A DNA stretch of 64,000 nt from positions 1-64,000 of the forward strand of contig CBDDTI010000408.1 in the NCBI GenBank assembly GCA_965233585.1. The letters run 5' to 3'. The translations under genes and the position numbers were made by a program. This stretch comes from a bacterium. Its GTDB lineage: Bacteria > SAR324 > NAC60-12. Shown piece by piece: positions 1-64,000 of this stretch; positions within the stretch are counted from its first letter, which is position 1, and each line of letters starts with the position of its first letter. The notes under the pieces were generated by a model. The model did no database searches. It was given only the letters and a program-made list of their open reading frames with translations, and was not told the DNA's origin.

Positions 1-1
1 A

Positions 2-886
2 TTGTACTCAGGTAGCACTTTAAAGCTATATAGACATGTACCAGCACCGTTTTTCTTGGGAAATTCTTCTGTGATTCTGGACGTGGAAAGTTCCGCTGAG
101 TATTTAGCCTTAGATACTCACGGTCTTGTTGGGAAACAGATGACTTCGTCTGAATTCCAACTCTGCAAAAAGATTTCTGCAGTTTACCACTGTCCGAATA
201 TGAATTTACTTTCCAAGAATTTGACGAATCTCTGTTTATATAACTTATATTCGCAAAGTGCTTCTAACATTGAGCGGACTTGTAATGTGAGGGTTAAAAA
301 GATGCATTCGCACGCCGTTCAGATCTCAACTTCCTTGTACCGAATCATGACCTCCGAACCTACCCAACTGGTCGTTGAGTGTAAGAAGGAGACGAACATT
401 ACATCGATACAAGGAATCCATCTTCTTCAATTGACTGAAGAGTGTCCGAAGGCATCAACATCCGAATATCTGTTTGTTCGAGCACCGGACATGATAGGGT
501 ATCATGAAATTATCCGGTTACCTTTGCTTTCCCAGGCCAAGGAGTGGCTTGGGACAATTGCCAAGGAGGTCGATCTGACAAATGGTCTGGAAGGGATAGA
601 GTTAACCAATTCTCTTTCATTACCGGAGTTTCGGCGGAAAGTTAGTTCTTCTCAAGGCTCGTATTCTAGGGTTGAACGATATATGCTCTCTGTTGTACTC
701 TATGTGATCCTATTAGGGGCCTTTGTCTATGTGATTTACTTCTTTCGACGGAAATTCACGAAGAATTATCGTTGTGCTAAGCTGGAAGAACCTTCTTTAC
801 CTCTCATGTCACCAAATGCAGGATCTGTGTCTAGTAGCAACCCGACTGCGCCTTTCCCCAATTCGGTCTTAAAGCAGTTTGAATAA
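2..886 (+). CDS. env: C-terminal part of an F-type (errantivirus/baculovirus F-like) envelope glycoprotein of an LTR retroelement that extends upstream out of the window
   Basis: Open frame from the window edge. Cys spacing (CKKISAVYHCP..CLYNLY..ERTC..VECK..GIHLLQLTEECP) resembles the C-terminal half of F-type Env. Hydrophobic TM (YMLSVVLYVILLGAFVYVIYFF) is followed by RRK and a short tail, then a PPT and LTR-like sequence. Confidence 0.7.
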   Translation: MYSGSTLKLYRHVPAPFFLGNSSVILDVESSAEYLALDTHGLVGKQMTSSEFQLCKKISAVYHCPNMNLLSKNLTNLCLYNLYSQSASNIERTCNVRVKKMHSHAVQISTSLYRIMTSEPTQLVVECKKETNITSIQGIHLLQLTEECPKASTSEYLFVRAPDMIGYHEIIRLPLLSQAKEWLGTIAKEVDLTNGLEGIELTNSLSLPEFRRKVSSSQGSYSRVERYMLSVVLYVILLGAFVYVIYFFRRKFTKNYRCAKLEEPSLPLMSPNAGSVSSSNPTAPFPNSVLKQFE

Positions 887-1059
887 TTATGAAATGGAAA
901 CTATGCTTAGTATCCCCATTACTTGGAGGCTTGGCAACCCTCTCAGAAAGGTAGACTTGATCACCTATTCTTTCTTGGCAAACTAATGGCTGTACTAAAC
1001 ACGGTACGGGGTTTTCCATTTGCAAAAAATCATTTACGATTCAGTACGGTGACGGGGAC

Positions 1060-1413
1060 TGTCAAATCTTATACTTAAATAATCTTTCATCTTGTATGCA
1101 AGGACGTGGCTTTCTCTTTGTAGTATATAAAGGGCGGGTTCACTAACCTGCATGCAATGGTTTGCTTTCTTTTATCACAGTACTGACTCTTATGTGTATT
1201 TTTGCCCACACCATATAAAACCATAAAATGTAACCTAGATGTGAATGCTGGCAACTACCCGGAGGTGCCAAAGCAGCCCTGTTGTACAAATTCCACTGAA
1301 CCTTAAGTTACTTACAATCTTGTCTTTGATGAGTAAAGACGTTTGTGAAATACAGAGAGACAGTTCTTGGTTACACCAAAAAGGGACTTAGAAGAGACGG
1401 TTATGATTTCGCA
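1060..1413 (+). mobile_element. Probable 3' LTR of the F-type env element
   Basis: Purine run gacggggac (1051-1059) lies directly before TG. Termini tgtcaaatc...gatttcgca form an imperfect TG..CA inverted repeat. TATA-like tatataaa near 1124. A related sequence with the same termini lies at 38463-38746. Confidence 0.55.
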
Positions 1414-1419
1414 CCTATA

Positions 1420-1775
1420 TTCCTTGCTGTTTTTATGTCATTCCTCGGCAGGAATATAACATTTATTGTTTCCTTTCTTTGCTTGTTGACCTTACTTTTC
1501 TTTTTTCTCCTTTTTCATATTTATTTCTATAAAAGATTGGGTGGTTTTGTTAGGCCACCTTTACTCACTATATTGTCAACAAAATTATTTTTTCCCCTTC
1601 TTTCTCATTATTATCTCCTTTTTCTTCTTTCCTTTTTCTGTTCTTGTATCCTTTTTCTTTTTTCTTGTCTTCTTTTGTTTTTCTTGTCCTCCTTCCTTTT
1701 TATTTTCTTCTTTCCTTTTATTCTTCGACCTGTTGTCTTGTCTTCTTTCCTCTTTCTTATTTATCTTGATTAATT
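1420..1775. repeat. Low-complexity CT-rich tract
   Basis: Pyrimidine-rich degenerate repeats; they explain the spurious F/L-rich and K/R-rich ORFs. Confidence 0.85.
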
Positions 1776-2223
1776 TTTTTTTACCGTGTGTCCTAACGCG
1801 ATTGCACTCTCGAAATTCCATTAAATTGGCAAGAGGGATGTGATATCTAATGAGTGGGGCCAACTTTTCAATACATGAGGAAGATCTTGCATTATTTTCA
1901 ACCTTTAGTGTTGGCTTATTACCTAATTATACATCCATGCCATACAAAACTCAAAAACTCACTTGGAGAGTGAATCTTGAGAAAAACTGTTCCAAATAGA
2001 TTATTCAGTCTGTACTATTTAGTATTTGATAAGAAAGAATGTTCAAACAGTCTCTAATTAGGAGATAAAAGCATAATTGATTTTTATCTCCCTTAAAATT
2101 TTTCAGGCTTTCTTTTTTTAACTAAAACTCATTTTCATTAGGGGAAGAGTTGCCAGCTACCATGCTGTTAAGAGTGACGCTATATGGAAGGGATGAAAGG
2201 GAAGCTATCGCTTCCCTCTCTAG

Positions 2224-2818
2224 GGTTGTCTGGATAGCTCAGAGCGGTAAGGTGCTAGTTTTCATCAGAGAGGTCCAGAGTTCGAATCCCAGGGCCAACC
2301 ATATCCCCAGTGTTTTCCTCCACTGGTAGAGATGTGGACTCTGGTTAAAAAGTTGATCAAAGATGGTCAGAGCCTGCAATTTGCATGCACCGATGGGCAG
2401 TGACACACTCAGGGGTTTTGGTAGGAAGAAAAGGTTTAGAGTGCTACTCTCCAGCCGTGGGCCAAGTTAGGTTTCTAGCAAGCCAGGAAGTGATTGGCCT
2501 TTCTGGTCGGTTGTCATGTAAGTAAGACCTGGCAATACAAAGAGCATCTGAATGTGGGTGCTGCTTATTGCAGGCTCTGTGGTCAGCTTTACTTGGGTGA
2601 GAGCCTAGGTTCTCTGATGATTAACTTGCTGGTAAAAGCGAGACGACAGCCTTTGTGGGGAGATTGGCATTTCCTGTAATTCCAGCGACTGGAACACAAC
2701 CTGTTGACCAAGGATGAGGTGATGGTCAAGTGGGGTATTGAAGAAATCCCTAGAAGTCCCATGGGTCAAATGCCCGGAGGCAAGAGGAAACACTGGGGAT
2801 TACCCCACTTCTAAAAAC
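2224..2818 (+). mobile_element. tRNA-headed SINE-like element, copy 1
   Basis: tRNA-like head with A box (tagctcagagcgg) and B box (gttcgaatccc), followed by a ~500-bp body. A colinear homolog lies on the minus strand at 33318-33893. Confidence 0.75.
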
Positions 2819-3117
2819 AGAAACAGCTCCCCTCTCTTTTTCTACTCTTCCCTCTCAACAAAACAGCTTCCCTCTCAACTCACACATAGCTTCCCTCTCA
2901 ACAACAAGGTAGCTTGAGTGCTTCACGCTGTTGAAAGGGAAGCTATAACTCCCCTCTCTTTTTCAACTCTTCCCTCTCAACAATACAGCTGCTCTCTTAA
3001 TACACGCATAGCTTCCCTCTCAACAGCATGATAGCTACACAGCATGAATTAACAGAAGGAAAAAATGCACTTTCAAAAATGCACTCTCTTGGAAGCCACG
3101 GTCAGCCACTATGCTGC

Positions 3118-3937
3118 TGAGAGCAAAGACATTATATACACATAGACCTCTACCTAAGAAGTCTGGGATTCCAGGCCGTATGAAAATTAAACCGGGCCGA
3201 GCAAAGACATTATATACACATAGACCTCTACCCAAGAATCCTGAGAGTCCAGGCCTCATGAAAAATATATCAATCCGAGTCCGATATACTTATGAACATT
3301 TTATCCTTCCTTTGTTTAAGATTTTTGCTGCGATAAGGGGAGAGGAACTGAGGAAGTAAACAAAGTCTTCAAAATAAAGGGGAGTTCACCTCACGCCGCT
3401 TCAAAATAAAGGGGAGATCACCTCACGCCGCCTCACGAGCGCCGCTTCAAAATAAAGGGGAGATCACCTCACGCCGCTTCACAAGCGCCGCTTAAAAATA
3501 AAGGGGAGATCACCTCACGCCGCTCCACGAGCCCCGCTTCAAAATAAAAATAAAGAACTACATTCTAACTTAGCAAGTAACTAGATTTTTGAAAGCGGAA
3601 CGTTGGGCTCAACATTAGTCAGGGACCCTTTGGCTAACACTTAACTAGAGGTCTATGTGTATATAATGTCTTTGGGGCCGAGTCCGATATACCAATCAAC
3701 ATTTTATCCTTCTTTTGTTAAGATTTTACGAGTACTCAGTACTGAGAAGGGCAAACATTCAACTTGTTGCAACGTGAAGCTGCATGCGTGCTGAAGCGTG
3801 CTTGCCGCATGCATGCTGAGTGTGCATGCAGCAAGCACAGTGCAGCACACTTGGAAGTGGCCAATTGAACTCAACATAAGGCGGGGACCCTTTGGCTAAC
3901 TCTTAACTAGAGGTCTATGTGTATATAATGTCTTTGG
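3118..3937. repeat. Composite non-autonomous repeat: ~33-bp motif in direct and inverted copies around a tandem array
   Basis: caaagacattatatacacatagacctcta at ~3124 and ~3202, with inverted copies at ~3646 and ~3908. Tandem ttcaaaataaaggggagatcacctcacgccgc units at 3368-3545. Confidence 0.7.
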
Positions 3938-5145
3938 TTGAGAGGGAAGCAGCCTCGACGGTGGTAATTGATAGTGCATTTCTGCCTTCCTTCCTTCCAG
4001 ACCCACCTGGTTGGCTCGCCCAAAGAGATTACAGATTAGGCAGAGTTCTAGTTCACTAAACAAATGGATAGTACAAAAGTTAAGTGTAATTCTTGGTAAA
4101 ACCATTAAATATTCCCACAATGGTGCTGTTACCACATATTGTTTCGGCAAAACTGAGTGGTCTGGAGCATTGGTTTTCAATTTTTTCTGCCTGAAGGATT
4201 ACTAAATTGGTATCTTGAGATAAAAAGGTGGCCCAGGGGGTGTTGCCCCCTGGCAATTTGAATTTTTGTGAGGGGGTTGATCTATGGTTGCTTTTTACTG
4301 TTTAGTCAGCCGTATCTTCCGCACATGCTTCTGCAAATATTCTGTAATATGTAGGAATCCTATTCGCACAGCATTTTTTTTCGGCAAAGTAGTGACCATG
4401 CAGGTTTCATTTATAGTGTGAAAAAGTTCTAACTGTCAGCTGAATCTTCTGCACATGCTTCTCCAAACATTCTGTAACATATAAAAAGCTCAATACATTA
4501 GAGACAGGATACTTTGTAAAATTGAATCCTGTTCCAATTCCACTTAACTTCTGGTATGCTACGTTCCATTCCATTAGATGTTTCTAGAGATATACTTACA
4601 TAGTTTCTCATATCTTAGGGCTTGCCCATTTGACTAGGATTTCTAGGCAGCTGTTGAAAGGAAAGCTATGTGATTGTTGACAGTGGTAAGAATGTCTGTG
4701 GGTTAGACTGTTTAATAGTTAAAAATCAGTTTGGCGACCCTAGCTCAAAAATCACGCAAAAATATCTAAGATAAGCTACACAACCTTTCACTTTTTTGGT
4801 CAATTTCAATCACTACTTCTTAATTATTTAAGTAATTAGCCAATGAAAAGATTTGAAAGAAAGACCTTCATCACGTATTTATAAGTTGATTCAACTCATT
4901 AGAAATCATATCCCTCTGGCCATTTAAATGAGTTTTGAGAGTACAATCTCGATGGGACACACGGTATTTTTTAGCAAAAGAATGATTGTATGGTCTTGTT
5001 AGGTGCAATAGAGAAAGTGTGCTAAGTAGAGACACTCGTCTAGACCTTTTATCAAAACTTTGAATTCTTTTCTTCCCTCAATAATTGCCAACAATATCTT
5101 GAAATAGAATCTGTTACAGTTTTTACAAAGGAAACTTAGTAATAT

Positions 5146-5460
5146 TACTGTGTTGTTTTTTAAGCAGGTCAATGTGTTTTTAGCAGAATGCACGAAGTAG
5201 ATTCTCATAAAAATAACCTATAACTCATCATGTTGGCAGGACCCATCCTTTTTGTTTAATGCTTTATCCTTGATTACCTATAATTACCTAATAATACGAC
5301 CCCTTGCCATGGACCACAAAAATGGAGTACATGATGGTAAAAGGGAGTTTATTGCCATAAACAGCTTTCTGACAAGTCCTGTAATCGTTTCTAACCAGAA
5401 TTGGAACATTCCAATTAATTGGGAGGTTGTGATTGCATTTTGAAATTCTGCTATTATATG
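5146..5460 (+). mobile_element. Truncated copy of a TA-flanked MITE family (TIR CYGTGTTGTTTTTTAACAGG)
   Basis: Homologous to the left part of the complete copy at 52144-52681. The right half is absent. Confidence 0.6.
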
Positions 5461-5501
5461 GTTGAGAGAGAGTCTTTCCCAAAGAGGTTATACATATAGA
5501 G

Positions 5502-5901
5502 CCAGGTTAATTACTTAAATTTTATGTTCATAAAATCCACCCTTCTAAAAAGCAAGTTTTCCTTCTCGTTTTGTGCTTAACTACAGTGACGACCTAATTA
5601 ACCCGACATGAACCGGTCTGGTTAAGAGTCAGTTCCAATTCTGAGAATCGCTCACCCCTCACTCTGGTGTCACACGCTTAAGCACTTTTCAACTCCAGTC
5701 AACGACGCCTTACTTGTTGCCTTTGTTGTCATGCTCACTTATCAATAAGATATGCTTTTGTGGGAACAAAACTCGTGACCACAAAACTCGTTTTACTTCG
5801 TAATCAAAAGAAGTGAAATAAATTCAGATTAGATTTAGCATTCACTTGCGAAAGTCGTCCGTTATTTCTAAGCCTCGTTATAAAAACCTCCCGACCTTTC
5901 A
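5502..5901 (+). repeat. 5' LTR (lacks the first ~8 bp, TGAAGGGT, seen in the 3' LTR)
   Basis: Matches 19599-19973 and ends in gacctttCA, the inverted complement (8/9) of the 3' LTR start TGaagggtc. aataaa near 5817. Confidence 0.9.
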
Positions 5902-5903
5902 CG

Positions 5904-5912
5904 TGGTGGCAG
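5904..5912 (+). promoter_or_regulatory. Primer-binding site, tRNA-Leu-like
   Basis: TGGTGGCAG 2 nt after the LTR CA; complementary to a tRNA 3' end CUGCCACCA. Confidence 0.7.
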
Positions 5913-5958
5913 GCGAACCCTTTTCGGGGGGTAACAGCCTTTGGCTTAATACTCCATT

Positions 5959-8900
5959 ATGCAACGTGATGGAGATGAAGAACTCCCAACAGGGGCCCAA
6001 GCAGCTGGACCTAGTACCCTTTCGGACGTACTAGCCACACTCCAATTGTCTGCAGACTCAGAAGCACAGGTTACTTCTTTTATCGACTCTCTCGCGCATG
6101 GTCTAAATGGACCCCGCTTTCGTAAATTGTTAACCTATATCCTCAAATTTGTGGAATTAAATAGGTCTAAATATGAAACACTCCGATCGGAGCAATCACG
6201 TCTTACTAACCTAGCAAATTCCAATCGGGATGAGCTGAACCAAATATTAACAGTATTACAGGAACGACTGCCACCTGTGGCTCCAGTTCCTAGGGTTCCT
6301 GCAGTGCCAGCAGTGGCAACGCAATCTTTTCAGGATATTTCTACTGCAGTGCCAACAATGGCAACGCAATCTCAGGCAGCTATGCCTTCCGCGCCAGCAT
6401 TGGCACCTCAGGTCTCACAAGCAACAGAACCACCAGCCTCAATGGCCTCGGCTTCTGTACCTGTGCAGCCCTCTGCTTTTCAGCCAGTCCCTCCGACTGC
6501 TGGTGCGAGTTATTACGGAGCACCTGCGACGTTTACTCCTAGCATTCAAAACCCAGACGGAACCGTCTCTCGTAGAATGGACCAAGTAGGTAATAACGTC
6601 ATGGTTACCTTCTCTGGTAACGACGACATGGCCTCTAGAAAAGCCAAACTTTTCGGCTCCGCCGCTAAGTATGACATTTTTACTGGTCAAGACATGAGCA
6701 AGTTTCCCGAATGGGTAGCACAGTTCTTGTCTGGGGTTAATTTGTTTCAACCTACTGAGCCCAATGCTTGTAGGATTGCTTTACATTTGCTGAAAGACAA
6801 AGCCGCAGAAATGTCGAAAAATGTCTCTCAGAATATTACGATGCAGAACTTGCAGGAACTCCTGACAACTCTCGATCGTATTTTCAATACCTCTGGAAAT
6901 CGTATCGTTGCGGTCGGTCTCTTTAACGGTTTTACTCAGCGCGAAGACATGCCTGTACAAGATTATGCGATTAAAATTGAACAATTGTTTTATCGAGCGT
7001 ATCCTGGCTTGAACCCTGATTTGTCTATGTTCCTTATGGATCGTTTCATTACTGGTCTAATCTCGACAGAGGTTAAGCAAAAGTTGCGCATACCACCTTT
7101 GCCCAGCTATTTCCGTGAAGCGGTTGAAAAAGCCATGTCAATGACTGCAGCAATTTACCATGGGGACCAAATAATGAAACAACGGTCCATGGCTTGGAAA
7201 ATGGCGGCATCTGCCAGCAATCCATTGAACACGAAGTCATCCAAGAGTCCCAGGGGACATATTCAGATGATTGAGACTCAAGATTCTCCAGCCACAATAC
7301 AAGTGCTGAAGAAATGGTGTTCTTTGCATAAAACGGATAAACATTCCAACAGCGATTGTAGAGCTCAGAAGGAGACTGCGCCCTCTGGCTCCAGCTCTAA
7401 AACCGCCGCAAAGAAGCGTCCCAAGGGATCTGAGAAGCGAAAAACTAAACCCAGAAAGTTGAAATTCAAATCGACCTCTGACAAAAAGAAGTTTTTGCGT
7501 TCAATTGAAGACACGGAAGGGGTTTCTCTTGAGAGCGCCAGCTCAGACGACGAAGAAGTCGTTGAACAAAGTCTCATGCAACTCGATCCTGCCTCTGGTG
7601 GAACTTCGGATGAAGATGAAGGGGAACTCCACATACTGATGTTGAACCCAGACTCATTACTAGATGACCCCGACATCAACATGTCTAACGTCTTCTTAGA
7701 TCCATGCACTCCGTCTGGAACTTTGGGTCCAGGGGTAAGCGGTTTGCGACTGGAAGGGGAAAAAGCAGACTCCCCGATGTCGACGAAGACTGGAGATTAT
7801 TCTTCAAGATTCAGTCCTCTAGACGCAACCCTGCTGAACACTTCAACCATGAACACTCCCGTCGTTCAAATTCCAACCATCAAGGATGAGCAAAATCCTT
7901 TCTCCCCTGAGCAGCTTCCCATGGAAGAAGATGTGTTTCCTCCTCTAGCTGCTAACAGCATCAATCCTGATGCAAATGCCACAGCATGTTCAGCCACCCA
8001 GAACTACATCCTCTATGGAGGAGTTTACTATTATCCGGTCCCACCTCCGCATAATGTGGTTGTCTCCCAATCAGCGGTCCCAAAACCTGATTTGGTTCCT
8101 GTCCCCGCTGAACCAACATTGGATGCAGTACCTCCGGTAATCCCTTCGGAGATTCCGTTACCTGCTACTGACACTGAAGCGGAAATTGACTCCAACATGT
8201 CCGCTCCCGCAGCTAACACTCCATCAACTTCTGCCACAACCAATGACACCGTCACTGAACCTCCTGCAAACTCCAAGACTCAGGGCAGTTCGGATTTCGC
8301 AGTGCCAACGGGAACTACTTCCAAGAAGGCCAGGAGGAAATCAAGACCTAGATCAAGGTCTTCATCGTCCCGCAATTCTGAGCCTTCCCAGACTCGTCGC
8401 TCTCCAGGAGCCATTCCTGATTTCTTGGTAGACGCCCAGAAAGTCCGTGGTATCGGCCGAGGAAAACCCAAGGACACTGTTCCATCACCAGCGCCGATTC
8501 CTTTCGCTGGAACCACTCTCCCGAAGGAGAACCTCAAGATTACCGTTCCTTCTGGAAACGGGCCCAGGAAAGTGGAAATACTTCCCGACTATCCTGCCAA
8601 CATTGCACATTTGGCCGGATTGGAGAATGAGACTCGAGGACAAGTAGAAGCTCAACTCTCTTCCACCATTAAGGACGACTTCTCTGTCCAACTTCCTCAA
8701 GAAGACCCTCAAGAGGATTCGGAGATTGACGTTCTCACCGGAGAAGTCCAAAGTCCCAAGACAACTCCGATCCAATTTTCATTTCAGGCTCTCTCTATTT
8801 TGGAGGACCACCAACGGTTCGCCCAAGAAGTTCTGAAATTGGAAGCCGACACTTGGGATCGCAACAAAGTTGAGCGCAATCCCAGTCTGTTCTATCACGC

Positions 8901-9675
8901 CTACTTCTTGGACCAACAGAAGCTCCATGAAGTGAGACAGAGAGGAAACATTCGGATCCAACAATTCAACGTCAAGGTCACCAGACAGCCCTCTGACACT
9001 GACACTCCCACTAATAGCCGGTACAACCGTGAGAAGCTAGAAGCAAAGTTCAAGGTAGCTATTAGTAACCTCTATCATGCATTCGAGGAAGCTTTCCAGT
9101 TCGAGAGCTCCGAGTTCATAGAGGATCTCAGCAACCATTTGGTCAAGAACTCCGTTGCCCAGATCACTAGCCTCTTCGCCAGCTCTAGGTGCCGGACATG
9201 TCACCGCGGCCGACGAATGGATGCCACTTGGAGACTTCGCAGGTTTGAAACCTTGCTACCATTCCTCTCCGAGATCCCTGCAGAGTCTTATCGCCGAGCT
9301 GAGGATCATAGAGCTCACGTCCTATTGGATAAGACTGCCTTGGTCGCTGACGAGACCGTCTCCGACAAGTTTCGGCTAGGTTTCACGTTAGAAGACCGAA
9401 GGAGTTACGCCTCTCTTACTCCGGAAGAGAAGAAGTCCTTCAATGAGGAGCTCGCTGTCTTAGCGAGAAACAATTCCCTAATGAGAATGTCCCGAAGATG
9501 GGAGAGTTGCAAGTTCGAATCTCCCGCGCTGGACATAAACCTGGGACATCAAGCGTTCCAGAAGATGCGCCAGCTGAGGCGACAGAACCTCTTGCCAGTG
9601 GCTCAGATGCTACTTCACAGGTATCGCGACCGATACGAGCAGCTCGTTAGTCGCTTCGGGAAATCTCAGTCATAA
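5959..9675 (+). CDS. gag: Gag-like ORF1 (1238 aa): coiled coil, capsid-like domain, CHHC zinc knuckle, long acidic/Pro-rich linker, unknown C-terminal domain
   Basis: ATG just after the PBS. Retrotransposon capsid-like segment (IFTGQDMSKFPEWVAQF...TQREDMPVQDYAIKIEQLFYRAYP...DRFITGL). C-x2-H-x4-H-x4-C knuckle CSLHKTDKHSNSDC at 7318-7359. Confidence 0.85.
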   Translation: MQRDGDEELPTGAQAAGPSTLSDVLATLQLSADSEAQVTSFIDSLAHGLNGPRFRKLLTYILKFVELNRSKYETLRSEQSRLTNLANSNRDELNQILTVLQERLPPVAPVPRVPAVPAVATQSFQDISTAVPTMATQSQAAMPSAPALAPQVSQATEPPASMASASVPVQPSAFQPVPPTAGASYYGAPATFTPSIQNPDGTVSRRMDQVGNNVMVTFSGNDDMASRKAKLFGSAAKYDIFTGQDMSKFPEWVAQFLSGVNLFQPTEPNACRIALHLLKDKAAEMSKNVSQNITMQNLQELLTTLDRIFNTSGNRIVAVGLFNGFTQREDMPVQDYAIKIEQLFYRAYPGLNPDLSMFLMDRFITGLISTEVKQKLRIPPLPSYFREAVEKAMSMTAAIYHGDQIMKQRSMAWKMAASASNPLNTKSSKSPRGHIQMIETQDSPATIQVLKKWCSLHKTDKHSNSDCRAQKETAPSGSSSKTAAKKRPKGSEKRKTKPRKLKFKSTSDKKKFLRSIEDTEGVSLESASSDDEEVVEQSLMQLDPASGGTSDEDEGELHILMLNPDSLLDDPDINMSNVFLDPCTPSGTLGPGVSGLRLEGEKADSPMSTKTGDYSSRFSPLDATLLNTSTMNTPVVQIPTIKDEQNPFSPEQLPMEEDVFPPLAANSINPDANATACSATQNYILYGGVYYYPVPPPHNVVVSQSAVPKPDLVPVPAEPTLDAVPPVIPSEIPLPATDTEAEIDSNMSAPAANTPSTSATTNDTVTEPPANSKTQGSSDFAVPTGTTSKKARRKSRPRSRSSSSRNSEPSQTRRSPGAIPDFLVDAQKVRGIGRGKPKDTVPSPAPIPFAGTTLPKENLKITVPSGNGPRKVEILPDYPANIAHLAGLENETRGQVEAQLSSTIKDDFSVQLPQEDPQEDSEIDVLTGEVQSPKTTPIQFSFQALSILEDHQRFAQEVLKLEADTWDRNKVERNPSLFYHAYFLDQQKLHEVRQRGNIRIQQFNVKVTRQPSDTDTPTNSRYNREKLEAKFKVAISNLYHAFEEAFQFESSEFIEDLSNHLVKNSVAQITSLFASSRCRTCHRGRRMDATWRLRRFETLLPFLSEIPAESYRRAEDHRAHVLLDKTALVADETVSDKFRLGFTLEDRRSYASLTPEEKKSFNEELAVLARNNSLMRMSRRWESCKFESPALDINLGHQAFQKMRQLRRQNLLPVAQMLLHRYRDRYEQLVSRFGKSQS

Positions 9676-9710
9676 CGATCTCCGATTCCCCTCCTTTTTC
9701 TCACTTTACT

Positions 9711-12700
9711 ATGTCACAGCCAGTAAGCGGTATCTTCTCTCAAAAAGACACAAAGGATCTAATCAGTTCCTGCCGAACTATCTCTTCTTCTTTACCCAAA
9801 CTTCTTCCTGTTCGACTCAATGGACGAACAGTTATGGCTCTTGTCGATAGCGGCAACAGTTTCTGCAACGCTTTATCATTGTCAGTGGCTAAGAAGATCC
9901 CGATTACGGATTATCAGCCATACACTGGTTCTCCAGTAGGCACCGCTTCCGTCGGTTCTAGCATTAATATAGTGGGAATTGTTCCCTCTATTAACTTTTA
10001 CATTCCTGACGACACCGGGAAGGAACATGTGTTACCATCCCGACTTGTCCTCGTCAAACATCTCTCTTGCGGCCTCAACATTTCATTACCTTTCTTGGTT
10101 GAACATGGCCTAGATTTAATTTTATCTCAAGGAATTCTCTCAAAGAGTCCAGAGAATCTTCGTTTTCCGTTGTATCGGAACATCAATCATGCTCGCCGAC
10201 GTCTCAAGAAGCAAATCGACGCAGTCCCCCAGATTAATGTTGTCACCATTGGCGACCGATCTACCACCGCCTACAGCAAGATGCGCCAAACTATTCCACC
10301 CAGAACTGGGAAACTTATTCCGGTTCGCGTAGAAGAAACCGAAGTACAAGATCCAACAGATTCTGTTTTTAATTTTAAAGATTCTTTTATCCGCAAAATA
10401 AATAGTCTTCATCCTGATCAGGATGACATCTATTTCGGTCTGAATTCTTTAGAACAAATCACTTCTATCTCCGACACAAACGAGGTCGAAGTATACTTTT
10501 TCAATGAATCTCCGCATTCCGTGACTATTAGCAGTAACTGTGATATTGGCACTATTCTGATTCCAGAACATCACCGCTCTGTCATAAATATGACTAAAGT
10601 TATGACCATTACAGAGAAACCTTCAAAACCGTCCGATTGGATGAGCAATATTCCTTCCAGTAAACTAACTCCCGCATCACATGAGAAGCGACGCGAACAC
10701 ATTCGACAAGTGTTGAACTTTCGCGATAATCCTATCCTACAGAAGAACCCTCGCACCTCTGGACAAATAATTGATTTGATTATGAGTTTTTGGGATGTCT
10801 TCTATAGAGAAGGAAATTGCGGTGGAACTGATGTCATTGAGCATCCCGTTTACACTCCCAAAGGACTTCCACCTATTCGCTTGAAGAACCGTCCGATCAA
10901 CCCTGGTTTGACGGAGTCTCTTAAAGAACAGATAGCCGTATGGCTAAAAGATGGTGTTATTCGTTCCGGAGGAGTCTCTCCCTGGAATTTTCCTCTTCTC
11001 CCAGTTCGAAAAAAGAATGGAAAATGGAGATGGGTAGTTGATTTTCGAGCTCTTAATTCTGTCACTCGAAAAGACTCCTTTCCTATCCCAAACATCATCG
11101 AGCTTTTAAGCTATCTTCGGAAAAGCAAAATTTTCACTTCTCTGGATCTTGCCCAAGCTTTTCACTCCATTCCCGTCCGCGAAGTTGACCGCGAAAAGCT
11201 TTCTTTTTGTGCTCTAGATAAGTTTTATCAATTTTGTCGAATGCCCTTCGGGCTAACCAGTGCTCCTAACACTTGGGCACGACTGGTCACTCAGGTGTTA
11301 CATGAGATTCCGAAATCTCAGCTCATCGTCTTTTTTGACGATCTTCTTATTCACTCTCCTGACCTAACTACACATGTTGATACCCTTAAACAGGTTTTTG
11401 TCCTGTTACAAAAGGCTGGGTTAAGGCTCAATATGGAAAAGACCGATTGGGTCAAAACGGAAGTGAAATTCCTTGGACACCTAATCTCCGACCAGGGGGT
11501 ATCCGTTCCTCCCGAATTTTCTCAGATCATCAAGGATTGGCCATTGCCCAAGACTTTGAAGGATCTCAGAGCCTTTCTCGGAAAGTGTAACTATTACCGA
11601 AGTCACTTCCAAAATTTTGCGATTATTGCTTCACCCTTAATGGCCCATCTCAAAGGTGCCAGTGAAAGTTCACGCAAGTTGGACCTGGAAAAAGATCCTA
11701 AAGCAATTGCTTCCTTCGAGTCTTTAAAACAATTGCTCATGTCTCCGCAGTTGTTGGCCTATCCTGACTTTGATAGCTCCGAACCTTTCATAGTTGATAC
11801 TGATTATTCTCACGAAGGGTTAGGTACAGTCCTCTCGCAGATCCAAGATGGGATAGAAAGACCCATTTCATTTAACGCTCGCAGACTGAAACCAAGCGAA
11901 TCCCAGTACGCTTCCCATAAGGGAGAATTACTTGCTCTGATCTTCGCTATAGATACCTACAAATTCTTCCTGACTGGTAGAAAGTTCCTTGTCCGTACTG
12001 ATAACTCTGCCTTATCTTGGCTGAAAACTCAAAAAGATCCTAAGGGTATCTTGATGAGGTGGTTGAGAATCATCAGCAGTTATGATTTCGACATCCAACA
12101 TCGAGCCGGTACCAAGCATGGTAACGCGGATTCTTTGTCTCGAACCTCTCATGCTCCTTTCCTCTCTGAAAAGGAAGCTCAAGAGATCCTGGCCGATGAT
12201 CAGATCCTCTTGCTAGGAGAAGCTCCTGAAGATGATGGCCAAGAATCTGAAGACGAGGATTCTCTCAGCGAATCCGACGACACTGATCCTCGCATTCCAC
12301 ACCAAACCGAATTTCCGGTTCCCCAAGGTCCCTATGAGGACGATATCATTGAGAAACAACAGACTGATATCACCTTATCCAAGATCTCCGCCTGGGTCAG
12401 ACAACAGCACAAACCTACCTCACAAGAGTACAAGCTACTCAACCCAGATGAAAAGTTTTATGTTGATTGCTTCGAGTATCTGGAAATCCTGCCTTCCGGC
12501 CTCCTCGTTCGAAATCCCATTCCTTTCACCAATGAAAAGGATGTTCGGATTCCTCTTCCTGAGAAACTCTGGAATAAGGTTCTCGCTTCCTTCCATGGCA
12601 AAAATCATGCCGGTGGAAATTCTCTGGCTGATTGTGTACAGCTAAAGTACATATTCCCCCGTCTAGTTAGCTTTTGCCGGGAATATGTATTCAAATGTCC

Positions 12701-14147
12701 TCGCTGTCAGAAGCTATCCAACAAAAAAGCTCAACGCCATACGTATGGTTATGACCTTGTTGGAAGTCCTGGAGAGAAGATTTGTCTCGATTTTGTCGGA
12801 CCTCTCAAACCAACAAAGAAAGGACATACTTCTCTGCTCACCGCCGTTGACGTTTACACTCGCTGGTTCACCGCCTGGCCAGTTAAGAATCAGAAGGCTG
12901 AGACTGTCATCAAATTCCTAGTTAGGGATTACTTTCCAGACCGTGGCGTTCCTTCAGTAGTTCACTCTGACAATGGACCTGCCTTTATTGCACATGTTTT
13001 TCAAGTGGCCATGGCAGCCTTTGATGTTCGAACTACCACTACGCCGGTTTACAATCCCAAGAGCAACACTGTTGAGCGATTTCATCGCAGCATGAAGCGC
13101 AAACTTACTGCTCTGATCCATGAATTCGACGACGAATGGGACGAAGCTCTACCTGCTACACTCTTAGCAATGAGAACTTCAGTCAACCGCACCACTGGTT
13201 TCACTCCGTTCTACCTTGAACATGGTAGAGAAGCCAGATTACCTGTCGACATGATCGCTGGACCTCCGCCTGTTCAACCCGAACATCTTGACAAGTACAC
13301 AGATAAGATTCGGAATCAATTCGCGAAAGCTTTTTCTGTTGTAACTGAACGTCAGAATTCTTACATAATGCGCCAAAAGGAGCTGTATCGAGAAAGGCAA
13401 CACAAGATCAACATTGATGACCTTGTGTGGCTCTTCACCGACCGAGCCAACCCTAGCCTCAACCGAAAATTCCAATCCTTTTGGTCTGGACCTTACAGAG
13501 TTGTTAAACAGCTTTCCAACACTATTTTCGAGATCGAGTCCTACGGAAGGTGGACTAAGAGTAAGATCGTCACTTCCGCAGCTGTCGATAGACTCAAGAA
13601 GTGCTACGTCACCGATCCTGACACCAACTTGGGCGTACCAGTAGAGTTGACTGCCACAGACGTTCGTCCTTACTTCGAAGACCAAGAGCTGTTAGGAAGG
13701 CTACCTGCCTCTGACTTCGCTCCACATGTCTTTGACAAGGAACAAGAACTTCCAATGACGTTACCATCACCCTCTCCTAGGGATGATGTCCCTATCACTC
13801 CCCTTGCTGACGGACAGTCTTTTGACCCTCCGGTTTCTGTACCTGTCCCGCAAGATCCTGAACCCGCTGTTACTGTTCCGGTAACCGCAGAACCACTTCC
13901 GGAAGCTCCTCCCGAAGTCACAGTTGTACCTAAAGCTGAACCCCAAACAGAGCCAGCATCTCGTAGAGGTCGAGGACGACCTCCGGGCAGAAAGAATAAG
14001 CCCAGACCTTGTCCTAACTGCACGCCCAATCTTCCATGCGTTACTCACTGCACACAATGCAAAACCGGTTCCGCATGTGAACAGCACACTGCAAGACAAA
14101 GATGTGCTAAGTGTACTCGTACTCGGACATGTCCTGCTCACTCATAA
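9711..14147 (+). CDS. pol: Pol polyprotein (protease, reverse transcriptase, RNase H, integrase with GPY/F and unusual C-terminal tail)
   Basis: PR ALVDSGN. Ty3/gypsy RT motifs SPWNFPLLPVRKKNGKWRWVVDFRALN, LDLAQAFHSI, RMPFGL, FFDDLLI. RNase H DTDYS..ELLAL..RTDNSAL. IN HHCC plus D(LDFVGP)-D(HSDNG)-E(VERFH). WSGPY. Confidence 0.97.
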   Translation: MSQPVSGIFSQKDTKDLISSCRTISSSLPKLLPVRLNGRTVMALVDSGNSFCNALSLSVAKKIPITDYQPYTGSPVGTASVGSSINIVGIVPSINFYIPDDTGKEHVLPSRLVLVKHLSCGLNISLPFLVEHGLDLILSQGILSKSPENLRFPLYRNINHARRRLKKQIDAVPQINVVTIGDRSTTAYSKMRQTIPPRTGKLIPVRVEETEVQDPTDSVFNFKDSFIRKINSLHPDQDDIYFGLNSLEQITSISDTNEVEVYFFNESPHSVTISSNCDIGTILIPEHHRSVINMTKVMTITEKPSKPSDWMSNIPSSKLTPASHEKRREHIRQVLNFRDNPILQKNPRTSGQIIDLIMSFWDVFYREGNCGGTDVIEHPVYTPKGLPPIRLKNRPINPGLTESLKEQIAVWLKDGVIRSGGVSPWNFPLLPVRKKNGKWRWVVDFRALNSVTRKDSFPIPNIIELLSYLRKSKIFTSLDLAQAFHSIPVREVDREKLSFCALDKFYQFCRMPFGLTSAPNTWARLVTQVLHEIPKSQLIVFFDDLLIHSPDLTTHVDTLKQVFVLLQKAGLRLNMEKTDWVKTEVKFLGHLISDQGVSVPPEFSQIIKDWPLPKTLKDLRAFLGKCNYYRSHFQNFAIIASPLMAHLKGASESSRKLDLEKDPKAIASFESLKQLLMSPQLLAYPDFDSSEPFIVDTDYSHEGLGTVLSQIQDGIERPISFNARRLKPSESQYASHKGELLALIFAIDTYKFFLTGRKFLVRTDNSALSWLKTQKDPKGILMRWLRIISSYDFDIQHRAGTKHGNADSLSRTSHAPFLSEKEAQEILADDQILLLGEAPEDDGQESEDEDSLSESDDTDPRIPHQTEFPVPQGPYEDDIIEKQQTDITLSKISAWVRQQHKPTSQEYKLLNPDEKFYVDCFEYLEILPSGLLVRNPIPFTNEKDVRIPLPEKLWNKVLASFHGKNHAGGNSLADCVQLKYIFPRLVSFCREYVFKCPRCQKLSNKKAQRHTYGYDLVGSPGEKICLDFVGPLKPTKKGHTSLLTAVDVYTRWFTAWPVKNQKAETVIKFLVRDYFPDRGVPSVVHSDNGPAFIAHVFQVAMAAFDVRTTTTPVYNPKSNTVERFHRSMKRKLTALIHEFDDEWDEALPATLLAMRTSVNRTTGFTPFYLEHGREARLPVDMIAGPPPVQPEHLDKYTDKIRNQFAKAFSVVTERQNSYIMRQKELYRERQHKINIDDLVWLFTDRANPSLNRKFQSFWSGPYRVVKQLSNTIFEIESYGRWTKSKIVTSAAVDRLKKCYVTDPDTNLGVPVELTATDVRPYFEDQELLGRLPASDFAPHVFDKEQELPMTLPSPSPRDDVPITPLADGQSFDPPVSVPVPQDPEPAVTVPVTAEPLPEAPPEVTVVPKAEPQTEPASRRGRGRPPGRKNKPRPCPNCTPNLPCVTHCTQCKTGSACEQHTARQRCAKCTRTRTCPAHS

Positions 14148-14209
14148 GCAGATATAAGAGGCCCATCGAGGGGAGGCCTCATTCAGTCCATCCCTCGCTC
14201 TCAATTAAC

Positions 14210-17200
14210 ATGAAGATTTCTCTTCTTTGGTTGTCCTTCATTGCCATTATCTTGGGCGAGAAACAGCCTATTTACATTCCTTATGACTACTACGATTTGT
14301 GGCTAGTAGTTGGGAGTAATTCAACAGGCCGACTCTTCTTCAATCCGATTCCGGATTCACGACGGATCTTTATCTGGAAGCCGAACAATGCCTCAATACC
14401 TCCGACGCTCTTCTTTGAAGACTATCCGGAGATTTTACAAGACGATCTTTCGACAACTTCCTCAGAAATTTTTGAGGGAACTGTTTCATCGAGTGTTCCT
14501 AACACTTCTCCAACAACTCTTGAGGAGACTGAGGAAACACTTTCCCCGACACATCCTTCCGGATACTTTTCAACTGACACTGTTGCAACAGCAGCCTTAG
14601 AACGTCCTCCACCTGGGAAGCACAAGAATGCTACCAATAACGTACCAGGTATGAGTTTATTGCAGCTACATAGTTCTTTGCAACTTGCAGAAATGATGAA
14701 AACGTTGAGTCCTCAGCCAGCGACTCCTAACCTTCCTGTTCCACCTCAAAGGAACGAAACCTTTACCACTCGTCCTCCTAGCACTGCCAAAATTGTCGAT
14801 GCTAAAGACGAAATAGATTTGACGAGGGAAGGATCCCGTCTCTACCAGCTTCGGAAAGAGAAGACGCGATTGAAGAGACAAATCTCACCTGATGCTGCCA
14901 CTGAGCTAAACCTCAATGATGCCCAGCTGAACAGTTTGCAAGCTCAAGTCAATCGGCGATTCCTTACGGGATACGATTGCGCCAATCCTCAGGAAGTCAA
15001 ACCCATCAGTTCATTCATTCAAGATCCTTGTGAACCGATTGGAGCTAATGACCAAGACAACTACGAGATTGGCGATAAAGCGCAGTATCAAATCGTCCAA
15101 TACGAAACTCGAAGAGAGTTTAAAGGAACTCGCTGTGAACTTCGTATGTCCAGATTCACGTATTATTGTGGAAATGCTGATCACGCAAGTCCATATCCCC
15201 AAGAGACCTATTACAAGAAACCCAAGACTCTTCGTTGGGAACAATGCCGAGATCTGGCCACCCTTGGTCAGTACATCGCTGGAGACGACAAGACGTACAC
15301 TGTCGCTCGCAACACCCGAACCGAAGTCCCTTATTTTGCCTATGGGTCAGCTACAGCCTACACGGGATTCCAGGGTGCTCAAATTTCCTGCACTGGAAAT
15401 ACTATGCTGATCGATGGAAAAGAGATCCATCATATGGTCATGTACATCACCGAAGAAATCCTGTACAGGGACGAAACTTTCGTTACCCGCGATAACGAGG
15501 ATACTGTTGTCGCTCATTACGACAATGTCCGCCTCACTTGTCCCATCGAGGAACAACAATGCGTTGGTAACGATGTCACCTACGTCTGGCGAGTCCCATT
15601 AAAGGAACATTGTCCTTTATACCACATTCGATTCTTCGAAGGTCAAATGATTAAGCATCAAGTAGATGGACTCACTGTCCAGACTAATAAGATTGTAATA
15701 TCCACTGATCAGTCTAATGTTCGTTTTGTTGTTAAAGGAAAAAAGGAAGAATGCGACCAAACGTTCCTTACCACCAACTATCCGGATGTCATGATCAGAG
15801 ATACGATGCTTAACGGCGCTGTCGACCGCAATCTTGTGAAACGACCGATGCCTAAGGACGAGTTGCAACTGAGCAACTTCATCACCAATCGTGACGATTT
15901 CGTCTATCATGCCATCAACCGGAAGATGAAACAAGAATTCTTTTCCGTACTCCGAGACGATTGTAGAGAAACTCTCCGCAAAATCAAGACCGAACACTTT
16001 TTGGAACGACAACTTCCAGGTCTTCATACCTACCGACTTGGTGGATCTAACTACCTTACCGCTGCTGGAGAAGTAGCTTACTTTTATAAGTGCCAACCTC
16101 GCCTTGTCGCAGCCATCCGAGCCGACACTTGCTACGATGCGTTACCGGTCGAAATTGCCAGTCAGAATGACACTCTGACTACCTACTTTCAAGCCGACGG
16201 TCATGAAGCCATCGTACCTCGGTTCTACATTGAGCCTTTAACTCATAGGCTAACTTCTGTAGCCAAAAAGGTCCCTTGTTTGTCGAAATTCTTCGCCCGT
16301 TATCAAGACCTTTTCGGCCAATGGTTCGCTGTCACTCCCAGCATTTCACCAACTGAACCACCAGGCAAACTTGATCTTGAAGCCCTCATAAAAAAGGCTA
16401 CTTTTGATGATTCTTCAGATGTCGACTTGTCCCGAGGAGGGATCTACGAGCCTGAAGCTGTCGATGATCTCATCACCTGGCTAGAAGGAAACAGACGCCA
16501 GGAGGTTATCATGCATCAAATCACCAAACAAGTTGGTGATCTCAGTCCCGGTCAGTACATTACTCCACGGTTAATGTTTCCGCCGCACACATTGCCCGGT
16601 GGATCTTGGCACACCTTTATATTGGGAAAGTTATGGGGTGCTATTCGGGGATTGGGTGAAATCTTCTCTTCTATTTTTGGCCTCTTGATAGTTGGCCGCC
16701 TTGTTTGGTATCTGATAAAGGTTCTGATGAACTGCAGTTATATCCATAGCGTGCACGGTTGTTCAGCCCAGCTCGCTTGGTCTTTTTGTACCGAAGTCTT
16801 TTTCACTAGACTATACAGAAGAGAACAAAAGTCGTCTGCGGAAAGATCCGACAATGACCCTACTTCCAAACCAAAGTTTCCCGTACGAAATCGTATATTC
16901 AACTTTGGCAATATTTTCTCAAAGAATGTCAGCGACACTGACAGAACGGAAACTCCAAGCACCGGAATCCCTGTTCCGATGAATCCTCTTCGACGCAGTC
17001 ACTCCGTTTCTCATCTGAGAAAAGACACTGTATCGACTTGTCCGAACCGTCTGCAGTCCCAGCTCGACAGAGCTTTCGCTGCTTTTCAGCCATGTCCTCC
17101 GGGAATGCCTAGATCTCCCTTCCCTCCGGACTATGTAAACGACCAAAGGGTCGGATCTCCCTTAGACGGAACTAGAGCAACACCATCCGCTCCTGTGGAT

Positions 17201-17383
17201 GTAAATGAAATTTCCCGAGCCGTACCAGAACCACCTCCATTGCCAGAGCGAACTCGAACTCCCAATAGATTTGCTTTCACTCCGATTATAACTCCAGAAG
17301 CCAGAATTCCTCCTATTCCCAATAGGGATCCTGTTATTAATAGGACGCCAAGTGGCGATCCTCCTCCTCTCCCTGGTCGATAA
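14210..17383 (+). CDS. env: Envelope glycoprotein, chuvirus-like / class III (gB-like) fusion protein
   Basis: Signal peptide MKISLLWLSFIAIILG from ATG 14210, S/T/P mucin-like region and furin site RLKR. The ectodomain starts FLTGYDC..PC..YQIVQ..CELRMSRFTYYCG. The C-terminal TM is followed by NCSYIHSVHGCSAQLAW, matching the layout I recall for chuvirus glycoproteins. Long Pro-rich tail. Confidence 0.8.
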   Translation: MKISLLWLSFIAIILGEKQPIYIPYDYYDLWLVVGSNSTGRLFFNPIPDSRRIFIWKPNNASIPPTLFFEDYPEILQDDLSTTSSEIFEGTVSSSVPNTSPTTLEETEETLSPTHPSGYFSTDTVATAALERPPPGKHKNATNNVPGMSLLQLHSSLQLAEMMKTLSPQPATPNLPVPPQRNETFTTRPPSTAKIVDAKDEIDLTREGSRLYQLRKEKTRLKRQISPDAATELNLNDAQLNSLQAQVNRRFLTGYDCANPQEVKPISSFIQDPCEPIGANDQDNYEIGDKAQYQIVQYETRREFKGTRCELRMSRFTYYCGNADHASPYPQETYYKKPKTLRWEQCRDLATLGQYIAGDDKTYTVARNTRTEVPYFAYGSATAYTGFQGAQISCTGNTMLIDGKEIHHMVMYITEEILYRDETFVTRDNEDTVVAHYDNVRLTCPIEEQQCVGNDVTYVWRVPLKEHCPLYHIRFFEGQMIKHQVDGLTVQTNKIVISTDQSNVRFVVKGKKEECDQTFLTTNYPDVMIRDTMLNGAVDRNLVKRPMPKDELQLSNFITNRDDFVYHAINRKMKQEFFSVLRDDCRETLRKIKTEHFLERQLPGLHTYRLGGSNYLTAAGEVAYFYKCQPRLVAAIRADTCYDALPVEIASQNDTLTTYFQADGHEAIVPRFYIEPLTHRLTSVAKKVPCLSKFFARYQDLFGQWFAVTPSISPTEPPGKLDLEALIKKATFDDSSDVDLSRGGIYEPEAVDDLITWLEGNRRQEVIMHQITKQVGDLSPGQYITPRLMFPPHTLPGGSWHTFILGKLWGAIRGLGEIFSSIFGLLIVGRLVWYLIKVLMNCSYIHSVHGCSAQLAWSFCTEVFFTRLYRREQKSSAERSDNDPTSKPKFPVRNRIFNFGNIFSKNVSDTDRTETPSTGIPVPMNPLRRSHSVSHLRKDTVSTCPNRLQSQLDRAFAAFQPCPPGMPRSPFPPDYVNDQRVGSPLDGTRATPSAPVDVNEISRAVPEPPPLPERTRTPNRFAFTPIITPEARIPPIPNRDPVINRTPSGDPPPLPGR

Positions 17384-19590
17384 CGACTCCAGGAGACTTA
17401 TATATAAATTACAAAGGATCAAAATTGATCATAGTAATGTAAAATAAAAGCCTAATAAAATAATAATAATAATAATAATAATAATATCAACATCAAAAGC
17501 CAATCATCAACAATGATCGAAGTACTTTGAAGTCTGACGAACACGATCCGCTCTGAGTCTACCTGTAATCAACATAGGCAAAGCCCGGACCTGATCACCC
17601 GGCGGATCCTTCATCCAAGCTGTCACATGACCTTTCACGTGAAGAACATTTTCCGTTTACATGATTTCTTTCCTTCACCATTGACTGACTTTTCAATGGC
17701 CCAGTACCGAAGAAGACATTCACAAAGGGAAAATAAGCCCTATACTGGTTCAGTGCATGCACTGTGTTTCTCAACACTTCGTCAGCGTACAATATAGTTT
17801 CCCTCGAGAGTTCAAGTGGCCCCATTCCAGTTTCTGAAATTCAATGCACCACCCACGCTCAAGTAGACAAACTACAACGACTTCAAACGCGTACTCGCTT
17901 AGCATCTACAGCCTCTTCCTCAGCAGTTCTCTACAAACAAATTGCGCCGAAAGCCTTCACGATGCGACGCGACGCAACTTCGACGCTCACAAATACACCG
18001 TCCAAATTGTGCCTCACAAGTCAGTCCTCTGACTCCTTTCACATGGAACGGTCATCCGTAACATTCACAGGAAATCAGAACGATGACTCCCGTCACACGG
18101 AACGGTCTTCCGTGTAACCATCAATGATTGAAGGAAAAGTCTCAACTTAGCCTCGACATGAAGACAACTTCGACCACTCACAGCTTTTGCACTTCAACAA
18201 ACCTTGGGTTCTGACGTCTTAGGTGCTTTCCATATGCTTGGCACCAAAGATTTCAAGAATACATCTCCCAGGACTTCAAGACGTTCTTGACCAAGTCTCT
18301 GATCCGTCATCCTCGGCAAGACGTCTCACTTAAGCTCCTTGACCAAGTCTCTGACCCGTCATCCTTGGTTATAGCTCCTCATCACTGACTCAGCAGTTGT
18401 CCGAAGATTACTGTCCAATTAAAGGATTCCAAGCCGCGACATCTTCTTGCATCCTCTGGATTGGCAACCGCGAAGATTCTTGTTAGACCATCGGGATCGA
18501 CGGCCACTGAAGTCGGTCCTGCGTGTCGGTATCTTCCTTCATTTTTTGTCTCAATTCCAGCATGGATCCTGATATTGTGGCTCAAGTCCTTCATAACCTT
18601 TCACAAGTGGTTGTCTGGCCGCCCAGAAACCAAAATGCATCATCGTCCAAAGCTACGTCAGCACGAAATTCACAGTCCTGTTCCAATAGTCCTTCAAAGG
18701 TTTGAGGATAAGGCTATCGAACACCCGAAGTCAAAGTTACCATGTCCAGCTTCAAGTTTCGACCATTCCTCATCATCGTCCAAATCATTGGTCTCTGGTT
18801 CCTTCCAAGCCTCACACAATAGGTCAAGTACTGAACATTGAAGCAATTTGCCTCGCTGGCCCTGCCTCTTGAAATTCCTCAGGGAAAGAAGTTCTAGCTT
18901 CTCCGCACAATTGGGTATAAAGTCGTAGACTAGTACCTCCCTCAGCGGTAGTTGCTATTGCCATTGCTGTTGCTTCCTTTTTTGTTGCACCAATCGTCTC
19001 TGTTGTAACCGCAAATAGGGATCAAGAGATCAATCGAAGGATTCAAGCCATTGCAAATGTCAACCAGCCACCATCTCTGGTGTCTTCGTTAAGTTACTTG
19101 GGGTACTTCGCTAGAGTTCTCCCTTGCAAGCGCGAATTCAACATTTGCCGAAGCCTTCATCAGCACCAAACATGACAACGTAGAAGTCCGAAGTTAGAAC
19201 AATGATGTCAAACTTGCCTCCGAAATCACGCGCTACTCAGGGCTCATGTGCTCCTGGGCATCATTTAGAATAACTTCCACAAGACAAACTAAGAACCGTC
19301 CGACTTATCAGAAGATGAAAATTCACGCTCAGATTCAGTTTCCTGTTAGAATAACGCCTTGGTTCACCTCAAGACCTCAAGACTCAAGACACAATTGCGA
19401 AGAATCGTATTGATCTTGAGAAGTGCATAATGAGTATCCTAAATTTTTGTATATTTTGCCCTTAAGAAGAAACAATTCGGTATGTGAACAACAGCTTTTT
19501 TCAAAGCTCATGCCATAAGCAACGTCCTTAAGCTTCAAACACTCTTGGACGTTCCGTTTCTATTTCCTCAATTTTCTTCTTGGGGGTACA

Positions 19591-19973
19591 TGAAGGGTCC
19601 AGGTTAATTACTTAAATTTTATGTTCATAAAATCCACCCTTCTAAAAAGCAAGTTTTCCTTCTCGTTTTGTGCTTAACTACAGTGACGACCTAATTAACC
19701 CGACATGAACCGGTCTGGTTAAGAGTCAGTTCCAATTCTTGAGAATCGCTCACCCCTCACTCTGGTGTCACACGCTTAAGCACTTTTCAACTCCAGTCAA
19801 CGACGCCTTACTTGTTGCCTTTGTTGTCATGCTCACTTATCAATAAGATATGCTTTTGTGGGAACAAAACTCGTGACCACAAAACTCGTTTTACTTCGTA
19901 ATCAAAAGAAGTGAAATAAATTCAGATTAGATTTAGCATTCACTTGCGAAAGTCGTCCGTTATTTCTAAGCCT
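19591..19973 (+). repeat. 3' LTR (lacks its last 26 bp; fused directly to an F-env fragment)
   Basis: Starts with TG after the short G-run ttgggggtaca. Identity with the 5' LTR stops at ...tctaagcct (equivalent to 5875). Confidence 0.9.
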
Positions 19974-20976
19974 TACCTGCACCGTTTTTCTTAGGAAATT
20001 CCTCTGTTATTCTGGATGTGGAAAATTCCGCTGAGTATTTAGCTGTAGATACTCATGGTTTTGTTGGAAAACAGATGACTTCTTTTGAATTCCAACTCTG
20101 CAAAAAGATTTCTGCTGTATACCACTGCCCAGATATGAATTTACTTTCCAAGAATTTGACTACTCTTTGTTTATATAACTTATACTCGCAAAGCGCTTCC
20201 AATATTGAGCGGACTTGTAATGTGAGGGTTAAAAAGATGCATTCGCACGCCGTCCAGATCTCTACTTCCTTGTACCGAATTATGACCTCCGAACCTACCC
20301 AACTGGTCGTTGAGTGTAAGAAGGAGACAAATATCACATCGATACAAGGAATCCATCTTCTTCAATTGACTGAAGAGTGTCCGAAGACATCAACATCCGA
20401 ATATCTGTTTGTTCGAGCACCGGACATGATAGGTTATCATGAGATTATCCTGTTACCTTTGCTTTCCCAGGCCAAGGAGTGGCTTGGGACAATTGCCAAG
20501 GAGGTCGATCTGACAAATGGTCTGGAAGGGATAGAGTTAACCAATTCTCTTTCATTACCAGAGTTCCGACGGAAAGTTAGTTCTTCTCAAGGCTCGTATT
20601 CTAGGGTCGAACGATATATGCTTTCTGTTGTGCTCTATGTGATCCTATTAGGGGCCTTTGTCTATATGATTTACTTCTTTCGACGGAAATTTAAGAAAAA
20701 TTCTCGTTGTGCTAAGCCGGAAGAACCTTCTTTACCTCTCATGTCACCAAATGCAGGATCTGTGTCTATTAGCAACCCGACTGCGCCTTTCCCCAACTCT
20801 GTTTTAAAGCAGTTTGAATAGTTACAAAATGGAAACTATGCTTAGTATCCCCATTACTTGGAGGCTTGGCAACCCTCTCAGAAAGGTAGACTTGATCACC
20901 TATTCTTTCTTGGCAGATTTAATGGCTGTACTAAACACGGTACGGGGTTTTCCATTTGCAAAAATCATTTACGATT
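19974..20976 (+). pseudogene. env: 5'-truncated second copy of the F-type env 3' end plus its 3' UTR, without LTR
   Basis: Colinear with 39-1041 at high identity. Frame is open to the stop at 20821. Homology ends at catttacgatt, just before the PPT of copy 1. Confidence 0.85.
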
Positions 20977-21749
20977 GACTTTCTTCCCCTAGATAATATT
21001 TAATCCCTTTCCCCCTTTTTCCATTCCTTTTTTTTGCAAGGCTGGATGGTTGAAATCAATAGATGGTACTAGCCGGCCAAATTTGCCCTGAGATTTGCTT
21101 TCATGCTTTCATTTGTTTTGGCGGAAGGGAAGTAAAAAAAGAGAGCTTGTTTTTTTGGCTTTAGCAGGGACAAATAGAGGTCAAAACTCTTTCAGTTTGA
21201 AATACACAACTTGAATTCAGTTAACTATCAATTCCTCAGTGAAGTAGTTTTCATTGGGAGCTAACTCAGGGCCAAATTTGGACTGAGATTTGCTTTCCTT
21301 CAAAAAAAAAAAAAAAAAAAAAAAAAAACGAGCCCGTTTTTGGGCTTTAGCTGGGGCAAATAGTGATCAAATCTCCTTCAGTTTGATATATACAACTTGA
21401 ATTCAGTTCATGAGATACCTACCAGTTCCTCAGTGCAGTAGTTCTCCTTGGGAGATAACTTCAAGGCCAAATTCATTTCATATCCATCTCTCAATGTATG
21501 GTAAATATGTATGCTGGCCAGTTTTGTACCCGTTTTTGCCGCTTGAGACCATATGGTAATGCAAAAATTAGAATAACTATTCGATACTCAAAAATTCCCA
21601 CAAACCTTCCTACACAGGTCAAAAAAAATTGTGAAAGTTTTAAGTCATTCCAGGAACTAGGAAAAAAAATATTTACCAACAAACTTTTGCTGATGTCCAT
21701 TTCGCCATTGGCGAAAAATAGCATGACTTTGAATGTCCTCTACTCAGAC

Positions 21750-21927
21750 TACACCTCTATCAGAACCAGAAAGGCAGCTCCTTGCACCATATTCAACAAA
21801 AGCAAATGCCTTTTGTGGGCCACATGGTTCATTCTTCACAATTTTCTTTCTTCCCAATTCACAGAAGGCATTTGCTTTTGTTGAATATGGTACAAGGAGC
21901 TGCCTTTCTAGTTCTGATAAAGGTGTA
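21750..21927. repeat. Near-perfect 68-bp inverted repeat (hairpin) with ~42-nt loop
   Basis: Arms 21750-21817 and 21860-21927 differ at only 4 positions, all transitions. Confidence 0.9.
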
Positions 21928-22215
21928 ATCTCTTCAGCACTGACTTTATCAGAGTTACTACCCAATACATAGAGAACATGTTGAAAAAAAGTTTGAATGT
22001 ATATCATACTTGGTTTGGATTTTATATTCATTTTAAAAAAGCGACTTTTATGTTATATGATCACCACCGGCGAAAATGGGTTAAACAAAAAGATGGGTCC
22101 TGCCAACATGAAGACATATCTGTTGTTTTCATTAGAATCTACTGAGTGGTTTCCACAAGAAACACAGTGACCTGTTAAAATGACAACACGGTAGTTAATG
22201 CAAACTGGCTCTTAC

Positions 22216-23445
22216 GGCACTTATTTATGTCTCGATGGTTCTCCTCACAATATTCAGTGCAGTTTGAGTTTGTTCTTTCATCACAGCATGTTTGCGACAT
22301 TCCCATTAAACATTCATCCTTGCATTGGTAGGTGTTCTCCTCTGAGCAGTTGGATACTGCAAACACATATACCTTTGTTAAAACATTACCGCATTGATAA
22401 TCAATAGGCATTTCATAATATCTTTTTCTCTTATTATTCCAGCCAACTTTAGAATATTTCTAGAGTTTATGATAAAAAATCTTAGAAAAAAGAATTGTTC
22501 TTAGTTGATTGTCAAACAGTACCCAGCCCCATCTTTAAAATGCAATGTCAGAGCAAGAATAAATGGGTTCAGATTTCTATCTAACTATCTATTCAACTTC
22601 GTCTCATGGACCACTAACACAATCCTAATAAATGGTCCAAAAATTTTTAGGGTTTATTATATATTTATTTCATTCAAATAATTTTGTTATTAGTATTTAT
22701 TTATTACTAATTTTAATTTTTTTAAAAAATTTAGGATCACATTTCAGGATTGTGTCTATGGTCCACAAGCCTCAATTTCATGTGAACATTTGTGCCTATC
22801 TCAAGCTTACCGCAATTTTCTTGGTTCAGTTTTGCAGTTTCTTCACAGTAGTCCTCGCAGTTGCTATAATCACTTCCATCACAGCACGGTTTTGTTTGTC
22901 CTTTCAGACACTCCTTACTACAATTGTAGGGTCCTGGACATTTAATATCTTAAGTAAATACATAGTTAGATTATTCTCTTTCTATCCTTTAAAGGGTCTT
23001 TTCAACCGGAATCAACTCAACTGCATTCATTTTCGCTGCCTTCCAATTTCTTACAGAAACTATGGCAATCATCATCAGTATTTCCATTGCAACATGACTT
23101 GTTTTTTTCGCCCTTGTAACAATGATCCCGGCACTGGTAGCTACTGGATATAGAGCAGTTTGTGGCTGAAAGTATAAGGTTCAGTATGGATGTATCTTTG
23201 TCTGTCTTAAACATGGGGTATTTCAAACAAAACATGGGGAAATGTGTAGACGAAATGTATACATATATTACCTCATATACATTTCGTGTCTAACCATTTA
23301 TAAAAGTTCTTACGACAATCCGCTGATGAGTTTTTACATGCATCCTCACATCTAACCACATTATTATTCTCATCACAACATTTTTCATTGACACCAAGAA
23401 TGCAATTTTTGCAGCTATATGAAAAGTCTTTTCCACATATGATTT
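22216..23445 (-). CDS. Four symmetric phase 1-1 exons, each encoding one 8-Cys module (cluster 1)
   Basis: AG/GT-bounded exons 23314-23445, 23022-23165, 22811-22948 and 22216-22356 (132, 144, 138, 141 nt). All are stop-free with the same Cys pattern, e.g. IKCPGPYNCSKECLKGQTKPCCDGSDYSNCEDYCEETAKLNQENC. Confidence 0.85.
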
Positions 23446-23620
23446 CTGCAAAAAATTTCAAGATTTAGACAAAAAGTCGTAGGACATGTTGAAGAAGAAT
23501 AGGACTAGCAAGATAATTTTTTCTCAATTCTGCTAAAAAACCAACATTTTAGTGTGTCTTAGATACATTTATGTAAAGAAAGCATGGTAGATTGCCACCC
23601 ATAAACACCAATCAGAATTA

Positions 23621-23791
23621 AGTGCTTGGTTATATCGAAAGGTGTGGTACCATCAGATACCATTTGAAATGTTTTTGATGCTTCCCATCGGAATTCTATC
23701 CTTCCATTTTTTCTTTTAGCCAATGGGAAGCATCAGAAATGTTTCACGTGACATCTGAAGCCACCCACATGTTTCAATGCAACCAAGCGCT
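23621..23791. repeat. Imperfect ~70-bp inverted repeat (old MITE or hairpin)
   Basis: agtgcttggtt...tgatgcttcccatcgg pairs with ccaatgggaagcatca...aaccaagcgct. Confidence 0.7.
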
Positions 23792-24100
23792 AAGCTTACA
23801 ATGATAAAAATCGGAAAATCCATTTTTTACATTAGCGATACCAATTTTATTTCAAATCAGCAAGAAACATCGTTCAGCATCAGAAGAAATTCAGGTATTT
23901 ATTTCATTATATGGGAAATTTTGATTTACATAGTTTTAACTGATACTTAAACTTATGTGACTATAAGATTGGTTAACTATAAGATGTTTTTCGTGAGCTG
24001 CAATGTAAAAAAATTAAAAATATCTTCTTTTGCCTATCTTATTCCATTTTTCAATGTCCACAAGGATCTGTTCTATTTTCGCAATAGTTTACCGTAATTA

Positions 24101-24293
24101 CAGTGTTTTCAGAAGAAGTATACCTCAGAATTTTGAAGAATATGTTGTAACTGCTCCATGATGAAAAGATTTCATGGGTGGAGCACCGAATTCTTCTTCT
24201 TTTTTTCTCTCTAGGCAAATACTGGCAGTTCATCTTAGAGCGGTTACAACATACACTTCAAAATTCTGAGGTATACTTCTTCTGAAAACACTG
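24101..24293. mobile_element. Tc1/mariner-type MITE, 193 bp
   Basis: ~57-bp TIRs beginning CAGTG and ending CACTG, with TA on both sides. A related empty site (ccgtaaatTAgctgaaacc) is present in reverse at ~31655-31710. Confidence 0.85.
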
Positions 24294-25147
24294 TAGCTGA
24301 AACCTTAAGAAATCTGGAAAAATAGGTATATTGTAGGCCATATTCTATTTTCACTGTAGAAATCATGGCTAATCCTCAATCTCCACAGAGACCGACCTGG
24401 CGACTTTGAAGAGAGGACAAGAACATGTTAATGAAACAAAAAAATAAAGAAATAATAAAGAAATATTGACCATGCTGTTTTTTTTTCTCTCACTTGAAAT
24501 TGAAGTGAAGTGAAATCTTGGCTTTTAAAAGTTACATTTTCGACCTGTAAATATGTCATTATGACCTTTGGCATTATCTTCTTTTGCCTATCTTATTCCA
24601 TTTTTCAAGCAGAAATATTATATTTACAGGTATTTTAAGAGTCTATTTTTTTTAAATCAACTTCTTCAATTTCAAGGGGCAAGTCATTATGACCTTTGGC
24701 ATGTCCTTTAGCAGAAATATTATATTTACAGGTATTTTAAGAGTCTATTTTTTTTAAATCAACTTCTTCAATTTCAAGGGGCAAGTGGCATGGCAGGCAG
24801 GAATCAGCAAATGTTTTTTAACAACACTACTTAGAGCTTGCACCAAAGAGATTATAAACATGTATAGAAGGAAGCTCCATACATTAAGAAACCAATTATA
24901 AAAATGTACTTTTCCAGAAAGAGGAGACAACTGAAAAGCGGCAAAAACATTAATTTTAGACCATCAAATCAGGTCATTTTTACTTAAATGATAAATAGTA
25001 CGCACACTAGTTATATAATAAAAAGATAAAAAATAAAGATTAGAACATGTATAGTCATTCTCTGGTTAATTCCAAAGCCGTCTCCACCGTGGAAGGGAGT
25101 TTTGAACTCGGCAAGTAGAAGAACAACGACCCGACGAGAAGCTCGGC

Positions 25148-25477
25148 AAGGAGATCCGGAAAGTCTTCAACGTGGCCGTTCTAGTCTAAAAGTCTAAAAA
25201 GACTGCCTGAGTGCATTTCAAGATCAGGAAAGTCTTCAACGTGGCTATTCGAAGTCTAAAAAGACTCCCTGAGCACCTTTCAAGATCCGGAAAGTCTTCA
25301 ACATGGCCGTTCAAAGAGTCTTGAATGCTAAAAAGACTGCCTGAGTGCGTTTCAAGATCCAGAAAGTTTCAACGTGGCCGTTCATAGTCTTGAATGCTAA
25401 AAAGACTGCCTGAGCACATTTCAAGATCAGGAAAGTCTTCAACATGGCCGTTCAAAGAGTCTTGAATGCTAAAAAGA
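25148..25477. repeat. ~57-62-bp minisatellite, about 5.5 units
   Basis: Repeated caagatccggaaagtcttcaacgtggccgttc...aaaaagactgcctgag. Confidence 0.85.
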
Positions 25478-25988
25478 ACATTTCTTCCGATCATTTCTAC
25501 ATAAAATACATTTCTTGCTAATGTTGCTCAATCTCAAGATATTAGCATTTTTCTGGAGGCAGTTGTGATCTGTAAACAGAGTAATGATTTGAACACTTTA
25601 ACCTTCTTATCTTCACCTGGAATTTTTTTGAAGGATTTCATTAACATTCATAAGAATGTGTGGTTCTTTTGAAGATTCCAATTGATATCGAAGGGAATTC
25701 CATATCCTAATTCAAAGAAAACAGTGAAGATATCTGAGGTTCACAAACTGATTCATATTCAAAATGATCAACATGTAGCGAGTTCCCAAGAGAGTTGCGC
25801 GTCTGCGTTATCAGAGATCACAGTACTTATGATCCGGTCGAGCCGGCAGCTGTTGTTTACTTCACACGCTTCGCTCAGAAATAAATTCAGTTCATTTCTC
25901 TCGCTTCAACTTCTCGCTTCAGTGGTGACCACTCCGTACAACACGCAACCTTCGAAGAAAAATTTGCCTGAGTCAATAGCTGCAAACG

Positions 25989-26750
25989 ATGGCCAAGGTA
26001 GAGGAAGAAGCCACAGTAGGCACATTGTCGGTCAAATTGCCAACGTTCTGGCCAGACATGCCGGAAGTATGGTTCGCCCAGGCCGAAGCAAACTTCAGGG
26101 CAAGAAGGATCACCAGCCAGAAGTCGAAATTTAACCTGGTTGTGGTGGCGTTGGACGCGGACACGCTGAAGGGCGTACTGGACCTGATTGAACAGGACCC
26201 AGATGAAGAGTCGTACGACCGGCTGAAGGCAAGGCTGGTGCAGGCCTACAAGTTGTCGACAGTCGACAAGGTCAAGCAGTGCATGGAGCTGCAGCCGTTG
26301 GCAGATGAGAACCCGATCAAATTAGCGGACCAGATGATCGCGTTAACCTGGGATGCCACCGCAGAGGATATCGTCAAGACGATGTTCCTGCTTAAGCTAC
26401 CAGATTCGGTCCGCAAAGCCATGTGGGCGGAGCCGCTAAAGGACTGGTCCGAGATGAAGGCCAGGGCAAAAGGGCTATGGCATGCAGAGAAGACCAAACG
26501 CCAGGCTGCCACGTACGAAGTAGCAGGCGCCCGCGCCATCAGCCAAGACGATGAAGTAGAGACGAACGCTGTCCGGTTTAAACCTAAAGGTAAAAATAAC
26601 CAAAATTCTAAAAAGTTTAAAGACTTCGCAGGTACGTTCTACCAACGACCAAATGGCCCGTGCGTGTTCCACGAGTTCTACGGACAATCTGCAACCAGGT
26701 GCCGTTCACCATGCAGTCAGGCGGGAAACGGGAAAGCCGGGCGTCAGTAG
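25989..26750 (+). CDS. gag: Gag (253 aa)
   Basis: N-terminal VKLPTFWPDMPEVWFAQAEANF motif typical of small arthropod gypsy Gags; C-terminal CVFHEFYGQSATRCRSPC zinc finger. Confidence 0.9.
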   Translation: MAKVEEEATVGTLSVKLPTFWPDMPEVWFAQAEANFRARRITSQKSKFNLVVVALDADTLKGVLDLIEQDPDEESYDRLKARLVQAYKLSTVDKVKQCMELQPLADENPIKLADQMIALTWDATAEDIVKTMFLLKLPDSVRKAMWAEPLKDWSEMKARAKGLWHAEKTKRQAATYEVAGARAISQDDEVETNAVRFKPKGKNNQNSKKFKDFAGTFYQRPNGPCVFHEFYGQSATRCRSPCSQAGNGKAGRQ

Positions 26751-26768
26751 CGTCAATCGCGGCCGGCT
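26723..26768 (+). promoter_or_regulatory. Programmed -1 ribosomal frameshift signal
   Basis: G GGA AAC heptamer (26723-26729) in the correct gag phase, with pol in the -1 frame. Stem agccgg/ccggct starts 6 nt downstream. Confidence 0.8.
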
Positions 26769-29700
26769 CACTAACCCTACACGACGCCAATTCCAACAAA
26801 ACCTTCCTTATCGACACGGGAGCAGAGGTCAGCGTCGTGCCCGCAACCGAACAAGAGAGGCAAAAGGCACCGATGGAAAAGGAACTGGTTGCGGCTAACG
26901 GGTCACGTATCAGGTGCTACGGAGAGAAGAAGGTCAGTTTTCACGTTGGCTCCAGGACGTACGAATGGAAATTTCTGGTGGCAGACGTGAAGAGGTCTCT
27001 CATCGGTGCGGATTTCCTGACCCACAGCTCTCTGCTGGTGGATCTGCGCAATAAGCAAATGGTTCATCCCGATGACTTGAACGCAACGCCTCTACAGCAG
27101 ACGAAGCATAGGTCCCGGATAAGCGGGCTGACGTTCGCAGCAAGTGCAAGGCCGTCCCCGTTGTCCAAGTTGTTCGCCGAGTTCCCGACGGTCACAGTGC
27201 CAAACTTCAAGATCGAGCATCCGAAGCACGCGGTTAGGCATACGATCGAAACGCGTGGACAGCCAATCAGGGCCAAAGCAAGGCCATTGCCGCCGCAGAA
27301 GCTGGCAGCAGCGAAGGCGAACTTCGCCGAGATGGCGGCCTCAGGCATAGTTAGACGATCAAACGGACCATGGTCGTCGCCGTTGCACGTGGTTACAAAG
27401 AAGGACGGTAGTTTCAGAATGTGCGGAGACTATCGCAGGCTTAACACCGTCACGACGCCAGACCGGTATTCCATACCGCTCATTGCCGACTTAACCTCAC
27501 GACTGCAGGGTAAGAAATTTTTTGGCAAAGTCGATCTGGTAAAAGGTTATCATCAGATTCCCGTAGCCGAGCAGGATATCGCTAAAACGGCGATAACGAC
27601 GCCGTTTGGGACGTACGAGTTCCTTCGAATGCCGTTCGGGCTAAAGAACGCAGGTCAAACATTCCAAAGAATGATGGATGAAATCCTGAGCGACCTCGAT
27701 TACCTGTTCATCTATATGGACGACGTGTTGGTAGCCAGCCGTTCCATGGAAGAACATTTGGAACATTTTCGCGAACTATTTCGAAGGCTGACCGCCCACG
27801 ATTTAGTAGTAAGCCCGGCCAAGTGCCAATTCGGCAAAACGCAGATCGAATTTCTAGGCCATACTGTCACGAAAGACGGCATACAGCCTCTGCCCGAAAA
27901 AGTAGCTGCGATAAACGCGTACCCAGTACCGTCCTCGATGGACGAACTGCGAAGGTTCCTCGGCATGGTTAACTTCTATAACAGATTTATACCAAACGCC
28001 GCCAAGATTATGAAGCCATTATATGAGGCCACGACGGCTGAGAACTGCAGAAAGCAGAAAAATGGCAAGGAAAGGGCATGCAGAGAGCTCAAAACGAGCA
28101 AAAAGCCAATCGAATGGAACGACGAAAGGCGGAAAGCATTTCTAGAGGCCAAAACGGCCCTGGCAAAAGCCACGATCCTCCGCCATCCCAGACCGGGAGC
28201 GGAAATCGCGCTGAGCACGGACGCGTCAGGCGAAGCCGTAGGTGCTGTGCTGCAGCAGCGGCCAAAGGAAGGTGGCAAGTGGGAGCCATTGGCCTACTTC
28301 AGCAAAAAGCTAAACCCGCCCGAAAGAAAATACAGCGCATTCGACCGAGAATTGCTAGCAGTTTATTTGGGAGTTCGCCATTTCCGGCATTATCTCGAAG
28401 GACGCGACTTCCCGATTTTTACCGACCATCGACCTCTCACGTTTGCGATGGCGAAGGCTGCCGAACCCTGGTCACACAGGCAGGCCAGGCACCTGGAATA
28501 CATTTCGCAGTATTCAACGGACATCAGGTATGTTGCAGGGGCAGACAATGCCGTCGCAGACGCATTATCAAGGGCTGCCATTGAAGAAATCCGGCTAGGC
28601 ATTGACTTTAGCAAAATGGCAGAACTGCAGAGGCAGGATCCTGAGACGAGGGCCTACAAGACGTCGGTCACGGCGTTGAGATGGGAGGAAATCGAGGTGT
28701 CCAATGGCCAGCAAAAGCTGATATGCGACGTTGCTACGGGTGTTCCAAGGCCACTGGTGCCAGCGGCGATGCGGCGCGAGGTTTTCGATTTGGTGCATGG
28801 CCTATCGCATCCAGGAACAACGGCCACGGTAAAGATCATGAAGAACAAGTTCGTGTGGCATGGCATCGCAAAAGACGTCCGGGCTTGGGCCAGAGCCTGC
28901 ATTGGATGCCAGACAGCGAAGATCCATCGTCATAACCGGGCGCCATTGACCAAGTTCGAGAAAGCGACCGCACGGTTCGCGCACGTTCACGTCGATCTGG
29001 TTGGTCCATTGCCAGCATCAAAGGGATATACGCATCTCTTGACGGTAATCGATAGGTTCACCAGATGGCCGGAAGCGATCCCGCTCGCCCAGACAGATAC
29101 CGCATCGATAGGCAGAGCTTTCGCACTGCATTGGGTAGCTAGATTCGGCGTACCTTCGGATATTACGTCAGACCGAGGAGCTCAGTTCACGTCAGACATG
29201 TGGAAAGCTCTCACAGAATCACTGGGATCCAAAATCCACCATACCACGGCCTACCATCCACAGTCGAACGGCCTGGTCGAAAGATTCCACAGATCGTTAA
29301 AAGCGGCATTGAGAGCCAGGTTAACAACGCCGGCATGGTTGGACGAGCTACCCTGGGTCATGCTGGGACTGAGGACCATGCCGAAGGAGGATTTGGGCAC
29401 GTCGGTGGCAGAGATGGTCTATGGATCAACGTTGACGGTACCCGGAACCTTTGTGGGGCCTAGCAGCAATCCGGACGCTGCCGAGCATCTGCAGAATATG
29501 AGGAACATGGCCGGACGACTTGTGCCAGCACCGGATGCATGGCATGGTACGAAGGCCATAGCCATTACAAAAGGGTTAGACGAAGCAGAGTACGTCTTCG
29601 TGAGACGAGATGCTGCGCACAGTCCGTTGCAAACGCCATATACAGGTCCGTATAAAGTCCTCCAGAAGCAGGGTAAGTACTTCGTCATAAAATGCGGGGA

Positions 29701-29971
29701 GAGAGAAGAGAGCGTTAGCGTTGACAGATTGAAGCCAGTGAATGCTGAGCCAGACCGACCAACCGAGCCAGCGATGCCACCGAGGAGAGGACGTCCACCG
29801 AAGCAACGCGAAGAGAGATCAGCGGCTGAAAGAGGTCAAGCAGAGGCAAGGCCGGAACCGGAGAAGGAACAACAAGCACCATCGTACGCGCAGGTAACCA
29901 GACGGGGAAGAACAGTGAGGCCGCCGGACAGATACATAGCAACCACGAGAAATCCAGGCAGCAAAGAATGA
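26729..29971 (+). CDS. pol: Pol (PR-RT-RNase H-IN), expressed as Gag-Pol by frameshift
   Basis: FLIDTGAEVS; RMCGDYRRLN; RMPFGLKNA; YMDDVLV; TDASG..ELLAV..TDHRPL; HGLSHPG..CIGC; HVDLVGP, SDRG, VERFH; YTGPY. Confidence 0.97.
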   Translation, partial: RESRASVASIAAGSLTLHDANSNKTFLIDTGAEVSVVPATEQERQKAPMEKELVAANGSRIRCYGEKKVSFHVGSRTYEWKFLVADVKRSLIGADFLTHSSLLVDLRNKQMVHPDDLNATPLQQTKHRSRISGLTFAASARPSPLSKLFAEFPTVTVPNFKIEHPKHAVRHTIETRGQPIRAKARPLPPQKLAAAKANFAEMAASGIVRRSNGPWSSPLHVVTKKDGSFRMCGDYRRLNTVTTPDRYSIPLIADLTSRLQGKKFFGKVDLVKGYHQIPVAEQDIAKTAITTPFGTYEFLRMPFGLKNAGQTFQRMMDEILSDLDYLFIYMDDVLVASRSMEEHLEHFRELFRRLTAHDLVVSPAKCQFGKTQIEFLGHTVTKDGIQPLPEKVAAINAYPVPSSMDELRRFLGMVNFYNRFIPNAAKIMKPLYEATTAENCRKQKNGKERACRELKTSKKPIEWNDERRKAFLEAKTALAKATILRHPRPGAEIALSTDASGEAVGAVLQQRPKEGGKWEPLAYFSKKLNPPERKYSAFDRELLAVYLGVRHFRHYLEGRDFPIFTDHRPLTFAMAKAAEPWSHRQARHLEYISQYSTDIRYVAGADNAVADALSRAAIEEIRLGIDFSKMAELQRQDPETRAYKTSVTALRWEEIEVSNGQQKLICDVATGVPRPLVPAAMRREVFDLVHGLSHPGTTATVKIMKNKFVWHGIAKDVRAWARACIGCQTAKIHRHNRAPLTKFEKATARFAHVHVDLVGPLPASKGYTHLLTVIDRFTRWPEAIPLAQTDTASIGRAFALHWVARFGVPSDITSDRGAQFTSDMWKALTESLGSKIHHTTAYHPQSNGLVERFHRSLKAALRARLTTPAWLDELPWVMLGLRTMPKEDLGTSVAEMVYGSTLTVPGTFVGPSSNPDAAEHLQNMRNMAGRLVPAPDAWHGTKAIAITKGLDEAEYVFVRRDAAHSPLQTPYTGPYKVLQKQGKYFVIKCGEREESVSVDRLKPVNAEPDRPTEPAMPPRRGRPPKQREERSAAERGQAEARPEPEKEQQAPSYAQVTRRGRTVRPPDRYIATTRNPGSKE

Positions 29972-30238
29972 ATAGGCAGACGCTGGAGGGGAGTTCTGTA
30001 GCGAGTTCCCAAGAGAGTTGCGCGTCTGCGTTATCAGAGATCACAGTTTCAGTTTACTTATGATCAGGTCGAGCCGGCAGCTGTTGTTTACTTCACACGC
30101 TTCGCTCGGAAATAAATTCAGTTCATTTCTCTCGCTTCAACGTCTCGCTTCAGTACCACAAATATTCAGTACCACATCGCCACTGCCTCCACTCACGGGC
30201 AGATTGACACACAGTTTATTCAATCATCGATTTTAGCC

Positions 30239-31406
30239 ATTTTACTACAGTATTGAATTATTTGGTATTTTATTATTATAATATTAACTTAATTTTATAA
30301 AAAAAATATTTCTCATAATAAATATTAGTATTTTTAACTAATTATATTACTTGATTGCAAAAGTTTGTTCACAAAAGAACAAAAACAGGGACTATTTTAG
30401 TAGTGGCTGTTGCATTAAGACCATTAGCGCCACCTGTTGTTTACACAGGGACAGGATGCAAGCAAAAATGTCTTTGAGTGCAAGGAAATATGGAAGGAAG
30501 CACAAGGAGGAGCACAGAAAGGCAGCGCACAGTGAACACTGAACACCCACCCCCACTCTGCCTCTTACAAAAGCCCCTATAGAAGTCAACTCATCATGAG
30601 GCCGGTAGGAAGGGAATTTCATGATGATTTTTTATCACGCAACCTTCACTTCAATGGGCTTTTATCGAGGTATGTGTTTCACTAGACAAAACTATTCATT
30701 GACTTTAAATCATGTAAAACATTTTCCTTTATTTTGCCATTGCTATTTTATAATTTTCAATTACGATCTGTATTACTTACTTAAACCTGTAAAAATCTGC
30801 TTTTTTTGAAAAAAATGTCATTGTATATGGAGTGATATTGGGCCTGATATGTGCTTGGACCTGATACCAATGCTGGCAATACAATGATGACTCCAAGCCT
30901 GTTCTGTCCTCCTGTTTGAATTTCAAAAGGTGGCATTAAAAAGGAATTCTCGGAACATTTTTTTCAAATTTTCACCAAACCTCCTTAGAAAGGCTGTGTA
31001 CATAGATAAAGGGCTGGGCAGTCACCTTTCTACGATACTTACCTATGAGTTTGTCTGATTTCACACCCCGCTTTGGTTTGATGAGTTGACTTCTCTAGGG
31101 GCTTTTCCTCTTACCAGCCAGTCTCTTACACAGTCTATTAAGACTATTATGCAACAATGTCATCTTTACAAAGACATTTTTGCTTGAACCCTGTCCCTGT
31201 GTAAACAACAGGTGGCGCTAATGGTCTTAATGCATAGCCACTACTAAAATAGTCCCTGTTTTTGTTCTTTTGTGAACAAACTTTTGCAATCAAGTAATAT
31301 AATTAGTTCAAAAAATACTAATATATATTATGAGAAATATTATTTTAATAAAATTAAGTAATATTATAATAGAAAACTATCAAATAATTCAATACTGTAG
31401 TAAAAT
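30239..31406. mobile_element. Foldback-like element with ~240-bp inverted arms and a nested inner inverted repeat
   Basis: Arms at 30239-30476 and 31169-31406. Inner pair aaaagccccta(t)agaagtcaactcatca at ~30569-30597 and ~31079-31106. Inner sequence is related to 45200-45810. Confidence 0.8.
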
Positions 31407-33317
31407 AGAATAAAATTAATATCTGAATATACAAGGGTCAGGTACTGTCAGATGGTCTAGACTCAAGGGGGTGGGTTTGACTCTGGTGTAAAGGAACTGA
31501 ACGAGGAACGTAAAAGTAACGATTCCAGCAGCTGAAAAGGAACTAAAAAAGGAGCTGTTACCGCATTTTGAAAAGGAACTAGTTACTTGAACGATTCCTT
31601 TAAAAAAAGGAACGTCTGAATGCCTGGCCTATGGTATATAATATACCTATTTTCTCCTTAAGGTTTCAGCTAATTTACGGTTTTACGGTGAAAATAGAAC
31701 GGATCCTCCACAAGGTTCATTATTCAAAATTTTATTAATTCCTGGTCAAAAGGAGTTTAATTGGTTCACTAGGTTGGATTAAGTATTGTCATTTTTTATG
31801 TTTAGGAAAATTAAGATTTTTCACCTTATTTTTTCATTTTCCATGCATGAAAGACCAATTTTTATATTCCATAAAAAAGAGGTCAAGTGGCTAAACTTCC
31901 TCAGATTACAAACTGTATTCCCATTTTTCCAGCCATACTAACAAATTGTTCCAAAAACTTCAGCTAATTCAGTCCCCACATGAAATCAATCCTGAAGTAT
32001 TGGTGAGGATTTAGAAAAAAATTCTTGTTTCTATACCATTCAATGGTGTGTCAGAGAAATACGAGCAAACTTCCAAAGAATGATTTTTAAAATTATAGGA
32101 CATGGATAAGTGCTGCCAGCCTTTCGGCTGGAAGCCTAATAAGAAACAAGAGTGATATAAAAATCAAAATAACTTTTACTAGGAGCAAGATTAAAGAATA
32201 GCATTAAATTGTGAATTATTGTTTTAATTAAAATACAGAAAGGAAGTGTTTTTGTGAAATAATATGTTTTGCTTCATGTCTTATTTAATATTTGGGAAGG
32301 AATTTCTTTATGTATTAAAAAGAAGGCGGACTGGGCATGCACAGTCTGTGTCAATGGGTCTAAAGTGTCAGTTATAGGCAGTTATTGGCCTCCAGGTCAA
32401 AGACAGGATGTTGATCTTATATTCTATTACTCGATATTAACTTTAAATCTATTTACATCTGGCAGCTTCTTTTTTTTGTTTATGCTTTGAAATTAACCAG
32501 CAAGCTAAATTTTTATAAAGCGGCTTTATGTATTTAGAAACCAAGATTTAATCTTTGAAAAGATAAATCTAATGATTAAAATTGAATTAGGGCTTGTCTT
32601 TTGGGACTTGTCAAAGTCCCTTCTTCTAAACAAATACAATCAATTATTCTTAGGTTTGGTGCTAATTCCTGGAAAAATGTAAAGAAAAATCCAAGACCTT
32701 GATTACTTTGTTGCTTTTGCATGGAAAAGCCAGTCAAAATTCCCGAAATTCTTAACTTTGTTTCTTTAAGTGGCAAAATAATGGATATTGAAAAATATGT
32801 TACTTATGCTCAGAAAAAATTATAGAAAATACCAATTTTGTTTGCAAAGAAATAGCTTTCATTTTGTCCCTTCTTTGTAGACAATTTCAAGAATACTTTT
32901 AAAAAGTGTTTGTTATCCTCGGAAATTATACATTTTATGATTTTCAAACTTATTTCCCAAATTAAAACAAAATTCCAAAAAACAAAACATAAATAGTGTA
33001 CATGAACAGTAATGAGTGATGTTTATCATTCAAAGTTAACATGATAGCTTGATTTAATGTCCCAATATTCATGTTTTTTTACTTCTAAGTTTTTCAGGTA
33101 ACACTTTTTTGTTGATCTAGTTTCAGATTCACCGTCAGATGGCATCAATATCAGGAATTAGGTGCTAGTTTAGGGGAGCATCTATGATGTATTCTAAGTA
33201 GAACTTTTAGATTAAGCGAAAATACCAGCTGATATTTTGGTATTTCAACCAAAATTAGGATATATTTTAACCTGTTGTAACCATTTTATCACTTTATTTA
33301 TATCAATTTATGTTTCG

Positions 33318-33893
33318 GTTTTAGAAGTGGGGTAATCCCCAGTGTTTTCACTTGCCTCCGGGCTTTTGACCCATGGGAGGTCTAGGGATTTCTTCAGTGC
33401 CCCACTTGACCATTACCTCACCCTTGATCAACAGGTTGTGTTCCAGTCGCTGGAATTACAGGAGGTGCCAATCTCCCAACAAAGGCTGTCGTCTCGCTCT
33501 TGCCAATAAGTTAATCATCAGAGAACCTAGGCTCTCTCAAGTAAAGCTGACCACAGAGCCTGCAACAAGCAGCACCCCCATTCAGATGCTCTTTGTATTC
33601 CCAGGTCTTTACTTACATGACAACCGACCAGAAAGACCAATCACATCCTGGCTTGCTAGAAACCTAACTTGGCCCACAGCTGGGAAGTACCACTCTAAAC
33701 CTTTTCTTCCTACCAAACCCCTGAGTGTGTCACTGCCCGCTGGTGCATGCAAATTGCAGGTTGCAAACCAAAGCTCACATCTCTACCAGCGGTGGCCAGG
33801 AAAACACTGGGGATATGGTTGGCCCCGATATTCAAACCCAGGACCTCTCCAATGAAAACTAGCACTTTACCGCTCTGAGCTATCCAGATAACC
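33318..33893 (-). mobile_element. tRNA-headed SINE-like element, copy 2
   Basis: Reverse-complement homolog of 2224-2818. Confidence 0.75.
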
Positions 33894-34248
33894 ACATATT
33901 ATCATATGAAATTGGGCAATTAATTCTTATCAAATTATTTATTTAATAATGTGGCCCTAGCACCATCTTTTGCATACTTTCTAAACTGAAAATGGCCTGA
34001 CCATTTACAAAGACGGTATTGAATATTAAACATAAAGTACAAGAAGTTTGCAATGATTGATTGGACTGATTCTCTAAAGCCGTAGCTCTTCTAACTTCAT
34101 TTTGCCAACAGTTTCGGGGTCATGTTTTATATAACGTTCTGCAACATTGTGGTAACAAGAAAAATGACCAAGAAATTGTGGCCCATTTTATCTTTGAAAG
34201 ACATGAAAGGTATTAAAGAATTAGGCATCCCTATTGACAGTTCCTTAC

Positions 34249-37200
34249 CACATTTATCCCTGTTTTGACCTCCCATGCAGAATTTTCTGCAATTGGATTC
34301 CTTCCATTTACCATCCTCCCATATGCAGCAACTTTGATCATCTCCTTTTTTGCAATTAGCAGTATTGCATTTAAATCTATCTGGCCTGTCACAGTTGGTT
34401 TCTGTAATGTGTAGTGATTAGTCATTTTTACAAACTTATTGGAGCAAATACAAACATACTGCAGTCATGGCTTTTGCAATAATCGTTACACTCGGATTCT
34501 GAATCACCATCACAACAAGGTATACCACTCATTCCCTTGGAGCAAATCTTAGAGCATTGTTCATACTCAGGGCATTTTATTCCTGAAAAAGTAAGTAAAG
34601 ACTTACAATTTTTGTGAAAAAAAGTAACACCTCACCAATTAGTTCCCCTATCAAAGTTTCACCATGCAGGTATTTCAATCCGTTGCTGCCAGAATCATTT
34701 TCAAAAATGTTCATCATATTTGTAACCTTAAACAATTACTTACCGCCGCCGTTGAATGGAACCTATCTTGCTGGCAGGGCTTTACATTGTACGTATTACC
34801 AAAAACACAAAGTTATACAAAACTTTACACACAAACTTAACTTCTCAAAATCTGTTTAAGGGTTACTTGTCTTTTTATGCAGTCTATGCCCTCCTTGACA
34901 AAGGTACTTTTTCAAACGTTGTTCCATGAGTCAAGGAGTTAACTGTCTCACAAGACTTAGGAATTGCTTCAAACTATGCCGATTTTTTATAACCTATCCT
35001 TGGCATTTTCTTTTGATAAGGGACACCTAAGTTTAGAATAAAGTACCGCATTTCCTCGGGTATTTCTTGCAATAGTCATCACATTTTTTCTTTAGCCCTT
35101 GGTCATCACAACATTCATGGGACTCTCCTCCCAGAAAACATTTATCCCTGCAATTGTGATCATTGGTGACCGCACAATCCAATTCTGCAAGTTGAGAAGA
35201 ATAACTACCTTTAAAAAAAGAATTTTTTGTTCTTGAAAAGCTACAACAAAAATTTTTTTTTAAATCTTTGACCAATGGCTGATCTGACACCACGAAAAGG
35301 AGGTTATAGTAAAAAAATATATTCTTATCCCTAAAAATTTAATTGTTGGTCGATCAACCTTCTTTGGTCAGCTCACGCAGCGGGTAGGTAGGGAATAGGC
35401 AATATACATTATTTTCTAACTTTTAACTCATGACTGATATGATTTAAAGTTTCTTCATAAAGTTCTTCGCTACCGTCTACAAGATTTTCCATTTCCCTTT
35501 ACTTTAACCAGATTGAGGTTTGATATTTTTTTCTGAATTTATTCATATTTATAATTTCAAAGTATTGACTTTTATTATTATTCCTTCAAGTTTTTATAAT
35601 TGTAGCCTTTTATCATTACGTTTCTTGACATTTTTACATATAGCCACATATTGCCTTAAATCTCATCAAATCTTGATGATCTTAAGAGCCAGAAAATTTT
35701 CAACTATGAAAATCTTCCCAACAATTTGATCCACATCAATCTATGGAGTTTCTGCATACATTATTTTTATTTTTTATGGTCCAATAATATTGTCATTATT
35801 CAATATGTCATTATAATTTTTGAAATTATTACAGCTGGAATTTTTCCTAAGTCCTAATGGCAATCTGCTCCTAGAACAAAAATATAAAAAGAAGAGTCAG
35901 TAAATGAGTTTAGTGATAGATGGTCTTTTTACCACTGATGATTGTTGTATTGACAGCAACCCTGAAGTTATATTAGGCAAATTCTGGGCTCCAGTTTGTG
36001 GGTTAAAAAATCAGTACGGCCATACATACTATGGGCACAGATTACAAGATAGGAACCTTGTAGCTTTGCTAAACAATACTCCTTTAGATTGGTTTTATAC
36101 CAGCATGACTTGTAAGCCTTGCCTCAAATATATATAACCTGAGAAAAAGGTGCAGGAAAAAAGGGGAGATTTTGACTCTTCAAATATCCGGCTCTTTTCG
36201 AATGAAAAAGAAGGTGAAATTAGACATACTTCCATGTGGAGTATGTCATACAACTTCCTCCGTCCTTTCAAAATATCATAATATTATCAATCTATCATTT
36301 CAATTATTAATATTTTATCAATTTTATAAGTCAATATAATGTTGTTTAATATCTGCTGTTTTTTTGATGATGCCATCATACTAACCACATTTCTCGGTAT
36401 CATTGCAATATTTTGTACAATTTTCCTTATTATTTCCATTGCAACAATCAGCATCTGAACCTAATTTACATTCTGCACATTGAAAACTGTTTGGAATGCT
36501 GCAGTTCAATTCTGTAATAAAAAATGGCAACTAATGAAGGCGAATTATGTATGATAATTAGGTTTTACTAACCGCATGAAGATGAAGGTTTTTCACAAAA
36601 CCTTTCACAGTTCCTCGGACGGTTTCCATCACAACATTCATCATCCATGCCCAAGAAGCAATGTTTGTCGCATTGGTAATTAATTTTTATGGGATTGTTA
36701 CAGTTCAAAGCTAAAATGATTATATTGCTATAATGTCCACCGTTCTTGTATGCAATACATGATGAATTAAATAAGATACTTGTGAGACATAAACCCTTTG
36801 AATCCCAAGCACATTTTATAAGAACGACAGCAGTCTTACGTATTCATTTCCTAAAATATGATCCATAGCTACCATGGACGTATATATACATCATCACGAA
36901 AGCTGTTTTTCCTTTTACACGGTTGTTTGGGAGTGGTCGTACATTGAAAAAACTCCTTTCAGCGACCACAGTAAACCCTGGCGGACGACCAGGTAAAAGG
37001 AAAAACAGCTTTCATGAGGACTTATATGCACGGCCATGGTATCTGAGCCTGGATTAAGGAACGTATATATAAGCCTATGGTTGCTGATTCAAGTTTGTGG
37101 GACATATATATATATACCTCCATGGCATTCAAAGGGTAAACTAGTCTGGGTTAGTGGACCATGCTAACCAATCATGAGAAAAAAGTCATGAATATTGTTT

Positions 37201-38070
37201 ATTTCATCAATAGGTTAAAATTAATTTCAATTTCCTTCTCCATAATTTCCATTAAAATTACATGGTTCATTTATTCTAACTTAACCTAGTTAATGACCCT
37301 TATTTTCAGTGATAGAGTAACATTGTCCAATTGCCCAGATTTGGGAGAGGTCAAAAAATTCTTCCTTAAAATTTGTATGTAGACATTTGCATTCAAAGGT
37401 AAAAAATTTTGATAGAAAGCCTTTGAAAAGCATACGGCAGGGCTTTGTTGGTTTCATTTCCAAGCAGTATTTTGTGCAATTTGAGTTCTTTGATCCATCA
37501 CAGCATGCTTCAATCTCTCCTTGATCACAATGACTTTCACAGTCATAATCCAAGACTTTATCACAATTGATAACTAAAAAAAATATGCATAAAATTTTTT
37601 TGTCTGCACTGTTCCACAAAAGGGACTATTTTTGGGGAATTTCAAAAGTTTAGTATTGAAGTTTTTTTCTTCTACTATTCCTTGTAATATAGGGCTCTTT
37701 CAACTTCTTATTCTGTGTTAGAGTACAATTTTCTTAGGCTGGTTGACAATACTCTCGGTCAAAATCTATTCTTGTGTACAATCATTCAAATTGTGTAAGT
37801 GTAAAAAACTGCTGAACACAAAGCAGATTGGGATCCAAAAAAAAACAAATAAATTTAATACTATGCTGCCCCTAAAAACAAACCAGATACTTTGGTATTA
37901 TTCTTGGTATCTTGTTATTTTCTTACCACACTTTTCATCAAGTGGGTTTTCTTCACAAAAGCTTCTGCAATTAGACTTCTTTCCATTTTCTTGGCAACAT
38001 TCTTTTTCTTCTCCTTTTAGACAAACATCTTTGCAAAGGTAGTTTTGAGGATTTTCATCACAGGTAACAT
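34249..38070 (-). CDS. Seven symmetric phase 1-1 exons, each encoding one 8-Cys module (cluster 2)
   Basis: AG/GT-bounded stop-free exons 37927-38070, 37436-37573, 36573-36710, 36386-36511, 35047-35184, 34460-34582 and 34249-34401, all with lengths divisible by 3. Introns are as short as 58 and 61 nt. A possible terminal exon at 34074-34138 reads ERYIKHDPETVGKMKLEELRL*. Confidence 0.85.
36794..37136. mobile_element. Foldback MITE with piggyBac-like CCCTTTG ends, in an intron of the Cys-module gene
   Basis: ccctttgaat...attcaaaggg termini flanked by taaa on both sides. Long internal imperfect palindrome at 36870-37041. Confidence 0.65.
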
Positions 38071-38462
38071 CTGCAAAATTTTCAAGAGTAAGGTTTTTAG
38101 AATCCTTTTTAACTCTGAAATCATCATCTTACTTGGCTAGTTACAAGCAAGAAAAAGTTGGGAATACTCTTCAGACATGTCCTAGATTTTTTACACTACC
38201 ATTAAAAAGGTTATACATTTTTACTCATCTAGAAGATCCCAGAATCCTTGCCACTTCTCTCACCTTACAAATGGCTTACATATTTATTGCAATTTACACT
38301 GCAACCATTATTGTTCCCAATTAGGGAATCATATTTAGGGACTGTTTAACAACCACCATCATGGCTCAGTTGGAACAGTGCTTGCATTCTCGGTGAATTA
38401 TACACTATAATAAATGACATGGGTTCTTCAGGATGGGCCACTAAAACTATAAAAATACTTTA

Positions 38463-38746
38463 TGTCAAACCTTGTATAAGAATAACCTTGTAACAATTTT
38501 ATATGAGATAGCTTTCTTTATCACAGTGCTGATTCTTGTATGCTTTTGCACACCTACCTTATATAAAAACTAGAAAACTTGACCCAGAAAGTAAATGTTG
38601 GCAATGTACCCAGTCTATTATTACAGAGAATTGTCATAGTTTTATTTACTTGTGAATTGATCTGCGATCCGTTCAGACGTGTCTGCAGAAAAATGCAGAC
38701 AGTAAATTCTCGGTCAAATAAAATTCCATCTATCAAATTCTTCGCA
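38463..38746 (+). mobile_element. Diverged LTR related to 1060-1413
   Basis: Same termini (tgtcaaa...ttcgca) and shared internal blocks (gctttctttatcacagt.ctga.tctt; tttgc.cac; atataaaa; gt.aatg.tggcaa). No TSD seen. Confidence 0.45.
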
Positions 38747-40069
38747 ATCTTTGTGCCATTCAATGTGGAGGACTGAACATGGTGCACCAGCGCCCAGGAA
38801 AGAACTCTCAGGGCTGAAGGCAGGTGAGCAATTGAACCACTAAAATTCAAACTAATGATAGGAGATACTTGGAATATCCATTGTACAGGCTGATAAGAAG
38901 CTTTCAACAGGTTTTATCTATATCCTGCGAGAGGGATCATATCCATCCGTTAACTTGTTATGACGACAAACCACCATTAGTAGAGACTGGACATTTTTCA
39001 AGCAGGACGCACGATTAGATCATTGAAAATTTTGAAGTCAAGTTACGCTTATTAATTAATAAATTTTATCAAGGACAATAGTAGTTGTCAAAATGGTAAG
39101 AACAAGGTCAATAGTTAGAAATAACCCAACCGTGATGGACCAGAAGCAAAAAGCCAGACTGGCTTTATATGTGTCCTGACTCTAAGAAAATCGGGATCAA
39201 TTAGAATATCCAATTGAGGCATAGTTTTGTGACAACCTTTATGGATCAGTTGGAAGAGAACTCATTTTGAGTCGCAAGTAAATGATTCACTTAAGTATCT
39301 TCTGACTGTGGGATCTTTGGGAGGATGCAATAAATTCTATATGAGAAATTATTGTGTATAGGATACTGGTAATAACACCCAAGCCCTAACCTGACGGAGG
39401 CATGAAGGTTGGTATTAACCCATTTATGCTGAGAATTCAAAAAGCGGTCTGCCATCCATGAAACTTCATATATAGGGTCAAAAGGATGGGAGAAGAACAT
39501 GTATGAACTTTTATTGCTCTACCCAGCATAGTTCCTGAGATATCGCTAACAGCGAATCGTGTGGCAAAAAGCCTAATCATTGCACAGAATTTTCTCCCTT
39601 TTTCTCTCCTTTTATGAAGCCTTTTTGTTCTCCATAACGGCTAGCGTTACGTATAGGTAACGCAAAGTTTAGAATGACTCTACACTTGTCACAAAGTGCA
39701 CCCACACTGGTGCACCCACGCAGGGTATTTGGGGTATGGGTGGTGCCTTTTGGGTGCACTCTTGCCCCATGGGTGGGGGTCCTATGGGGCAACTCCCACC
39801 CTGTTTTGACCCTGATCCAATCAAATGGTTCCGAGAAATCCCGTGTGGGTGCACTTTGGGAGAGGGTGCACCCACACGTGGGTGCACCTCTGTGTAGTGA
39901 AAAAACTCCGCGTGACAATTTTTGCATCAAACCCTTTTTCACGGATAACTCTGAATTGCACCCACACGGATTTGTAAAGGGAAACTCTGGGCTATTTAAT
40001 GAACAGGCACCCACACACCCAGATTTTTGTCACCACCAACTCTACCCTTGCACCCACATGAAAGGTTGA

Positions 40070-40565
40070 CCCATGGGAGGCTGTGCAGCCCCTGGGAGTC
40101 TTTGCCGCCCCCTGGGAGTTGGCGCAGCCCCTTGGGAGTTCATGCTGCCACTTGGGAGTTTGTACAGCCCCCTGGGAGTTCGAGTAGCCTCCTGGGAGTT
40201 CACGCGGGACCCTGAGAGTTCGTGCAGCCCCTTGGGAGCTCACACAGCCCCTTGGTAGATTGTGGGGCCCTCTGGGAGTTTGTGCTGCCTCCTGCTAGCT
40301 CGCTCGCCCTCCTGGGAGTTTGCGCAGCCACTTGGGAGCTTGAGCAGCCCCCTGGGAGTTCATGCGACCACTTGGGAGTTCATGTGGCCCCTTGGGAGTT
40401 TGTGTGGCCCCTTGGGAGTTTGCACTTCCCCCTGGGAGTTTGAGTGGCCCCCTGGGAGTTCGGGCAGGCCCCTGGGAGTTCATGCGGCCCCTTGGGAGTT
40501 CTCACAGTCCCTTGGTAGATTGTGGGGCCCTCTGGGAGTTTGCCTGGCCCCCTGGGAGTTCACGA
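40070..40565 (+). repeat. ~20-bp GC-rich minisatellite (cccctgggagttcgtgcggc-like)
   Basis: About 24 degenerate units; an inverted array of the same unit lies at 41520-41805. Confidence 0.9.
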
Positions 40566-40569
40566 AGTT

Positions 40570-41259
<690 letters not shown>

Positions 41260-41519
41260 ATCTCTAACATCAGTAACATTTTCTATGCATTTTGAAGAGT
41301 GTCTTTTTAAATTTTGGCTTCTCTCATTTTCCCGCCAAAAATCAGCAACGTTTTTTGCAGTTTGAAGGGTTTCCCTTTAAATTTTGGCTTCAATTTTGGC
41401 GGGGAAAATGATTGCCAAAAGTGGAACCCCAGGGGGCGCTTCATGAAGGGGAATTTTAAGTCTTTTTGAGGCTAACAGATGGCGCTCACGTTAATGTCCC
41501 CCCGCCACAATGTGTATTG

Positions 41520-41805
41520 TGGCCGTGCAAACTCCCAGGAGGCTGCACCAACTTCCAGGGGGCCACACAATCTCCCAAGCGGCTGTATGAACTCCCAAGG
41601 GGGCCGCGCAAACTCTCAAGTGGCCGCGCGAACTACCAGGGGGCTGGACGAACTCCCAGGGGGCCGCACAAGCACCCAAGGGTCTGTACGACCTCCCAAG
41701 CGGCCGCATGAACTCCCAGGTGCCCGCACAAACTCCCAGGGGGCCGTGCAAATTTCCAGGGGGCCGCGCGAACTCCCAAGGGGCTGCATGAACTCCCAGG
41801 GGGCC
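41520..41805 (-). repeat. Inverted copy of the 20-bp minisatellite
   Basis: gaactcccagggggccgc units. Confidence 0.9.
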
Positions 41806-42432
41806 AACCAGTATGATAATACAGTATGATAATAATAAGTACAGTATGATAATAATAAGTAATAACCTACAGTATGATAATAATAACCAGTTATATGAGT
41901 TATTTATTCCTGTGTTTAGCTCCCTCTTCCCTAAAATAATTGATAACCAGATTGCTTTTGCTTCACACAGAATAATTTTTACTCCAGCTAGATTAAAATT
42001 TACACCGTGGATTAATTTTTACTCCGGTTAGATTAAAATTTACTCCATGGGTTAATTTTTATTCTACAAAGATTAAAATTTACACATGCTGGATTAAATT
42101 TTTCTTAATTGATTAAATATTAATCCATAGATTAATTTTTAATATATGGATTAAATTTTAATCCAAAGATTAAATTTTAATCTTCACAGATGAAAAGACC
42201 CTAAATGACCTTTAACTCTTGGTAATTGAAGCCAAAAGCGGCGAAAGGGAAACATTTTGTACCCATTTTTAAGTTCGGCGCAACTTTGACGGAGAATATC
42301 TCAGAAACTCTTAGGCCTAGAGCCATGAAAACACTTGCAATGGATTAATCCCCCCTGAGTTAGGGCTTTAAAGGTCTTCAAGACCCTTTAATGACCTATA
42401 ATTCTTCGTAATTGAAGCCCAAAGCGGCGGGA

Positions 42433-43402
42433 GGTCAGGTCAGGTCAGGTCAGGTCAGGTCAGGTCAGGTCAGGTCAGGTCAGGTCAGGTCAGGTCAGGT
42501 CAGGTCAGGTCAGGTCAGGTCAGGTCAGGTCAGGTCAGGTCAGGTCAGGTCAGGTCAGGTCAGGTCAGGTCAGGTCAGGTCAGGGTCAGGTCAGGTCAGG
42601 TCAGGTCAGGTCAGGTCAGGTCAGGTCAGGTCAGGTCAGGTCAGGTCAGGTCAGGTCAGGTCAGGTCAGGTCAGGTCAGGTCAGGTCAGGTCAGGTCAGG
42701 TCAGGTCAGGTCAGGTCAGGTCAGGTAAAATAATTGATCAACCAGATCAGCTTTTGCTTCAGGTCAGGTCAGAATAATTTTTAGGTCCAGGTCAGATTAA
42801 AATTTACAGGTCAGGATTAGGTCAGGTCAGGTCCGGTTAGATTAGGTCAATTTAGGTCCAGGTCAGGTTAGGTCAGGTTATTCTAGGTCAAAGATTAGGT
42901 CATTTACAGGTCATGTCAGGTCAGGTTAAATCAGGTCAGGTTAGGTCAGGTTAAATCATTAGGTCCAGGTCAGGTCAGGTCAGGTCAGGTCAGGTCAGGT
43001 CAGGTCAGGTCAGGTCAGGTCAGGTCAGGTCAGGTCAGGTCAGGTCAGGTCAGGTCAGGTCAGGTCAGGTCAGGTCAGGTCAGGTCAGGTCAGGTCAGGT
43101 CAGGTCAGGTCAGGTCAGGTCAGGTCAGGTCAGGTCAGGTCAGGTCAGGTCAGGTCAGGTCAGGTCAGGTCAGGTCAGGTCAGGTCAGGTCAGGTCAGGT
43201 CAGGTCAGGTCAGGTCAGGTCAGGTCAGGTCAGGTCAGGTCAGGTCAGGTCAGGTCAGGTCAGGTCAGGTCAGGTCAGGTCAGGTCAGGTCAGGTCAGGT
43301 CAGGTCAGGTCAGGTCAGGTCAGGTCAGGTCAGGTCAGGTTAGGTTAGGTTAGGTTAGGTTAGGTTAGGTTAGGTTAGGTTAACCTACCTTTAACCTAAC
43401 CT
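42433..43402 (+). repeat. (TCAGG)n microsatellite grading into (TTAGG)n
   Basis: Pure TCAGG blocks at 42433-42726 and 42967-43340, a degenerate middle, TTAGG units at 43340-43381, then short inverted cctaa-like units. Confidence 0.95.
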
Positions 43403-44774
43403 TTAACAGTTAACAGGGGTTTAACGCTTCAAGCTGGAGCCCTGAAAACACTTGCAATGGATTCCTTGCCCCTTAATTACGGTAATTAAGTACTTTGCAG
43501 CCCCCCCCCCCAGTGGGCCCCAAACACTCATCCCCGTGTGGGTGCACTTTTGAGCCAAAATGGTCCGCGTGACAAAATGCGGGTGCACTTTTATTATTGG
43601 CGTACAGTTTTTGCTCAGAGTTTTTCTTGTAACAAGGCCAAAAAAAGGCCAATATCTTAGCCATTATTGGGATTACAAAGGCCAGCTGGGGCTTATTTTA
43701 ATCAGCTTAACCTATAGATCATGCTATGCACAGAAAAAGTGGAAATCTCTCTACATTTGGGAAAGTGTGGGTGCACATTTTGGGGCATCCCCCCGACATC
43801 TCAGGCCCCGTTGGTCATACGGAGGCCTGCTAGGGCTCAAATGAAAGCTGAAGAAAAGCTCTTTAATTTTCTAACCATTCCATGGTAGCCTAAAACCAAC
43901 GGTTTTCAAGATATAATCAAATAACCTCTAAAATGCATTTTTGTCATTTCTGTAACCAAGACCATCTTCAACAGTTACATAGTACTACACTTTTTTTCAA
44001 ATTTGATTTTAAGGAAATTTTCGGATTTGGGAGGGTAAAGGAGGTCACCAGGGTCAGGGAAAGGTCAAGCGCGGAGCGTCCCGTTAATAAATTTTATTGA
44101 TTTATTAACTTTTATTGCCCACTCCTGGCTTAAACTCTAGGGGGTGCACCCACCCTGTGTAAAGGCCGCATTTATTAAGCTAGGACAGTGTGGATACCGG
44201 TTTTAGAAAGGCCATTGCATGCACTTTCAGGGCCAAATGATGGATTAACCGGTTTTGATTATTGTCAGTACATAGTTTTTGTGTGGGTGCACTTTGTGAC
44301 AGATTGTGGGTGCACTTTATGTAATAGCGTAAAGTTTAGAATAACTTTTCGATACCTAAAAAATGCATGTTTCATCTCAAAAATTACCACAAATATTCCT
44401 ATACACATTTACTACATGCTGTAAAAGTTTCAAGTCATTTGGAGAAGTAGGAAAAAAGTTTTCAATAGCAACTTTTATGACCTCGAAATTTCGCAATCGG
44501 CGGAAAATAGCATGATTTTGACTGCCCCCTACTCAGAAGTCTCTTTACCAATGACTAATATTTTTTATCAGAGTTACTACAATATATTAGATAAACTCTC
44601 AAAAATTTTGAATGAAAATGATGCTTGGTTTGGATTTTTTAGCCATTTTAATAAAGGGTGTTTGCATGTTCACACGAAGAATGCGGGCGTAAATGGGTTA
44701 ACTTGAGTATATCCCAGTTGAAATGTTTCCTCTTTACTGTGAGTAATTTTTTTCATCTCCTTTTTTTTAATTAA

Positions 44775-47700
44775 AACTGTTGATGTTGGAAATATTGTCC
44801 AAAAAAAGCAAGAACTTCTTGGGGAACTTCTGACAATACAAGAGGTGATGAAGGGCTATGACATCTCTGAAGACCAAGAATCTGTTGCTTTCAACAAGAA
44901 CCAGAAGGACATGGATTTCACATTCAGAGACCAAGTATTTACGCTGATCTCTGGGATAAATCAAGAGCAGCTGTCAGAAATTGTGGAACTGGTGGCAGAC
45001 ATCTTTGGAATAATCAATGCAACAGTCTCTAGGTTTCAAACCAAAGTATGGGAGAGGTAATATAAGATAAGATATAATAACAATTAAGACACGAGCCACT
45101 AAGTCATTTGAGTCATTTTAAAAAAGCGTGTGTGAATTAGCCCAAACCATAGATAAAACTCATTGATAGGATAGCCATTCTTTATCTATGAACACACTCT
45201 AATGAGGTTTGGTATAAATTTTGGAAAAATGTTCTGAGAATTCTTTTAAAAGGCTTTACACCTTTTACACTTTTACTGTGCTTTGACTAGCACAGATGTG
45301 GCTTGAAGTCTTCATTGTATTGGTATTAGGTCCAAGCACATATCAGGCCCATTATCACTCCATACACAATGACAATTTTTTCCAAAAAAGTAGATTTTTA
45401 CACGTCTATGTAGCTCAGATTTGAAAATTAGAAAATAGCAATGACAAAATAAGGGAAATTTCAAATTCAAACAGAAACAGCAAATATCTATGGATCTGGC
45501 TTGGAGTCTTCATCGTATTGGTATCGGGTCCAAACACATATCAGGCCCAATGTCATACCATATGCTCTGACAATTTTTTTCCAAAAAAGCAGATTTTTGA
45601 GGTTTGAGTCAATTAAACAGATCATACTTGACAATCACAAAATGTTAACAGCAAAAATAAAAAATATCTGTATGATAAAAAAAAAAATCAAAAAAACGGG
45701 CTTTTAGATATTGTGCCTCAATGAAAGCCCATTGAAGTGAAGGTTGGGTGTTAAAATCTCTTCACAAAATTCCCCTCCTCCCTGATTTTTTATGAATTGA
45801 CTCCTCTTAGTGGCTCGTATTAAGACTTGAATTATAGGCATAATCCATTTCTTCTAATATCACAACTGATAGATTATTGTTCATAGACAATTTGCGCACC
45901 TACAGTGTTTGCAGTATGGTGAGTGGCTAAACGTGATGTGTAAACTTTGAGTTCAATTTATTAAATAAAATCTTTATGTATGTAAAAATGTCACGCTCGA
46001 TTTCTAGAATGGTAGTATTTTTGAAAACAAAACAGTTTTCCTCTTACTCATTGGTTTAACTTTTCTAACTATAAATGGCACATGAGAGCTCTCTAAATAA
46101 TGAATTGTACATTAAAAGCAAGTTATTACTGTACAAATGTAAAGACCTCAAGAAAATGTTGTCATATGTAGCCATATTTTTATTTTTTTCCTGGGTTTAA
46201 TTTCTGCATATTTTGTGGTTTAGTGTGGTTTTTGTGGTTAAGAAGAGGAAAGCAACATCATTCCTATGTGGTCCAGACTAAATTCAAACATCTCTGTCAT
46301 AACAGTTTTTCTTTTAAAGATTTGGTGTTAACACATCCAAAAATGTAGTCAGACTTAGAAGGGGAGCAAACCTCGAAGATATTGTCCTTAAAATTCCATT
46401 AGGATCATTTGAAAACATGGATCAGGGACATGCAAATTGAGTGGTGGCTATCGCAAGTAGGGCCTTTTTTCAACTTATTGGGCTAATCAAATATACTGCA
46501 CCTAAATGGCAAAGAAGTTCAAAGTGAAGTAACAGAAAAAAGAAAAATTGGTGAAAGTCGGGGGCTAAATAATTACTAAAAAAGAGAAAGAAAGATAAAA
46601 ACTCAATTTTTGTCTCTTACATAGTACTTACATATAGTACATACATAGTCTCTTACATAGACCAGTAAGAACAAAATATTAAAAGGAATCATTGACCAAA
46701 GTATGATGTAACTACTATTCTTTAAATACGTACAGTATTATCAATGGCCCCTTACAAATAGCCAAACATTTTTTTGAGTGTAACAGTACCTGTTGCAACT
46801 CTACATTGTTGACTATTTGAGGCTCTAAAAGGCCTTGGTCAGAATAATATCCTACTGGTCAAGCATTATATTAGCACATTTTTTACATACTGCTACATAC
46901 TACTACATACATACCTGGCAGTAAATAAGAGTCTTTGTACTTTTTTTTAACAGCTTGCCTTCTTCAAAAATTTAAAAATTACAAGAACTCCTTTTGTGTA
47001 CCTAGTACTAAAGAAGAGTTTTAGTACTTTTTTAACAACTTGCTTCCTTCCAACATAAAAAAGTACAAGTTCACAAGGGAAAAAACTTGTACTTTTTTAA
47101 TGATTTTACTTTATTCAAGATTATATAGAGGATGTCCATCCCCTCTCCCCTGGGAAGAAGAGGTAACTGTAACTTGTAACTTTCTTCCAAGATTCTCTGA
47201 AATAATAAGATCACCCTTGTAATTTGAACACATTCTCAAGAGTTCAATGGTTGGTTCGGATTAATGTTTAGGTCAGTGGAGTCAAGTTTTCCACATGTTT
47301 ATCTAAGGTTTCTTACAAAATGGAATTGAGGGTTTAAGGACTTTCATTTTCTTACAATCTTTATTTTTGAAGCAAACTTTTGGTAAACGGATACAAATAC
47401 AGCATCAATTTCCCAAGCATCAAAGGCAAAATCAAGACGGCTGGTGGCAAACAACTTCTTGACCAGAAGATTCAAAATGCCATGATTCCGGGAGAAAGAT
47501 ATGAAGTAAGAATTAGCTTCACTAAAATAAGTTATCATGTTAATTGCATGGAAAGTTTATAAGAATTACCTACATTTTCTGCCTGGGACTGGGCAAATGC
47601 AATATAAAAAATAGGAAGAGTTGCCTGGGCAGGTGCTTTTTATCTACGGGGCAGATTATGAGGGGTTTTTGGTCCAAGGTGCCAGGGAGGGTGAAGTGGT

Positions 47701-48871
47701 TTGCTTTAAAGATTAGTTCAGTATTTGTTCCGATGGTTTGCTTTACGAGCTTGCCTAAAACCTCATTCCATTATTCCTATTTCAAAATTTAATGAATAGA
47801 ATGAACCTTTCAGAAACTTTTGACAGTTCTGGTTCAGCATTTAGCAAAATCACTAAGATGGAAAATGGAAGTACAAACATTGGAAGATGGTCTTTTAAAC
47901 CCCTCAAAGACATGGGCCAATATGAATATGTTGTCTTCAAAAATGCTGAACAAAGCTGAGTCCAGAATGGCTTCAAGTCACTATATCAATAATGATGAAC
48001 CATGGACAAAGTTCCACATGGTGTCTGTTAGAAGAGTAATTAGACCCTTACTTAAGCAATTTCAGGTAAGAATACTAATGCAATTGCAATGACACGCGTT
48101 TCATAATTTTCTATTTGTTAAGGTCGCAATTTTTTTTACGTAGAGGTTACAACACTTATGTTGTAACCAACATTGAATGTTGAAACAAAAATATGTTGTT
48201 ATTCATTCACAAGGTTTTGGACAGTGTTCACTATGTTTCTCTGATGGTAAACAGCTCCAGCATGAAATGGATGACAGCAAAAATTCAAATCTTTGTCATC
48301 CACCATTTTTACTTCCTTTCTTTATCTTGATAAAAACAACAATTTCTAAGAAAAAATTCATTAACAAAACTTCACCTTTCACTGAAAGAAAACATGTCTG
48401 TTGACCAGAAGCCGAGAAAATGGGTATGTTTCAGTTTTACTCTGCATAGTGAAAAATTAAATGACTGTCAGTGATATTTCAATTGTATAGGTGCTATTTC
48501 GCTAAAATTTCAAAACTCACCAAATATCTGACCAAGACCAAAATTTCCCTTGGAATGAAGTGTCTGCAATGAAACAAGTTTTACTGTCTGAGGTGAAGAA
48601 GAGGATGGATGCTCAATTTCAAAATGCCTGGGAAATCTCGACAATTGATTGAGCACTATTTGTATGGCATGGTTTGTATATTTTTTTACAAGGTTTATTT
48701 ATGTTTGTAGCAGTTTCTAACTTCTTACCATGATTAATTTCAGGGATTGTTACTTTGGGTATCATGACTTTAGCATGCTTTCAAAGGAGAGTCAGGACAG
48801 TTTCAGTTGATCAAACTGTAGGAAAGGAGGGAACAGGCAATGAGGGAAGATATGAGAATGAGAAGAAATGA
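44775..48871 (+). pseudogene. Multi-exon gene or pseudogene for an unknown, probably membrane-anchored protein
   Basis: Exon-like blocks at ~44775-45056, 46320-46456, 47373-47505, 47814-48065, ~48214-48423, ~48491-48671 and 48744-48871. Several GT/AG junctions are phase-compatible, but there are in-frame TGA stops and frameshifts. The last exon is hydrophobic then charged. aataaa lies downstream. Confidence 0.55.
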
Positions 48872-50225
48872 GGGAAGAGTAATTTTTCATCCAACCTCCT
48901 CAGTGCAGTCAGCAGATCTTTGATGAATTCCTAGGGAAATTAATAAAATGTTTCAAATGTAATAAATAAATAAAAGAATGTTCATCCCAAAGACATTTAC
49001 CATTCCAATGCCATTTCATCAATTCTAAAATGACATAGCTACTCAAGTATAATCATATTTCATTGTATCAAGTTTTTGTTAATGATTTATATTTTTTTGG
49101 TTAATGATAGGTTAATGGTTAATGGTAAGGTTAATGGTTAGGAAGGTTAATTATAAGACCAAAGACCAAACTATTTACCCATTCCCTCCTAGCGGTACCG
49201 TATAGTACCACATAAATGCATGGTGAACAAATGCATCTAAGTTATAAACTACGTGTTGTAATTTGTTGAAACAAGTTCTATTAGTGGACAAGGATGTGTT
49301 CTTCACCGCTACTAAGTGACAACTTCACTATCCTCCAGGCACAGCTGCAGGGAGAGTGTGTGTGACTGTCAATTTTCAGAGGCAGTACTTCACGATGGCA
49401 CAGCTGAGAAAGTAAGTTATTTTTTCAATACTATGCAATCTTATTCATTGTTTCCTAGACAAATATATACAACTGACATCTTAATATAGTTTTATAGGTA
49501 TTTTTAACATTTGCAAAGGAAACTTTAGCTATACAGTGACATTTATTGTTCGTGGTACCATATGGTACCATTAGGAGGATATGAGTACAAATATTCAAAG
49601 CATCTCATTCTTCACAATTTTCAGATCACTGACTACAAATGAAATATTGGACATCATCCTAAGGGAATCTGATAGTAATCATTTATTATTATATTTATTT
49701 ATATATATATATTTATTATTTTATTTTTATTATTTTATTTACATTATTATATATAGTAAATTCTAGACTATAAGCCATTATATAATTATATATATAATTA
49801 ATAAGTGATAATAATAATAATAAATATATTATCTATATATATTTTTCTGGTGTATATATGTGTATGTGTTTGTGTGTTTGTTTGTCCCTTATGATCTCTA
49901 TCTCTATGATCAAATTATGATATAAAAATGAAAAGTTTATTTATTAGGAAAATTAATTATTTTGTACCCGTATTGTCCTAGCGGTACCATATGGTACCAC
50001 CCATTATTTCAATAACTGAATTAAATATTTAATTAAATTTGTCAAATCTGTTCTCACTGAACCCTAAAACTAGAATATCAAGATTTCATCAAAATTTGAA
50101 AACCTTTTCTAATTTAGGGGGGAAAGGTTAATTTAAAAAAGGAGATGAAAGAAATTACTCACAGTAAAGAGGAAACATTTCAATTGGGATATACTCAAGT
50201 TAAATAGAGTGAAGAAAATACTTAC

Positions 50226-50339
50226 CCTTGATTGCCATAAAAAATCTTCATCGTGGAATCTTCTGTCTCTTGGTGGCAATGGTGCTGCTGATGAAGTTGT
50301 TTTTAATGCAACAATTATAACGGGTATAATGAGCAACAT
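50226..50339 (-). CDS. Signal-peptide-encoding first exon (MLLIIPVIIVALKTTSSA...), orphan copy
   Basis: ATG, hydrophobic core and a GTAAGT donor after 38 codons. The following intron is homologous to 44698-44775, which precedes the first body exon of the pseudogene. Confidence 0.5.
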
Positions 50340-51562
50340 AACTTTTTTAAAAGCATATATTGTTTTACTTTAGAGTTCTCAGTTAGACTTCTCACTTTCA
50401 AATTTCTCAGTTTGTTGTGCGTTCCATGACTTGTGGATTCTTAGCTTTTACAAAGACTTTTTCGACGATAACAATAACAATCAAGTTGCAAGATTACGGG
50501 ATAAACTTCATTCACCACCATCTCAGAGCCAAGCTACTATTTCTATTACAATGGGTCTCACTCTCAACCCTGGACACCATTAACATTCATTACTTCGTAA
50601 AATTCTTTTACGCTTCAGACTTTTTCAAAATGCCCTCGAGTTGTTGTTTATCATTTTTTGTCATGCAACCAAGTCCCCCCAGTATTTTGTACCTATTTGC
50701 AGATTTAGGATATTGTCCTGATTTTTAGCATTGTTTCCCTATTCTCTTGGTACTGGTGATGAAAGTGCAGAGGTAGCAAGGCTCAAATGGCCAGGGGCTT
50801 GTAATTGGCTTTATTATTTTGACACTTTTAGTGGATTTTATTACTACCCACAATTTTGAAGTTATTAGTCAGACACACTGTGATTAGCTATTATGTTACA
50901 AGTTGGATTGTTGTTTCTTACAGTTAGATGGGTGCGCTTAAATATGCCTAAATGAATTTAACAGATCTATTGGGGAAACAAGATGTTTTTATGGGTATTT
51001 TTAATCTAGCAAATTCAACTACGGTACTTTTTAAAGTTTTTCAGCCATGAACAGAAATCTTTATAAAAGCATAAATTTCTAGCATTTTTGTTGGAAAATC
51101 CGGCATATTTCAGCATTTCCCCATGTTTTTATGATGTTAGTAAATGTCTCCTTTTAATCCTCCTATTAAATATTTCCTTTTAATAAATCTTGTAAATTAC
51201 AATTACAAATTATTTTACTAAAGTACAGAAAGCTTTTTGATGAGCACTTGCAATTTTGATAGTTCATCAATGGGACTAAAGTTTTGTATTGAAAATTCCT
51301 GTGATCAATGTAAAGTGAAAACACTATGCCTTGATTTGTTGCTTACTGGCTGTCATCGGGTGCAGCAGTTTCCAGTTTTCCACACCAAGATAGCAGAAAA
51401 ACATTTCTGTGCATAATATGAAGAGGACGGCATGAATCTGCTTTTTTGCCAGTGAAAGTAAAAAATATATATACTATGCTTAGCAAAAAAAAAAAAAAAA
51501 ATAGAAAGAGATGATGCGAAAGGTATTACAGATGGGGTGACAAGGTTTATTTAGCAAAAATA

Positions 51563-51913
51563 ATGGTGATTCCAATTCTGTGTCACATCAATGATCTTCT
51601 AAGGCAGGGCAATTTCATTACGCAGGATGACCCACATACAGGTTTAAAAAAGAATGACATTATTTTGGAGGTTAACAAAAGGCAATTAAAAACTGAAGAA
51701 GGCTTGACATCCATTTTGATGACTGGCATAACTGTTGCAAGACCATATTATGATATGAAAGTCCTCAATTTCAAATGATTTATTTCAAGACATGGAGCAA
51801 TCACCCGATGATCTTTTTAAAAGAAAAATTCAAAAAGCAAAGTTGCCAACTCATAGTAACAAGGTATTTTTTGACAGTAATACTTTCAATAATTACGATC
51901 CATACAATGATTG
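51563..51913 (+). pseudogene. PDZ-like exon, frameshifted copy
   Basis: Mirror of 59307-59669 but with an 11-nt deletion near 51768 that truncates the frame. Confidence 0.5.
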
Positions 51914-52043
51914 AAATAAGGATGCATATTTAAGTTCACTTTAGATGAATAAGTACTGCCACCTTTGGGCTTTTTTGTGTTAGAATGCTTCTCTTCCATT
52001 TTACTTACTTACTTTACTCTATTTATTATTATTATTATTATTA

Positions 52044-52096
<53 letters not shown>

Positions 52097-52143
52097 TTTA
52101 TACTTTATACTTTATATATTATTATTTACTTTACATTTTATAG

Positions 52144-52681
52144 TACTGTGTTGTTTTTTTAAACAGGTTACTGTGTTTTTTGCGGAAACCACTCAGTAGA
52201 TTTTCATAAAAACAACTGATATCTCTTCATTTTGGCAGGACCCATCTTTTTTATTTAATGCTTTTTCCTTAATTACCTATAATTACCTCATCATATGACC
52301 CCCTGCCATAGACCTGGAAAATGGAGGACATGAAAGGTAGTTTATTGGTATAAACACCTTCCTGACAGGTCCAGTGATCATTTCCAACAAGAATTGGAAC
52401 ATTCCAATTAAATGGGAAGTTGTAATTGCACTGTGAAATTCTCCTTATCATAGTATGCTGGAGATAGACACCTTTTTCTCTTCCCTTCCTGTTATGTAGT
52501 AGGGAGTTGTGGTTGTAGAAATTGGTTTTTGATGAATTCTAAGTGAAATATTTGACCAATCAAACTCAAATTAATGCAGAAGGTGCATGATGGATGCAGA
52601 AATGATTGAAACAAGGTCTCGCAAATTATTACTGAGAAGTTTTTATGGAAATTACAGTGCCCTGTTAAAAAACAACACGGT
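52144..52681. mobile_element. MITE with TIRs CYGTGTTGTTTTTTAACAGG (mirror copy ~58581-59122; fragments at 5146 and 22085-22192)
   Basis: About 50-bp imperfect TIRs at both ends; TA flanks visible on most ends. Confidence 0.65.
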
Positions 52682-52857
52682 GTTTTTGTACTTATGCGTA
52701 CTTATTTGTACATTTGTACTTATGTACTTATGCGTGAATAATATGGCGCTCATGAAAAAAAGATGACCTGTCACCATAGAATACAATTTTAGGATTAATT
52801 GTTGTATTCTGTAGCTTAGTGGATGGGAGTTGTTATTTAAGTTCTAGGTTACTGGTT

Positions 52858-53981
52858 TGTTGAGTAAATAAAGTCAGAAGGGTTTTATCATCTCAACTAC
52901 ACATTTATTTGGGTGATTCTATTACAGTGAATTAAAGGTAATATTTGAGCTTGCTCTCAGACTCTTCTTTGTTCATTGAGTTTAAGGTCTTGTACTTTGA
53001 TTTGGTGGACATCAACCCTGTGGTAAGGGATCTGGTGGTGTTGGCTTGCTCCAGGACCATCTCCTGTCTTCTGTGGTCATCCTTGAGGTGGTGTCAGAGG
53101 ACATCAGGCTGTGGAAGCCTTCCAACTGGATGCACTTTGGTCCAACTTTGCTACCAGATTGAAGGTGACCGGTGGAAGTTGCAACATCGCGGCGGTATGT
53201 GCCTGTAATCGTCGAGATCGAAGGTCGTGACCTCTCTCTGATTGCAACAAATGCTACATTGGAAGTCGTGGGAGTACATAACGTATTTTTTACGTAAATA
53301 TTTACATAATATGGACCGTAATTTTGCTAAATAGCTAGATGACGTCACAATCCAATTATGTTAATGTGTGACAGTGTGACATCACTCCTGTGAAGTCATG
53401 AGTCAATGATGTCACACTGTCACACATTAACATAATTGGATTTTGACGTCATCTAGCTATTTAGCAAATTCATGTCCATATTATGTAAATATTTACGTAA
53501 AATATAATTATGTACTCCCACAACTTCCAATGTAGCATTTTTTGCAATCGGAGAGAGGTCACGACCTTTGATCTCGACGATTACTGGCACATACCGCCGC
53601 GATGTTGCAACTTCCACCGGTCACCTTCAATCCGGTACCAAAGTTGATCCCAGAGAATTGATGCAGGAGTTGCCTGGTCTCCTTTTCAGAGAGTGCAATA
53701 CCCCCTGATCCAGTTGGAAGGCTTCCACAGCCTTATGTCCTCTGACACCACCTCAAGGATGACCACAGAAGACAGGAGATGGTCCTGGAGCAAGCCAACA
53801 CCACCAGATCCCTTACTACAGGGTTGATGTCCACCAAATCAAAGTACAAGACCTTAAACTCAATGAACAAAGAAGAGTCTGAGAGCAAGCTCAAATATTA
53901 CCTTTAATTCACTGTAATAGAATCACCCAAATAAATGTATAGTTGAGATGATAAAACCCTTCTGACTTTATTTAATCAACA
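52858..53981. repeat. Palindrome 1: ~530-570-bp arms, 22-bp spacer
   Basis: 52858-53384 is the reverse complement of 53407-53981; the right arm carries extra sequence near 53650-53710. Confidence 0.95.
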
Positions 53982-54415
53982 TTTCACTATTTATACTAAT
54001 TTTTCTATGATCAATCAGTAAATCTTGAAAACATTTCCATCCATCTATTTACTCTTCATCTTGCAGTTCTTTATGCATCAGACAAATTCCCTTGATTTGT
54101 CTGTTGTTAATGGATCCACTGTCAGTCTTTCTCCTTTTCATGTTTTTCTCCTAGTGTTATCATCCATACTACACTTCTTTGTCCATGGCTCCTCTCCTTA
54201 GGAAGTCTACCAGTGCTCCAAATAATCTTATGCTGAAATAAGAGCAATTCTTTCTCTTTTCTCTTATAAGTCCAGGGAAGAAACTTATCCCAACTTACTG
54301 AACCTCCCTTATTTGCTGTTCTTGATGGAGTTGAGTCTCCAGGTTTGCTACTCTCCTACTGAGAAAAATATGATTAGTAAATAGCCACCAGGTGGCAACA
54401 ACCTGCAAGGTTGCA

Positions 54416-55590
54416 ACAGCATTTATACCATTCCCCACGATGTTTTTATACATCTACTTAGTGTATATAGAGATATTCTAGAGCATAGCCCTGTGGTACA
54501 AAAGTTGTGGGGAATATTGCTGCATGGCATTTTTGAGCTGCATATTTGTTTGCTGAAAAATTAAATCACGTTAACCATAATTGAATTGTGACGTCATTGA
54601 ATGGTGACGTCACAAGAGAAATGTTACACTGTTGCATGTTAACATAATTGGATTGTGACGTCATTATCTCTTTAGCAAAATTACGGTCCATATTATGTAA
54701 ATATTTACGTAACAATTAATTCTGTACTTCCCACAACTTCCAATGTAGCATTTATGCCATTCCCCACAATGTTTTATTACATCTACCTAGTGTATAGAGA
54801 TATTTTCTATAGCATAGTCCCATGGTACAAAAGTTGTAAGGAATATTGCTGCATGGTAAATGCATGGCATTTTTTGGGCTGCATTATTACATCTACTTAG
54901 TGTATAGAGATATTTTCTATAGCATAGCCCCATGGTACAAAAGTTGTAGGGAATATTGCTGCATGGTAAATGCATGGCATTTTTTGGACTGCATATTTGT
55001 TTGCTAAAAAATTAAATCATGTTAACCATAATTGAATTATGACATTGAATTGTGATGTCACAGGAATGACGTCACACTTAATTGGATCACATAACATAAT
55101 TGGATTGTGACGACATTATCTCTTTAGCAAAATTACGGTCCATATTATGTAAATATTTACGTAAAAAATAATTCTGTACTCCCCACGACTTCCAGTGTAG
55201 CATTTATACCATTCCCCACAACGTTTTTAACATCTATTTTCTATAGCATAGCTCCGTGGTACAAAAGTTGTGGGGAATATTGCTGCATGGTAAATGCATG
55301 GCATTTTTTGGGCTGCATATTTGTTTGCTAAAAAATCAAATCATATTAACCATAATTGAATTGTGACGCCATTGAATCGTGATGTCACAGGAGTGATGTT
55401 AAACAGTCACACGTTAACATAATTGGATTGTGATGTCATTCAGCTATTTAGCAAAATTACGTTCAAAATTATGTAAATATTTACGTAAAAAATAATTCTG
55501 TACTCCCCACGACTTACAATGCATGGATTATAAATTAAAAAATTTAAAAATAATTAAATCATGTTAATCAAAATTGAATTGTTACGTCAT
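54416..55590 (+). repeat. Tandem satellite, ~3.5 units of 310-450 bp, related to the inner arms of palindrome 1
   Basis: Recurrent taacataattggattgtgac..tagcaaaattacg.tc.a.attatgtaaatatttacgtaa and ggtacaaaagttgt.gggaatattgctgcatgg blocks. Confidence 0.9.
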
Positions 55591-55596
55591 TGAATC

Positions 55597-57102
55597 TCTT
55601 GTTTCAGAACATTGCCACCAGGGAAGTTTTTACATAAAAGATAGAGACGCAGAGACAGTCTCAAATACATGCACGTGTCTGGTAGTTGTAAATTGGATCC
55701 TCGATAATCCATAGGCTTTTTATAGAGTAAAATGAAAAGATTGTTGGGTATATTATGTAGCAACATAATCATACTTTGTTAGGGACAGGTGAAATATTTT
55801 TTTGTTTACCAGGAGAGTTTATAATGTCCAAGATATCAAAGATTTTTATCTTGGTTTTTTTATCGTGATCTCTTCTCAACTTTTTTACATATTCAAAAAT
55901 CAATCAAAACGAACTTGTGACTCACACTTGTATTTAAATCAGTATCTCAGTATTTAAATGTTTTAATCAGCATAGTTAGCCAAAGACTATTGAGAGTTCT
56001 TGCATTGACGAAGAAAATATCAAAAAAAAAGGAAAAGTTTTAAGTTGCTAATGTTATTATATATATAAATAAGTTGCCTTATAAAATTGACTAAATTATT
56101 ACTTGCCACTGCTAAACAAATTGTTATTTATTCATTACAGTACAAATGAGGGCATATTCTCTTGAAAATGGCTTTGATCTTCAAAAATCCTTTTTTTCTA
56201 GGGTAGGTTGCTTAAAAATCTGACTTGGTCGTGAAGGTCAAGGCCTGCAATCATTAATCAGTCAAATTAATCTTCATCAATTAGCACGAACTACGTTGGT
56301 GGAGAGTTAGTATTATTAGTTTATTATTATATATTATTATATATTTTATATATATATTATATATTATTATTATTAGTTAGTATCATACCAACTGAACCAA
56401 TCAGGTTCAGTTGGTATGATATCCCGTTTTTCACCAAACATATTATTTCTGTACTTTGTAAAAGCATTTTCAACGACATGTCTGGAATTGTTGAAGTCTC
56501 ATTAAACATCATAACAATTATGACCAAAGGAATAATTAATATTTCAATTGATTAGTTAATTTAAGTGAACATGGAATAAATAACAATTTGTTTAGCAGTG
56601 GCAAGTAATAATTTAGTCAATTTTATAAGGCAACTTATTTATATATATAATAACATTAGCAACTTAAAACTTTTCCTTTTTTTTTTGGATATTTTCTTCA
56701 TCAATGCAAGAACTCTCAATAGTCTTTGGCTACCTATGCTGATTAAAACATTTAAATACTAGTTGTGCAAGTGTGAGTCACAAGTTCGTTTTGATTGATT
56801 TTTGAATACGTAAAAAAGTTGAGAAGAGATCACGATAAAAAAACCAAGATAAAAATCTTTGATATCTTGGACATTATAAACTCTCCTGGTAAACAAAAAA
56901 ATATTTCACCAGTCCCTAACAAAGTATGATGATGTTGCTACATAATTTACCCAACAATCTTTTCATTTTACTCTATAAAAAGCTTATGGATTATCGAAGA
57001 CCCAATTTGCAACTACCAGACATGTGCATGTATTTGAGACTGTCTCTGCGTCTCTATCTTTTATGTAAAAAACTTCCCTGCTGGCAATGTTCTCAAACAA
57101 GA
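55597..57102. repeat. Palindrome 2: ~535-bp arms, 440-bp spacer containing a perfect small hairpin
   Basis: 55597-56133 is the reverse complement of 56574-57102. The hairpin tatcataccaactgaacc-aatca-ggttcagttggtatgata lies at 56381-56421. Confidence 0.95.
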
Positions 57103-59306
57103 ACTACTCTAAAGACAGCATCAAGTGACAGATCCCATGTCTGAAATGTTTGATTTTGATTAGGGACCAAGTAGATCGAGAGAACAAAGTTTTGGAAATA
57201 AGTAATGCAACCGGATATGAGTTTGTTTGGGCCAAGAGCTTCATGCAACCCAATCATCTATTAGTCTTAGATCATGAAGTTTTTTTAATATGAGACAAAA
57301 ACCAATCCTAATTATGTGGGACTTTAAAATGTTGAACTGGACACAAAGATCCCTGAAAAAGAATTGAGGAGCAAGATTTATGATAATAATAATAATAAAA
57401 TAGAACAACAATTCTGCGCATTTCAGTTTAATTTATTGCCATGGGATTGTCTGCAGAGAAAGGAAATTACACAAAGACAAAGTAATACCAACAAAAAGTC
57501 CTCACAGAAATAAAGAGTGTTTCTGTGCTGACAACTAACAATATCAAAAAGAATGAATTCAATAGTAAAACCCTTACTGGCATGATGTGTTTCTTTTAAT
57601 CTTCTTAAGAAAGAGAAGTGTCACTGAATCTCTGTTGAGTCTATGGCTTTTCTTTTCTGACACAGGCACAAACATATTTCAAAATCATAGAACTGTGTTC
57701 TTGATAGCCCATAATGTGTTTTAGCTCATCGTCCCTCAAAAAGTCAGGGAACAAATGCAGGTTTGAATATCGCCTAAATCCTAATCCAATATTTCGACAA
57801 TATGTTCTGTAAAAACAAAAGTTGTATACGTAAAATCACACAAAAATTACATAAATATATCAGTGATAAACTAAAGGCAAAAAATTAAGGTAATATAAGA
57901 AGAGCATGGATTTTCCCCTACACAGGATTCCAGAGATGCTTTTTACTTACAACTAATAACTTCCATAGCCTATTTCTTGAACACACAGACAGACTGTAAT
58001 TCGTTCAAATCACTTACTTTTGTTTCAGATTTAAAAACAAAATTATGCATACATACCTTAGGTTCCATCCCTTAAATCACTTTGACACAGCAACAAAATT
58101 TAGGATGTTTTGCTCCATTTTCTCTGTTAGTGACAACTTATCACTGAAAACTTCAGCATCTCTTCACCAGAGTAATGCCTATTTTTTTTACAAAAAAAAG
58201 AGAATTTTTCTCATTGGTAAAAAGGTGTTACTAACGATTTAACAATAAAACGTTTTTTTAATGAGATTTTTACAGTGACTCCTTTGGAGATAGGAGAAGG
58301 AAGAAGCTTTTTCTTCCTGTAAGAAAGAAGTTTTGAATTTTCCCACTCTCCAGAGCATGCCTACACTGGTGGTGACTACAGCACGAAAGCTGGACTATAT
58401 TATGACATCCCTTGTAAAAGAGGCTGTGTTGGTGGTATTCAAACCAGTAACCTAGAACTTAAATAACAACTCCCATACACTAAGCTACAGAATACAATTA
58501 ATCCTAAAATTGTATTCTATGGTGACAGGTCATCTTTTTTTCATGAGCGCCATATTATTCACGCATAAGTACACAAGATACCGTGTTGTTTTTTAACAGG
58601 GCACTGTAATTTCCATGAAAACTCCTCAGTAATAATTTGCGAGACCTTGTTTCAATCATTTCTGCATCCATCATGCACCTTCTGCATTAATTTGAGTTTG
58701 ATTGGTCAAATATTTCACTTAGAATTCATCAAAAACCAATTTCTACAACCACAACTCCCTACTACATAACAGGAAGTGAAAGAGAAGAAGGTGTCTATCT
58801 CCAGCATACTATAATAAGGAGAATTTCACAGTGCAATTACAACTTCCCATTTAATTGGAATGTTCCAATTCTTGTTGGAAATGATCAATGGACCTGTCAG
58901 GAAGGTGTTTATACCAATAAACTACCTTTTCATCATGTCCTCCATTTTCCAGGTCTATGGCAGGGGGTCATATGATGAGGTAATTATAGGTAATTAAGGA
59001 AAAAGCATTGAAATAAAAAAGATGGGTCCTGCCAAAATGAAGAGATATCAGTTGTTTTTATGAAAATCTACTGAGTGGTTTCCGCAAAAAACACAGTAAC
59101 CTGTTTAAAAAAACAATACAGTACTATAAAATGTAAAGTAAATAATAATATATAAAGTATATAAAAGTATAAAGTATATATATATATAATAATAATAAAT
59201 AGAGTAAAGTAAGTAAGTAAAATGGAAGAGAAGCATTCTAACACAAAAAAGCCCAAAGGTGGCAGTACTTATTCATCTAAAGTGAACTTAAATATGCATT
59301 CTTATT

Positions 59307-59669
59307 TCAATCATTGTATGGATCGTAATTATTGAAAGTATTACTGTCAAAAAATACCTTGCTACTATGAGTTGGCAACTTTGCTTTTTGAATTTTTCTT
59401 TTAAAAAGATCATCGGGTGATTGCTCCATGTCTTGAAATAAATCATTTGAAATTGTGGTTGGATGAAGGACTTTCATATCATAATATGGTCTTGCAACAG
59501 TTATGCCAGTCATCAAAATGGATGTCAAGCCTTCTTCAGTTTTTAATTGCCTTTTGTTAACCTCCAAAATAATGTCATTCTTTTTTAAACCTGTATGTGG
59601 GTCATCCTGCGTAATGAAATTGCCCTGCCTTAGAAGATCATTGATGTGACACAGAATTGGAATCACCAT
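59307..59669 (-). CDS. PDZ-like domain-containing ORF/exon
   Basis: In-frame upstream KVYLAKI, then GLKKNDIILEVNKRQLKTEEGLTSILMTGITVARP, resembling PDZ betaD-alphaB-betaF (GLxxGDxILEVN). No N-terminal GLGF loop is visible. Confidence 0.5.
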   Translation of the reverse strand: MVIPILCHINDLLRQGNFITQDDPHTGLKKNDIILEVNKRQLKTEEGLTSILMTGITVARPYYDMKVLHPTTISNDLFQDMEQSPDDLFKRKIQKAKLPTHSSKVFFDSNTFNNYDPYND

Positions 59670-60928
59670 TATTTTTGCTAAATAAACCTTGTCACCCCAT
59701 CTGTAATACCTTTCGCATCATCTCTTTCTATTTTTTTTTTTTTTTTTTTTTAGTATATGCTATGTATAGCTATGTATATGCTATGTATAGCATAGTATAT
59801 ATATTTTTTACTTTCACTGGCAAAAAAGCAGATTCATGCCGTCCTCTTCATATTATGCACAGAAATGTTTTTCTGCTATCTTGGTGTGGAAAACTGGAAA
59901 CTGCTGCACCCGATGACAGCCAGTAAGCAACAAATCAAGGCATAGTGTTTTCACTTTACATTGATCACAGGAATTTTCAATACAAAACTTTAGTCCCATT
60001 GATGAACTATCAAAATTGCAAGTGCTCATCAAAAAGCTTTCTGTACTTTAGTAAAATAATTTGTAATTGTAATTTACAAGATTTATTAAAAGGAAATATT
60101 TAATAGGAGGATTAAAAGGAGACATTTAATAACATCATAAAAACATGGGGAAATGCTGAAATATGCCGGATTTTCCAACAAAAATGCTAGAAATTTATGC
60201 TTTTATAAAGCTTCTGTTCATGGCTGAAAAACTTTAAAAAGTACCGTAGTTGAATTTGCTAGATTAAAAATACCCATAAAAACATCTTGTTTCCCCAATA
60301 GATCTGTTAAATTCATTTAGGCATATTTAAGCGCACCCATCTAACTGTAAGAAACAACAATCCAACATGTAACATAATAGCTAATCACAGTGTGTCTGAC
60401 TAATAACTTCAAAATTGTGGGTAGTAATAAAATCCACTAAAAGTGTCAAAATAATAAAGCCAATTACAAGCCCCTGGCCATTTGAGCCTTGCTACCTCTG
60501 CACTTTCATCACCAGTACCAAGAGAATAGGGAAACAATGCTAAAAATCAGGACAATATCCTAAATCTGCAAATAGGTACAAAATACTGGGGGGACTTGGT
60601 TGCATGACAAAAAATGATAAACAACAACTCGAGGGCATTTTGAAAAAGTCTGAAGCGTAAAAGAATTTTACGAAGTAATGAATGTTAATGGTGTCCAGGG
60701 TTGAGAGTGAGACCCATTGTAATAGAAATAGTAGCTTGGCTCTGAGATGGTGGTGAATGAAGTTTATCCCGTAATCTTGCAAGTTGATTGTTATTGTTAT
60801 CGTCGAAAAAGTCTTTGTAAAAGCTAAGAATCCACAAGTCATGGAACGCACAACAAACTGAGAAATTTGAAAGTGAGAAGTCTAACTGAGAACTCTAAAG
60901 TAAAACAATATATGCTTTTAAAAAAGTT

Positions 60929-61042
60929 ATGTTGCTCATTATACCCGTTATAATTGTTGCATTAAAAACAACTTCATCAGCAGCACCATTGCCACCAAGA
61001 GACAGAAGATTCCACGATGAAGATTTTTTATGGCAATCAAGG
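60929..61042 (+). CDS. Signal-peptide-encoding first exon, mirror copy
   Basis: Same 38 codons and GTAAGT donor as 50226-50339. Confidence 0.5.
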
Positions 61043-64000
61043 GTAAGTATTTTCTTCACTCTATTTAACTTGAGTATATCCCAATTGAAATGTTTCCTCT
61101 TTACTGTGAGTAATTTCTTTCATCTCCTTTTTAAATTAACCTTTCCCCCCTAAATTAGAAAAGGTTTTCAAATTTTGATGAAATCTTGATATTCTAGTTT
61201 TAGGGTTCAGTGAGAACAGATTTGACAAATTTAATTAAATATTTAATTCAGTTATTGAAATAATGGGTGGTACCATATGGTACCGCTAGGACAATACGGG
61301 TACAAAATAATTAATTTTCCTAATAAATAAACTTTTCATTTTTATATCATAATTTGATCATAGAGATAGAGATCATAAGGGACAAACAAACACACAAACA
61401 CATACACATATATACACCAGAAAAATATATATAGATAATATATTTATTATTATTATTATCACTTATTAATTATATATATAATTATATAATGGCTTATAGT
61501 CTAGAATTTACTATATATAATAATGTAAATAAAATAATAAAAATAAAATAATAAATAAATATAAATATATAAATAAATATAATAATAAATGATTACTATC
61601 AGATTCCCTTAGGATGATGTCCAATATTTCATTTGTAGTCAGTGATCTGAAAATTGTGAAGAATGAGATGCTTTGAATATTTGTACTCATATCCTCCTAA
61701 TGGTACCATATGGTACCACGAACAATAAATGTCACTGTATAGCTAAAGTTTCCTTTGCAAATGTTAAAAATACCTATAAAACTATACTAAGATGTCATTT
61801 GTTGTATATATTTGTCTAGGAAACAATGAATAAGATTGCATAGTATTGAAAAAATAACTTACTTTCTCAGCTGTGCCATCGTGAAGTACTGCCTCTGAAA
61901 ATTGACAGTCACACACACTCTCCCTGCAGCTGTGCCTGGAGGATAGTGAAGTTGTCACTTGGTAGCGGTGAAGAACACATCCTTGTCCACTAATAGAACT
62001 TGTTTCAACAAATTACAACACGTAGTTTATAACTTAGATGCATTTGTTCACCATGCATTTATGTGGTACTATACGGTACCGCTAGGAGGGAATGGGTAAA
62101 TAGTTTGGTCTTTGGTCTTATAATTAACCTTCCTAACCATTAACCTTACCATTAACCATTAACCATTAACCTATCATTAACCAAAAAAATATAAATCATT
62201 AACAAAAACTTGATACAATGAAATATGATTATACTTGAGTAGCTATGTCATTTTAGAATTGATGAAATGGCATTGGAATGGTAAATGTCTTTGGGATGGA
62301 CATTCTTTTATTTATTTATTACATTTGAAACATTTTATTAATTTCCCTAGGAATTCATCAAAGATCTGCTGACTGCACTGAGGAGGTTGGATGAAAAATT
62401 ACTCTTCCCTCATTTCTTCTCATTCTCATATCTTCCCTCATTGCCTGTTCCCTCCTTTCCCACAGTTTGATCAACTGAAACTGTCCTTACTCTCCTTTGA
62501 AAGTATGCTAAAGTCATGATACCCAAAGTAACAATCCCTGAAATTAATCATGGTAAGAAGTTAGAAACTGCTACAAACATAAATAAACCTTGTAAAAAAA
62601 TATACAAACCATGCCATACAAATTGTGCTCAATCAATTGTCGAGATTTCCCAGGCATTTTGAAATTGAGCATCCATCCTCTTCTTCACCTCAGACAGTAA
62701 AACTTGTTTCATTGCAGACACTTCATTCCAAGGGAAATTTTGGTCTTGGTCAGATATTTGGTGAGTTTTGAAATTTTAGCGAAATAGCACCTATACAATT
62801 GAAATATCACTGACAGTCATTTAATTTTTCACTATGCAGAGTAAAACTGAAACATACCCATTTTCTCGGCTTCTGGTCAACAGACAACATGTTTTCTTTC
62901 AGTGAAAGGTGAAGTTTTGTTAATGGATTTTTTCTTAGAAATTGTTGTTTTTATCAAGATAAAGAAAGGAAGTAAAAATGGTGGATGACAAAGATTTGAA
63001 TTTTTGCTGTCATCCATTTCATGCTGGAGCTGTTTACCATCAGAGAAACATAGTGAACACTGTCCAAAACCTTGTGAATGAATAACAACATATTTTTGTT
63101 TCAACATTCAATGTTGGTTACAACATAAGTGTTGTAACCTCTACGTAAGAAAAATTGCGACCTTAACAAATAGAAAATTATGAAACGCGTGTCATTGCAA
63201 TTGCATTAGTATTCTTACCTGAAATTGCTTAAGTAAGGGTCTAATTACTCTTCTAACAGACACCATGTGGAACTTTGTCCATGGTTCATCATTATTGATA
63301 TAGTGACTTGAAGCCATTCTGGACTCAGCTTTGTTCAGCATTTTTGAAGACAACATATTCATATTGGCCCATGTCTTTGAGGGGTTTAAAAGACCATCTT
63401 CCAATGTTTGTACTTCCATTTTCCATCTTAGTGATTTTGCTAAATGCTGAACCAGAACTGTCAAAAGTTTCTGAAAGGTTCATTCTATTCATTAAATTTT
63501 GAAATAGGAATAATGGAATGAGGTTTTAGGCAAGCTCGTAAAGCAAGGGAGGAGTGGTGTCACCATCGGAACAAATACTGAACTAATCTTTAAAGCAAAC
63601 CACTTCACCCTCCCTGGCACCTTGGACCAAAAACCCCTCATAATCTGCCCCGTAGATAAAGAGCACCTGCCCAGGCAACTCTTCCTATTTTTTATATTGC
63701 ATTTGCCCAGTCCAAGGCAGAAAATGTAGGTAATTCTTATAAACTTTCCATGCAATTAACATGATAACTTATTTTAGTGAAGCTAATTCTTACTTCATAT
63801 CTTTCTCCCGGAATCATGGCATTTTGAATCTTCTGGTCAAGAAGTTGTTTGCCACCAGCCGTCTTGATTTTGCCTTTGATGCTTGGGAAATTGATGCTGT
63901 ATTTGTATCCGTTTACCAAAAGTTTGCTTCAAAAATAAAGATTGTAAAAAAATGAAAGTCCTTAAACCCTCAATTCCATTTTGTAAGAAACCTTAGATAA

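Follow-up and report, generated by a model that had tools for sequence, protein, structure and literature searches.

Drosophila gypsy (Errantivirus) has a Ty3/gypsy backbone and, as its third open reading frame, an env whose product presumably arises from a spliced RNA and serves transfer from cell to cell. Among invertebrates, intact Ty3/gypsy elements with an env take the place of retroviruses, and they illustrate how retrotransposons come by envelope genes akin to those found in unrelated viruses, which offers them a possible route between cells. In the parts consulted here, a metazoan survey catalogues 1,512 env-carrying Ty3/gypsy elements, many of them with gB-type envelopes, and reports the gag-pol-env organisation, combined with a gB-type class III envelope, from most metazoan phyla (Chary & Hayashi, eLife 2026, PMC13524379). 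For Anakin and other mosquito BEL/Pao elements, capture of a Chuviridae glycoprotein has been described (Dezordi et al. 2020, PMC7642597; cited also in PMC12440569 and PMC13524379), and this chuvirus-like glycoprotein also adjoins a gypsy POL in 114 arthropod elements of the survey (PMC13524379).

Here we describe an element found in a window of 64,000 nucleotides, i.e. the whole stretch of DNA that was analysed. It is very likely a recently inserted, coding-intact Ty3/gypsy (Metaviridae-type) endogenous retrovirus with a chuvirus-like env. The combination of gypsy with a class III, chuvirus-like env has already been reported across animals, so that the element is a good new example and not a new kind, and its headline combination will not surprise a specialist.

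The element and its noncoding regions

The element spans 5502..19973 on the forward strand (14,472 bp) in the order LTR-gag-pol-env-LTR (Table 1), and both of these coordinates coincide exactly with the outer LTR ends. The LTRs are direct repeats, as is expected of a Ty3/gypsy member, and are the same at 374/374 aligned bases, the one difference being a 1-nt indel, namely an additional T carried by the 3' LTR (alignment column 141). Since they are near-identical, the element is young, as the initial annotation had proposed. The three open reading frames between them, which it had described as uninterrupted, are indeed all open in the standard code. The G+C content of the element is 46%, compared with 37.5% for the rest of the window. 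These features are not a product of chance.

Table 1. Positions of the features of the element in the window
Feature	Position	Strand	Remarks
5' LTR	5502..5875	+	374 nt; ends CCAGG...AAGCCT; single AATAAA at 5817
Leader	5876..5958	+	between 5' LTR and ORF1
ORF1, gag-like polyprotein	5959..9675	+	1238 aa
ORF1 capsid-like region	6691..7059	+	aa 245-367; weak PNMA / Retrotrans_gag matches
Zinc-knuckle-like WCSLHKTDKHSNSDC	7315..7359	+	CX2HX4HX4C: CCHC spacing, second Cys replaced by His
ORF1 C-terminal domain	8776..9672	+	aa ~940-1238; predicted all-helical, conserved
ORF1/ORF2 junction	9651..9710	+	pol frame -1 relative to ORF1, open from 9651
ORF2, pol	9711..14147	+	1478 aa
Pol protease	9807-9920	+	DSG at aa 46; Pfam Asp_protease_2
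Pol RT	11004-11480	+	FFDD at aa 541; Pfam RVT_1, E 6.5e-34
Pol RNase H	11700-12083	+	Pfam RT_RNaseH, E 2.2e-26
Integrase zinc domain	12558-12716	+	Pfam Integrase_H2C2
Integrase core	12768-13058	+	Pfam rve, E 1.5e-17
Integrase_p58_C-like (GPY)	13488-13598	+	Pfam
Integrase C-terminal tail	13962..14141	+	AT-hook RRGRGRPPGRKNKPR, then three CX2CX5CX2H knuckles
ORF3, env	14129-17383	+	1084 aa; 1057 aa from second ATG at 14210 (14210..17383)
Env signal-peptide-like hydrophobic N-terminus	14210..14263	+	aa 1-18
Env furin-type site RLKR	14867..14878	+	aa 220-223
Env class III fusion glycoprotein region	14957..16849	+	PF24664 Monjiviricetes_fusion
Env transmembrane segment	16661..16729	+	aa 818-840
Env tail motifs PPDY, PSAP	17123-17134, 17183-17194	+	cytoplasmic tail
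3' region	17384..19598	+	2215 nt between env and 3' LTR
3' LTR	19599..19973	+	375 nt

TG...CA termini and a target-site duplication of 4-6 bp are usual in Ty3/gypsy, but not universal. Inspection of both LTRs revealed CCAGG...AAGCCT instead of TG...CA termini, and no duplication of the expected 4-6 bp was detectable between the 5' flank (...TAGAG) and the 3' flank (TACCT...). Both flanks are dispersed host repeats that recur elsewhere in the window, a setting that speaks for integration, the 1-kb repeat on the 3' side beginning exactly at the LTR border (19974-20976 = 39-1041, 94%).

No convincing tRNA primer-binding site abutting the 5' LTR was found in the leader, where the only TGG-initiated stretch resembling a tRNA 3' end is the candidate TGGTGGCAGGCG (5904-5915), with 28 nt between it and the LTR. 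A splice donor may be provided by GGTAAC at about 5927. The 3' region contains no stop-to-stop frame of more than 150 aa and gave no database match. It has two copies of AATAAA (17443, 17454) with an (AAT)n run after them, and ends at 19598 with the G-rich, polypurine-tract-like GGGGGTACATGAAGGGT, which abuts the 3' LTR.

ORF1, Pol and the integrase tail

The gag-like assignment of ORF1 draws on its position and on matches to PNMA and Retrotrans_gag (E 0.0026-0.03) that stay under the Pfam cut-offs. Equally weak matches were given by the distant relatives P0200, P0205 and P0228, and precomputed PF14893 is present in 6/21 homologues; a profile of the ORF1 family retrieved nothing from the PDB. 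The zinc-knuckle-like motif is almost invariant in the family (alignment A2). Neither a homologue nor a fold match was detected for the C-terminal helical domain of about 300 aa, across the queried part of which a representative from another record (P0040) is 97% identical.

The ATG of pol is at 9711, downstream of the ORF1 stop (9673-9675). No in-phase slippery site accounting for pol expression was found at this junction, the heptamer GGGAAAT (9658-9664) being shifted by one base from the phase that a canonical -1 site requires. Pfam domains follow one another in the order PR-RT-RNaseH-IN (residues 33-70, 432-590, 664-791, 950-1002 and 1020-1116 of 1478), with RT_RNaseH_2 also among the matches, and the DSG, SLDL, FFDD, HHCC and D,D,E motifs are present. 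The best solved relatives in the PDB were two Ty3 structures (Gag-Pol 7q5b, E 1.4e-78; RT 4ol8, 1.8e-60), followed by CaMV at 1.9e-35, by foamy viruses at about 1e-32 to 1e-30 and by MLV-type gammaretroviruses at about 1e-23 to 1e-22, no BEL/Pao structure being seen among these solved relatives. Furthermore, none of the Pfam families that we take to be specific for BEL/Pao was among the Pol matches at E ≤ 0.01. These comparisons support a Ty3/gypsy-type Pol, as initially annotated, and not a BEL/Pao one. Pol homologues were numerous (806 found), hardly any of the 120 listed having an informative name.

The integrase tail, written as a strict regular expression, was matched by 4/29 Pol relatives. 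Inspection of 14 further relatives revealed units of the CX2CX5-6CX2H type in all of them, down to 43% Pol identity, and an RGRP/RGRG hook in 8.

Env is a putative class III fusogen of the chuvirus type

The architecture initially annotated for the ~1057-aa Env was recovered in full. The hydrophobic N-terminus is followed by an S/T/P-rich, mucin-like stretch (36% S+T+P across aa 84-228), by the RLKR site, situated between the N-terminal/mucin-like part and the fusion ectodomain, by GYDC at aa 254-257 in an ectodomain with 14 Cys, and by the transmembrane segment and a Pro-rich cytoplasmic tail of about 215 aa. The structural model suggests PYFAYG (15329-15346) as a candidate fusion loop. From its upstream in-frame ATG (14129), the env frame shares 19 nt with the end of pol.

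The assignment to a fusogen class came from the sequence and from the structural model. Env matched the PF24664 HMM with an E of 9.2e-54 (182.9 bits, the cut-off being 27, over positions 20-614 of the 653 in the profile), and this was its only Pfam match; PF24664 was also found in 39/39 Env homologues, with identities of 28-99%. The nearest atlas clusters were PF24664 clusters, mostly viral (score 0.96). A search of BFVD with the Env model gave 175 matches at E ≤ 0.001. The first 14 of these (4.5e-27 to 5.8e-15) were, but for the nameless rank 1, glycoproteins from negative-strand viruses of the chu-like, xinmo-like and related groups, the first herpes gB coming at rank 20 (1e-11). Against the PDB, Foldseek gave 108 matches at E ≤ 0.001, all those listed being herpesvirus gB (3.8e-11 to 2.2e-08). 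The model is modest (mean pLDDT 62.9, pTM 0.39), with confidence limited to about residues 50-320, and the global TM-scores of the structural matches are low (0.12-0.40). At the sequence level, Pfam Glycoprotein_B did not match Env at E ≤ 0.01, and phmmer and profile searches of the PDB with Env retrieved neither gB nor any other chain, and thus no solved structure of a chuvirus-type class III fusogen. The likeness to gB, as judged from the model, is therefore one of fold only. Together, these searches support the view that Env is a Jingchuvirales/Mononegavirales-type class III fusogen, as had been proposed from the sequence.

Conservation within the family was uneven. Identities among Env relatives ranged from 34 to 99% in the ectodomain, from 33 to 100% in the transmembrane segment and from 6 to 91% in the mucin-like part; in relatives with an ectodomain identity of at least 66%, the transmembrane segment was 80-100% identical. 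An R-x-K/R-R motif was present at the aligned position in 11/14 full-length family members, and the PPxY of the tail occupied the same alignment column in 11/14. When the tails were shuffled, PPxY appeared in just 2-10% of trials per sequence.

Alternative explanations

We considered the possibility that the element is an intact Ty3/gypsy retrotransposon that has lost cell-to-cell transfer and spreads purely within the genome, its env being a recently inherited passenger or having a host-directed or intracellular role, e.g. receptor interference. Fusion, particle release and transfer are predictions here, and the odd termini and absent target-site duplication allow copies to be generated by recombination rather than integration. 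Furthermore, the survey, in the parts consulted, takes multi-copy status as consistent with expansion and not as proof of activity (PMC13524379); in the present case the sign of multiple copies is itself indirect, consisting of clusters with 26 (env), 14 (ORF1) and 85 (pol) member sequences. Yet, relatives in which the mucin region and the tail otherwise fell to 6-31% identity have kept the furin-type site and PPxY as well as the ectodomain and transmembrane segment, which is the pattern expected of a working envelope, and all three reading frames are open between identical LTRs. We regard this explanation as distinctly unlikely.

The missing duplication, together with the dispersed repeats on either side, might also indicate that assembly or recombination joined two related copies, in which case the LTR pair would not bound a single integration. 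This is very improbable, as the interior of the element reads as one collinear gag-pol-env without breaks, the LTRs differ by just one indel, and other records hold protein clusters of the same full lengths (1238, 1478 and 1057 aa); the 1057-aa representative (P0001) is 99% identical to Env over the queried aa 260-920. Moreover, recombination between elements would still leave a genuine element.

Env could also be a chuvirus-derived glycoprotein EVE with an unrelated gypsy copy next to or around it, and be no functional part of that copy. In the parts consulted of a study on Jingchuvirales glycoprotein EVEs, fragmentary Gypsy sequences flank many of these, and for their capture by Gypsy there is said to be "no clear evidence" (PMC10084718). 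In contrast, the present env stands between pol and the 3' LTR, its frame overlaps the pol stop, and in the relative P0038 one predicted protein reads from integrase into env (PF00665 + PF24664). A weak and indirect indication in the same direction is that Pol, Env and ORF1 homologues of matching divergence share their longest source-sequence sizes (e.g. 12141, 12500, 6773, 7544, 15432, 20968). Judged from its position inside the LTRs, the frame overlap and the read-through, env is part of the element, and the EVE explanation is largely refuted and extremely improbable. Finally, a BEL/Pao element of the Anakin type would, according to the literature consulted, share the env family, but has a negligible probability in view of the Pol matches (RT_RNaseH, RT_RNaseH_2, Integrase_H2C2 and Integrase_p58_C, without BEL/Pao families at E ≤ 0.01) and of Ty3 as by far the best solved relative.

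Proposed mode of action

In the preferred reading, that of a coding-intact endogenous retrovirus, ORF1 would supply the capsid-like domain and the CHHC zinc knuckle, together with a long disordered linker and the lineage-specific helical C-terminal domain, and ORF2 the protease, RT, RNase H and integrase. With its AT-hook and three knuckles of the CCCH type, the integrase tail probably anchors integration to chromatin or DNA, as the chromodomain does in chromoviruses. ORF3 would be a type I membrane glycoprotein with a signal peptide, a small conserved N-terminal domain, the variable mucin-like stretch and a furin-type site where it would be cleaved, followed by the putative class III fusogen (Jingchuvirales/Mononegavirales G family), the transmembrane segment and the long Pro-rich tail. 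PPxY motifs of the kind seen in this tail recruit Nedd4/ESCRT budding or trafficking machinery. The env mRNA is most likely a spliced subgenomic RNA, as in Drosophila gypsy, and Env would move enveloped capsids between cells (e.g. from soma to germline) or individuals. "Possibly infectious", the wording of the initial annotation, stays at that conditional strength.

It is conceivable, though we hold it to be doubtful, that the family forms a clade of its own among invertebrate endogenous retroviruses, as yet uncatalogued, with functions usual for Gag or for a chromodomain relocated to other parts. The signal for budding or trafficking (PPxY, and PSAP in the closest members) may then lie on the chuvirus-type Env tail rather than on Gag, the helical domain fused to Gag may serve packaging, export or host antagonism, the AT-hook and tandem CCCH knuckles of the integrase may direct integration, and the 3' region may carry RNA signals. 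On this reading the element, whose LTRs are identical and whose three frames are open, could even now be transmissible, as a retrovirus-like agent of its host. The Gag C-terminal domain, the integrase tail and the PPxY of Env provide testable hypotheses on budding and integration-site choice. Near-identical LTRs and three open frames make this an unusually clean copy, suited to functional work on a chuvirus-type class III fusogen.

Comparison with known systems

Since gypsy elements with gB-type and chuvirus-like env are already catalogued in the parts of the survey consulted (PMC13524379), the term "candidate new retrovirus lineage" used initially was overstated: the kind of element is described, while this particular family was not matched to the catalogue. 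Three Env peptide motifs of the family had 0 matches in the 7 supplementary files and the PBS-like 12-mer had 0 in supplementary table 1; as the tables hold only 230 gapped ENV segments, the family may still belong to the catalogue. The parts of the survey consulted contain no description of a 1238-aa ORF1 with an extra domain, an integrase knuckle tail, a PPxY in the Env tail or a 2.2-kb 3' region, and the literature consulted none of non-TG..CA ends without target-site duplication in such a family. Troyka LTR retrotransposons have CG...CG termini, a 3-bp duplication, a CX2CX8-10HX4C knuckle and no env (PMC12440569); identity with these was rejected, as the window element has CCAGG...AGCCT termini, a CX2HX4HX4C knuckle and an env.

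With the surveyed elements, the window element shares the Ty3/gypsy Pol, the LTR-gag-pol-env order, with gag, pol and env uninterrupted, and an Env ectodomain placed between a signal peptide and a transmembrane segment (PMC13524379). The ectodomain is predicted to have their class III (gB-like) fold, with the confident part of the model at about residues 50-320 and low TM-scores. Some of the surveyed elements also have a furin site, and the surveyed elements occur in multiple, near-identical genomic copies (over 98% identity), as the window family may do too. The domain I-II Cys pattern of the Platyhelminthes_C1a (Schmidtea) ENV (...YQE..C...F.YYCG..H...) resembles, by eye, that of the window Env, but the flatworm elements are GAG-ENV-POL whereas the window element is GAG-POL-ENV. 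Anakin-type elements are likewise LTR retroelements with a Jingchuvirales-type glycoprotein as env, on a BEL/Pao backbone in place of Ty3/gypsy (PMC7642597, as far as consulted).

Among the Jingchuvirales/Monjiviricetes glycoproteins (PF24664), the best structural matches include those of Tacheng tick virus 4, soybean thrips chu-like viruses and Wenling crustacean virus 14, with just 14-17% sequence identity in the structural alignments. Unlike these, the window Env is carried by a retroelement and not an RNA virus, and it has in addition an N-terminal/mucin part of ~230 aa, removable at the furin-type site, and its ~215-aa Pro-rich tail. Herpesvirus gB has the class III fold in common with Env, its structural matches being weaker than those of the chu-like glycoproteins. 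In contrast, the Env of Drosophila gypsy is of the F type (baculovirus F / paramyxovirus F-like, class I); the window element is thus not an insect errantivirus in the strict sense, its Env having PF24664 as sole family and a predicted class III fold in place of an F-type envelope.

Boundaries and setting of the element

The coordinates that the initial annotation had assigned to the retroelement (5502-19973) are right, and every structural feature it had listed there is present. Self-comparison of 4000-22000 revealed a single pair of long direct repeats. These LTRs, described earlier as near-identical, share 374 identities over the 375 columns of a global alignment, the sole difference being one additional T in the 3' LTR. 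They end in CCAGG...AAGCCT, not in TG...CA, and the only tRNA-like primer site lies 28 nt away from the LTR. The 5-nt flanks on the 5' and 3' sides do not match, and a check for a target-site duplication by comparison of paralogous copies of both flanks revealed no empty site. Copy-copy recombination or atypical end-processing by the integrase would each suffice to explain the missing duplication.

The 5' flank is formed by a dispersed repeat of ~315 nt, and the second copy of a 1-kb dispersed repeat begins exactly at the 3' LTR border. These repeat flanks indicate that the element is chromosomal and sits in repeat-rich DNA. Its G+C content is 46%, as compared with 37.5% for the remaining window. 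The ORF found inside the 1-kb repeat encodes an ectodomain-like stretch that contains Cys residues, together with a single transmembrane segment and a short tail; it had no Pfam or PDB match and could be the C-terminal half of an envelope-like protein from another element.

Features of the env-carrying element and of its surroundings (Env residues are numbered from the ATG at 14210)
Feature	Position	Strand	Remarks
5' and 3' LTR	5502-5875; 19599-19973	+	
ORF1 (gag-like)	5959-9675	+	1238 aa
ORF2 (pol)	9711-14147	+	1478 aa
Aspartyl protease	ORF2 aa 33-70		Pfam
RVT_1	ORF2 aa 432-590		Pfam, E 6.5e-34
RT_RNaseH + RT_RNaseH_2	ORF2 aa 664-791		Pfam
Integrase_H2C2	ORF2 aa 950-1002		Pfam
rve	ORF2 aa 1020-1116		Pfam
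Integrase_p58_C	ORF2 aa 1260-1296		Pfam
ORF3 (env)	14129-17383	+	1084 aa; 1057 aa from second ATG, 14210
Hydrophobic signal-like segment	Env aa 1-18		
Small N-terminal part	Env		conserved among closer relatives
S/T/P-rich stretch	Env		variable
RLKR	Env aa 220-223		
PF24664 region	Env, past RLKR		
Transmembrane segment	Env aa 818-840		
Pro-rich tail	Env		~215 aa
~315-nt dispersed repeat	5142-5458; 52140-52452; 59127-58810	second copy +, third copy -	82-83% identical
1-kb dispersed repeat	39-1041; 19974-20976	+	94% identical
ORF in 1-kb repeat	2-886; 19970-20821		
Second Ty3/gypsy element	25774-30154	+	without env
Its LTR-like repeats	25774-25923; 29997-30154		93% identical
Its DUF7041 ORF	25980-26750		
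Its pol ORF	26621-29971		RVT_1, RT_RNaseH, Integrase_H2C2, rve
Tandem array	25152-25477		69-141-nt
Inverted dispersed repeat	2224-2825; 33893-33311		608 nt, 88% identical
Inverted duplication	47299-52699; 64000-58561		~5.4 kb, three blocks, 96-99% identical
ORF in inverted duplication	51515-51775		sub-threshold PDZ_2 match (E 0.0009)
Satellite block	40070-43380		
20-nt arrays	40070-40560; 41530-41805		
32/63/155-nt arrays	40585-41175		
AGGTC copies	42432-43380		~187

Coding capacity

ORFs were called with the standard code on the + strand between the LTR repeats, and the three uninterrupted frames announced by the initial annotation are present. A scan for bacterial-type promoters and terminators has no bearing on the element. 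The pol frame is in -1 with an overlap of 25 nt; the GGGAAAT in this overlap is shifted by one base from the phase that canonical slippage needs. Directly past the env stop, where the 3' region (2215 nt) opens, lie a pair of AATAAA signals and a run of (AAT)n. This region holds no frame above 150 aa; neither Pfam, applied to the 150-aa frame and to those 12 of the 30 listed small frames that reach 60 aa, nor Rfam at E<=0.1 gave a match there.

ORF1 is more than a gag. Its capsid-like region (aa 245-367) gave sub-threshold Pfam matches to PNMA and Retrotrans_gag, and is followed by a CX2HX4HX4C knuckle (aa 453-467) that is nearly invariant in the alignment, by a long acidic and Pro-rich linker, and by a strongly conserved helical domain of ~300 aa at the C-terminal end. 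This last domain has 21 homologues with 41-97% identity and is matched by no more than 61 representatives in a set of 1.84 billion proteins; the longer of these 61 keep it in C-terminal position. When Pfam was run on 15 of the 61, weak gag-type matches appeared in 3 of the 7 long proteins with the domain at their C-terminal end. The domain itself yielded only sub-threshold noise in Pfam at E<=10 (Cytochrom_NNT, DUF3452), no usable match in the protein cluster atlas and, as a model with a mean pLDDT of 64.4, no Foldseek match at E<=0.001; the ORF1 family profile had no match in the PDB.

Pol is, as judged by its sequence, of Ty3/gypsy type, as had been proposed. This assignment follows from the order of its Pfam domains and its catalytic motifs (DSG, SLDL, FFDD, HHCC and D,D,E), from the fact that Ty3 Gag-Pol (7q5b, E 1.4e-78) and Ty3 reverse transcriptase (4ol8, E 1.8e-60) were the best matches among 177,635 distinct PDB sequences, and from the absence of any BEL/Pao-type family among the Pfam matches of Pol. 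Cauliflower mosaic virus (E 1.9e-35), foamy viruses, MLV-type gammaretroviruses and HIV came far behind. A BEL/Pao backbone was rejected on the same grounds. The Pol search gave 806 matches, with a graded series from 94% to ~43% identity ahead of the general gypsy background at 34-40%; almost none of the best 120 of them had an informative name.

At its end, the integrase carries an AT-hook, RRGRGRPPGRKNKPR, followed by three CX2CX5CX2H units in tandem. Of 29 Pol relatives, 4 fitted a strict pattern for such a tail. Another 14 relatives, with Pol identities as low as 43%, were inspected; all 14 had CX2CX5-6CX2H-type units, and 8 of them also had an RGRP/RGRG hook. An AT-hook/knuckle tail is likewise carried by P0038, a predicted protein from a relative. 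An AT-hook-like motif, RRGRPP, is also present in the integrase tail of the second gypsy element of the window.

The envelope protein

ORF3 matched a single Pfam family, PF24664 (Monjiviricetes_fusion), with an E-value of 9.2e-54 and 182.9 bits over positions 20-614 of the 653 of the profile. Its nearest atlas clusters (score 0.96) were those of PF24664, most of their members being viral; clusters containing rhabdovirus G and gB ranked lower. Against solved structures, phmmer with the Env sequence returned only noise (E at least 0.14) and the Env family profile had no match. The ectodomain was modeled with AlphaFold2 on 26 aligned family members; the model is modest (mean pLDDT 62.9, pTM 0.39), residues ~50-320 being mostly above 73. 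With this model, Foldseek found 108 matches in the PDB at E<=0.001, those listed being all herpesvirus gB (best E 3.8e-11, TM 0.13-0.24), and 175 in the viral structure collection BFVD at the same threshold. The top BFVD ranks had E-values of 4.5e-27 to 5.8e-15 and TM of 0.22-0.40. Rank 1 was nameless and ranks 2-14 were glycoproteins from chu-like viruses and their negative-strand RNA relatives, e.g. Tacheng tick virus 4, soybean thrips chu-like viruses, a dermapteran chu-related virus and Wenling crustacean virus 14; the first gB appeared at rank 20. Together, the PF24664, atlas and Foldseek results support the earlier reading of Env as a chuvirus-type class III envelope, within the limits of a model of modest quality. 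An F-type envelope of the errantivirus kind was rejected, PF24664 being the sole Pfam family and the fold matching class III.

PF24664 was found in all 39 Env homologues (28-99% identity). Among 13 full-length relatives, identity to the window Env was 34-99% in the ectodomain and 33-100% in the transmembrane segment, as compared with 6-91% in the mucin-like stretch, and 11 of the 14 sequences, window included, had an R-x-K/R-R site at the corresponding place of the alignment. Purifying selection acting on a functional envelope would leave such a pattern. The Env tail of the window contains PPDY and PSAP. Of 14 family members, 11 have PPxY in the same column of the alignment and a twelfth has it elsewhere, the tails of more distant members being only 14-31% identical; by chance, PPxY arose in only 2-10% of shuffled-tail trials per sequence. 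ORF1 lacks PPxY and has a single PSAP, within a variable region. Among the papers listed in a literature search for PPxY in the Env tails of retroelements, none was relevant by its title and the start of its abstract.

We considered the possibility that env is a bystander EVE. This was rejected: env lies inside the LTRs, its frame overlaps the end of pol, and in P0038 the integrase runs directly into env. Identical longest-contig sizes suggest, weakly but consistently, that several Pol, Env and ORF1 matches share contigs.

Other features of the window

The second gypsy element is only 31% identical to the env-carrying element in Pol; its region has a high G+C content (0.53-0.55) and is strongly skewed towards A over T, and the tandem array lies directly upstream of it. 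Satellites account for the local rise in G+C and for the frames open in three phases at 40070-43380. No Rfam match at gathering thresholds and no tRNA gene (ARAGORN) was found in the whole window. Of the 73 remaining ORFs with a length of 85 aa or more, 52 were run through Pfam, and the only match was a sub-threshold one to PDZ; the 21 outside that run are mostly within the second gypsy element.

Comparison with known elements

The initial annotation was right on the architecture and on the type of env, but its proposal of a candidate new retrovirus lineage is too strong. The combination of gypsy and a chuvirus-like envelope is already known, since the catalogue of Chary and Hayashi (PMC13524379), in the portion available to us, reports that the Chuviridae-like glycoprotein carried by BEL/Pao elements of mosquitoes also adjoins gypsy POL in 114 elements, found in Coleoptera, Hymenoptera, Polyneoptera as well as Hexanauplia. 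From the available parts of two other papers, Gypsy fragments surround Jingchuvirales glycoprotein EVEs, clear Gypsy capture not being seen (Dezordi et al. 2023, PMC10084718), and Anakin is given as a case of chuvirus env (Kojima 2025, PMC12440569). The latter also defines Troyka, which was rejected because the element lacks its defining features as stated in that part of the text.

Three Env peptide motifs had no match in the PMC13524379 supplements at hand, whose tables contain no more than 230 gapped ENV segments; a PBS-like 12-mer of the element had none either, neither result being decisive. Several family-specific features, among them the ORF1 domain, the integrase tail, the PPxY of the Env tail and the 3' region, are worth following up. 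By eye, the ENV of the Schmidtea element "Platyhelminthes_C1a" has a Cys pattern in common with the window Env. Yet, flatworm C1a elements are described, in what we could consult, as GAG-ENV-POL, whereas the present element is arranged as gag-pol-env.

What the first reader, a model, noticed from the sequence alone, without database searches (positions are those of the whole stretch)
7735..9719. Candidate in-frame intron fusing Gag to Pol and removing the second half of ORF1
Seen: pol is in a different frame from ORF1 and has no canonical X XXY YYZ slippery site in ORF1 phase. Just before pol lie a branch-like cataac (~9671), a pyrimidine tract (ccgattcccctcctttttctcactttact) and CAG ending at 9719. 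A strong donor G|GTAAGC lies at 7735, downstream of the capsid domain and zinc knuckle. Both sites are phase 0, so splicing would give a 592+1475 = 2067-aa Gag-Pol, while unspliced RNA gives the 1238-aa ORF1. Established: splice-dependent pol expression exists in foamy viruses and plant Ogre elements, but a fully coding retained intron would be unusual. Alternatives: a non-canonical -1 slip in the 25-nt overlap 9651-9675 (C GGG AAA), or initiation at ATG 9711.
Basis: partly seen in the sequence, partly recalled or inferred. Interest (0 to 1): 0.75.

Follow-up and report, generated by a model that had tools for sequence, protein, structure and literature searches.

The report
Possible splice-made Gag-Pol, unproven
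An intact envelope-carrying Ty3/gypsy retroelement has no frameshift signal between its unusually long gag-like gene and pol, and it carries good splice signals that could join them in frame, but without RNA data this cannot be told apart from pol starting at its own ATG.

Summary
The coordinates, phases and arithmetic are correct. The window holds an intact LTR element (LTRs 5502-5875 and 19599-19973) with three genes: ORF1 (1238 aa), pol in the -1 frame, and a class III fusion env.

- **Against frameshifting:** the 25-nt overlap has no in-phase slippery heptamer and no downstream structure. A second gypsy element in the same window has a canonical in-phase GGGAAAC.
- **For the intron:** donor 7735 ranks 2nd of 621 GT. 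Acceptor 9719 ranks 4th of 837 AG and follows the most pyrimidine-rich 35 nt of the element.
- **Why that is weak:** a GTAAG in ORF1 is expected by chance (1.96 in synonymous shuffles). Phase 0 is the commonest phase among good donors. The donor's Val codon is present in only 3 of 14 ORF1 homologues. No fused Gag-Pol protein appeared among 27 ORF1 and 64 Pol relatives.
- **Second half of ORF1:** it is a conserved protein ending in an orphan helical domain, found down to 24% identity.
- **Own-ATG rival:** ATG 9711 sits 5 nt before the acceptor, and 13 of 13 close Pol relatives begin with M upstream of the protease. The control baseline for that is already 9 of 13.

No nucleotide sequence or RNA of any relative was available. 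My odds: splice 0.35, own ATG 0.30, non-canonical recoding 0.10.

The parts
5502..5875 (+). 5' LTR (374 nt)
   Evidence: identical to 19599-19973 except for one indel
5959..9675 (+). ORF1, 1238 aa: capsid-like Gag, a variable linker and a conserved C-terminal domain
   Evidence: 13 near-full-length homologues of 1146-1243 aa at 38-99% identity
6541..7164 (+). capsid-like domain of ORF1
   Evidence: PNMA Pfam match in 12 of 14 family members (best E 9.5e-7; window E 0.0099, below the cut-off). AF2 model pLDDT 70.4. The first 17 ranked Foldseek hits are all retroelement or retroviral capsids (PNMA2 8rb3 E 1.2e-3, MLV CA, dArc1, Ty3 6r24), none at E<=1e-3
7315..7359 (+). Cys/His knuckle-like motif (W-C-x2-H-x4-H-x4-C)
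   Evidence: W456, C457, H460, H465 and C470 are invariant in alignment A1. Zinc binding is inferred
7735..7743 (+). candidate 5' splice site GGG|GTAAGCGGT, phase 0 in ORF1
   Evidence: Ranks 2nd of 621 GT. The Val codon is present in 3 of 14 homologues
8330..8385 (+). Arg/Ser-rich run in the ORF1 linker
   Evidence: S802, S804, S806 and S810 are invariant in A1. Function is inferred only
8692..9672 (+). conserved all-helical C-terminal domain of ORF1, ending in [FY]G plus 1-13 aa and a stop
   Evidence: 95 HMMER hits, with 7 distant long proteins carrying it at their very C-terminus. AF2 pLDDT 79.3. No fold match at E<=1e-3 in PDB or BFVD. C-termini
9651..9675 (+). ORF1/pol overlap with no in-phase slippery heptamer. 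GGGAAAT at 9658-9664 is read as GGG AAA T
   Evidence: No stable structure downstream. No Rfam match
9676..9710 (+). pyrimidine tract (29 of 35)
   Evidence: the maximum for the 13.7-kb internal region, reached by 10 of 13,689 windows
9711..9713 (+). first ATG of the pol frame, with A at -3, 36 nt after the ORF1 stop
   Evidence: It is the only ATG/GTG/TTG between 9651 and the protease (read)
9717..9719 (+). candidate 3' splice site CAG|, phase 0 in pol, with no AG in 9670-9717
   Evidence: Ranks 4th of 837 AG
9720..9731 (+). CCA GTAAGCGGT: a second copy of the donor motif and a second donor-like site at 9723
   Evidence: The exact 9-mer occurs only at 7735 and 9723 in the 64 kb. 9723 ranks 9th of 621 GT. 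Both copies are in codon phase
9651..14147 (+). pol ORF: protease (DSG), RT, RNase H, integrase
   Evidence: RVT_1 6.6e-34, RT_RNaseH 2.1e-26, rve 1.5e-17
14111..17383 (+). env ORF with a class III fusion glycoprotein; signal-peptide ATG at 14210
   Evidence: PF24664 Monjiviricetes_fusion, E 9.4e-54
19599..19973 (+). 3' LTR (375 nt)
26723..26729 (+). internal control: in-phase G GGA AAC in the gag/pol overlap of a second gypsy element (gag 25980-26750, pol 26621-29971)

Best explanation
The element is an intact, recently active env-carrying Ty3/gypsy retroelement. Its clade has a long two-part ORF1: a capsid-type Gag, then a variable linker and an orphan helical C-terminal domain. Pol is a separate ORF. 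Pol is not reached by canonical -1 frameshifting.

- Most transcripts stay unspliced. They serve as genomic RNA and as mRNA for the 1238-aa ORF1 protein.
- A minority are spliced from the donor at 7735 to the acceptor at 9719. This removes the linker, the C-terminal domain and the ORF1 stop, and joins Gag codon 592 in frame to pol codon 9720. The product is a 2067-aa Gag-Pol, and splicing efficiency would set the Gag to Gag-Pol ratio.

Shown: the anatomy, the absence of frameshift signals, and the strength and phase of the splice-like signals. Inferred: that the sites are used at all, and with what efficiency.
For: - **No frameshift signals.** None of the in-phase heptamers starting at 9645-9675, which cover the overlap, is a slippery heptamer. 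RNA 9664-9760 folds at -6.8 kcal/mol, z +1.59, and 190 of 200 shuffles fold at least as well. Rfam gave 0 matches. The neighbouring gypsy element has an in-phase GGGAAAC.
- **Acceptor.** It ranks 4th of 837 AG. It follows the most pyrimidine-rich 35-nt window of the 13.7-kb internal region and a 48-nt AG-free stretch. All AGs between 9500 and 9710 score 14/24 or less, against 19/24 for 9719.
- **Donor.** It ranks 2nd of 621 GT and is the best in ORF1. It lies in the hypervariable linker after the capsid and knuckle, a sensible domain boundary.
- **Phase.** Both sites are phase 0.
- **An acceptor here argues against the ATG.** A strong acceptor 5 nt after ATG 9711 would remove that ATG from any RNA that uses the acceptor. 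The next pol-frame ATG (9834) is 5 codons before the catalytic Asp. The acceptor therefore only makes sense if joined to a coding exon.
- **Precedent.** Coding segments act as introns in an animal Ty3/gypsy element, Cer1 CERV (PMC10309623, supporting-information passage).
Against: - The donor's Val codon is present in only 3 of 14 ORF1 homologues (window, P0004, P0005). No donor-compatible dipeptide column is conserved in the linker.
- A GTAAG in ORF1 is expected by chance: 1.96 in synonymous shuffles against 1 observed.
- Phase 0 is the commonest phase among good donors, 6 of 13.
- Acceptor-like sites of equal score lie inside pol (11004) and env (16691).
- No fused Gag-Pol protein was found. 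Among 27 ORF1 relatives searched up to 2172 aa, none exceeds 1243 aa. Among 9 and 64 Pol relatives searched up to 2622 and 3052 aa, none of the 29 with E of 2e-163 or better exceeds 1744 aa, and the 12 of those that include the protease begin at or shortly before it.
- ATG 9711, with A at -3, lies in the would-be intron. All 13 N-terminally informative close Pol relatives begin with M 32-58 aa before the catalytic Asp.
- The removed segment is a strongly conserved protein. The family-wide two-ORF layout would call for a family-wide mechanism, and the donor is not family-wide.
- A second strong donor-like site 4 nt after the acceptor (9723) would clash sterically with use of that acceptor (inference).
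Confidence: 0.35

Rival explanations
1. Pol is a separate protein started at its own ATG 9711, as in foamy viruses. Ribosomes could reach it in three ways: re-initiation after the ORF1 stop 36 nt upstream, internal entry on the unstructured pyrimidine-rich spacer, or a subgenomic RNA spliced to a weak acceptor upstream of the ATG (9620 or 9669). On this reading the donor at 7735 and the AG at 9719 are chance.
For: - ATG 9711 has A at -3 and is the only ATG/GTG/TTG in the open pol frame before the protease. No ATG in any frame lies between the stop and it.
- 13 of 13 close Pol relatives (47-89% identity) start with M 32-58 aa before the catalytic Asp. 6 of the 13 relatives, and the window itself, have MS within the first four residues.
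- ORF1 and Pol are separate proteins in relatives that probably share a contig: P0010 with P0129, and P0017 with P0130, have equal contig lengths.
- The spacer is unstructured.
- The donor codon is not conserved.
Against: - A control undercuts the M argument. 9 of 13 unrelated gypsy Pol ORFs from the same search also begin with M at least 22 aa before the Asp. The collection seems to call non-ATG starts as M: P0134, P0136 and P0139 have M where the family has L, F and A (my reading).
- Four intact distant Pol relatives (P0140, P0143, P0146, P0147; 40-49% identity) have no start upstream of the protease core.
- A small residue at position 2 occurs in 8 of 14, against a baseline of 0.34. That is not significant.
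- Virus-type re-initiation needs stop and start within about 20-30 nt (PMC10275272, passage). Here the start is 36 nt after the stop.
- Upstream acceptors are weak (14/24 pyrimidines or fewer), whereas a strong one sits just after the ATG.
Confidence: 0.3
2. A non-canonical -1 recoding event in the 25-nt overlap, for example at C GGG AAA, gives a 2.7-thousand-residue ORF1-Pol fusion that includes the C-terminal domain.
For: - Pol is in the -1 frame with a short overlap. That is the usual layout of frameshifting animal LTR elements: 28 of 51 in a 2003 survey, as cited in PMC5009743 (passage read).
- ORF1 always ends 1-13 aa after an invariant [FY]G. This could hide a nucleotide signal.
Against: - There is no in-phase X XXY YYZ. 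GGGAAAT is one base out of phase.
- Re-pairing at CGG/GAA would be poor (inference from the tandem-slippage model, recalled).
- There is no downstream stimulator: z +1.59, and no Rfam hit.
- The neighbouring element shows what a canonical site looks like in this genome.
Confidence: 0.1
3. The splice-like signals belong to other messages. The donor-like site at 9723 lies four codons after ATG 9711, a layout recalled from avian leukosis virus (gag AUG, six codons, then the 5' splice site). It could serve env or 3'-region mRNAs. 7735 would be a chance or alternative copy of it, and the pol route would remain one of the above, or ribosome bypassing from TCA 9670 to TCA 9714.
For: - The exact 9-mer GTAAGCGGT occurs only at 7735 and 9723 in the 64 kb. 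With CCA upstream, 12 nt match apart from one extra GGG codon. Both copies are in codon phase.
- The env start has an in-phase AG two codons after its ATG, at 14215.
- The best acceptor-like site of the element (18560) sits 2 nt before the ATG of a 47-aa ORF in the 3' region.
Against: - A 9-nt match between two 200-nt stretches is not rare in itself: 28% of shuffles reach the score. Only its position is striking.
- The motif is absent from the Pol N-termini of relatives at 79-81% identity, P0126 and P0129.
- A matching landing codon for bypassing is expected by chance in roughly half of cases (my estimate).
- None of these junctions can be tested here.
Confidence: 0.15

Closest known systems
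Plant Ogre elements (Ty3/gypsy): pol reading frame restored by removal of an intron
   Same: Splicing, not recoding, would join the gag side to the pol side. Unspliced RNA would give the upstream product only.
   Different: As I recall it, the Ogre intron is non-coding. I read no Ogre paper; the name came up only as a search term. Here the removed 1985 nt encode a conserved protein domain, the host is an animal, and no junction has been seen.
Cer1 (C. elegans Ty3/gypsy) CERV mRNA
   Same: An animal LTR element uses parts of its polyprotein reading frame as exons and the rest as introns (PMC10309623: abstract, and a supporting-information passage).
   Different: CERV is a regulatory protein made from five exons, not a Gag-Pol fusion. 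Cer1 splicing is verified by experiment, this one is not.
Copia/BARE-type elements: a spliced subgenomic RNA for Gag
   Same: A fully coding intron retained in the genomic RNA sets the Gag to Pol ratio.
   Different: There the splice removes pol to make more Gag. Here it would remove the end of ORF1 to make Gag-Pol. I saw only search listings and the starts of abstracts (PMC3735527, PMC5580714); the details are recalled.
Foamy virus Pol
   Same: Pol with its own ATG, made apart from Gag. This is the rival reading.
   Different: Foamy Pol comes from a mapped spliced mRNA (recalled; PMC7828637 seen only in listings). Here no good acceptor lies upstream of the ATG.
Canonical -1 frameshifting gypsy/errantivirus elements
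   Same: The gag-pol-env order, pol in the -1 frame and a short overlap.
   Different: There is no in-phase slippery heptamer and no stimulator. The second element in the window has both the overlap and GGGAAAC.
TART and SART1 non-LTR elements: gag stop, a short spacer, then the start of the next ORF
   Same: A stop is followed by a spacer of a few tens of nt and then an ATG in another frame. TART has a 37-nt spacer and its mechanism is unknown (PMC5009743 passage). SART1 uses re-initiation (PMC10275272 passage).
   Different: Those are a different class of element. SART1 needs a downstream RNA structure, and none is predicted here.

Membership tests
Ty3/gypsy (Metaviridae) LTR retroelement with env | two LTRs flanking the coding region | tested here: met
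   374/375-nt repeats with one indel
Ty3/gypsy (Metaviridae) LTR retroelement with env | pol domain order protease, RT, RNase H, integrase | tested here: met
   Pfam positions 53-90, 452-610, 684-811 and 970-1136
Ty3/gypsy (Metaviridae) LTR retroelement with env | capsid-type Gag | tested here: met
   PNMA match in 12 of 14 family members. The model's first 17 ranked fold hits are all capsids, with E 1.2e-3 at best
Ty3/gypsy (Metaviridae) LTR retroelement with env | third ORF encoding a viral fusion glycoprotein | tested here: met
   PF24664, E 9.4e-54
-1 programmed frameshift gag-pol junction | pol in the -1 frame overlapping gag | tested here: met
   25-nt overlap 9651-9675
-1 programmed frameshift gag-pol junction | in-phase X XXY YYZ heptamer in the overlap | tested here: not met
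   None of the in-phase heptamers starting at 9645-9675, which cover the overlap, fits. GGGAAAT is out of phase
-1 programmed frameshift gag-pol junction | stimulatory hairpin or pseudoknot a few nt downstream | tested here: not met
   -6.8 kcal/mol, z +1.59. The fold program does not predict pseudoknots
splice-dependent Gag-Pol (Ogre-like) | consensus-like donor and acceptor in compatible phase | tested here: met
   The ranks rest on a rough scoring matrix recalled from memory
splice-dependent Gag-Pol (Ogre-like) | splice sites conserved in related elements | tested here: not met
   The donor codon is present in 3 of 14 homologues (protein level only). The acceptor could not be tested without the relatives' DNA
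splice-dependent Gag-Pol (Ogre-like) | spliced junction present in RNA | not testable with these tools
separately initiated Pol (foamy-like) | pol ATG in good context ahead of the protease | tested here: met
   ATG 9711 with A at -3, 45 aa before the catalytic Asp
separately initiated Pol (foamy-like) | start codon conserved in relatives beyond chance | tested here: inconclusive
   13 of 13 close relatives have it, against 0 of 4 distant ones. The control baseline is 9 of 13
separately initiated Pol (foamy-like) | subgenomic mRNA with an acceptor upstream of the ATG | tested here: inconclusive
   Only weak candidates, 14/24 pyrimidines or fewer. No RNA data
TURBS-type termination-reinitiation | stop and restart codons within about 20-30 nt | tested here: not met
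   35-nt spacer. Criterion from a passage of PMC10275272
TURBS-type termination-reinitiation | upstream motif complementary to 18S rRNA | not tested
   The host rRNA is unknown. CGGGA at 9657-9661 differs by one base from the recalled UGGGA motif

The most novel reading that the evidence does not exclude
[quoted passage not shown] It sets its Gag to Gag-Pol ratio by alternative splicing of a 2-kb cassette that is itself a conserved gene segment. The cassette holds an Arg/Ser-rich linker and an orphan helical domain ending in an invariant [FY]G. The same RNA stretch would then be protein-coding when retained and an intron when removed. The Arg/Ser-rich product might feed back on its own splicing or export.
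Probability: 0.25. Interest if true: 0.7.

Novelty: new variant of a known kind. Interest (0 to 1): 0.5.

Why it matters
How retroelements set the ratio of structural to enzymatic proteins is a core part of their biology. Nearly all animal Ty3/gypsy elements are thought to use frameshifting or a single ORF.

This is an intact element, and by protein evidence a diverged clade, with a conserved 1.2-thousand-residue ORF1, a separate pol and no frameshift signal. Some other mechanism must be at work. If it is splicing of a coding cassette, it would be the animal counterpart of the plant Ogre strategy and the mirror image of the copia strategy. If it is an own-ATG Pol, it would be a foamy-virus-like trait outside the retroviruses.

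Either way, the orphan C-terminal domain of ORF1 is a conserved retroelement protein with no known fold or function.

Tried and rejected
- **Donor depletion.** GTRAG looked purged from the sense strand: 5 observed against 17.5 +/- 4.2 in dinucleotide shuffles, with 27 on the antisense strand. Synonymous-codon shuffles show no depletion: ORF1 3 against 3.33, pol 2 against 4.22. The env part of that script failed on a coordinate slip and was not redone. I dropped the argument.
- **Repeat GTAAGCGGT as a sign of duplication.** The flanks share nothing else, and 28% of shuffles reach the alignment score.
- **Relatives' DNA.** Two scans of genome contigs (bacteria and archaea only) with ORF1 profiles found 0 relatives among 93 and 97 pattern matches. 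An earlier try with alignment A2 was not conserved enough to run. As a result, no nucleotide sequence, host name or genomic context of any relative could be seen.
- **Function of the C-terminal domain.** There was no Pfam match and no usable ESM Atlas hit. Foldseek found 0 matches at E<=1e-3 in PDB and in BFVD. The PDB sequence profile search found 0.
- **Complex prediction.** C-terminal domain against Pol residues 1-420: no answer, score 0.00, controls not run. This is neither for nor against binding.
- **Ribosome bypassing** (TCA 9670 to TCA 9714) and a **TURBS-like CGGGA**. I considered both. Neither is supported beyond chance and neither is testable here.
- **Rfam** at E<=1 over 5400-20100: nothing.
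- **eLife 2026 survey of env-carrying gypsy elements** (PMC13524379). It contains 0 occurrences of 'frameshift' or 'splic'. Part 1 of 34 of its supplementary table 1 lists coordinates only, with no ORF frames. I did not read the other parts or files, and they may list this family.

Full report
**Anatomy.** The finding lies inside a 14.5-kb LTR element. Its LTRs, 5502-5875 and 19599-19973, differ by one indel. It has three long sense ORFs.
- ORF1 runs from ATG 5959 to the stop at 9673-9675 (1238 aa).
- Pol is open from 9651 to 14147 and carries protease, RT, RNase H and integrase.
- Env occupies 14111-17383 and matches the class III fusion family PF24664 at E 9.4e-54.

The element sits in a roughly 1-kb repeat, 39-1041 against 19974-20976 at 91% identity. 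I could not name the host.

**The observation.** The donor G is at 7735 on a codon boundary of ORF1. The acceptor G is at 9719 on a codon boundary of pol. The intron would be 1985 nt and the product 592 + 1475 aa.

**What ORF1 is.**
- Residues 198-405 form a capsid-type domain. PNMA matches 12 of 14 family members, with best E 9.5e-7; the window's own match (E 0.0099) is below Pfam's cut-off. An AF2 model (pLDDT 70.4) gives as its first 17 ranked fold hits only PNMA2, MLV, Arc, HIV and Ty3 capsids, none better than E 1.2e-3.
- A Cys/His knuckle follows.
- The second half is not junk. Thirteen near-full-length homologues of 1146-1243 aa, at 38-99% identity, align over the whole length.
- An exhaustive HMMER search with residues 593-1238 found 95 proteins. 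Seven are long and distant (893-1200 aa, 25-31% identity) and carry the last 300 or so residues at their very C-terminus.
- ORF1 ends 1-13 residues after a conserved [FY]G, or FA/YA in three cases, in all 33 C-termini printed.
- This C-terminal domain models as all-helical (pLDDT 79.3). It has no fold match at E<=1e-3 in PDB or BFVD, no Pfam match and no Atlas lead.
- Between Gag and this domain lies a hypervariable linker with an invariant Arg/Ser-rich run.

If 7735-9719 is an intron, it is therefore a conserved coding cassette.

**Frameshifting.**
- None of the in-phase heptamers starting at 9645-9675, which cover the overlap, is X XXY YYZ. The one XXXYYYZ nearby (GGGAAAT, 9658) is read GGG AAA T and would link the wrong frames.
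- The 97 nt after it fold at -6.8 kcal/mol, z +1.59. Rfam finds nothing.
- As an internal control, a second gypsy element in the window (gag 25980-26750 with DUF7041; pol 26621-29971, -1 frame) has an in-phase G GGA AAC 27 nt before its gag stop.

I therefore rate non-canonical recoding at about 0.1.

**Splice signals.**
- On a rough donor matrix written from memory, 7735 ranks 2nd of 621 GT in the internal region and 9723 ranks 9th. The leader candidate 5931 ranks 28th.
- On a pyrimidine count, 9719 ranks 4th of 837 AG. The 35 nt before ATG 9711 are 29/35 pyrimidine, the maximum for the element; 10 of 13,689 windows reach it, and windows of 28 or more occur at five places.
- All AGs between 9500 and 9710, and all upstream of the env ATG, are weaker.

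Against over-reading these ranks:
- Synonymous-codon shuffles expect 1.96 GTAAG in ORF1.
- Phase 0 is the commonest phase of good donors, 6 of 13.
- Two equally good acceptor-like sites lie inside pol and env.
- An apparent purge of GTRAG from the sense strand vanished under the codon-aware control.

**An unexpected repeat.** The 9-mer GTAAGCGGT occurs exactly twice in 64 kb: at the donor, and 4 nt after the acceptor. With CCA upstream, 12 nt match apart from one extra GGG codon, and both copies are in codon phase. A 9-nt match between two 200-nt stretches is common (28% of shuffles), so only its position is striking. It makes 9723 a second strong donor-like site four codons after ATG 9711. 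It is absent from the Pol N-termini of relatives at 79-81% identity. I cannot explain it. Possibilities are two U1-binding sites, two protease sites, or chance.

**Relatives.** Only proteins could be compared.
- The donor's Val codon is present in 3 of 14 ORF1 sequences. No donor-compatible dipeptide is conserved anywhere in the linker.
- No Gag-Pol fusion appeared. The 27 ORF1 relatives (searched up to 2172 aa) all have 1243 aa or fewer.
- Among 9 and 64 Pol relatives (searched up to 2622 and 3052 aa), none of the 29 with E of 2e-163 or better exceeds 1744 aa. The 12 of those that include the protease begin at or shortly before it. The 2184-2254-aa hits belong to other families at 37% identity.
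- For the own-ATG rival, all 13 N-terminally informative close relatives begin with M 32-58 aa before the catalytic Asp.
- That support is weak. 9 of 13 unrelated gypsy Pol ORFs do the same, the collection appears to call non-ATG starts, and four intact distant relatives have no upstream start.

**Weighing.** ATG 9711 and the acceptor at 9719 exclude each other, because an RNA spliced at 9719 loses the ATG.
- The window's own signals favour splicing: a complete canonical set is present, whereas the own-ATG reading has only the ATG and no good way for ribosomes to reach it. The stop-to-start spacing of 36 nt exceeds the 20-30 nt of virus-type re-initiation (PMC10275272, passage).
- The protein comparisons favour a mechanism that does not depend on 7735.

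I put splicing at 0.35, own ATG at 0.30, other uses of the signals or unknown routes at 0.15, and recoding at 0.10. The rest is unassigned.

**Known relatives of the idea.** Splice-dependent pol is known from plant Ogre elements (recalled). Coding introns are known in Cer1 (PMC10309623: abstract and passages read) and in copia-type elements (listings only). A separate Pol is known from foamy viruses (recalled). The 2016 recoding review reports that 28 of 51 animal LTR elements have pol in the -1 frame, and it notes TART's 37-nt spacer with unknown mechanism (PMC5009743, passages). The 2026 survey of env-carrying gypsy elements does not discuss frameshifting or splicing (PMC13524379). My searches turned up no description of this ORF1 architecture or of a splice-made Gag-Pol in an animal element. 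Those searches cover open-access text only.

**Verdict.** If it is true, it is a new variant of a known strategy rather than a new kind of system.

Noticed in passing
25980-29971: A second Ty3/gypsy element on the + strand. Its gag carries DUF7041 and its pol is in the -1 frame. It has a canonical in-phase GGGAAAC at 26723 in a 130-nt overlap.
   Followed up: partly
17384-19598: 2.2 kb between the env stop and the 3' LTR has no ORF over 76 aa on either strand. The best acceptor-like site of the whole element (AG ending at 18560, 20/24 pyrimidines) lies 2 nt before the ATG of a 47-aa ORF (18562-18705). This may be a small accessory gene reached by splicing.
   Followed up: no
9720-9731 and 7729-7743: CCA[GGG]GTAAGCGGT is repeated at the proposed donor and just after the proposed acceptor, in codon phase at both places. 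The exact 9-mer occurs nowhere else in the window. It puts a donor-like site four codons after ATG 9711.
   Followed up: partly
8330-8385: An Arg/Ser-rich run in the ORF1 linker, with four invariant Ser across 14 homologues, is followed by an RGxGRGK motif. It recalls RS domains of splicing factors and the phosphoregulated tails of some viral core proteins (recalled).
   Followed up: no
9640-9675: ORF1 ends 1-13 codons after a conserved [FY]G (FA/YA in three cases) in all 33 C-termini examined, down to 24% identity. The cause, whether a protein or an RNA constraint, is unknown.
   Followed up: partly
14210-14215: The env signal-peptide ATG is followed two codons later by an in-phase AG (ATG AAG|). 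This mirrors ATG TCA CAG| at the pol start.
   Followed up: no
13990-14147: The last 45 or so residues of Pol are Cys-rich, with several CxxC-like spacings. The end of this tail overlaps the start of the env ORF.
   Followed up: no
39-1041 and 19974-20976: The element is inserted in one copy of a roughly 1-kb repeat (91% identity between copies). Each copy has an ORF of 283-294 aa with no Pfam match. No clear target-site duplication was seen.
   Followed up: partly
40069-43500 and 47299-64000: Satellite arrays with 10- and 20-nt periods. A large, nearly perfect inverted repeat has arms at about 47.3-52.7 kb and 58.6-64 kb.
   Followed up: no
5876-5958: The sequence most like a primer-binding site (TGGTGGCAGGCGAACCC) starts 28 nt after the LTR end rather than next to it. 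The only donor-like site in the leader is GGG|GTAACA at 5931.
   Followed up: no
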